Below are positions 1 through 64,000 of a stretch of 64,000 nt of DNA, one piece after another. Each line of letters opens with the position of its first letter. Within the stretch, counting starts at the first letter, position 1. Made by a program: the position numbers and the translations under genes. The notes under the pieces are model-generated. The model worked only from the letters and a program-made list of their open reading frames with translations, had not been told where the DNA came from and searched no databases. This stretch comes from Euglena gracilis (lineage: Eukaryota), in the NCBI GenBank assembly GCA_039621445.1, contig CP154954.1, positions 10,931,521 to 10,995,520 on the forward strand. The letters are read 5' to 3'.

Positions 1-3000
1 AAAAAATTTTTCGAATTTTTTCGACTTTTTGACCCAAAAATGGCAAAATCCACCGGCCAGGGGGCGGGCCCCAGCCAGTCGTCAAATAAGGTCGCCATCA
101 CTTTTCCTCAACTCCGCAGCGTTTTCGAGATATTTTGAATTTTTCGATTTTTGGACCCCCCAAAAACCTGCAATTTCCCCGAAAAAAAAAACGGTACGCA
201 ACTTTTTTGCTCGGGCCCGATCTCCGGACTGGCGGGGAGTTGGGGCTATTGCGGGGGTGCTTGAGCAACCTGGGACCGTCTCCTAACCTATAGGATATTC
301 ATTTTGGGGACCCGGAAATTTGGTCATATCGATAATCCGCGGGACTCCCTGCCTACCCAGGGGGGGGGGGGCGGGGGGGGCGGGGGGGGGTCGGACCCCC
401 CCGTCGCCGGGGTGGTAAGCTTCGCTCTTACTCTAAAGAGATAAGAGCTCAGCGACCAGGGTGTGACGTAGAGCTGAGCTCTTTGGAAGACCACCCCGGC
501 CCGGACCGGGGAAAAGGCTCATTTTCGGCTCAAAAACAGTTTTTCCGGGTCAGGGAGGCCAAAAAAACACGGTTTTGGGGCCAAAATTTTTTTTCGGTTT
601 TTTTCGACTTTTTTGACCGGTTTTGACCCAAAGTCATGGGTTGGTGGCCCAAAACGGGGCGCTGGCGGGTCGAAAAACGCTCATTTTCGGCTCAAACACA
701 GGCTTTCCGGGTCCGGGAGGCCAAAAAACATCGTTTTGGGGCAAAAAATTTTTTTCGATTTTTTTCGACTTTTTTGACCCGGTTTTGACCCAAAGTCAAT
801 GGGTTGGCGGCCCAAAACGGGGCGCCGGCGGGTCGAAAAAAGCTCAATTTTGGCTCAAAAACACTTTTTACGGTTCCGGTAGGACAAAAATCATGGTTTT
901 GGGCAAAAAATTTTTTTTCGAATTTTTTCGACTTTTTGACCCAAAAATGGCAAAGTCCACCGGCCAGGGGGGCGGGCCCCAGCCAGGAGGGGCATGGGGG
1001 GGGGGTCCGGGTCGGAAATTTTTTTTTCGCTCAAAAACACTTTTTTTGATGTTCTGAAGTGAAAAAAAAGGTTTTTGAGCGAAAATTTTTTTTTCAAAAT
1101 TTTGGGTCCCGACCTGCCACCCGACCCCCACTCGCCCAGCCGCCCTGACGGCGCCCGGTGGGGTCCCCGAATACCCAAAACTGGCCCAAAATCGCACAAC
1201 CAGGCCCCGGGAACCCCAAAAAACGGTCAACCCCCCCCCCCTAAACCTAATGATTGACCCCCTGGTTTGGGTCCCAACTCCTCGTCTAGCCCGAGATACG
1301 GCCAATTTACGGTTTCGGGCCCCGAACAGGCCCTAAAAGGGCCAAAACTGGCCAAACTGGCCCAAAACCCCAAAACGGGCGTATCTCGGGCTGGGCGAGG
1401 AGTTGGCCCAAACCGCGCATACCGATCGATCGGGCGTCCCAAAGTTGTGGAATGATGTACTCTTTACTTTTTCGCAACTCCGCAGCGTTTTCGAGATATT
1501 TTGAATTTTTCGATTTTTTGACCCCTGCCCGGCAGCCCTCGAACCCCCGCAGGGGTCCCCGAATACCCAAAACTGGCCCAAAATCGCACAACCAGACCCC
1601 GGGAACCCCAAAAAAAAAACGGTCAAACCCCCCCCCTAAACCTAATGATTGACCCCCTGGTTTGGGTTCCAACTCCTGGTCTAGCCCGAGATATGGGCAA
1701 ATTACGGTTTCGGGCCCCGAACGGGCCCGAAATGGCCAAAACTGGCCAAACTGGCCCAAAACCCCAAAACGGCCGTATCTCGGGCTAGGCGGGGAGTCGG
1801 CCCAAAGCGCGCATACCGATCGATCGGGCGTCCCAAAGTTGTGGAATGACGTCCTCTTCACTTTTCCTCAACTCCGCAGCGTTTTCGAGATATTTTGAAA
1901 TTTTCGATTTTTTGACCCCAAAACGACCCTGCAATTTCCCCGAAAAAAAAAAACGGTAGACAACTTTTTTGATCGGGCCATATCTCCGGACTGGCGGGGA
2001 GTTGCGGGTAACCGAAGGGCTTGGAGCAACCTGGGACCGTCTCCTAACCTATAGGCTTTTCACTTTGGGGGGCCCGGAAATCCAATCACATCGATAATCC
2101 TCGGGTGCCCGGACCTACCCAGGGGGGTGGGGGGGGGCCCGGGGAGGGGGGCGGGGGCGGGGGGTTCGGACCCCCCCGTCGCCGGGGTGGTAAGCTTCGC
2201 TCTTACTCTAAAGAGATAAGAGCTCAGCGACCAGGGTGTGACGTAGAGCTGAGGTCTTTGGGAGACCACCCCGGCTCGGCCCGGGAAAAAAAACGATCAT
2301 TTTCATCTCAAAAACAGTTTTTTTCGGGTTCAGGAGGCCAAAAAACATCGGTTTGGACAAAAAATTTTCCACTTTTTTCGACTTTTTTTTTACCCAAATT
2401 CCATATGGGTTTCGGGCCAAAAACGGGGCGCTGAGGGCTTGAAAAACGCTCATTTTCGGCTCAAACACAGGCTTTCCGGGTCCGGGAGGCCAAAAAACAT
2501 CGTTTTGGGGCAAAAAAAAATTTTTCGATTTTTTTCGACTTTTTTGACCCGGTTTTGACCCAAAGTCAATGGGTTGGCGGCCCAAAACGGGGCGCCGGCG
2601 GGTCGAAAAACGCTCATTTTTGGCTCGAAAACACTTTTTTCGGGTCGGGGAGGTCAAAAATCATGGTTTTGGGCAAAAAAATTTTTTTCGAATTTTTTCG
2701 ACTTTTTGACCCAAAAATGGCAAAGTCCACCGGCCAGGGGGCGGGCCCCAGCCAGTCGTCAAATAAGGTCGCCATCACTTTTCCTCAACTCCGCAGCGTT
2801 TTCGAGATATTTTGAATTTTTCGATTTTTGGACCCCCCAAAAACCTGCAATTTCCCCGAAAAAAAAAACGGTACGCAACTTTTTTGCTCTGGCCAGATCT
2901 CCGGACTGGAGGGGAGTTGGGGCCATTGCGGGCGTGCTTGAGCAAACTGGGACAGTCTCCTAAGTTATAGGATATTCATTTTGGGGACCCGGAAATTTGG

Positions 3001-6000
3001 TCATATCGATAATCCGCGGGACTCCCTGCCTACCCAGGGGGGGGGGGGGGGGGGGGGCGGGGGGGTGGCGGACCCCCCCCGTCGCCGGGGTGGTAAGCTT
3101 CGCTCTTACTCTAAAGAGATAAGAGCTCAGCGACCAGGGTGTGACGTAGAGCTGAGCTCTTTGGAGACCACCCCGGCCAGGACCCGGGGAAAAAACGGCT
3201 CATTTTCGGCTAAAAAACAGTTTTTAAGGGTCAGGGAAGCCAAAAAAAAACGTTTTGGGGCCAAAATTTTTTTTCGGTTTTTTTCGACTTTTTTGACCGG
3301 TTTTGACCCAAAGTCATGGGTTGGTGGCCCAAAACGGGGCGCTGGCGGGTCGAAAAACGCTCATTTTCGGCTCAAACACAGGCTTTCCGGGTCCGGGAGG
3401 CCAAAAAAACATCGTTTTGGGGCAAAAAAATTTTTTCGATTTTTTTCGACTTTTTTGACCCGGTTTTGACCCAAAGTCAATGGGTTGGCGGCCCAAAACG
3501 GGGCGCCGGCGGGTCGAAAAAAGCTCATTTTTGGCTCGAAAACACTTTTTTCGGGTCCGGGAGGTCAAAAAACATGGTTTTAGGCAAAAAAAATTTTGTC
3601 GAATTTTTTCGACTTTTTGACCCAAAAATGGCCAAGTCCACCGGCCAGGGGCGGGGGCCCGAGCCAGGGGGGGCATGGGGGGGGGGTCCGGGTCGGAAAA
3701 AATTTTTTCGCTCAAAAACACTTTTTTTGATGTTCTGAAGTGAAAAAAAGTGTTTTTGAGCGAAAAAAAAAATTCAAAATTTTGGGTCCCGACCTGCCAC
3801 CCGACCCCCCCTCGCCCAGCCGCCCTGACGGGGGTGCTTGAGCAACCTGGGACCGTCTCCTAACCTATAGGATATTCATTTTGGGGACCCGGAAATTTGG
3901 TCATTTCAATTTTGTTCGGGGCTCCCGCCGGTTTTTTTGTTGACACAAATTCAATGGGTCGGCGGCCCAAAACGGGGCGCTGGCGGGTCGAAAAACGCTC
4001 ATTTTCGGCTCAAAAACAGTTTCTCCGGGTCCGGGAGGCCAAAAAACATGGTTTTACGCAAAAAAAAATTTCGTTTTTTTTCGCCTTTTTCGACCCGGTT
4101 TTGACCCAAAGTCAATTGGTCGGCGGCCCAAAACGGGGCGCTGGCGGGTCGAAAAACGCTCATTTTCGGCTCAAAAACAGTTTCTCCGGGTCCGGGAGGC
4201 CAAAAAACATGGTTTTACGCAAAAAAAATTTTTCGATTTTTTTCGACTTTTTTGGCCCGGGTTTGACCCAAAGTCAATGGGTTGGCGGCCCAGAACGGGG
4301 CGCTGGCGGGTCGAAAAACGCTCACCTTGGCTCAAAATTGGCCCAGCCAGGGGGGGGTCCGGGTCGGAAATTTTTTTTTCGCCCAAAAACACTTTTTTTG
4401 ATGTTCTGAAGTGAAAAAAAGTGTTTTTGAGCGAAAAAAAAATTTTCAAAATTTTGGGTCCCGACCTGCCACCCGACCCCCCCTCGCCCAGCCGCCCTGA
4501 CGGCGCCCGGTGGGGTCCCCGAATACCCAAAACTGGCCCAAAATCGCACAACCAGACCCCGGGAACCCCAAAAAACGGTCAAAACCCCCCCCTAAACCTA
4601 ATGTTTGACCCCCTGGTTTGGGTCCCAACTCCTCGTCTAGCCCGAGAAACGGCCAATTTACGGTTTCGGGCCCCGAAATGGCCAGAACTGGCAAAACTGG
4701 CCCAAAACCCCCAAACGGCCATATCTCGGGCTAGGCGAGGAGTTGTCCCAAACCGCGCATACCGATCGATAGGGCGTTCCAAGGTCGTCAAATGAGGTCG
4801 CGATCACTTTTCCTCAACTCCGCAGCGTTTTTGAGATATTTTGAATTTTTCGATTTTTGGACCCCAGCCCGGCCACCCTCGAACCCCTGCAGGGGTCCCC
4901 GAATACCCAAAAACTGGCCCAAAATCGCACAACCAGACCCCAAGGACCCCAAAAAACGGTCAAAACCCCCCCCTAAAACTAATGATTGACCCCCTGGTTT
5001 GGGTTCCAACTCCTCGTCTAGCCCGAGATATGGGCAAATTACGGTTTCAGGCCCCAAACGGGCCCGAAATGGCCAAAAACCCCAAAACTGGCCCAAAACC
5101 CCCAAAACGGCCCTATCTCGGGCTAGGCGAGGAGTTGTCCCAAACTGCGCATACCGATCGATAGGGCGTTCCAAGGTCGTCAAATGAGGTCGCCATCACT
5201 TTTCCTCAACTCCGCAGCGTTTTCGAGATATTTTGAATTTTTCGATTTTTGACCCCCAGCCCGGCCGCCCTCGAACCCCTGCAGGGGTCCCCGAATACCC
5301 AAAACTGGCCCAAAATCGCACAACCAGGCCCCGGGAACCCCAAAAAACGGTCAAAACCCCCCCTAAAACTAATGATTGACCCCCTGGTTTGGGTTCCAAC
5401 TCCTCGTCTAGCCCGAGATACGGCCAAATTACGGTTTCGGGCCCCGAATGGGCCCGAAATGGCCAAAACTGGCCAAACTGGCCCAAAACACCAAATCGGC
5501 CGTATCTCGGGCTAGGCGAGGAGTTGGCCCAAAGCGCGCATACCGATCGATCGGGCGTCCCAAGGTCGTCAAATAAGGTCGCCATCACTTTTCCTCAACT
5601 CCGCAGCGTTTTCGAGATATTTTGAATTTTTCGATTTTTGGACCCCGAAAAAACCTGCAATTTCCCCGAAAAAAAAAAACGGTACGCAACTTTTTTGCTC
5701 GGGCCCGATCTCCGAACTGGCGGGGAGTTACGGCTATTGTGGGGGTGCGTTGGCAACCTGGGACCGTCTCCTAACCTATAGGCCATTCACTTTGGGGACC
5801 CGGAAATTTGATCATATCGATAATCCGCAGGACTCCCTGCCTACACAGGGGGGGGCGGGGGCGGGGGGGGGGGGGGGGGGGGGGGGTCAGGGGGGGTCCC
5901 AAACCGGGGTGGTAAGCTTCGCTCTTACTCTAAAGAGATAAGAGCTCAGCGACCAGGGTGTGACGTAGAGCTGAGCTTTTTTGCCCCCGGTTTTGACCGA

Positions 6001-7118
6001 AAGTCCATGGGTTGGATGACGAACCAAAAGGGGCGCTTTGGGGGCCCATCCGGCTCCGGAGCGAAAGAAAAAAGCGAGAAAAGGGAAAAAAACGTCCATT
6101 TCAGCTCAAAAACATGTTTTCCGGGTCCATGGGGCCAAAAAACATGGTGTTGGGCGAAAAAAAATTTTTCGATTTTTTTCGACTTTTTTGCCCCGGTTTT
6201 GACCGAAAGTCAATGGGTTGGCGAACCAAAACGGGGCGCTGGCGGGTCGAAAAACGCTCATTTTCAGCTCAAAAACACTTTTTCCGGGTCCGGGAGGCCC
6301 AAAAACATGGTTTTGGGCGAAAAAAAAAAATTCGATTTTTTTCGACTTTTTGGCCCGAAAACGGCTAAGTCGGACAGTGGGAAAAGTGCACAAAACGGCC
6401 ATTTGGACCGAAAAACGGCCGTATCTCGGGCCAGGCGGGGAGTTGGCCCAAACTGCGCATACCGGTGGATAGGGCGTCCCAAAGTTGTGAAATGAGGTAC
6501 TCTTTAGTTTTTCTCAACTCCCCGGCGTTTTCGAGATATTTTGAATTTTTCGATTTTTTGACCCCAAAATGACCCCTTTTTGGCAGAGCCCCCCCGCTGG
6601 CAAAACCACAAAACGGCCGTATCTCGGGCTAGGCGGGGAGTTGGCCCAAACCGCGCATACCGGTGGAAAGGGCGTCCCAAAGTTGTGGAATGAGGTACTC
6701 TTTAGTTTTTTTCAACTCCCCGGCGTTTTCGAGATATTTTGAATTTTTCGATTTTTTGACCCCCAAAATGACCCCCTGTTGCCGGTCCAACAAAATTTCT
6801 TTGGAAAAAAAACGGTACGCAACTTTTTTGCTCGGGCCAGATCTCCGGCCTGGCGCGGAGTTGCGGGCAAAGTGAGGGCTCTGGACAAACTAGGGACCGT
6901 CTCCTAACCTATAGGCTATTAACCTTTCGGGTCCCGAAATCAGGTCACATCGATAATCCTCGGGTGCCCGAGCCTACTCAGGGGGGGGGGGGGCGGGGGG
7001 CGGGGGGGGGGCGGGGGGGGGGGGGGCGGGGGGGGGGCGGGGGGGGGGGGGGGGGGGGGGGGTTTCGGGGGGGTGGTAAGCTTCGCTCTTACTCTAAAGA
7101 GATAAGAGCTCAGCGACC
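1..7118. repeat. Composite head-to-tail tandem array (5 units, first truncated) of a probable non-autonomous element with internal satellites
   Basis: The junction ...GCTTCGCTCTTACTCTAAAGAGATAAGAGCTCAGCGACC|AGGGTGTGACGTAGAGCTGAG recurs at about 457, 2232, 3135 and 5954, and the array stops at the same GACC at about 7118. Units are about 1775, 903, 2819 and 1164 bp, built from shared ~160-bp and ~390-400-bp sub-repeats. Confidence 0.9.
4800..5590. repeat. ~390-400-bp satellite sub-unit, tandem copies (also at about 1460-1860; partial copies at about 1160 and 4515)
   Basis: Recurrent CTCAACTCCGCAGCGTTTTCGAGATATTTTGAATTTTTCGA ... CCCGAATACCCAAAACTGGCCCAAAATCGCACAACC ... ACCGATCGAT blocks at ~390-400 bp spacing. 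Confidence 0.85.
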
Positions 7119-7719
7119 CCCCCCAAAATAGAAGCCCCCCCCCCCGGGTTTCCCGCCGAAAATACAAATGATTGCCCCCCCCCCGACAAAGCCGGCCGAC
7201 AAACTTGACCAAAATTTTTCTGAAAAATGGTGAAAACCTCGAAAAAATCTCCACAAAAACAGGTCGACATCGGAACAAAATTGATATCTGGTATCCTTGA
7301 AACATAGCCTATCCACCCAAAACTCGAAAAAAATGCATCTTGCAAATTTTTAAATTTGGACCCCGTTCAATTCCCAGATTGGCCGCTGGCTGAAGGTTTT
7401 CCTTTAGACAAAGGGTACCCAATTAGAAGCCCCCCCCCCCCGCAGGTTTTCCGCAGAGTGACCGAATAGCAGCCCCGGGGGGCTTCTAATTGGGGGGGGG
7501 TTATGGACCTGGGGGGGGCCCCGGGGGGCTTCTAATTGGGGGGGGGGGCTTATGGACCTGGGGGGGGGTGATATCCACAATTTTCCCACAATTTTCCGCA
7601 ACTCTTTCTGCATGTTTTCCGCAATTCTTCTGCAATTCTCCGCAATTTTCCGCAATTTCCGCAATTTTTCCCCGCAAGTTTTCCGCAATTTTCCACCAAA
7701 TTTCCCGCCACTTTCCCAT

Positions 7720-10700
7720 ATCCGATGGACCGCCAGGCCGCAAGCCCGGCGGTCGCCCACCGGCTGGGGCAAGCGGCCCGCAGTGGTCCGGCCCCTTCCT
7801 GGGGGGCACTTTCTTCGGCCCCGGCCCCATCGAAGCCGGCGACGGCGGAATGTCGGGGCCCTTCTTCGGCGGCCGCGCCCCTCCCAGGCTGTTCGGCGGT
7901 GGCTGCCCTCGGGGTACCAGTTGCATGCTTCCCTCCCCCCAATTTCTTTGGGGAACTTAATTTGACCGAACAAAAGCTAAACCCCCAAAATGCGAACTTT
8001 TAGCAAAAAAAAAAAACCGACGACAGACCCCAACAATAGGAGCCCCCCCCCCCGGCATTCTTAGGAGAGGAAAATAATCCCCCCCAAAAAAGTGTGTAAA
8101 TAGCCCAAATTGATTTTTTTTGGATTTTTTTGGATTTTTTAACTTTTACCAATTTCCAGACACCAAAGGTAGCATTTCCATGACAATTTTTGTCCTTTAG
8201 GATAAATCCTGATTTTGAACCAATTGTTGGACCCTCCTGTGGGAATGCTTTTTCGGCCGAAACCCCCAAAAAACAAGACCACGTTGGGATTTCCTTCAAG
8301 AACCCAAAATTTGGATTTGAGTGCTCATTTGGGGGATTACCAAACTGGCGACCTTGAGCCCATTTTTTGGCGGTTGGTTAATGGCGTTTTTGTTTTAGCT
8401 TTGGTCACCCGAGCTTGAAAACCCCCTAATATGAGCAACCCCCTTCGCTGACAGCAACCCCAAATCTCAGCAACCCAACCCCCTCCCAGACCAGAAGGGG
8501 GTCTGGACAAATTCTGGGGAGGGGGGTGTCCCAGACCCCCCCCCCAAAAGGGTCAAATGTTTTCTTGCGGCGCTGCTTACCCAAAATTTTTGCACTTTTG
8601 ACACAGATTTTCGCCCAAAATGGCATCTTTTTCCATCGATTTTGGGAGGCCGAATGTTTTTTCCGGCCCATCGCTGCGCACCGGACCTAAATCGGTCCCC
8701 CCAGATCGCCCACTGTTTAGTTTAGATGGGTGGGCCATCTAAACTAAACCCGCCCCACACCCCCCCCGGACCGGACATGGTCCCACCTGCCCTTATATGG
8801 CACAAAAGCTTGTGCATATGCAATTCAACAGTTTCACATTATGGTTGTGTTGGCCGATGCCCCTGGGGGTCATCGCCTTTTTGCTTTCCGCGCGAAGGAT
8901 TGGAAGTGTTTCAGAAGTGCACGCGAAGCTGAATGGCAGCGTTCGTCTCACACATGAATCGCCTGCAGCGCAATTCCTTTTCTGCCTCCGAGTGCCTTCG
9001 GCCACGGCCACAGCTACGTCCCCGAGCTCCAGCTCGCCGTTTCGTGGCCGGGTCACGGGTTGTCCCCCAGGGTGTTTGGCTTGTGTGGCTGGCAGGGGGG
9101 AATTGATATGCGGAATTTTCCGCAATTCCCACACTTTTTCCGCAATTTCCGCAATTTTGCCGCATTTTTTCCGCAATTATTCCGAAGGTCTCCGATATCA
9201 ATCCCCCCCCCCGGGGCTGGCTTGGATGTGCGGTTCACCCTTCCGCGATCCCCTCCGGCTTGAGAAATCTCCTTTGTCGTCTTTGTCGTCCCGTTCTGGT
9301 ATGTGCTGATCCTCGCCTTTCCCACCTCAGAACATGTGAATCTGCGCTGGTGTTCCCATGCTCTGCCTCGTTTTCAGTTCATTATCTTCATCGTTGGTGT
9401 GGTTCAGGTTTGGTCGTCGTACCCAAGCCAGGAGGTTAGTGAAGGATGTTGGGTTAGGGTCAGGCCCAACCGGCCTGAGAGTTCGGTCGCACACACAACG
9501 CGCAGTCTCCTCCTTTTGTCGTTTTTTTTTGCATGTTTTGGTCAACGAAATGCGTATTTTTATGCAAAATGAGAAAATTTTTCTGGCGGAGCCAAAATTT
9601 TTCCCAGTTCTCTCCACAGCTCCAGCAGAAAGTATTCATCCCCAGGGGAGCTCCTAAAGGTTTTTATATGCGATATGCATTTTTTTTGTCTTTTTTGAGT
9701 GTTTTTTGTTTTTTGTGTCTCGTTTTTTTTTTGAGGGTCTGTGTTCTTTTTTTCCCCCGCCAAGCTGCAATCCACCTGCCATTTTTAAGGTGATGTTATA
9801 TTATCATGTGTATTATTATATATAACACTAAAACATACACATATCACAAATAACATACAACATAAAAATCACATATGTTAAAGTGTTATGTATGGCATAT
9901 GTGATGAGTAGCATATAAACAATAAGATTATGTGTATATTACATAATGTATAATACATTACCATATTCATCATGTGTAATGTATATTTATATATTTATAT
10001 TTATATGTATATAAATATACATATATACATATATACATTATATATATACATATATATATAAATGTTCTCTTCTGGGGGCAGCAAGAAAATCGCGGCAACT
10101 GTATTGGTTTTGCAATGGCCACGATTCAGAGCTCTTTGAGGTCAACCACCAAACTTAATTTTCCGAACACCAGGGGGTGCTGCCAATGGGGGGTTTGCCC
10201 CCCCCGGTGTGCGCCGCCCATCCCTTCCTCGCCCAGGGGATTCAGGGCCACAGACAGTTTTGCTCCGTTGCCGCCATCGCACCGCCCTGTTTCCAACGTG
10301 GGCCCCACAGTTGACGCCAGCTGCATTTCCCCCTCCCATCGAGCCTCCCCCTCCCTATTTCTGGACCATACCACTGCTGAGACATTGTGAGTGGCTGCTG
10401 GGGGGGGGGTGAAATTGCCTCTGGCTATCAGATTGATAAAATAAATACACACATATGTACATGAATGCATGATACATGAATATGTATACCCAGATTTGCC
10501 CACTCAGTTCCAGGTGCAGAGAAAAGTATTTTCCCAAATGATTGATGGTTCATATTTCTCTTGCATTTTTCTCTTGAATTTTTTTTTGCACTGTGAGGTC
10601 GGAAGTGCACGTTGAAAAATGTATTTCCGAAATGAAAATGCATGTTTCCGGGATTGACGATCCCCCCCAAAAAAACGGTTTCCCCTGAGACCCCGTCAAA

Positions 10701-11951
10701 TTCCCGCCCGGGAAACGTTCAGGGTCCCCGGGACTGCCAAGCTGTCAGGCGACAAAGGGGAGGCAGGAATGAAAGTGGTCAGGGATGAAGGACGACGTCA
10801 GCACCGGTCTGGCCCTGGCCCCACCAAGACCACCACAGTACGGGCAGGCGGGGCCCAGCGCTGGGTGGCCGCCCGTCAAGCGGGACGCGAAGGGCCGGCC
10901 AATCCGCCGCGCCCGGGCCTATTCTTTGGACGAGGCCACACTGTACAGGGCGGGTCCCCCAGCGCTGAACGGGAGTCCCGGCAGCCCTTTGGATGGTGAG
11001 GGGGGGGTCGACCCCCCACTCCACCCCATCCCGTAAGAAATGGCCAAAAGGGGGTTAAAATTGCCAAATGGGCAAGAAATAACCCCGGAGAAATTTCAAG
11101 TATGTTACTTGGTTGTGACACGTGATTGTTATTTTTTTCACTGGCAATCTCCCCACCTGCACTACGGCTGATTATTTATTAACCCCCCCCAAATAACGGG
11201 GCAGTGCCCTTTGAGTGGGCAGTGCCCAAATAACGGGGCGGGGGGAAGGCCGAAAAAGATGGTTCCAATAACGGGGCACCCTCAGTTTTTTTGGTCGAAG
11301 AGGTTAGTGAGGACGAAAATATTCCACAATTCTTGCCTGCCGCGAGTACATACATGTACATATGTATATACATATACATATGTATATACACAAATATGTA
11401 CATACACGCATATCTGTGTGTATGGCAGGGATTTACCAGTTATCCCCCCAGGGGGGTCCATCAGTAGTGAAAATCGGGGCGGGATCCAACGTTTGATGAT
11501 GGCAGGTAGTGCCCAAATAACGGGGCAGGGGGGAAGGTCAAAAAGATGGTGCCAGTAACGAGGCACCCCGCCTTACTACCACCTTCATTATTTACCACTA
11601 GGACGACCAGGCCAAACAGAACAGTGGGAAGCACCAGAGGTGCTTGCTCCGGTGAATGCATCTATCATCACCGTTGCAAACTTGTGAAGCAAATGGCACT
11701 TTGGGGTATTTTGAGGTGAACAAATAAATTTTGAAAACAGCAGACGAATGATGTGACCCCACGAAATGACCTTTGATCGTCCTGGAAGACCTATGGCCGT
11801 CAATATCCGTCCCCAGCCGTCCACAGCCGTCCCCAGCCGTCCACAGGTCCAAAACTGGGATTGACCATAGGCGCTTGGTCCCTGGTATCAGCCGACCTGT
11901 GAGCGTCGGATTTTTTTGCTTTGGTGATCTTTGGGGGGGGGGTTCTTGCAG

Positions 11952-12044
<93 letters not shown>

Positions 12045-14265
12045 GGGGGGGGGGGTGGGGGGGGGGGGGGGGGGGGGGGGTGGGTGTTGTGATTGTGGGC
12101 CGTTTCAGTTCTAAACAAATTCTACATGAAATGTGTGGACACGATATTGTGACACACTTTTCCTGGTATATGCCTATGTACGTGGCAGCTTCCCAGTGCA
12201 GTGGGGATTTTACTCCTTCGCCATTTTACTTCATCAGCCAAATTATCAAAATTATCCCAAAAATTGAATTGTCCCAAGTGTACCAGGGGAGGTGTCTTTG
12301 AAGATCGGGGGGGGGGGGCTTCCCCCCCCCCAAGGAAAAGTGTTTTGGTGGGATGGGATCTGGTTGGCTTGTCCTCCTCCCACAGAGTGGCACTCCGGCT
12401 GACAAATGCTTCGGCTTGTCACTGAAGGCTCGGCTTTATTGTGAGGTTTTGGTTTTCAGAGTGATTTCTGCCCCCAAAAAATTTGGGTCATATCAATGGC
12501 AGCAACCTGGGTCCCTCCCCCCAAGAGTGCGCCCGCCAGAGGCTCTGATTATTTTGATTGACCCCCACCGCTTGCATTGCCGACGGGGCTACCTCAACAG
12601 TCTTGACCCATTGGGCGGGACCCGCCCTGGAGGCGATCGTGCAGTTGTAGTCGGCAGTCAGGCGGATGGGCAATGGGCTCTGGAAGGGCCGCCGCGTGAG
12701 GCGTGAGTATGGGTTGTACAGGGATGGCGGCCATCCTGGACGAGGGGAGCGCGGGCGACCAGAAGCCACCTTTGGGATGTCGCCGCAAGACACACAACAC
12801 CTTTTACTCACTGGGTTGTACCTTGTTGCCAACGCGGGCCAAATCCTGCCCGATCATCTTTGACAAACAAATGAATGCCTCGTGCAGGTGCGTTAATAAT
12901 GGTTGGGTGCAGTGACATGGTTGGCTGAATTCCCTGAGGATCGAATAGGGTGCAGGGCGTCGCTTAATTTGAAGTGGACCCCATCCCTGGGGGGGGTCCA
13001 GCCAGCCAGCTGCCTATTTCCAGCCCCGGACCCCCCTCCCCCCATTGACGAGTTTTGGTAATTTTCCAGCCGCTCTTCGGCAGGATGGTAATGGATTTTT
13101 CATTTTTGGGGTGCAAAAAAAACAAAGTCGGTCGGGGGTTTGATTTTTTTTGGTACCCGGTTCGACCCCAGGTCGGGCCCAGCTCCAGCCGGGGGATATG
13201 TAATTTGGGGCCAATTATTTGGGTTTGATATACTTCTTGTGGACTCGACTTAGCTTACCAGGTTTTTTTTGCACAGAAATTGAGGAGTGAACACCCTATT
13301 AGGGCGTCGCTTAGTGAGTCCCGGGGGGTCAAGCTCAGAGGGTGGAAAATTTGGGCCTGCTGGAAAAAGGCTGCTGGCTGACTGCCCCCCCCCCATGGGG
13401 TCCCCCCCTCAGTATTGCGGTAAAGTCCCAGGGCAGAAGGAGATAAAATCACAAAAAAATATTGCCAAAATCACGAAAATCGATGACATTTGGTCAGAAA
13501 TTGTTTCAAAAGATCATTTATTGTGCAAAAAAAAAACAACCAGAATTGCCAAAAAGGGGGCTGGTTTGCCTGATGGAGATTTTTTCCAGCCATTTTTTGA
13601 CTTTGAATTTTTTGTTGAAATTATGAACACCACCCAAATTATAAAAACCCCCCGACCCCCAGAACCTCGACTGAGTGTCCAAACATTAAATTGGGGGTTA
13701 TTTGGGTGGGGAGCTATTCCTTCCAACCCCCAGCTCTTCTCACCAAATGCAAAGTTCAAGATTTTCTTTTCGACCCACCTGATGGTCTTAATATCAAACT
13801 GCAGTTTCTATGGAGCCTGTGTGAAAGCCAAAATTTTGCAGCCATCCTTTTTTGGTCCATTTCCAGGATTGAGAAATTTAGCATTGTGTGTGAATTGTGT
13901 GTGAAAATAAAGAATTTTGGTGTCATTTTTTTATTTATTCAACCTTCGGCCTCGCCCCCCTCGGGTTCCCTTTTAGTCTGCAACCGGTCGAATGTAATCG
14001 CCAAGGGTCGCACGTGCACACACACAATTCTCCCCACACGCCTACACACACGCCACACACACACGCCACACACACCCACACCCACACCCACACCCACACC
14101 CACGCACCGACACACCGCCACACACACCCACCCCCCCCCCCCCCCGCACACCCCCAAGCTCCAGCCACCGTGGCGTGGCTAGGCAACAGTCCACCGCCCA
14201 TGATGTTTTGTTTATGTGATTAGCAGCCCAGAACACGTGCTTCCCTCCCCAGGTCCCTATCCAAC
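7720..14265 (-). CDS. Probable multi-exon host gene, uncharacterised (partial)
   Basis: Three phase-compatible GT-AG exons on the minus strand: 14265-14152 (WIGTWGGKHVFWAANHINKTSWAVDCCLATPRWLELG), 12735-12593 (WPPSLYNPYSRLTRRPFQSPLPIRLTADYNCTIASRAGPAQWVKTVE) and 11680-11635 (FATVMIDAFTGASTS). GC-rich segments near 10.9, 10.2, 9.3, 9.0 and 7.8 kb are candidate further exons whose junctions I could not resolve. Start codon not identified. Confidence 0.45.
9093..9212. mobile_element. Short MITE with internal TTTTCCGCAA repeats (relatives at about 7560-7715 and 18273-18894)
   Basis: Terminal inverted repeats CAGGGGGGAATTGATAT...ATATCAATCCCCCC; flanks GTGGCTGG/GGGGCTGG match 7/8, like an 8-bp hAT-type target duplication. 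Confidence 0.7.
11954..12084 (+). repeat. ~130-bp poly-G tract
   Basis: Near-pure G run with a few T interruptions. Confidence 0.95.
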
Positions 14266-14973
14266 CTAAAAGAAAAAATATGTTGTTGTCAATTCATCCC
14301 GGTATGTCCCACACCCTCCCCACACATCCCCCCACGGTGCCCGCACTTAAGTGTGGTATTGTTCAGCGGAATGGTTAAGTGTGTTAGTTAAGTGTGAACG
14401 GAATTGTTAAGTTAGTTAAGTGTGGAATTGTTCAGGGGAGGGGGGAGTTAGCCAGCCCAAAGTTTCCAGCCTCTGAGCTGGACCTGGGGGGGGGGGATTA
14501 ACCCTCCCATTTGAGTGCACGTTTTTTTGACCGCATTTTCGGGTCCTCAGGGGGGCGAAATTATTAGCCACTGCCTGAAATCAGTTCAGTGTGAACTGAC
14601 TTTATTGCGGTGGGGGCGTTTTCGGGCTTCGTTTTTCGGGTGCTCACAGGTGTGACACGACACCATTTGGGCACCGCGCATTGAAATGGGGAGGGCAGGG
14701 CTGTATCGGAATCCCCACAACTCTATGGGTGGTGGGTGGGGAAGGTCTAACCCCCCCCCCTCCAGGCTTTCCCGTATTTCCACGAGCACCGATTTTTGGG
14801 TCAAATCTTCACCGCCGAAAGGATTTGTGCGGGTGGTGTGGTGGGTGGAGAGGGTCGACCCACCCCCGGTGGGGAGGGGGTCGACCCCCGCCCACGAGGC
14901 GCACAGCCCTAGGGGGGGGGGTACCGGAATAAACTCACGCCTGCTTCACACATGAAGCTTCACGCCAGACCCG

Positions 14974-15010
14974 CCCCCCTCCCTCCCGTGCGCCATTTCT
15001 GTTCCCGCAG
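14974..15010 (+). promoter_or_regulatory. Candidate spliced-leader trans-splice acceptor for the fucosyltransferase gene
   Basis: Pyrimidine-rich tract ending TTCTGTTCCCGCAG, 14 nt before ATG 15025, with no upstream + strand exon seen. SL trans-splicing is established in Euglenozoa; its use at this site is inferred. Confidence 0.55.
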
Positions 15011-15024
15011 CCGCGCCCCACCCC

Positions 15025-31188
<16,164 letters not shown>

Positions 31189-31235
31189 CGATTTGCAATG
31201 TGCTGCTGCAATCGGGGGCCCATCACTGGTCTGGA

Positions 31236-31428
31236 TGTGTGTGTCTTGTGTTGTGTTGTGCTGTGTTGTGTTGTGTTGTGTTGTGTTGTGTTGTGTTGTG
31301 TTGTGTTGTGTTGTGTTTTGTTATTTTTGTTTGTTGTGTGTGTGTGTGTGTGTGTGTGTTGTGCGTGTTTTGTGTGTGTTGTGTGGGTGTGTGGGTGTGT
31401 GGGTGTGGGTGTGGGTGTGGGTGTGGGT

Positions 31429-31513
<85 letters not shown>

Positions 31514-31534
31514 TGTGTGTGTGTGTGTGTGTGT

Positions 31535-31578
<44 letters not shown>

Positions 31579-31600
31579 TGTGTGTGCGTGTGCATGTGTG

Positions 31601-31699
<99 letters not shown>

Positions 31700-31720
31700 T
31701 GGGTGTGTGGGTGTGTGGTG
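31236..31720 (+). repeat. Compound (TGTGT)n/(GT)n/(GCGT)n microsatellite just 3' of the fucosyltransferase stop
   Basis: Direct reading. Confidence 0.95.
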
Positions 31721-31953
31721 CATGTCTGGGTGCCTGGATGTGCGGCAGAATAGGATGTGCGCGCCTTGTTGTCAAAACACCCTCCTACCTAACTTTTTAA
31801 AAAAAAAACTTTTAGCGACCAAATTTTTGACCAACTTTGTGAGTCACACCGACCAATGTAGTGCACAACTTTTAGGTGCTGAATTTATTTTGGTAACACA
31901 AGTTCCATTTGCTCAACTTCCCCCACGCGTTCCATCTCTGCAGGTGACCGCGT

Positions 31954-34900
31954 TTACCCCTGGAGCCCTTGACCGTCCGACAAAGCCGTGTGGCACGCTG
32001 GCCTGCATTGTTGCCCCAGACAAGGCTTTTCTGCCTTCGGCCCACAGATTCACTTCACTTTTGTGTTGTTCCACTCCCAAGGGGTGGGTGGTTTCGAAAG
32101 TGGGTGGGCGGGTTGGGGCTGCTGTCAGGGATTTTTTAAAGGTTTTGCCTGGGCGGGGAAGGTGGATGGGTTTGTCTGCTGGACCCCCACCACCCCCTGG
32201 GGGTATCCCCCAAGGGCCCCGTGGGTGTCCCACTAGAGGCAGGGGTTTGGCCATTTTTTTGGTCTTTTTTTTTGGCGTGAAGCACCGGAAATTTTTTGTG
32301 TGTCCCCGGACCGGACCCAAAAAAGCCTGTCACCCGGACCCCTCTCCCTTTCCGGGGGGGGGGGGTACCCCCTGGTTGGGTGGGGACACCTCTCCCTGGG
32401 GTCAGTCCGGCCTAGCCAAAGGCCAGGCTGATTATTTTTTCAGTGGTTTTCGGCCAATTTGGGTTTAGTTTTTGGGTGGGTGGTTGACCACTCCCCCAGG
32501 GTCGTTGATTTTTCATAAAAAAAAGTCCCCCCCCCAAAGTTTCAAAAAGGGCCGATTCCGGCATGAAGAGTTGGATGAACTCAGCAATGCAACCTTTTTT
32601 TGAGGTTCTGACCATGTCCTCATGGTCATGCTTGGACGCACCCCTCCCCCCCCCCAGGGGTGCTAATAAACGAAATGCCTTGAAGCCCACCTGCAGTGCC
32701 ATCCACCTTTCCGTCGTCGGAAAGGACACGCAGCGGGCATTGGCGCAGGGAGCAACTCCCAGCACACTTTCTATCGACGGCCTTGGCCTCAGCAGGACCC
32801 CATGGCACTGCTGAATGACTTTGCCCCACGCCCGAAGTCATCCAAAGTGTCTGCCGCTGTGGCCACCGGACATGACGCCGACCACATCGATGGCGGGATG
32901 TGTTTGTGTGTGAGGACTGCGTGTTGTACAGAAGTGATGGTGGCAACGTCAGCTCGCTCCGGTATTGCGATGTAAACCCCTCCCTAATGAAACCGTGGGA
33001 CAGCAACGAGTGCAGGATCCAGATACAAGCACCCCCAGTGCCAAAGGCAGCCAATGGAGGGGGGGGGGCACTACAAGTGCACCGCCATTTTTGATGACAC
33101 TTCTGAAGGAAACCATTAATCATTAGGCTGGAGAAGCTCACCCCCGGGGAAGTTGCCGCTGAAAATCCTAATTCGACAAAACGAAACTTCTTTTTTCCAA
33201 GTATTATTTTCTCGTTCACCTTCTCGGGTGGGGGGGGGGTCCAGCTGGCCAGCATTTTTTTTTTCACAGCCAGCAGCTCCCAGCCAGGCCTGCAGACCCC
33301 GGGGATCCACTGAAATGAAGTTTGGGCCAGCCCAGCACAACCAGGCTGAGCAAAAAAAAAATAACAAAACGAAGTCAAAAATGGCCAAAATGGTGTTTTT
33401 AAGAGTTTGGGGGGTTCCAAAAAATGTGTTTGAAAAAAATTAACCCGGCTGGATTTGGGCTTCTGCCATTTTTCAGGAACCTGCTGGGTCCAGCTCGGCA
33501 GCCGGCTGCCACCCCCCCCCCTTCCTGCACTCCCCACCCCCACCTCCTTTCCGGCTGGACTCCCGGCTGGGGGGGGGGTGATGGACTGTATGAAAATGGA
33601 TTGCATGGTGGACTGCAGTAAATGCAATAAAAAGCAAGCACCTCAAACACACGATGGCAATCCTAAGCAAATAAACAAAGGCCATTCAATGTTAGGATCC
33701 CTTTCAGAGTATTTCTTGAAACCCCGTCGTTGTTTCAAGCAGTGAAGCAGGCTGAATGTGTTTCAACCTTGAAAACATGAATTTGTTCTATTTGGGTGTG
33801 CTTATGAGGTCAAATACGCTCAAATAAAACATATGCAATAAATATAATAAATAAAATGTTGCACGTCACATACCATATTTGTATTTTTTAATAATATAAA
33901 TAATTTATAATTGGTATGCAAACATGACATGAATGCTGAATGAAAATATAATTTTACTGCTTTTTGAAGTTGTTTTTTCATGTGTTTCTGTTCTGTGTGT
34001 TATGTTTCTGTGCCTTTTATTTAATAAACGTATAATGGATATGTATATGTACAATATGTGTGTGCTTGTATGCATATGTCGACAAATGTGGATGTCAGGA
34101 CCTGCATGGGGTGGTGTATGAAGCTCGCGGTGGGTCGCAGAATACTGTTTGGAAAAGCATTATTCTGGAAAAACACTATTTGGAGAAATATCACTTTTAA
34201 TGCCTTTTTTATCCCTGTCACTCGTCGTCTTCTATAACCAGGCTTTTCAAAGTCGACACACAGGCATTTGATCATTTTATGGCTTTTTCCACAAAAGGAA
34301 TGGCAAATGGCTCCCCAACTTTGTGCTAAAATGAACAAAATATTTTTTAAACCCAATGCCAAGAATCACAAAGTCATTTGTTTTATCTCCATGGAATAAA
34401 ATCCAACCCTAATAATAAACCCAAAAAGTATTTTATAAGGGAAAATAATATTATAAATTAAATAAGTGAAATTATCCCTGGCGTTAACCCTAACCCTGAC
34501 TTTGCTCCTCACCTTAACCCCATCTTTATCCCTATCTCCAACCCAAATAACCCTCTTCCCAAACCCCAACCTTGCCAAAACATGCAAGCATCCCAAGAAC
34601 TTTCAAAGGAGATGAGAAACACCAGTTCGACGGGTTTATTGCCATACATCTGAATAGTAATCATCATCAACAGCAGCATCAGCATCATGATCATCATCAT
34701 CATCATCATAATTGTAATCATAATCATAATCATAATCATAATGAAAATCATAATCACAATCATAATCATAATCATAATCATAATCATAATCATAATCATA
34801 ATCACAACAACAACAACACCACCACCACCACCACCAACAATAACAACAACAACAACAACAACAATCGCAACATGATAATAGTAATCATCATGGGAATCGG

Positions 34901-37900
34901 GGTTAGGTGTATTTTTTTAGTCGAATATGCCAATCTAATTCAGCTTAAATCCATCTCGACCTAAATTTCGGCAGAGTTCCAGAGTGCCAGGTGTTTTCTT
35001 TACACCTGACACTTTTTTTTTAATGGAATTGAAGTTCTCACCTTTTTTTGTTACATTTGCCCATTTCCAATGCATTGAAGGTATTCAGAAACTGAAAATT
35101 AAGGGGAAAATAGCAAACCCTCCAATATCCTCCTAACCAATTCACCGCTGCGCCAATTCCTGGCACCCCCCCCACCCAATGTCACTGCCCCCCCCCCACC
35201 GCTATGGGACGGGGCCAGTACTATGATACAGATGCTGTCATGTTAAACGTATTGTCGAAGCTCCATGGAACCTGAGGGTCGCCCAAAGGCCAATACCCTG
35301 TTTTATTATGAGTCAGCCAGGCCCAAAGTTTTCGATTGTTATATAAAAATCTCTCCAAAGCCTTCCCCGGTGCACATTTTCCCCCTCTGCAGAGCTTGTT
35401 GTGGTGATGGTTTTTGATTGATTCGTTCAAACACCGCTTCGATATGGCTTTTGAGTATGCCCTTCTTTGAGCAACGATGAATTCTCTCCCTCTCCGCCTT
35501 TTTTTCACCGTGTGTGGGTGAAGCAGAGTATGCACCAAAACCTCTAAATGTGTTGATAGTGTTCATTTTGTTCATGAGTTTCATCATTAGATTAGTCGGA
35601 CAGTTTTCATTTGCAAAACATTTTCGTGGAAGATCTGGCAACAGATCCTCAGGCAACAGTGGGCTTGGGAGAGTTTTGTAAATAAAGCCTGATAAGTAGT
35701 TTCATCCAAACTTGTGTGAGAGAAACTGAAGCATTACCAAGCCCAAAAAACAAAGCCCCAATCCCCTTGGAGGAGGGCAGTCCTTCCTACCCATTGCCCC
35801 CCACCACAGTCGCGCACATGAATACATGCATGCATGTGTGCCTGCGGCCTTTTGTGCCGAAGCTGACACATTCACACAATCGCATAAAATCTGCCCAGAG
35901 CCTCGTGCGGTTTCATTTCTCATGGATTCAAGGCCGCGATTGGACAGTTCAAGTTTTTGTGGGAGAGGGGTATATTTTCCGGGAAGATCATTCTCCAGGT
36001 ATCAATATGTTAACCCCTCCCCTGAATCGAAGCCCCCGGGGACTATTATTCGTTGGAACGTTGGTCGAAAACTGAGGGGGGGCTGGAGGACTTCTATTCG
36101 GGGGGGGGGGGTGCACTACTCGCAAAAGTGGTCGAAAAACAGAGCGTCTGAGAATTATCGAAGAAATTTCTTTGTGGGTCTACATGTCATTCAATCACTT
36201 AGTCACTGGCCGACCCCCCCCCAGGGTGGGTGACTGGTTTTTTCAGAGTGACTGGTTTTTGGCCCGGACCCCCTCCTCCCCGGGGGGGGGGGGGTCGGAA
36301 AAAAACTACTAAAGTGACCCGGCGCCGAAGGTGCTTTTTTTCATGTTTTTGGTCAAATTTCTTTTGGATTCCAGAGTGGCCGACCCCCCCGGGGGTAGTG
36401 ACTGGCTGGTTTCCCAAGAAAAGTGATTGACTGGTTTTTCGAAGAGTAGAGTGACCCCCCTCCCCCCCGGGGGTTCGTAAAAAATTGAATGCTACATGTC
36501 CTACCTTTCCAAACCATGTCAAATTTGCTGCAAATGTTGCTCTTGTGGATGCATTGGATCATTAAACGTAAAACCACCCAACCCTCATTTAACCAATGGC
36601 TGAAGAAGCCAAAGCACTTGCCGTCTCAATTGACAGACAACCCACGGGTAGGGCCTATTATTCGAGAGGGGTGGCACTATTTGGAACGTTGGTCGAAAAA
36701 CGAGGGGGAGGCTTCTATTTGGGGGGGTTGTACATTTTTGGAGGTTCTGATCCAATACCACCAATTCTTGGCGAAATTCCAGCTGGGAACGATTTCTTCT
36801 ACTCTATTGCCAAAACGCCACAAAATGAAATGTTCAAGGGGTTTTCTCATTCCATGGTGGCTGCGCAGCATGTGGACACCAGATGTTTTTTTTAAGTTTA
36901 CTGACTCGGGGGGACCCCACCAAAGGTTTTTTTAGGGCCTGGGGGGACCCACTTTTGGCATCAGTTTTGGGGTCCAAAATTGATGGGTTCCCATTTGGTG
37001 GGGGTACGTTGTTCGCCCCAAAAGAAGTTATTACTGGGAGAGGGTTTTTCTTTGGGGGGGGGGTGGAAACCTACTCCCTCACCCCCCTGGTTTGTTTCTA
37101 ATTGAGAAAAATGTGCTCGAAATCTGTTCCGACAAAATAAATCTTTGAAACTGTCAGCCATAAAATTTGGGAACACAAATTTCCTGGAAGCCAAGTCTCG
37201 CGTGGGTGGGCAGGGAATTTCGGGGCCCAATACCGAGGCCTGGGCCTACATCCCTTTCACCCCTGTGCGACCCCAGCCCCCTCGGGGGGATGGAAAGTGG
37301 GTGGGTGGGTTTGGGCCCCCCCAGGCCAGCACCCCCATAGCTCCCCCAAATGGCCAAAATTGGCTTAAGATGCTTTTTTGACCCCCCCTATAGATGGGGA
37401 TCCCTAAAATGGCCTAAAATGGCCCAAAATGACCTAAAACGGGAAGAATTCTGCTGCGCAACTTTTTTTTCTGTGAACAATCGAAGTCCTTCAGGTGAGG
37501 ATATCCAGTGGCTTTTGTGTATGTAAGCGGCAAACGGTGGATTTGGCGGACGATGGTGGAAGAGCACAGACCCACAAGGCTTTTTTTTTATATCCCAAGT
37601 AATGATTACGTCCTGAAAATCCATAATCCCCAACCATCTCACCCGCTTGTGTGCTAATTGCTTATGATGCCTGTTTTAATGCAATGCATTTATAGCAAAA
37701 ATGGCCTAATATGGCCTAAATGGGATTAAAGTGGTCTAAAACGGCCTAAAACAGCCTAAAAATGTCCTAGAAAACTTTTTGCAGCATGAAAATAATTTTT
37801 TTGTTATCTATTAATGTTATTGCCATGTGTGGACACCTGAAATGATTATTTGACCCATTGAAGACGTTATACAGGTTGAATGGTGCAAATGGCAAATGAT

Positions 37901-39516
37901 TGTAACTTCTGGTAGGGTGGGGATCCCATGCTCTTGGCTTCAGCAAACCTCTCCAGCAAAAACCTCAGCCGAGGCAACTGGAATTATAAATTAAAAAGTG
38001 AAAAGATTGTGATTGCTTGAAAAGATTGTGATTTCACGCATTTCACCTCCATTTGGGTAATATTCGATTTTCACATTCGGAGCAATTGTCCCATTATGCA
38101 TCGATTTTTGAAGTTTTTGAAGTTTTTGAGTTGGGAAAATACAAAGTTTGGTATCAATGCTGTTGGATTTCTTCAGAAAAGGGTTTTTGTATTCATCGTT
38201 TTACCTGTCTTTTTAGCATTTTGTCCAACATTTTTCGAGTTTTTTTTTCCTGTGATAAATCCTAACCCCCCCCCCGAAAAATGGCCCATGGGGTTATTAT
38301 TCGGACACTCGATTGAAATCTCAGGGGGGCTATTATTCGGGGGGCTACTGTTTGGATTTTTTTTTACGGAAAATGGGCCCCCCTGCCAGGGATTTTTTTT
38401 AGTCGTGGACCCCCGGGGGGGAGGGGGGGGGTAGGGTGGGTGGGTCCGGCCGAGCCCCCCCCCCCGGGGGGGTCCCCCCGGAGGGGGGTGGGATATACTT
38501 TTCGGCCGAATTTTTTTTTGAAAAAGCGCTATTTTTAGCATTTTTCGTGATTTTTTTGTGGGTCCCCCCGGCCCCCCCCCCCCCGCCCCCCCCGGGGGTG
38601 GGTGGGTGGGTGGGGGGGACCCCTCCCCCCCGGTCTTAAAAAAAAACCCCTGCCCCCTGCAGAAATGCCCTCAAAATGCCTATTCCCCTTCTTTAAAGGA
38701 CCCTCCTGTCAAGATGAGTGAGTGGTTTTTGTGTGCAAGTGACTGGAGCAGTCACAATACCTCCATTTGACCCCCAACTCCCCGAGGGGGTACTTTCGAC
38801 TCTGCCATTTTGCCAAGGTGAGTTTTCAAATGTTGAGCCGGGGGAGAGGGGGTTCCCCCTGGGGGGCATCCCCAAGAGCCCTGTCGGTCCTTGCTGGAGG
38901 CAGGTCTTTGGCCCTAAATTCAGCGCCGAAATTGACCCCAAAATTGCCCCCCCCCCCAAGGGGTTTGGGGATACCCCTGCATGGTTGGGGGGACCACCCC
39001 CAGGTCTTAAAGAAAATCCCGGTGGGTTCGGACTTTCACCTCCAAATTTTGGCTGAAGAATTCCAACCCAGGTGGTGGATTTGGGATATTTGTGCCAGTT
39101 TCCGGAGACGATTCGGGTCTAGGCCCAGGAGCTAGTGGGCCCCACCGCTCTTGGGGGGCAGCTCCTGTTTCCAACTGGCTGGCTGCCCCCCCCCATGGGG
39201 GGTCTTTAAATTGTCCCCTGGTTGTGACTGCAAAATGAGCGTTGTTCATTCCTCTTCACCTTGGGGGACGGCGAAGTTGGGGTAGCCTGGCGCAGCTGGG
39301 CTGAGGTTAAAAAAAAAAACGTTCTTGTTCTGGTACGAAGTGCTTCTTTGGGGGAAGCGGCACAAAAGACCACAAATGGTGTTTTTTGAGTATTTTCTTT
39401 TTTTGAGTTTTTTTGTTTCTCCAGTTGAAAAATGCCAACCCAGCTGTGTTTGGGTTTCCCCTTTTTTCGTGTACCAAGTCCAGCTTGACAGCCAGTGACC
39501 CTTGATTCTTGTTCAT
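31954..39516 (-). CDS. Multi-exon host gene, uncharacterised (5' exons good, 3' part tentative)
   Basis: Phase-compatible GT-AG exons 39516-39440, 39300-39260, 38801-38761 and one starting at 37977 give MNKNQGSLAVKLDLVHEKRGNPNTAGPAAPGYPNFAVPQESKVPPRGVGGQMELPRLRFLLERFAEAKSMGSPPY. Coding-like minus segments near 36.8, 35.3-35.7 and 32.7-33.0 kb, and a possible last exon ending TAA at 31954, are assigned by inference. Confidence 0.55.
34656..34866 (+). repeat. Compound (CAT)/(AATCAT)/(CAA)/(CAC) microsatellite
   Basis: Direct reading. Confidence 0.92.
37385..37582 (+). repeat. Dispersed repeat family with AAAATGGCCT decamers (homologue at about 43615-43822; decamers also at 37698-37770, 43560-43690 and 45080-45125)
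   Basis: CTATAG.TGGGG.TCCCTAAA ... AATTCTGCTGC.CAAC ... GTGGATTTGG ... GAGCACAG.C.CACAAGGC shared by both loci. Confidence 0.8.
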
Positions 39517-39652
39517 CAAAGAAAAATTTTATGTTCACCAAATTTTATATTCACCACTTTGTGAACCCATTGAATGAGTTTCTGATCAAGGTGTGACCTC
39601 CTAAGGCATTATTTTTGACAAAGTAGTAGCATTCACACCCGGCATTCCCACC

Positions 39653-42600
39653 ATGTTCCTTGAAACAACCGACAACGAGCCAAAAGAACCAGTGGCCCGC
39701 AATGATCACGGTTGCTAGTGTGTTCATTGTGTGCACCAAGCAGGACGACGTGCTGTGGAGTGTTTCCACGTGTCACATGTGAACTCTTTGCAGCAGGGCG
39801 CACTGCTGGGGAGTACAGGGTGGGTCAACAAACAAAGAGCCCTGAAGGAGTCTGGAGTGTGAAAAGGTGCCCATATAATAAGGTTATTTTGGAGACAGGG
39901 GAGGTCTGGGAGTGCCAACCCACCCCGTTTGGATGAGACCATATTTGAAGACTGTGGATACCAATTTTGAATTTTTCCATTTCAGATGTCGTAAAAATTC
40001 CTTTCTTGAGTCATCCCCCCAAACTCCCAAACGAGCCCCCCCCCCCAAGGACTCATTTGGTGCCTGCCTCCAACCGCCTTCGGCGCCAAGGCTTATTTTT
40101 TCTGTACGTCTTTTGGTTAAGCCAGCCCCAGCGGGGTCTTAGAAAGAACGTGTTTGTCAGTGTGTTGCAAGTGGGATTCGACGCTTTTCGCTTGTGGGAA
40201 GTGCTTTTCTGCTTTCAGGTCATCAGCCATCTCCAAGGAGCTGCCACTCATGCGGGCACGTTGCTTTGAGTCAGACTTGTGGCGACAGGTGCAATGACGG
40301 AAAGAGCAGTCAGTTGCCATCGAGCAGACACTTTGTCACTTCTGAGGGATTTTAGTTCACACCCATGTGTAAGCGTGGATGAATATGGATGGATGATGGA
40401 TTGCAAACATCAAATGTATAACAACTTGAATTGTACATATGTATATATATTATGTATATATGTGTATCATGTGTATATATTATATTATTGTCTATATATT
40501 ACATATAATATAATATATATTATGTATATGTATTATGTGCATAAATGTTAATAAACATATACGTATATTTATATATAAGTATATATATATATATATTGAG
40601 TATCAGAAATTCTTTATTGTATGATCGCATCTTATTGTATCCTGCATATGCCCATTTGTTCGTCCTCTGTGTTCCTTGCCTCCTTGCGACCAGAACTTGG
40701 AGCGCAAGCAGGCCCGTGTTGTGAGCGGAGAGAAGCCGCCGGCGGTGCAGTGGGTGCACAAGACGTCGAAGCACCAGGCCGTCACGGAGCCCCGCGGGAC
40801 GATCATCAACGAGATGCGAGTGCTCCGGCAGGGGCCGGAGCTGTTGCGCCGCGAAACCCAGGTGGAATATGTTCTAGTTCTACGATTCATTTGAAGTCGG
40901 AGACGATGAATTACTAGAAGTGATACTGCTTCCATTTATGTTTTTTTTACGCCCTGAGGTGAAGTCAAGCTTCGGACCACCTGGTCGTTGACCACTGGTC
41001 AATGGTTTGGTGGTTGGGTGTGTGTCATTGCCCTTCCTGGGTTTCTGTCATTCTTTTTTTTTGTTTGGACCAACTTTTTTTTGCCCAGCCAACTTTTTTT
41101 TTAGGGAGTGGTTTGCGTATGTAATAAAGCCAAGTAAATCAACGAAACAAAGGAACCATAGTAAATAAGGCACTCTCTGGTTTCCGCATGTTGAGTTCTT
41201 ATCCCCCGCTTTTTCCTTCCTTGATCCACTGATCGACCGATGTATTTTGAAGAGATCTTTCTGAAATGACAGACGTTGGGCGACTTTTTGCTTTGGCTTT
41301 GCTCCTCAACTCCCTTTTGCGATGGTTTGATTGAAAGTGAGCCTGCTGTCCACACCAGAGCCAGTGGCTTTCTGGCGGCAAGCCAATACGTTGGAGGGAT
41401 ATTAATGGGAAGGGGTGGTGTGAAATTTATTTGGGCACTTCACACCATTTGGGCACCGCGCTAAATGGGGGGTATCACAGGCTTTTTAAAGGAAGGCTAC
41501 ACCTTTTAACCCGGAAGCTGTCATGGGCAGGCAGGAAGGAATGCATATTCGAGGGGTGTGTTTGGGGTGGGTGGGAAGTGCCATAGCACTCCCCCCCCCT
41601 GGAAATGCCTCGGAAAAAGGGCCCGAAGTGAAGACAAAAAACAACGCGCACCCCCCACTGTACCGCTTCGGGTGATGCCCAAATAAGTGTCACACCCCTG
41701 AGGGTTCAAAACGGTCCAATACTGTGCGCACCCTGTGCACCCAACCAATTGTCACAACACCCCCCCCCCTGCTGTAGGCCATGCTTTCCCAAGCGATTAT
41801 CCACATGCTGGGGTGGGTGGGGGGGGGGGGGGGGTGGGGGGTCCCAGTTCGTGCCATTACTTCGATTATCAGCATGCAATGCAAGCTCCGATTATAAGCA
41901 TGCCCCAGCCAACTCCAGCCAATTCCTTCAAATGACTTGTCCTGATTCTGCTCCGCAGGAAAAAAGAGACGTCCAGCGGCAAGTTGAAGAACGGAGGCAG
42001 CAAGCAGCGGTGTGCTTCCAACGATGACCCAGTCAGTTTTTGCGAGGACGGAGAGCACCTTGAAACGTTTTTTTTTTGTGGTGGATCATTTCTTGGTGTG
42101 TATGTTTTTTTCCTGAGTCTCAAACCCTCAGTTGTACAGAGCCCGCCCCCAATTGTCGGGCTTGCAGGTTGAAGTGTAATGTTGGGCGAATGACAGAAAT
42201 GGGGGAACCAACAATAAAAGAAAACCCTCCTGTTTTCTGCCCCAATTTGTGTCTTTTGCTTTTTGAGGGAACAATCTTTGGGGAAAATCGAATTTTTCAA
42301 TTGACTGTTTTGGAACGCCTTTTTTGTGCACCACACATCTTGTCCCTGGTCCATCAGGGGACGGTCAACTTTCGACGGAAGTTTCAACGCACTTGGGCGA
42401 GGGTGTTTCTTTTGTGGTTTTATTTATGGCTTTATTTTGTTTATTTATGGCTATTTAAACGGTCATTGAGCCGTTGGACTCACCTCCCCCAGTTGTCTTC
42501 CCCGCCGGTTGCCTTCCGCCGTGTTACCTGTGCCCGGGTACCCCCCCCCCGGGTGCCATTGTATTTCTGGCTGCCACGCAGTACGAAGCCCCCAAGTGGC

Positions 42601-43005
42601 GGCTCTTTGAGGGCCGGCTGGACTTTGCGGAGCGGCCTGCGCCCCACGCTGCCCCCGTAGCCAGCAGCCTCCCAGCCATATGTTCACAGCCCCCCCCCCG
42701 GGGGGATGGGAGTTTACGAGAGTGGGTGGGTGGGTGGGTTTGGGTCGCTAGACCCCCCTCCCCCAAGGGTGGGGGGGGGGCGCTGTGGCCGGAGGCAGGT
42801 TTGGCCTGAAAACTTTAAAAACATTTTTAGCTGGTTTCGGTGTGGATGGATTTTAAAAAAAATGGGTGGTGGGTTTTGGTGCGAAAAAAGTGCCCACCCC
42901 TCGCTGAGTGAATCTATGCACCCGGCGCCGCACGCGTGCGCGTTTGCCACCAGCAAAGGGCTGGCTCCCTCCCTGCCGCCAATCAACCGGATGGAGCACG
43001 CTTGA
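39653..43005 (+). CDS. Small multi-exon host gene, uncharacterised (start tentative)
   Basis: GC3-rich, phase-0 GT-AG exons 40694-40861 (NLERKQARVVSGEKPPAVQWVHKTSKHQAVTEPRGTIINEMRVLRQGPELLRRETQ), 41959-42009 (EKRDVQRQVEERRQQAA) and one starting at 42582 (YEAPKWRLFEGRLDF). Probable last exon KGLAPSLPPINRMEHA* ends at 43005; ATG 39653 and small exons near 39.8 and 40.2 kb are tentative. Confidence 0.6.
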
Positions 43006-45871
43006 TCCACCTCACCTCTCCAACCTCCTCTCCAACCTCTCCCCCTTTTTTCCCTCTCCCTCCTGTCCGTCTTTTTGTGCTTCTCACATTTTGGCTCCCC
43101 TGTTTTCTTTCCAACCTTGTGAACCACCTGTCTGTATGATTCTATTTTCTTCACTTTCTCTCAACAGGTCGAAGCAAAACCGAGCCATGTTAGGGAGGGT
43201 AGGCTGTTTCTTTTGTCAGAAATTTTGGTAGGTTTTGAATGACGGGCACGAACATTTTCAGTTTTCCTGCCCACAAAAAGAAAAGTGGCAAAACTGTGCC
43301 ACCCTCCTGGGGAGTGGGGGGGAGCCAAAAACCAGCCAGTCACCCTGGAAAAAAAAAACAATTCAGTCACGTCGGCTAGGTGGTTGCGGGATGGGCAGCT
43401 TTTATCAAAAAAAATTCACACCAAAATGATGGTGTGAACAATGAATGAACTTTGAAAAGTTCACAAATGAACTTTGAAAAAAATGGCCCAGAAGGTTCAA
43501 GTCTGTTCTCCAAACCCAAGGGGGGGATTTGGCCATTCTCGGTCACCTGGCACCAGGCACCTATGGCTAAAATGGCCTAAAATGGCCTAAAATGGTCTGA
43601 AATGAATTTTTGACCACCTATAGGTGGGGGTCCCTAAATGGCCTAAAATGGCCTAAAAAGGCCTAAAATGGCCTAAAATGGCTTAAAATGGGAAAAATTC
43701 TGCTGCACAACAGTTTTTTTTTGTGAATAAATAAAGCCATTCAGGTAATGACTTTCGGTATCTTTCGTTAATGTAGATGGCAAGCAGTGGATTTGGTGGA
43801 GGAGCACAGCCTCACAAGGCCTCTGGCCCCCTAAATGGTATCAGTCCTCAAATCACGGTCCCCACTCTGGGCTGAATTCTAAATTTTGGGGGCAAGACGA
43901 TGGTCTGTTTGCAAATAAAAATAGTGCTTGGAAGGCTGGGGAAAAAAAGAAGAAAAAGATGAAAGATGTTGGAAAAATCCCAAGGAGGAGGGCTGCCACG
44001 TCACCCGGGATTCCTTCGAACCAGCACAATTTCGGGTATTTTCCCCCTTCATGCCAATCAAATGACCCAAAAGACCCCCAATTTTGAATGAGATTCTCGC
44101 TATTTAGGCAGAAAGTCCCCAAAGAAACAAACACAAAGAGGAAGCTCTCAGTTGCCCTTTGATCTGTGAACCCTTCATTTAGCCAAAAAACATGCCAAAT
44201 GCCAAATGGCTAAAACAATGCCAAATTCTTGAATTCAGCAAAGTTTTTCATTTTTCTAATGCCACAACATTCATTTTTCCATTTTTCTTCCCATTCCACC
44301 TTTGGCGTTTTCTTTCTCACACTTTTTGACCCCCCACCTTTAACTTTTCTTTAATCCCACAAGTTTGCTGTTCCCACTGGGGTCCACTACTCAATTGTTG
44401 CTCACTCATTCATTTTTTGTTTTGATTTGTGGTTTTGTTTGAGATTGTCCTGCAAGAGATTCACATGGTGTTGAGCATACCCATCCTCATTTTTTTCCAA
44501 CATCTTTCATCTTTTTTTTCTTCTTTTTCCCCATGCTTTTTTTTCTTTTTTTTTCTCTTTTCCCATCTTCCAAATTGCACAATTTTTGCTCTTACTTACC
44601 ATTATTAGTTGCTTTTGAGACTGATACCAAATGCTTGCCTCTCCTTTGCCCTCTGTGCCCCTCTCATATGCCAAAAGGCTATGCCAAAATGCCAAATGGC
44701 AAATGCTTCAGCAACAGCATCATCTTTCAGAAAAAATGACTTCTTTTGCGAAATCCCGCAAAATGCTGTAGATTTCACAAAATACAAAAACCAGGCCACA
44801 AATAAAAAAATTTAATATTTGTCCGACGCTTTTTTTCTGAACAATCTTTCATTGCCGAAAATTCTTACTGTTCAGAATTCCTCTATGGGCGTGCATTAAG
44901 AATTGTTGAGCTTCCCATGGTTTTGATCCAGTGTTTATGAATATTGCATGCTTCTTTGGATGTACATTTCTGATCACCGAATAAGAGAAGTTTGCACACG
45001 TTATGATACAGTTTTCGGGACAAAAATGATGCAAAAGTATGATTTTCAGACCCCACGTATCTTTGTATACCTGCATACAAATGGCCTAAAATGGCCTCCA
45101 ATGGCCTAAAATGGCCTAAAATGGGAAGTTTTTGGGCTTGACTATAGGTGCCTGCCCGGCACCTTCGGGGCTGGGGGTATGTAAAACTCCAAAATCTGAT
45201 CCCCCCGTGCCCCCCATAGCACCCCTAGGGGTGTTGTGGGGCTAGGTGCTATCTTCCTTAAAAAGAGGCCTGGTGATCACCCTGGGTTCCAAAATCACCT
45301 GGAAATAAAATTAATACATAAATACATAAGTTACATCTGTAACGCATACATGCACACACACACACACATACACAACAAATCCACATAATATTTCTGTACA
45401 TCCATTCATTTAAAAATCATTAAAAGTTTTTTTTCTGGAGACCTGTGTCCCAAATTTTCAGCAAGGAAAGTGGGAGGAGTCTTGCTTGATATTTTAATTG
45501 AAACTCGAGGGGAATATTTTGAATTAACAGATGGATGCACAATAATATACAACTTTCTAATTTGTTGCATATTGTTATTCATGCATGCGCATGCCCCATT
45601 CATTTACAAGAACACACAAAAAAAGCACCATTATGTTGTATTGTAATGTTATAATGAAATAATATGTTGTTTTATTTATTATTCATATAATATTCTTACG
45701 ACATGTGATATTATCTATTGAAATGTGTGCACATATTTTTTAATTGTATTATATTATTATTATTAATACATATAAAATTAATGTTATGTTTTTCATGCAT
45801 TGTGCTATATAATAACATTTTATAAGGGTCATGGCCCCCAAATCCCCCCTACCCCAATTTTTTTTGTCCAA

Positions 45872-46085
45872 CGATGTTTTTTTTGGCCTCCCAGACCCCC
45901 TACCTACCTACCTACCGACCTAGGATGTTTTTTGGTCTTCCGGACCCGGAAAACATGTTTCTGAGCCGAAAATGGGCGTTTTTTTTTAACCCCCCAGAAC
46001 CCCGTTTTTTGGCCCGAAACCCTCGGTGTTTGGGTCAAAAAAGTGGGGGACAGCGCCAATTTTTTTGGCCTCCCAGACCGGAATC
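45872..46085 (-). repeat. Inverted, diverged fragment of the ~160-bp sub-repeat of the 1-7 kb array
   Basis: CCGGACCCGGAAAACATGTTTCTGAGCCGAAAATGGGCGTTTTT and TTGGCCCGAAACC are reverse complements of array motifs (e.g. 2409-2500). Confidence 0.8.
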
Positions 46086-46462
46086 GGACTCCCACGACAG
46101 AGGAAGGGGGGGGGAACCAAGACGGCTGGTGAGTGAGGTCCTGCTTTCTTTGCCGGCTGCTCTGTTCTGGTGTGTTTGTGCGTGCGCGGGGGGTGCCTCT
46201 TACTGCTTTGTTTGTTTCCGGAGTTGGCCGCTTGCTAATTCTGCCCTTCGACCTCAAGAAGAAAGGATTTTACTTCTACGAGTTCAAGTGGGATTATTTT
46301 CGAATGAGCACTACATTCACGAAGACCAGTACTTTATCAACTAGTGGACCGGACTTTTTCGGACCTTCAAATTCCTGGAGGACGAATTCAACTCTTCGAG
46401 TTCAACTGGAATTATTCCCAGGGGCATTGCACTTACTAAAACAAGATCAACAACTGGACTTA

Positions 46463-47158
46463 CTGTCATAGGAAAAAATAACATCCTGAAAAAATAACAT
46501 CTGGAAAAAATAAACTCTGAATAAATAACATCCAGAGAGGCTTGTAAAAAGGCACTTAAAGGTTATCTAGTTCCAGCGCTTCAGTCACCCGGACTGCGCC
46601 ATTGTTTAGTTGGAGGGAGTGCAAGGCATTGCAAAAAAAACTGGAGCGCACACCAGACATTTACCTACACCCCCCCACGAGTCATTGCCAGCTTCCCCCC
46701 CCAAGGACCCCCACAGGACAGGGTCCTGGGGGGGGGACTGGCCATAAATGCCCCCCACACACCCCACACTTGACCAGTTTAGGCTTAAGGCAGGTGGGAG
46801 GGTCAGACTCCCCCCCCCGATCCAGGAGGGGGGATCGGGCATATATTGCAATAATTGGGTGATCCCAACACAAACAAATAGCATCTGGTGAGAGTATCCA
46901 GAGCATAACCCATGAAACGGTCCATTCTTTACTTCAAAAAGGCAAGGATTGAATGCAAGCCTGATGGACAGCCTCGTCCTTTGGTAATGATTGTCACAGT
47001 CGTTCGTGTTCTTCATCCCACATCCTATCCACTTTATACATCTTATCTATTTTCGACTTATTTCTGGAGCAAATGAATAAAAAATAACATCTGACTAAAT
47101 AACATCTAAAAGCGGCTTAGATGTTATTTTTTACTGATGTTATTTTTTCCTATGACAG
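46463..47158. mobile_element. TA-flanked MITE (Tc1/mariner-type termini)
   Basis: Perfect 23-bp TIR CTGTCATAGGAAAAAATAACATC / GATGTTATTTTTTCCTATGACAG, TA on both sides, subterminal AAATAACATC repeats. Confidence 0.9.
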
Positions 47159-47764
47159 TACATAAAGAATGAATCTCAAAAAAAATCAGACTGCCAAGAA
47201 GAGCTTCAAAGAACTTCCAAGAAGGCAGCTGAAGCCGGGGAAGGTGGAGACACACAAGCAGCTGAATTTCAAAACCTCCCACTCAACATGATAATCGCCA
47301 TGGACCATGGACAACTGTGGTCAGGAAGACAAGAAGACAGAGGGGAAATACCATCACAGGTCCAACAAACTCCCCCCCTCTTTCTATGTCCCCCCCTTCC
47401 AGGGTACAAGGCAAGGGTTATGGCAGCCTTTCAACAAATATCAAAAATACAAGGGATTCAAGTCACCATCAAGGCTATGGCAGCCATCATCCAAAAGGAC
47501 CTGGGGTACAGATTCAAGGCTATGGCAGCCATCATTCAAGAGGGCAGTGGGCCCAGGGGCAAGGCTATGGCAGCCAGTACCCCTGCCTGGAGCCTGGAAA
47601 CATTTCATTCGGGAAAGGTATGTCCAACTTTCCCCCCAGCAATTTCAGAGACAAACCCCCCGGAAGCAGCAGCCCAATGCCAAAAACAGGCCATGGTGGC
47701 CTATATGGGGAATCAAGAGGGACAGAGAAGAGACAAGAGAAGTTCTGGAGAGAAGGCCAGTGGC

Positions 47765-48958
47765 CACCTTCCTGTATGACATGAATTTTTGGGTCACAAA
47801 TTTGCCCGATTCTTTTCTGACTGCTTTTAATTTGTAAGAGAGGATTTGGAGCAGTTCTTTTTCCAAGTCCAAAAAAACCCCAAATGTTCCACGTGCTGAC
47901 TGGGGGAGGTGTTTGACTTCTTGAGATTTACGGTCATCCCACTTCCTCTGAGGTCCTGTAGTAAAGTTTCTGTGTGCTGGGTTGCCAGACTTTTTGACTT
48001 GGCTAGTAAGAGGATGTCGTCCAGATAGACAAAAACAATCAACCCCTGTCTTCTCCACTTTTTGAGAAACACTTGCATAACCTGCATCCAGAGATATGGA
48101 ATGGTTGAGAGGCCAAAACAAGCCCCATCCATTCGAAAAACTTATGTCCTGTTTTCATACGAATGTAAGGTTTTATGACTCGGGACAGCTCCAGATGTAA
48201 GTAAGCATATTTCAAGTCAACTTTTGTGGCCCACATTCCTTTTTCCAGATGAGGAAAAGTGTCTCTCCCATGGTCCAGTTTAAAGTGAGGAGGGTTTAGG
48301 TGCAGATTTATTGCCCCGCAGTCTGAGATCAGTCTCAGTTTTTGTCACACCCTGGATCTTCTTTCTTTATGACAAACCAAGGTAAAAGGAAGGCTGTCCC
48401 TTCTTCTTGAATTTCCTTTGCTGCCACCACCAGGCTTGTGCTTAGTCGGGTGCCTAGGGGGTGCTAGGGGCAGGAACCCCAGAGCAACCAATCCGACCCC
48501 CCCCCCTTGGGGGTAGGGTTTTGGGGAGTGCCTGCCCGTGGCAGGCACCCCCCTCAGACCCCGGCGCCGAAGGCGCCGGGGGCCCGGAAAATGCCATTTT
48601 CAATGAAAATTTTCTGGGTCCCCCCCGGACCCCTATCCTCCCGGGGGGGGGGTGTCTGCCAGGGGCTGGCACCCTATAGCACCCACCCAACCTCCCCCCG
48701 CCACGGTTGGTAAGCACCAGCATAGTCCCCACCTTGAAATAATCGTCCATGACTTCTGGAGCCGTCCTGATTTCTTCTGGGGTTTTTCTTTTCATGTTTG
48801 GGGGGAATCAGTACCTGAGGGAACTGTGGTTCCACCCCCTCCCAGATTAGCTTTTGAACGAACTGGGGTGCACGCTTTTTACACCACTGGTGACACATTC
48901 TGAGCCTGTTGAAAGGACTGAGCTCCTGCAAGGGGTCTTGGACCTCTTGTCCGGACAT
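47765..48958 (-). pseudogene. Decayed reverse transcriptase of a DIRS-like (tyrosine-recombinase) retrotransposon
   Basis: Frameshifted pieces in order: LLPWFVIKKE, KLRLISDC, WATKVDLKYAYLHL, CFGLSTIPYLW, VFVYLDDILLLA, GMTVNLKKS..PSQHVEHLGF. The style matches DIRS/Ngaro RTs. No RNase H, methylase or recombinase is visible, so the superfamily is inferred. Confidence 0.75.
48431..48724. mobile_element. hAT-like MITE inserted in the DIRS-like RT
   Basis: TIR CAGGCTTGTGCTTA / TAAGCACCAGCATA (11/14), flanks GCCACCAC/GTCCCCAC (6/8). Removal approximately rejoins DDYFKVG to AAKEIQEEGTAFLLPWFV. Confidence 0.7.
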
Positions 48959-49665
48959 GGCCGCTGTGGCCCTGAGAAATAGTGTACGTCCCCTGACTCT
49001 ATTCCCACTGCCTGTCGGCCTACTTACACCCTCCCGTGGGAACAGAACCAGGAGAGTAACAAAAAAAGAAAGTCTTTCACTTAAATATTACTTTTTATTG
49101 CCTTTGGGCTTATGCAAACCAGGTGTGATTTTGGAACTTCTGTTCCACAATTGTTCTCCAATCGGAGTGTCGAAATCGAAGTTGCCTTTGATCCGGCAAA
49201 TGAAATCATGAATGAAATAATACCACCTGTGAAGGGAAAGGCAGATCCGAGATAGGATAGGCCATTCCTAATTCTGCAATTTGTGTTGCAGAACATGGGA
49301 TAGTACTATCTAACATGACATTGTACATTCTGCAGGCTGCTGCTATGCACAGTGCCATGTTCATGCTGCCTGGTACACATCCCCCTCCCAGGGCTTTGCC
49401 CGATTTCCTTACTGGACCAGGCCAGCAAGGATTCAAGCAGTGCTCTGAGACTGAGGAACGTACACCAGGACCGCATGTCTTGGGTCTGCTTCTCCATCAC
49501 AAGGTCAAAAACCAGAAACGGAAGGAAGAGAGGGGAACCCAAAAACCCAAAACGCGCAAAAGAGGTTATCCGCTTATGCGGTTACCTTCTTATTGCGGTA
49601 AAGGGGTGGAAGTGTAAGAGCCCATTGGAAAACGGGGCTGGAAGGTTTCCATTCCAGAAAGTCCC

Positions 49666-49896
49666 TGTTCCCACCCATCAGAAGCCCTTTTGTTTCAAAA
49701 CGACTTTTCCGCAAAACGGCGAAACAGCCGTTTAGTCGTCAGCAAAACGGCAAAAAAGCCGTTTCGCCATTGGCAAAACGGCAAAAAAGCCGTTTCGCCG
49801 TTGGCAAAACGGCGAAAAAGCCGTTTTGCCAGCCAAAAGTGGGGAAAACGGCAAAAAAGCCGAAAAGCCGAAATGAAACACATACGGGTGGGAACA
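49666..49896. mobile_element. Short MITE with internal AAAACGGC(A/G)AAAAAGCCGTTT hairpin repeats
   Basis: TIR TGTTCCCACCC / GGGTGGGAACA enclosing 3-4 tandem ~31-bp units. Confidence 0.7.
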
Positions 49897-49923
49897 CCAT
49901 CCACCCGGTTTGGGGTGTGTCTA

Positions 49924-50782
49924 TGACACGCGGGGAGGTCTCATTCCATAATCGGAAAAGATTGAAGGGTAGGGTGTGGAAGGGGGGGGGGCACCTGGCC
50001 AGTCATATCTGACCAGGGAGAAAGACCTATTTACAAAACCAACTGCCGGCGACAGCGATGTTTTGCCCAGGGGGGTAAAGGGGAGAGGAGTGGGGGGCTG
50101 GTCTAAAGACCTTACAAAGAATTTTTGCTGTCTGGCAGTCTTATGGGGGCCTTAAGGCCGAAAAGTAACAAGTTGAGGCTATTATTGCGGTGTGCGCGCT
50201 GTACGCTGTGTGTCTTCTTACTGGCGGAATATACCGCTAGTGAGGGCTTCACAGTGCTGCGCGGACCCGCCGTCGGCGATGGGGTATCCCCAGAGGCTTA
50301 TACCTCAGAATAGCAGGCAGTAGCCCTAAAAACTGTAGATTTGACAGTTGTGCCTTGGGTGTGCAGCCTGTGTGCTGAAGGGTTGGCATTAACCAAAAAT
50401 AATGGGGGGCAGGCTTTATCGCCCACAAAAATTGCCTTGCGGAACATGCATGGCACAAAAGTACTACTGGGTGTATTGTGTACCAGGCGTATGCTTCTGT
50501 CCCCTTCCGTTGAGGAAGTTAGGATGGAAGCAGATCCTATTAGGATTTCCTAATGGGTGCCCCTTCTCTCTCCACAGGTGGTATTCTGTTTGTCTTTCCT
50601 TTTCTCCGGACCGGACTTGGTTATCCAGTCCGTCCTCCCTGCATTGCTCCGTGCTTTGCTTCTTGGGAAGTGGGAAAAGGGTTTTCACTGTTACTCTGAT
50701 TTTCAGTTCCCAAGTAGGTGCGCCAAGGCGAAAGCGAAGGCTTTTGGGAATTGGGAAAGGGGAATTGGGAATCAGACGTACA
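49924..50782 (+). repeat. Putative 5' LTR (about 860 bp)
   Basis: Non-coding stretch ending in CA 2 nt before the first PBS; the TG start (49916, 49918 or 49924) is uncertain. Confidence 0.55.
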
Positions 50783-50784
50783 CT

Positions 50785-50941
50785 TGGTAGCAGATTGGTT
50801 ACGATCCTACACATACTTCACAAACAGAAACGCTATCAAGTATTACACTTGGTAGCAGATTAGGTCACGATCCTACACATACAACCCATACAGAAAGAAA
50901 GGCTACCAGGTATTACACTTGGTAGCAGATTGGTTCGATCC
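50785..50941 (+). promoter_or_regulatory. Three tandem primer-binding sites complementary to initiator tRNA-Met
   Basis: TGGTAGCAGA at 50785, 50850 and 50920, each preceded by TACACT and followed by (T/A)GGT..CGATCC. This is the complement of the 3' end (UCUGCUACCA) and T arm (GGAUCG) of AGCAGAG-type eukaryotic tRNA-iMet. Confidence 0.85.
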
Positions 50942-51133
50942 TACGCTGACTGGCAGCGGAGAGCCCCTGCACCATTATTACACGGTCGCAGCGTCAGCTC
51001 CCGGCTTCTAGTCAACGTCTAAGCAGACGAGCAGGCTCCGGAAGGCTCTGTACGGTATTACCCGTTACAGCCCCTCTGGTGCCAGCACAACTGCTTAGTT
51101 TTGTCGGTTTTTGCTGTTTTTGTCATCAGAAAG

Positions 51134-54100
51134 ATGCAAAGCACAGGCCCCAACCATCAATTCAATTATGCCTTATTACAGGCATCATTGCAAGACATTG
51201 ACCAGGAAAATGGGGATTGGAAGCTTTTATGTGAAAGTGCTTCCAGTTCCCACGCCGATGAGGCACAATTGATTCAATTGTCACAATTGCAACACTTGTC
51301 ATCATTGACAGTGGTCGGCGATGAGCCCTCCACATCATTGGCTTCAGAGGCTAATGCGGCCTCTTCCGCACTCACCTTGCCACAACGGGGGTATTCGCCT
51401 CTGTCTGCGGCAATGGTGCAGCTGCACACACCGGAGAGACCCGTGGTGATTCCGCCACCGGGCTTCTCTGGTGGTGGTGGGCTAGAAACCCCGTGTTTCT
51501 TTCAACCCCCACCGGCTCTTCCACCGGCAAGCCCTTACGGAGCTTTGCCACCACCCCCCGATATCGGGTGCTATCCCGCACTACCTTGGCAACCGGAGAC
51601 TCGCCTCGTGGTGCCGGAATTCTCCGGTACATCCCAACCCATGGATGACTATGGGAAGGGCACTGGTGAGCTCCTCACTGCTGAGGATGTGCAGGATATT
51701 GTTGCTCGGCTTCCAGGGGATCACCCCCTTGTGAGGCAGTTCAATCATGTGCAACAATGCGTTGCAGAGTGTGCAACCGCATTGAACAAAGTGCTTCAAT
51801 TTGATGAGGACAACCAGAAACATGTCTTCACCAAGCTGGAACACTGCTGGAATTACTTGCAGGAAGTTGGCAGATATTGCCAGAGGAATTTCGAAAGTGC
51901 GGGTATTGACCTTGCAAACTTTCGGGAAACCTTTGACAGAATATGCCAACAGCTCCCGCAAAACTTCCGGCAAATTAATGAATGCATGCATGAAGCGGAA
52001 ACGCGGAATGACTCCAAGTTTCTGCACTTGCATGGATCACTACAACAGTTATCGGGACAAATGGAGTCCTGTTCATCTGCGTTGTTGCATTTGCAACAAC
52101 AGTTGCATGCACGAGATTCCTCGTCTGCAACATCCAGCAGTTGTGGATTTGTGTCTATGGACCATTTCACCACATTGTCTGCAACTTTCCATGAATCGCA
52201 ACACCGCATTATGCAGTTGTGCGATGAAACGGAAAAGTTTCGGCACTTCCGGTCACAAGCCAACGAGAATTTTGCTCCCCACACGTATGTGCGGCAGTTG
52301 GAGGAGCGACTTTCCCGTTTGGAGCAGAAAACCTGCTATTGTGACGGGAATAGGGTTGGATTATCCAATCTGAGCGCGAAAGTCGCAGAAATGGCACAAC
52401 GGCAGGATTCCCTGCAGTTGCAGTTGCAATCCGACATTGGCGGGATTAACTCGGCCATTGCGGGTTTGCAACAAAGCTATTCCGCACTTTCCCACCGAGT
52501 TCCGGACATTAGCGGTGTTCAGACTGCTATTGGAGAACTCCAGACCCGGTATGCATCGGTGTCTACCAAAGTAACGGAAATGCAGTCTCTACCTGCAGGT
52601 TCCAGTTCTCGAATTACCGAGAACCCTGATTTCAAGGCATTTTATGACAAAATGCTCACTAACAATCAGGAAACCTTGCAAGATTTCTGCAACAGCCTAT
52701 TACGGCTTGAGGAATCGGTGAATCGGAATGCCCGATCCACGCAAAGTGATATTACCAGGTTGGATGAGCGAATTTCCGCGTTGGTGGATAAGCCACAACC
52801 CAGAAATTTGCCCGTGGGTACCACGACCGCGTTCTCGGATAACCCTGCACCGGTTGCACCCACCACCACACCAACCAAGGTAACATCACCTTTGCAGATT
52901 CTCTCAAATGCTGTAAAAGCATTAATGGGACAACTCCAATTATTGGATAAGTCTCACGGGAAACTTGTCCAAGATGTTACCGGAATTTCCGAAAGGATTC
53001 CGCACTTGGATGACTTTTCCCGTTACCGCAAGTGTATTCGCGCTTTGGAGGATGAAGTTGACCGTATTTGCGGCCAACTCCAACTCGTTGAGCATTTGGA
53101 GCAAAGTGTGCATGACTTGTCTGTGGGTTTGGATAATGTGTCCAACCAATAGCGGGTTTCACACCGAAATTCGGCAGTATGCATTGCCGATGATGCGCCA
53201 AATGTTCCAGAGTCGCGTTTTCATAACCCGGCTCTGGGTGCACATGCACCACCACCACCCGTGTCCCGAGTGTCACAATCCGCGATTCCGCGAATTGTGC
53301 CACCATTGGCCTTGTCCACAACCCAAACCCAGTTTTCGGATGAATCTCCCATTACGGGAACCGAATTCGCGGAAAACATGGCGATTCTGCCAAGTCTCCA
53401 CCAAGAAATCCATCATTCCATGCTTGTGCGTGGAATGAGCCAAACCCGTACACCGGGAGTGGGTCACATGTTGCATGCGCGACATACCCCCACACCGGAG
53501 AGTCTCCCTATTACGGGTGACCAACAGGGTTTGCGACCGGATTTCCGGTACCAGGATTCACCTTCACCAGAAATTTCGCGATTCCGACAAGAATCCGGAA
53601 AGGATACGCTTGGTGCTCGAGCGTACCCAGGCCCGAATCCACGGAATACCACCGAGGGCCAACGGGTTTTTCAGAAAGACTTCAAGGGCACCATCGCAAT
53701 CGCGAACAAGGTGAAACCCCAGTGGGATGGTGATCCAACCACATGGAGACAGTTTTTCCGGGACTAGGAGTACTACTGGGCATTGAAAGGGACAACCCAG
53801 GACACAAACCCGGAGGTGATCAAGATGGAATTCATCGATTGCCTCCCTAGGGATGAAAAGGAGCGCGCGCGACAACTCGTCATTCGCTACCGCGTTTCCT
53901 TTGATGACCTGGTGGAGCAATATGCTTCCACCAGTTCAAGTTTGGTCGCTAGGATTACCCTGGAGACCAAGTGGCGGCAATGCGCCCCACCCGATCGCAA
54001 GTGGAAGTCCATTGACCTTTGGTATGCCAAATGGTTAGGACTTGCCGCTGAAGTGGATGAACTCAGTGAAAAGCAAATGCGCGAACAGTTCGACGCTGTT

Positions 54101-55111
54101 CTCATGCATTTCACGCCTAGCCTCATCAAGGATATCCATCGTGAGGAGTTGGCGGGTAATGCAATGACTCTTGACCAACGCTGGAACTACGTTTCCAAGC
54201 AATTGAAGCTATCACAGCTTCTTGGTCAGATTCAATCCGCGTATACCGCACACCCAACCGCTGGATTACCGGCTGGTTCGGTGAACGCAGTGCAAAAATC
54301 ACCGGTTCCACCCGCTTCACCCACCACGGGATCGAAAACGCGATAGCCGCGTTCTTCGGACCAAGCCACGGATAAAGTGTGCTTTTTGTGCAACAAATCG
54401 GGACATATGTCTCGGGAATGTCCTAATCCTGAAGCGCGAAAGCGTATTCAGAGTCCGCGAGGCTCGACCTCATCACGAGGTTCGGGTTCCTCCGCGTTTT
54501 CACGCCAATCGGGCAATTCACGGTCATCGGGTCCCCGTTCCGGTGGTATTAGCCCCCGGATCCCGTTCCGCGATGAGCGGAAACACGGTACCCCTCGGGG
54601 TAGGTCACCCGATGCCCCGGCCAAGACGCGTGATTCTCATCGCGAGACATCGCGATCGCGTTCGCGAAGCGGATCATCTTCTTCGCGATCCTCATCGGGA
54701 AAACCCCGATACACCGGTCATGGTCGACGGGACACCCGGTCACCACGACGGTCTGACGGGAAATCGGGAAACCGATCCCCCCGTTACCAAGAATCGCGAC
54801 CCAAATCTCGGTGTTCGCTTTGTGGATCGAGTGATCACCACTCATCCAAATGTCCGCGTTCTCGTTCTCCCCGCCCTGGCCAACGTCATCGCGGTATGAA
54901 TCGCGGTGACAAGGGTCACTCCTCCAACCGCCATAAAGTCGGTTTCAAGATATCTTGTTTGGAGGATGACACCCCGGCTTCGGGCAGGGAGGGGGATGAG
55001 ACCACGGATACCGATTTCGACGAGGCCCGCATGGCGGTGCGCACGTTGAAATCCGTTTATACCTCTAAAAGGCCCATAGCCGGCTATTCGGCCGGTTCGG
55101 ACCTGGAGTAG
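51134..55111 (+). pseudogene. gag: Gag (about 1325 codons): long coiled-coil N-terminus, capsid-like region, two zinc knuckles, RS-rich linker; 3 internal TAG
   Basis: ORFs 51101, 53261, 53783 and 54377 share one frame, split by TAG at 53150, 53765 and 54344. Motifs: PQWDGDPTTWRQFFRD*EYYW, CFLCNKSGHMSREC (54380-54421), CSLCGSSDHHSSKC (54812-54853). Confidence 0.85.
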
Positions 55112-58100
55112 GGGAGCCCGAGGTCCGAGGGCACGGACCTCTGGGCTGATGAACAGATGGAGGTAGGACCTGATCAACCCTGCCCCCCCTGCCCATCTGC
55201 CTTTCTGGTCGGTACCCGGAAAATTTTCGGGTCCCCCACCCCCCACTCCAACTTTCCGCTCGGAATGTTGTGCAAAGTAGGAAAGGGTTCATGGGAAAGC
55301 TGGCAAGAAAATGTATTTTCGCCAGGCCCTTCACTTTGCTTACCCCCCATGGAACTTTTGGTCCAAGCGGAAATCAAAATACAAAATTTTTGTGCAAAAG
55401 TCAAAATTCTCATTGACACTGGTTGTCGCATTGCACTACTTTTTCGGTTTGGGTTGATACCAACCCCCCTCTTGGTGAAAGCCAAGAAGCCGATCAAAAT
55501 TACGACGGCTGACAACACCCCTATGTGCGGTGGTGACTTGGGATGCTTTTTGGACATTGTCCTACCCCTCATCCCCAAGCACCACTCACACCCCCCCCAA
55601 CCGCAAAATTTTCCGGATACCTGGGGATATGAATCCGGAATCCATGGTTCTGACGTAATTCTGGGATACCCCTTTTTACGTCAGCACCGGCTGGTAGTGG
55701 ATTGCCACTCCCACGGTTTGCGCACATCACCATTCTCCTCATTGCCCCCCAAACCCTCATCACCTGTGGCGTCAACCGCGATAGCCACCAATTTTTCCAC
55801 ACCGTTTTCGAAAACTTTCACCCCGTTACCAACCACACCAACCAACGTTTTCCACACCGGGTGTACCGAGAAAGTTCACCCCCTGCCCATTGACACACCA
55901 ACGTCCGTTCCCCATGAGGCAGGGCAAGCGAGTAGCGGTACCCCCCTCGTTCCACTGGGTTACAAGACGAAAGCTCAAAGGCCTGAAGTTATAACGGTGT
56001 CGAGTAGTCGCCCAGCTGCACTAATACCCCGTTTTCCACCAGATGTATCGCTTTCAGATACATCTGTATACCCCCCAGCAGCTTCAAAAGCGCATCCCAA
56101 CTTTTACACACACCCCCACCAGACCAACATGCGCGACCAGGACCACTACTCCGACACTACCTTCCAATGTGTGCACTGAAGGAGAATTTCCGCCCAGCCA
56201 GATTTCGATTGTGGATGTCTAGTCCAAACACCAACACTAATCCCGATTTCGCGTAACCATACACTTGGTTGCGGATCGCAATGCGCGACCGTACATCAAG
56301 TGCTCCAACAACGAGGTATTGCCTTGTTGTTTGGGACCGCGAAATCCGTGTCACACACCTCCCCCACCTCCATCTGGCATGATATGGACTGGGTATGTAC
56401 CCATCCAACCCATCAACCCTTGGGAATGCCCCTTGGGAGTGTGGATGACACACCCTTGACCTATGTTTGCGGATCCCTGAATTGCGTTACCGCTCTTCAA
56501 CCCGCGAACCAGGTCGACACCTACGCGATGCGCGTATGGAACGCATTTAATTTTGGTCAATACCGTATTTTGGAGGAATGGTTCTCCAAAATCGCGGCTT
56601 TGGCTGATTCCTTCGATTTGCCGTTGGAAATTGATGCGTTCTCATCAAAAGCGCATGCGCGCTTGTCGCGATATTGGTCGCGACATACCAACGCATTCCG
56701 TAAAATTTGGGGTGATACGGTGCTATGGATGCACCCTCCCCCAAAACTTATTTCGGATGTGGTGGAGAAAATCCTCCGCGATGAAGCGCGAGGAGCTCTC
56801 TTCATACTGGTCAATCCGAATGCGGATTGGTTTCACCAACTATCCTATGTGTGTTTTCATTGGTGGGATTTACCCGCTGATGTACCACTATTTGAGGATT
56901 TTTGTGGTATATTATTACCACCTGTCAAAGAAATCATTTTTCGCGTTTGTTTCTTCGACGCATTCGGAATATCCGATTTGCGTGTGCCAAGATACCTTGG
57001 TACGGATGGGGATGCCACACCCTCAACGCAGATTTCTGCGGTCATTGAGAGTGCGGACCAACATCCCAAGTCTTCTGATTATTGTTCGCGAATTGCTCGC
57101 GAATTCCATGGTGTACTGGATAACCCAGTTTACGCCTGCGACATCGACCCCGCGATTCGCGGTCCGTTCGGTGTTTGCAAAATCGAGCTCAAGGATGGCG
57201 CTAAACCTATGCACCGGAAATTCTTCCGTTGCTCGGGTGAATGCGAACAGGCTCTCAACGAGATGATTGAGAAGCTCATCCAGCGGAAGTGGATTATCCC
57301 TTCCAAGAGCGAGTGGACATCACAAGCTTTTGTGGTGCCCAAACCCGCTGACCAGTCTGGTCAGAAGAAGTGGAGACTGGTGCTGGATTACCGGTACCTG
57401 AACTCCCAAACAAAGGATGACCCCTTCCCGTTACCGCTGATCGAGGATTTGATCACAAAACAATCGGATAACCGGTTGTGGTCAATCTTTGATCTGGAAG
57501 ACGGTTTCCATCAGATGCATTTGCATCCTGATTCGCAACCGTACACGGCATTCGTGACATCCAAGGGTGTGTACCAATGGACGGTACTCCCCATGGGTGT
57601 TAAGAATGGCCCAGCCATGTTTCAACGCATGATCCAGTGGGTTTTGCGCGATTTACCGTTTGCTATGGTGTACATCGATGATGTACTGGTGGGAACCCAA
57701 CCGCCATCCGCGAAATCGGGCGAGGATATCCTCGACCCGCATTATCGCGATGTGCGCGCGGTATTATCCGCGTTCTAAAAGCATGTGCTTTTTGTGAAGG
57801 GTTCCAAAATGCACCTGTTTCGCAAAATTATTAAGTTTTGCGGACACATCCTGAGCAACGGGCAGCGTAAAGCCGCACGCAGTAAGATGGAGGCCATTAA
57901 GAAATGGACTCCTGAGGTCATTAAGACCTTAACGCATTTAAAGGGATTTTTGGGATTAGCCCAGTACTACGCGATTTACATGAAAGATTTCGCGAAAATC
58001 GCGGTACCCCTAACCCGACAACTCAAAAATCGGACACCCGATAACGCAAAAGTCATTTGGGATGACCAAATGCGCGAGGCCTTGAATAAAATCAAGGACT

Positions 58101-58620
58101 TGCTCCTCGAGAACGTGGTTCTCGATATCGCGGATCCATACAAACCGTATGTCCTGGAGGTCGACAGCAGCGATTACGCTGTTGGCGGGGTTCTTAGCCA
58201 GCATAATGCGGCGAATGAACTCCGACCTGTGGCTTTCTTTAGCAGGAAGCTACAGGGCGACAACGGGAAGCGTTCACGGATTATCAGCTCTGCTGCAGAA
58301 AGCAGTCCGCAATTCCGCGCCCGAGTAGCTGCGCAAGGGAGGCCGACAAGGGATAGGACAGGGTTAAATGGGCATTCGCGAAAAGGAGAACTATGCCATT
58401 GTTGTTAATTCTCAGAAAGAAAGTCGCAGGGATAGCCAGCCAGCCTGGCCAGATACTGCGTGGTGGCGGATCCCATGGAGCCTTCACACTGGTTCCCGAG
58501 GACCTGAACAAGGCCATGTCATCAGTGGGCAGAAGATGCCGATAGCATGAGTTCTTGAGCCAGTTTAACCTGGTGGTAGTTTATACCCCAGGTCATACGC
58601 AAAAAGTTGCCCCCTGGTAT
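55112..58620 (+). pseudogene. pol: Pol part 1: aspartic protease, Dam-like methyltransferase, reverse transcriptase, RNase H
   Basis: Same frame as gag to about 58270, with stops at 56177 (TGA) and 57776 (TAA). Motifs: ILIDTGC (55415) and DVILGYPFL; KWRLVLDYRYLN, IFDLEDGFHQM, LPMGVKNGPAMFQ, YIDD (57671); LEVDSSDYAVGGVLSQ, PVAFFSRKL. Indel-scrambled IREKENYAIV and HEFLSQFNLVVVYTPG follow. Confidence 0.92.
56561..56960 (+). other. DNA N6-adenine methyltransferase-like (Dam/DIRS-MT type) domain inside pol
   Basis: YRILEEWF..IDAFSSKAHARLSRYWS..NAFRKIW..VLWMHPPPKLISDVVEKILRDEARGALFIL..ADWFHQL matches the IDxFAS / DAF..W / xPP / I..V..K / W...L pattern of phage Dam and DIRS methylase domains. Recognised by eye only. 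Confidence 0.75.
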
Positions 58621-58850
58621 TATCCTGGGAACCCGGATGAGGGTGATGCGACTTTTCATGGCAGCCATGAGGCTGACCAGTTCGCACGTCGATCCGACGC
58701 TGCGGACAACATGCTCGATTCACTACCGGTTTCCCGGGTGTATCGCAGCATCGCCATTTCACCATTGCGTGGAAGGCGCCGGCGTGGACGCACTGCCGGA
58801 CCCCGTCGCATTACGCGTACGGAAACTCCTACCCCCCTATTTTTCCGCGA

Positions 58851-60302
58851 ATGGGTTATTCGCGTGACCCTATATATAGTACCATTGTGAATAGACGTAG
58901 TAATGGTGAATCCATAGAGAGTTACTCTCTATCACCATTGCGGCTTATTTTCCGGAATGATTCTGGTTATAAATATTGTATACCCCAAGACCTGGTTGAT
59001 GATGTGATTTTGAGCTATCACAACCATGGTCACCCTGGGGCCCCCAAACTTCTTTCACTAGTGGGTCGCAGATATTGCACAACCCTGAGTGAAAAAGAAT
59101 TATATTCGCGCTGTTTGCGAATTTCGCAACGGTGCCAAAATTGTCAGGCTGTAAAACCGCGCAGAGGTACCCCCCCTGGTACGATGGACTTTTTCCCCGT
59201 ACCACCTGACATTTTTACGTCCCTCTGCATGGATTTTCTCGAACTTGAACCTTGCAAAGGATCAGATGACAAAATTTACGATTACGTTTTTGTTGTCGTC
59301 TGTCGGCTGAGTGGGTACATAGTAGCCATTCCATGCCGGAAAGCAGGGTTGACAGCCCAAATTTTGGCATCCATATTCCTGGAGAAATGCATCTGCTTAA
59401 TGGGTTTACCGAACGAAATCGTGAGTGATCAAGATCACTTGATCTCTTCGCGGTTTTTCACAACTTTGTGCGGTTTACTCGGCATTGAGCAGCATTTTTC
59501 CATTATATACCGCCCGAAAGGCAATGGTAGGGCCGAGGCAGCCGTGAAATCCGTTGTCAATATGCTTCGCCTTTCACTGGCTGACTCGGGTAAGAATTGG
59601 TTATCCGTTCTTCATTGTATTTTTTACATCAATACCTTGCCAGGGTTGGTATTACCACACTCACCGTACAAAATTGTTTTCGGACGTGACCCTCCGGCCA
59701 TAGGGGATATCCCCTCGGAGAGACCCGCCCGAAGTAGCGTCAGCTGTGAAACGTGGTTTGCAGAAGTGGAATCACTCCGCTCTGCAGTCCAATCACGTAT
59801 CACAGAAATTCATTCCAACAAACGGAAATCGTTTTTGCAGAACTTCAACACACCTGTGTATAGTCCAGGTGACCGCGTGTGGGTACGGAATAACCGCACC
59901 CGCATGCAATCTTCCAAGCTAGATCCTCTTTGGCTCGGCCCATGCGAAATTTTGGAGAGGTTAGGTAGTAGCGGGCGATATAAAGTTGCCTTGCCCAACG
60001 GGATTGAGGACGTCCATATGGACGACTTCAAACCGTACCTAAGCCCCCCAGACGGAAAAGCTATCCCCTGCCTATATTTCAAGCCCCGTTCCAGATTACC
60101 TGAAACGGACGACTTTGTGGTCGATAAGATAATAGACCACAAGGTCGACAGGGGTGTGCACTACTGGAAAGTTCGCTGGAAAGGGTATGGGCCAGAGGAG
60201 GACACTTGGGAGCCAGCATCCAGTTTTGTTGGATATGTCCAACAGGATTGGAAGCTGTGGAACAAGCGCAATAACATAGACATAAACATAAACACTTTCT
60301 GA
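58851..60302 (+). CDS. pol: Pol part 2: integrase (HHCC, DDE, GPY/F) with C-terminal chromodomain
   Basis: [32 protein letters not shown] and LWLGPCEI. Chromodomain [32 protein letters not shown] at 60114-60227. Separated from upstream pol by frameshifts. Confidence 0.93.
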
Positions 60303-60356
60303 AACGATTTCGTTTTGGAGAATGCGTGTGTTTTATGTGAATGTTTCGCGTTTATA

Positions 60357-60396
60357 CCCCCCCCTGCACTTCATTATTTCTCTATCTTTCTCGCAG
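60357..60396 (+). promoter_or_regulatory. Splice acceptor (cis or SL trans) upstream of the extra ORF
   Basis: Polypyrimidine tract CTTCATTATTTCTCTATCTTTCTCGCAG; the first ATG after it is the ORF start at 60498. Confidence 0.6.
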
Positions 60397-60497
60397 AGTT
60401 TTGATTAAGATAGAAGCCTTGCTTTTTCAGTGCTCTCGCACTCAAAGCGACTGACAACAAGGTTACCCTTAGTTGTCGTCGTCGTTCGGGTAGCATC

Positions 60498-63400
60498 ATG
60501 CTGCCTGGGCGCGGACCTGGACCAGGTCCACCATGGCCGCAGCCTTCTGGCGCGCCATACCCCCAGTACCCTCAGTATGCTGAGGCCCCGATTCCGGGTG
60601 CCCCACATGCTGAGAGGGTTTCAGCCCCGGTATTCGCCGCGGCTACCAGCAGCCGGTCCGCATATGCGGTACCAGATCCATCTGCCGTCCAGCAGCCGGC
60701 ACCTCAGCCACCAGCGCAGCGCAGATCGCGCCTGCCCCCGTATGCGGGAGAGATGATCTTCCGCACTACGGAGACGTTGGAGCGGGCGATGCGTATGTGC
60801 GCACACCCCCCAACGGAGCCCTTTATGCAAGCCCTTTGGGATGCATACTGTGCTCAGTTGTTGGTGGTAGCCAACACCCCTGTGGCTCAGTGGTGTCCCT
60901 GCGGTCAAGCCCTGATGACAGGGAGACGGTATTTCTCGTCGGCATCCGATTCCGGATTCGAGCCGGGTGAGACTATGATGGACCTGGGCGTGTATGTGCC
61001 GCCCATGCTGCAAACGCAGACGCCGGTGGGATCCCACACCGTGCATATGCGTGAGCACACGCCCCCACCGGTAGGTGAGGCTGTGCATGTCCCACCTGGG
61101 ATGACGAGAAGTTTTGCTCGCCCGCCCTCGCCGCAGCGAATGCCGCCGCGCGAGCCGCCAGCGGAGCAATTTGTCTCGCGGTACGCGACGCACGCGGATT
61201 CCCCGCGCGGCGCACGCGTGCTCCCAGCCGGACAGTCGGACGTGCCCTCGGAGGCATACGTCCAACACATGTTCATGCACTGGATGCCACAGGCATCACC
61301 GGTCGTCCCTGTCCCGGGCGTTGAGCCACGGCGGCAAGTGGAGCCCATAGTGGTGGAGGATGAACCTCCCCGCCATGCTGCAACTCGACCGCCCAGTGCA
61401 CCTCCTGTCCAACCCGGGGATGTCCCGCGTCGGCAGGACGCTCCCTACTACCACATGGCACCTCCGGGAACCGAGCAGGATGAGCTTGCTCGGCATTTCC
61501 TGCAGGAGCCAGTATTCACGTCTGAAGAGCATCAGGCGAGGTATTACTCCTCGCTGGCCGCCCTTCAGGGCCGTGGATACACCCCGTACCATCCGTACCA
61601 ACCGCAGCTGCGGGTGGCGACCCCGGTATTACCCGGTGAGCCCCCGGCAGGAGCGGCAGGATTACCTGCCACCCTGAAGCGCGATAGGGTTACGGAGAAC
61701 CTTACCCCACAGCCCAGGCGACCCAGCCCACGGGACGCGGAAGGCGGTGTGGCAATGCAGGTGGAAGCCAGCCCGGATACCCCGGCTGGGCAACCACCGG
61801 CAGTGGCACAGGCAGCGATGAGCCGTCCTGTTGCCGCAATGCCACCGCCGATCCCTCCGGTATGGAAGGAGCCGCGACCCCCTACGCCGACATCAAGCCC
61901 ACGCCAGGCTCCTAGCCAGCGCGCAGCCACGCCGTCACCGCGACGTGCAGCGGAACGGCAAGGTCCCTCCCCAGAGATGGAATGGGAAGGTACCGAACCG
62001 CCTCCTGCCGCACCGAGCGCCCGACCCTCTGGTATTCGCCAGACAGGGAAGGATAAAGGTAAGGCTGAGGGCAAAGTCAAGGGAGAAGGCAAAGGCGTGG
62101 CCGGCAAAGGTAAGGCTGAGGGCAAGGGTAAAGGTACAGCCCGTGAGGAGGAGGAAGAACCAGCAGAAGTCCTCTCGGACTTTGAGCAAATGCTCAGATT
62201 CAAGGAGGAGCTGGAGGACGAAGGCTGGCGAATGCAGCATGATTACCATGTTGCAGGAAACCGCCCCGTCACCCCTCCGGAAGCAGTCATCGAGGTGGTA
62301 TTACACCACACCGAGAACAGAGTCAGACAATTCCATTACGGAATTGACCTGTACGCCTTCGAAGGTGAAGGTGGCAGACCCTTGCTGGATGCCCAGCCGG
62401 GTTTCTGGGAACTCTGGTTTTGGCTGGGATACCCCTGCCAGAACTGGGGTCTCTTCAGCGACTCCACTGGCCGCAGTTACCTGCACCAGTTAGGATTTCG
62501 GGACCAGCATGTGTTGGCCCGAAGGCTGAAGGCAATCTTCGACTGTATTCACACAGTCGGGCCCCTCGGTGTGCAGTGGAAATACTACCCACTGAACCCC
62601 GACATCGAACGCCTGATCGAGGTGTTGTGGTGCAACAACCTCCAGGTGTGGCTGGTGAGCCATTACGGCTCCACCTTCCGCGTTAAGCGCGTTTCCCTGG
62701 CTTACCCACAGAGGTATGACCTCTGTTGTAAGTATTGCCGGCAGGAGTTTCCTGTCGACTTCTGGTGATTCGGCGTACGCGGAAGTCCTCCACCGCCTCG
62801 GGATAACCCGGGACTGGAGATGGGACGCCGCATGCTTATGCATGTGTGCCGCGACGCCCCGGATGTCCAGGGCAAAAGTCGCCGCGTCCATAAGCAGCGT
62901 ATTTTTATGCTGCAACAGTTCTGGTGGCGAGCCTGAACGACCTATGTCATGGAGGTGTATATACATCTCCGTGACCCCCAGGACGATAGGCCTGGTATGG
63001 AAAGCTTGCCACCAGACTACGGCGACCCCGTTGAGGGACCTCGTCGTCGTCGCGTTATCGCCGACCTGCGCCCCAACTGGCACCTGGCCGGGATAGACCT
63101 GGAGGAACATTTGAGGCGACAGTTTGGCGGTACCCTCGACAGGAAGGTATTCCTCCAGCTGATGAATCACCCGAAGGCCATCCTCGACCTGGGTATGCCG
63201 ATTCTGGCATGCGTGCAGGAGTTCGAGGACGGGTTTTTCGAGGTCTGGGAGGACACGCGTTACCGCAGCTTCCTGGGCCCGAACAGGCCTGCCAACGCTT
63301 GGGTGCAGCCATCATGGCCACCACCCTGGCCCAACAGCGCCAGTAGCAGTACGCTGGTCTTTTACAGGCTGGCGGATGCCCAGGGATGCCGATGGCACCC

Positions 63401-64000
63401 CGACGACCCTCGTTCGCCGGAGGATCTGCGCGCCTTCATCGCCCCAGAGGATGAACCTCTGGCGCGAAGGAGACGTGAGGCGTCAGTCGCTTCCACCACT
63501 GCGATTCCGCGGCGGGAGGAACGCGACCGCAGCCCCTCCGTCACCATACTGGAGGCAGCGCCGCCGTCTCCGACAGGAACGGCTGTATCATTCGTCTCTG
63601 CCCCGCGAGCGGCAGGGGAACGATCGGTTTCCCCGGCCCCCGCGACGGCTCACGTCTGTCCACCGGTAGGTGGAGACCAGGAACTTCCTGAGGAGGAAGG
63701 TGAGAACGTGGAGGATATCCTCTACGCTGCTCTGCATGCTCCGGCACAGCCTAGGCCAGACACAGCACCCGCAGGGGATATACCTGTGGATGCTACGCCT
63801 GTTCCAACGGCTGAGCCTCCAGTCGAGGTGACTGGTATGGTCGTCGAGGATATCCTCGAAGAACCTGCCAGTCCCACAGCACGCACCTCGTTAGGAGGCC
63901 GTGTGCTCGGCGCCGTGGTCACTGGCATTACTGCCGTGGCTGCTGCACTAACGCCACGAGGTGGAGGCGTAGCATCAAGCTCCGCCGCTGAGGTCGTGGA
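60498..64000 (+). CDS. Extra sense ORF3 of unknown function, >1160 codons, two internal TGA, open at the window end
   Basis: The 756-aa ORF continues in the same frame past TGA 62766 and TGA 62934 (..GIDLEEHLRRQFGGTLDRKVFLQLMNHPKAILDLGMPILACVQEFEDGFFEVWEDTRY..) to 64000. It is intron-free, unlike host genes. Pro-rich flanks, GKGKAEG repeats, and a Trp/Tyr-rich globular core with CCKYC...HVC. Confidence 0.75.

Follow-up and report, generated by a model that had tools for sequence, protein, structure and literature searches.

The window, by which we mean the whole 64,000-nucleotide stretch of DNA analysed here, ends inside a retroelement. From 50779 to beyond 64000 it is occupied by one Ty3/gypsy retrotransposon of the chromovirus type, a dead member of a family of very high copy number. 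Pfam places zf-CCHC, RVT_1, RT_RNaseH_2, Integrase_H2C2, rve, SH3_Tf2-1 and Chromo in this order on the + strand, and the order within pol, with RNase H after the reverse transcriptase and the integrase last, fits the Ty3/gypsy class. The landmarks up to the pol stop are these.

50779–50944, + strand: tandem unit of 66–70 bases in 2.5 copies, each with a PBS-like stretch starting TGG (sequence read)
51023–53149, + strand: initial long segment of the gag-side frame, 709 codons from stop to stop (Pfam: weak, sub-threshold coiled-coil-type matches)
54377–54427, + strand: CCHC zinc knuckle of the gag nucleocapsid (PF00098, E 9.1e-07, above the curated cut-off)
57338–57733, + strand: reverse transcriptase domain (PF00078, RVT_1, E 2.4e-23)
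58058–58273, + strand: RNase H domain of the reverse transcriptase (PF17919, RT_RNaseH_2, E 2.4e-19)
58980–59162, + strand: integrase H2C2 zinc-binding domain (PF17921, E 5.8e-07)
59223–59516, + strand: integrase catalytic core (PF00665, rve, E 4.5e-08)
59868–60023, + strand: Tf2-type SH3 domain at the integrase C-terminus (PF24626, E 5.9e-07, 29.9 bits, just below the cut-off of 30)
60114–60224, + strand: chromodomain at the integrase C-terminus (PF00385, E 3.3e-10, 40.2 bits against a cut-off of 25.1)
60300–60302, + strand: pol stop codon TGA (frame reading)

Where does the element begin? Tandem Repeats Finder describes 50779–50944 as a repeat of period 70, with 2.5 copies and 83% matches; Rfam has no match on 50700–51000. 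We take its PBS-like stretch to resemble the complement of the 3′ end of initiator tRNA-Met, and the repeat likely marks the boundary between the 5′ LTR and the internal region. The gag-side frame then runs on to 58405 across in-frame stops at 53150, 53765, 54344, 55109, 56177 and 57776, and is closed by the stop at 58406. The frame is lost 3′ of the RNase H domain: stops follow from 58406 and the integrase is read in another frame from 58677. Sibling copies part from the window copy between about 58269 and 58609, as seen in contig joints and loose ends. An aspartic protease was looked for on 55112–57340 of this degraded copy, and no Pfam protease family was found even at E ≤ 1. The chromodomain ends 76 bases before the pol stop. 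With seven in-frame stops (six internal and the terminal one at 58406) and a frame break in gag–pol, and two TGA codons in the open reading frame described below (ORF3), the copy cannot be a living one.

And where does it end? When the LTR-side sequence 46000–51100 was compared by blastn with 51101–64000, the best matches were of 20–23 bases (E 0.19), and a repeat search shows no pair. Since there is no second LTR within the window, the 3′ end of the element must lie beyond 64000. Purine runs of 11–15 bases do occur inside ORF3; none adjoins an LTR. Over the rest of the window, blastn detects no other copy of the element in 1–49999, no tRNA genes or Rfam families were found in the 64 kb, and six other long ORFs match no Pfam family.

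The open frame beyond pol

What follows the chromodomain? Two further features lie between the pol stop and the end of the window.

60357–60396, + strand: pyrimidine-rich tract ending in CAG (60394–60396), a candidate splice acceptor within a 195-base spacer
60498–64000, + strand: ORF3, at least 1167 codons from its first ATG at 60498, with two in-frame TGA codons, open at the window end

A sequence-only reading of this DNA had reported a sense frame of more than 1160 codons about 195 bp past the pol stop, interrupted by two TGA codons. Our count bears this out: the spacer (60303–60497) is 195 bases long, and the frame from 60498 to 63998 comprises 1167 codons, is still open at the window end, and is stopped only by TGA at 62766 and TGA at 62934. 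The remaining five frames of 60498–64000 carry 14 to 39 stops each. Over 1000 mononucleotide shuffles, the frame with the fewest stops of the six averaged 26.6 and never had fewer than 16, versus two in ORF3. Its GC content by codon position is 0.70/0.54/0.64, position 1 ranking first in six of the seven bins of 501 bases. At 0.64 the third-position GC exceeds that of gag–pol (about 0.51–0.54), and the overall GC rises from 0.50 to 0.60 at about 60000, the end of pol. Compared by blastp with the upstream frames, ORF3 gives a best E of 0.051; it does not duplicate gag or pol.

Might such a frame be no gene at all, merely a long opening in GC-rich, low-complexity repeat DNA? Long frames are commoner at 60% GC, antisense ORFs of 212–273 codons overlap this very region, and about half of ORF3 is of low complexity. 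But every shuffle had at least 16 stops, the antisense ORFs are without a Pfam match, and six database proteins match the core of ORF3, one of them at 30% identity and almost gapless. For the core this explanation is already contradicted, and for the whole we find it scarcely credible. We consider it probable that ORF3 is a coding third gene of the retroelement family, in the sense orientation and physically joined to pol, as the earlier reading had proposed.

ORF3 shares its reading frame with the integrase, and TGA 60300, TGA 60402 and TAG 60411 stand between the two. Readthrough from the integrase into ORF3 was rejected on account of these three stops, a TAG among them, and of the indels of 1–3 bases that siblings carry in the spacer.

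ORF3 is linked to pol in other copies

To follow the junction in sibling copies we used assembled contigs of four sequencing runs (X1, X15, X16 and X17) from differently labelled organisms or samples. In the DNA run X1, 42,915 contigs fall on 57000–64000 at a likeness of at least 85%. Their summed depth, which should not be read as a copy number (those X1 contigs that are listed measure 311–544 bases), stays within one order without a step: 0.39–2.26 million in the pol bins, 0.74 million in the spacer bin and 0.86 million in the last bin. Contig 30 of the RNA-library run X17, a library that may contain DNA, spans 59828–62241 in one unspliced piece of 2402 bases with 125 other letters; the indels listed for it are of 1–3 bases in the spacer, with a single one of 9 bases inside ORF3. 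Contig 19 of X16 covers 59559–60486 and overlaps contig 20 (60438–60901). Among the 32 contigs listed of 43,393, one bridges the whole spacer. The pol–ORF3 junction is kept in other copies in the four runs, copies that differ by about 5%. ORF3 is part of the repeated unit and is linked to pol beyond the window copy, as the sequence-only reading had supposed. That reading had also set the frame ahead of the 3′ LTR. The upstream sequence recurs neither between pol and ORF3 nor anywhere else in 51101–64000, and we infer, by an indirect argument as to the LTR pair, that ORF3 is placed between pol and a 3′ LTR beyond the window.

Alternatively, two repeats may lie side by side, a GC-rich ORF from some other high-copy repeat (a second transposon, or a gene family of satellite-like kind) having been fused to the 3′ end of an ancestral chromovirus copy and the chimera then copied, with ORF3 no working gene of the element. 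The GC step from 0.50 to 0.60 at the end of pol and the higher third-position GC would suit such an origin, as would the lack of a 3′ LTR or polypurine tract within the window. There are also rearranged forms in X1, with joints that skip 2470, 434 and 110 bases near the junction and one joint that ‘goes back’. On the other hand, the junction persists in copies about 5% apart in four differently labelled runs, the depth shows no step there, and the spacer indels are small. Even the diverged X17 copy keeps the frame of ORF3, its only listed indel there being of 9 bases. A chimera copied many thousands of times together with pol would moreover be, in effect, part of the element. We regard this account as improbable, and return to ORF3 as a gene of the element.

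ORF3 is nevertheless not uniform across the family: some siblings depart from the window copy ahead of about 62400, as loose ends in X1, X15 and X17 show, and the protein relative P0003 diverges after the start of the core.

The ORF3 protein and its relatives

Residues 1–560 of ORF3 are rich in proline (18%), the first 100 in proline, glycine and glutamine; a core of about residues 570–1000 follows, and the tail (1001–1167) is rich in alanine, proline, valine and glutamate. The following features can be located.

62046–62159, + strand: Lys/Gly/Glu-rich low-complexity stretch, residues 517–554, just before the core; kept in relatives P0003 and P0008
62337–62786, + strand: conserved aromatic-rich domain of about 150 residues, ending in a CxxC and a DFW motif; shared with relative P0006
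62727–62849, + strand: candidate zinc site, CKYC (62727–62738, residue 744) plus HVC (62841–62849, residue 782), from a motif scan
62766–62768, + strand: first in-frame TGA, private to this copy (sibling depth and protein relatives)
62934–62936, + strand: second in-frame TGA (a residue occupies the aligned column in relative P0002)
63894–63950, + strand: borderline hydrophobic segment, residues 1133–1151, Gly/Ala/Val-rich, 16 codons before the window end

Does anything resemble this protein? Searched with translations of the ORF3 frame only, 1.84 billion proteins yielded six unnamed fragments that match at E ≤ 1e-3, with 30–64% identity. The BLASTP alignment of the conserved domain with P0006, a protein of 332 residues, spans 151 residues, shows 30% identity and has 3 gap positions (pairwise E 5e-15); phmmer finds the same match at E 6.7e-08 against the full 1.84 billion. 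P0006 sits on an unrelated metagenome contig.

The sequence-only reading had noticed a possible CxxC..HxC motif in the aromatic-rich core, and both halves are present (CKYC, residue 744; HVC, residue 782). Relatives P0004, P0006 and P0007 retain the CxxC; P0004 and P0006 also have a His/Cys pair after it, at a distance that varies. Judging from this pattern, the site may bind a metal.

Pfam has no family for the whole of ORF3, for its parts, for the six relatives or for the antisense ORFs. A profile search of PDB sequences with ORF3 gave no match, and the ESM Atlas returned nothing for two X-free pieces. A homologue search near the length of ORF3 gave 0 matches, shorter lengths gave only P0003, and a profile only P0006 and P0007. 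JGI metagenome contigs, searched with a piece of the core and with P0006, contributed nothing, and neither IMG/VR viral contigs nor prokaryote genomes held a match to ORF3. The AlphaFold2 models are poor, with a mean pLDDT of 36.5 for the core and 44.9 for P0006, in which only residues 130–215 reach block means of 51–73. A fold search on the poor P0006 model retrieved only matches to single long helices (Z ≤ 4.8) and is uninformative on fold. Profile and structure searches of the core, which the earlier reading had proposed as a check, gave neither a family nor a usable fold model. By all these searches the ORF3 protein belongs to no described family. Its conserved domain is flanked by long proline-rich and acidic stretches that are apparently disordered. 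Late-domain-like motifs also occur, PSAP at residue 299 and PPDY at residue 838; they are likely due to chance because the protein is 18% proline.

Are the two TGA codons, then, part of the gene? At 62766 the first letter differs in siblings, giving a sense codon in 660510 of 662185 of the X1 depth and in all of that in X15, X16 and X17; the same column is a residue in relatives P0004, P0006 and P0007. For the codon at 62934 the comparison is with protein relative P0002, which has a residue there. The earlier suggestion that siblings be checked at both sites is answered at the DNA level for the first and by that protein for the second. We read both stops as private lesions of the window copy, the second on the evidence of P0002. 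TGA as a sense codon was rejected: the stops of gag–pol are a mixture of TAG, TAA and TGA, and the siblings differ at the first TGA of ORF3, which argues for lesions and not for a variant code.

Is ORF3 an envelope? The earlier reading had seen neither a signal peptide nor a clear membrane segment in the visible part and called the protein not env-like. As to the N-terminus this stands: in a hydropathy scan no 19-residue window of the first 100 residues is among the six highest means, of which the lowest is 0.77. It had missed, however, the segment at residues 1133–1151, where the Kyte–Doolittle 19-residue mean peaks at 1.6. This segment could be a membrane anchor, which would weaken the description ‘non-envelope’. 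ORF3 might then be an envelope-like membrane protein with a C-terminal anchor, and perhaps further such segments past the window end, serving a retrovirus-like cell-to-cell stage; its position after pol, its sense orientation and the candidate splice acceptor ahead of it are also those of env-carrying gypsy elements. Yet the N-terminus is without a hydrophobic signal, the next-highest mean is only 1.08, and the segment itself is Gly/Ala-rich and borderline only. Half of ORF3 is proline-rich low complexity, and Pfam detects no viral glycoprotein or fusion family. We judge an envelope quite improbable and continue with ORF3 as a non-envelope protein.

Expression, and a place among known elements

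How might ORF3 be expressed? In env-carrying gypsy elements and in retroviruses the post-pol gene is expressed from a spliced subgenomic mRNA. The spacer contains 32 pyrimidines in the 41 bases of 60357–60397, and the strong polypyrimidine–AG that had been described ahead of the frame is there, ending in CAG at 60394–60396. By the criterion of at least 20 pyrimidines in 25 bases followed by YAG, the 64 kb hold 22 + strand sites, of which this is the sole one in 50000–64000; at 22 per 64 kb, the chance of such a site falling in a 195-base spacer is about 1 in 15. Siblings carry indels of 1–3 bases in the tract, as expected of a non-coding spacer. Among 15 joints listed of 135 there is no splice joint at 60396/60397, contigs being unable to show RNA starts, and the sole RNA-library contig across 60396 is unspliced. 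No loose end falls at 60396/60397 among those listed in any run, and no leader splice donor was identified.

On our tentative model, the intact copies would translate ORF3 from a subgenomic mRNA made by cis-splicing a leader donor to the acceptor-like site at 60394–60396. We hold this splicing step to be less likely than not. SL trans-splicing is the less likely route. In that version, raised as a possibility by the sequence-only reading, the acceptor at 60396 would receive a host spliced leader and yield a capped monocistronic ORF3 mRNA; the acceptor-like site in the spacer and the fact that no leader donor can be named would both agree with it. Against this, nothing shows that the host trans-splices, Rfam detects no RNA family in the 64 kb window, and a 15-base piece of the dinoflagellate leader has one match with 2 mismatches, a chance-level result which 33 of 100 shuffles equalled. 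The idea of a dinoflagellate host was rejected for want of support. Nor is there a loose end at the site among those listed, although contigs cannot show RNA 5′ ends. We found no evidence for trans-splicing and think it very improbable.

In the ORF3 product we would see an accessory protein of the element, other than an envelope. Its Cys/His core would probably bind zinc and hold nucleic acid or a host protein, while the long low-complexity arms might act as flexible scaffolds in the particle or in a nuclear stage. This role is more speculative still than the splicing step. The gene itself may have come from another source and later become fixed in the family; that its third-position GC lies above that of gag–pol suggests such an acquisition.

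How does the element compare with those already described? With chromoviruses such as Tcn1, MAGGY and Skipper it has in common a CCHC gag, reverse transcriptase, RNase H, the integrase H2C2 and core domains, a Tf2-type SH3 domain and a canonical Pfam chromodomain, here at high copy number. Skipper has two ORFs (PMC5006619); the chromoviruses of Selaginella have just one, or short additional ones of about 310 bases (PMC3350952). The present element differs from these in a further ORF of at least 3.5 kb past the chromodomain and in a very long gag side (51023–55108); in the portions of the chromovirus literature consulted, no large sense ORF following the chromodomain is described.

Env-carrying Ty3/gypsy elements (the Drosophila errantiviruses and their metazoan relatives; PMC13524379) and retroviruses resemble it in a third sense ORF after pol; here the candidate acceptor upstream suggests a spliced subgenomic mRNA. 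Unlike theirs, ORF3 has no signal peptide or fusion-glycoprotein match and a borderline hydrophobic segment, and the pol that precedes it carries a chromodomain. LTR retrotransposons of bdelloid rotifers capture unrelated, non-env third ORFs (Rodriguez, Kenefick and Arkhipova 2017, PMC5408684); they fall into recognisable families (GDSL esterase, DEDDy exonuclease, paramyxovirus-like fusion protein), in hosts that are transposon-poor (PMC5408684). ORF3, in contrast, matches no family, and the element family to which it belongs is extremely abundant. In plants, the Ty3/gypsy elements Retand, Grande, RIRE2, Ogre and Tat have a long region between pol and the 3′ LTR, with a conserved additional ORF (aORF) of unassigned function in most copies (Vicient 2025, PMC11963269). 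Those lineages are not chromoviruses, and their pol–3′LTR ORFs are antisense with a TRP28 domain (PMC11963269), whereas ORF3 is sense, follows a chromodomain and is blank to Pfam on both strands. Orchid Ty3/gypsy elements have captured an m6A demethylase domain, an extra domain fixed in the family (PMC9289625). That domain is an enzyme; ORF3 is an orphan with no detectable enzyme family.

ORF3 represents an accessory-gene family that is new, in an element of a kind already described, and extra genes of this general sort are themselves known. A bolder idea is that its core defines an old, undescribed protein family with a Cys/His site, one that accompanies retroelements across distant eukaryotes. 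Its members would serve as accessory factors of a non-envelope kind; one might, for instance, be an adaptor to nucleic acid or chromatin, dampening host silencing or, with the chromodomain, steering integration. We think this unlikely; if true, it would help to explain the tens of thousands of copies of the family.

Extra genes give retrotransposons new lifestyles, and env made some of them into viruses. On present evidence ORF3 is one more case of this known phenomenon, in a copy that is itself dead. A third gene that has been kept through many thousands of copies of a chromodomain element, and whose core domain a distant relative conserves at 30% identity, is nonetheless a candidate for a new accessory function. 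Because it has no known family, it makes a clean target for the question of what a very successful retroelement requires beyond gag and pol.

A reading frame behind pol

Is there a gene behind pol? The sequence-only reading described a sense frame of more than 1160 codons starting about 195 bp after the pol stop and interrupted by two TGA codons. Each of these points holds: the spacer (60303–60497) is 195 bases long, ATG 60498 starts a run of 1167 codons that continues past the window end, and in-frame TGA codons lie at 62766 and 62934. This frame, here termed ORF3, is the same as that of the integrase, from which it is separated by three stops, one of them TAG. Over the same stretch the other five frames carry 14–39 stops each, and 1000 shuffles never produced a frame with fewer than 16. 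The protein (residues numbered from ATG 60498) has the following parts.

Parts of ORF3, all on the + strand
Residues 1–560: proline-rich part (18% proline)
Residues 517–554: Lys/Gly/Glu-rich stretch, just ahead of the core
62337–62786: conserved domain of about 150 residues, aromatic-rich, ending in a CxxC and a DFW motif; defined by the alignment with P0006, a distant database relative
Tail: rich in Ala, Pro, Val and Glu

The suspected CxxC..HxC site is indeed present, as CKYC at residue 744 and HVC at residue 782. A borderline hydrophobic stretch at residues 1133–1151, ending 16 codons before the window end, had been overlooked.

Across the three codon positions the GC content of ORF3 is 0.70, 0.54 and 0.64; the first position leads in six of seven 501-base bins, and in the remaining bin the third exceeds it. 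A HMMER search with the 431-residue core against 1.84 billion representative proteins returned six proteins at E ≤ 1e-3, none of them named. Five are short fragments from contigs of 1.1–1.4 kb with 42–64% identity. The sixth, P0006 (332 residues, on a 2043-base contig), is 30% identical to ORF3 over 151 residues with three gap positions (pairwise E 5e-15). The CxxC is kept in three relatives that cover its position (P0004, P0006 and P0007). Judged by such sequence features, ORF3 is a gene, at least for its core.

Neither Pfam nor the PDB sequences gave a match to ORF3, and pieces of it found none in the ESM Atlas. JGI metagenome contigs, IMG/VR viral contigs and prokaryote genomes likewise yielded none, and word-index protein searches returned nothing beyond the fragment relatives. 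Structure predictions were poor (mean pLDDT 36.5 for the ORF3 core, 44.9 for P0006). Only residues 130–215 of the P0006 model reach block means of 51–73, and there the low-confidence prediction shows a hairpin and a helix along with a sheet of three strands that extends as far as the CxxC. A wide fold search with this model gave single-helix matches only (Z ≤ 4.8).

The element and its lesions

From about 50779 to the window end, the + strand is one retroelement copy.

Features of the element ahead of ORF3
50779–50944, +: tandem repeat, 2.5 units of 66–70 bases, 83% matches, each unit with a TGG-starting PBS-like stretch and the final bases of the putative LTR end
51023–58405, +: first gag-pol reading frame, ending at TAA 58406
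58677 to TGA 60300, +: second frame, after a frame break; integrase side of pol

Pfam matches follow the order CCHC knuckle, RT, RNase H, integrase H2C2 and core, Tf2-type SH3 and chromodomain; as far as its sequence tells, the element is Ty3/gypsy, of the chromovirus type. The PBS-like stretch, we assume, resembles the complement of the 3′ end of initiator tRNA-Met; Rfam gave no match in this repeat region. Such multiplication of the PBS region is unusual. A 31-base tandem repeat (49711–49830, +; 3.9 copies, 88% matches) sits immediately upstream of where the 5′ LTR presumably ends.

The window copy is dead. Inside 51023–58405 there are in-frame stops at 53150, 53765, 54344 and 55109 (TAG), 56177 (TGA) and 57776 (TAA). 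Could a variant genetic code account for the TGA codons of ORF3? Sibling copies were sought among the assembled contigs of four public sequencing runs (X1, X15, X16 and X17). It had been proposed that siblings might carry a sense codon at the TGA sites, and at 62766 this is what is found: the first letter of the codon differs in nearly all of the depth of all four runs (in X1, 660,510 of 662,185), giving a sense codon. In relatives whose sequence extends over one or the other TGA column, an amino acid occupies it. All three stop codons (TAG, TAA and TGA) occur among the gag-pol stops, and at least one of these, at 57776, differs in part of the sibling copies. Given the mixed stops and the sibling differences, the stops are lesions of one old copy and no variant code. 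Their density is alike in the two regions, with seven stops and the frame break in 9.3 kb of gag-pol versus two stops in 3.5 kb of ORF3, a likeness that joint decay would predict.

At 58269–58609 (+) the window copy differs from most siblings in each of the four runs; among those listed are joints from 58269 to 58355, 58372 or 58375 and loose ends at 58269 and 58609. The frame break that parts RNase H from integrase falls at the same place, so the window copy has been rearranged or replaced there.

Other parts of the copy and its surroundings deserve mention. The gag side is very long (51023–55108, +), with some 1360 codons leading up to and surrounding the CCHC knuckle, and its first 709 codons give weak coiled-coil-type Pfam matches only; the element may hold a further, N-terminal module there besides ORF3. 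At 56594–56788 (+), in the part of the pol frame that separates the gag/protease side from RT, there is a sub-threshold match to PF05869, the Dam N6-adenine DNA methyltransferase family (E 1.3e-04 to 2e-04; 21.5–22.2 bits against a cut-off of 28.1). This stretch contains HPPP where, we presume, Dam-type enzymes have (D/N)PPY; it might be a methyltransferase-like module that decayed or was captured, or the match might be due to chance. CpG observed/expected is 0.51–0.66 in the flanking DNA (10001–50000) versus 0.95 in gag-pol and 0.86 in ORF3; the element is either younger than its CpG-depleted surroundings or treated differently. Farther off, dense families of 160–400-base repeats fill 1–7100, and at 6955–7100 and 11940–12090 there are very long G homopolymer-like tracts (about 100 bases or more) interrupted by an occasional C or T.

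Linkage of ORF3 to pol

Does ORF3 travel with pol in other copies? Contigs of the four runs were aligned to 57000–64000 at a likeness of at least 85%. The DNA run X1 alone gave 42,915 contigs, 12,604 of them at ≥99% likeness, 15,281 at 95–99%, 11,334 at 90–95% and 3,696 below 90%, a number and spread that point to a very abundant family of mixed age. Depth, here a summed contig figure and not a copy number, remains within one order all the way from pol over the spacer into the final bin, at 64000. In X17, an RNA library made from leaf litter in which DNA may be present as well, a 2402-base contig covers 59828–62241 in one piece with 125 differing letters; its listed indels measure 1–3 bases in the spacer, and within ORF3 one is listed, 9 bases long. 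Contigs of X15 (59525–60387) and X16 (59559–60486) likewise run from integrase into the spacer. The ORF is thus tied to pol in other copies, by the X17 contig spanning the junction and by depth without a step there.

A 3′ LTR ahead of ORF3 would have placed it outside the element. The sequence upstream of the PBS has no second copy in 51101–64000, so no 3′ LTR precedes ORF3; it must lie beyond the window, and the LTRs would then probably enclose ORF3. A diverged second gag or pol was considered and rejected (best blastp E 0.051). The evidence says that ORF3 belongs to the retroelement.

Within ORF3 there is a recurrent breakpoint at about 62360–62400 (+). Ahead of about 62396–62400, X1, X15 and X17 all include contigs whose sequence differs, and the relative P0003/P0008 parts from the window protein shortly after the core begins. 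There seem to be subfamilies with a different or inserted segment near this point.

Expression, role and origin

How might ORF3 be expressed? As it starts 195 bases after pol, its translation needs an mRNA of its own. Env-carrying gypsy elements and retroviruses make a subgenomic mRNA by splicing from a leader donor. The strong polypyrimidine-AG noticed ahead of ORF3 was recovered as a pyrimidine tract ending in CAG at 60394–60396, the sole site of its kind on the + strand of 50000–64000 (22 in the 64 kb window). Given such a site within the spacer, the simplest route would be ordinary splicing with a donor in the leader, which we hold to be possible yet on balance doubtful. No leader donor was identified, the 15 listed of 135 joints in the assembled contigs include no splice joint at the acceptor-like site, and the sole RNA-library contig across it among those listed (X17) is unspliced. 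SL trans-splicing, also put forward in the sequence-only reading, has no support.

As to its role, the ORF3 product would serve the element as an accessory protein and not as an envelope. Its core, probably zinc-binding, would grip either nucleic acid or some host protein and be flanked on each side by a long flexible arm. Third-position GC is 0.64 in ORF3 versus 0.51–0.54 in gag-pol, and at 60000 the GC of the sequence as a whole rises abruptly from 0.50 to 0.60. Taken together, the two suggest an outside source of the gene, be it the host or a different element, with fixation in the family following.

That LTR retrotransposons can carry extra ORFs is already known. According to the passages cited, errantivirus-type elements carry env genes (PMC13524379), bdelloid rotifer elements assorted enzymatic ORF3s (PMC5408684), and plant Retand-type elements antisense ORFs in the long stretch between pol and the 3′ LTR (PMC11963269), while orchid elements captured a demethylase domain (PMC9289625). 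In the open full texts on third ORFs of chromovirus or chromodomain elements, supplements aside, we found no description of a large sense ORF after the chromodomain. What sets the Euglena element apart is a pol with a chromodomain, together with a sense ORF at least 3.5 kb long and a protein that belongs to no known family. We conclude that ORF3 is real, and that a retrotransposon family of the chromovirus type, here represented by a dead copy, has it as a third gene.
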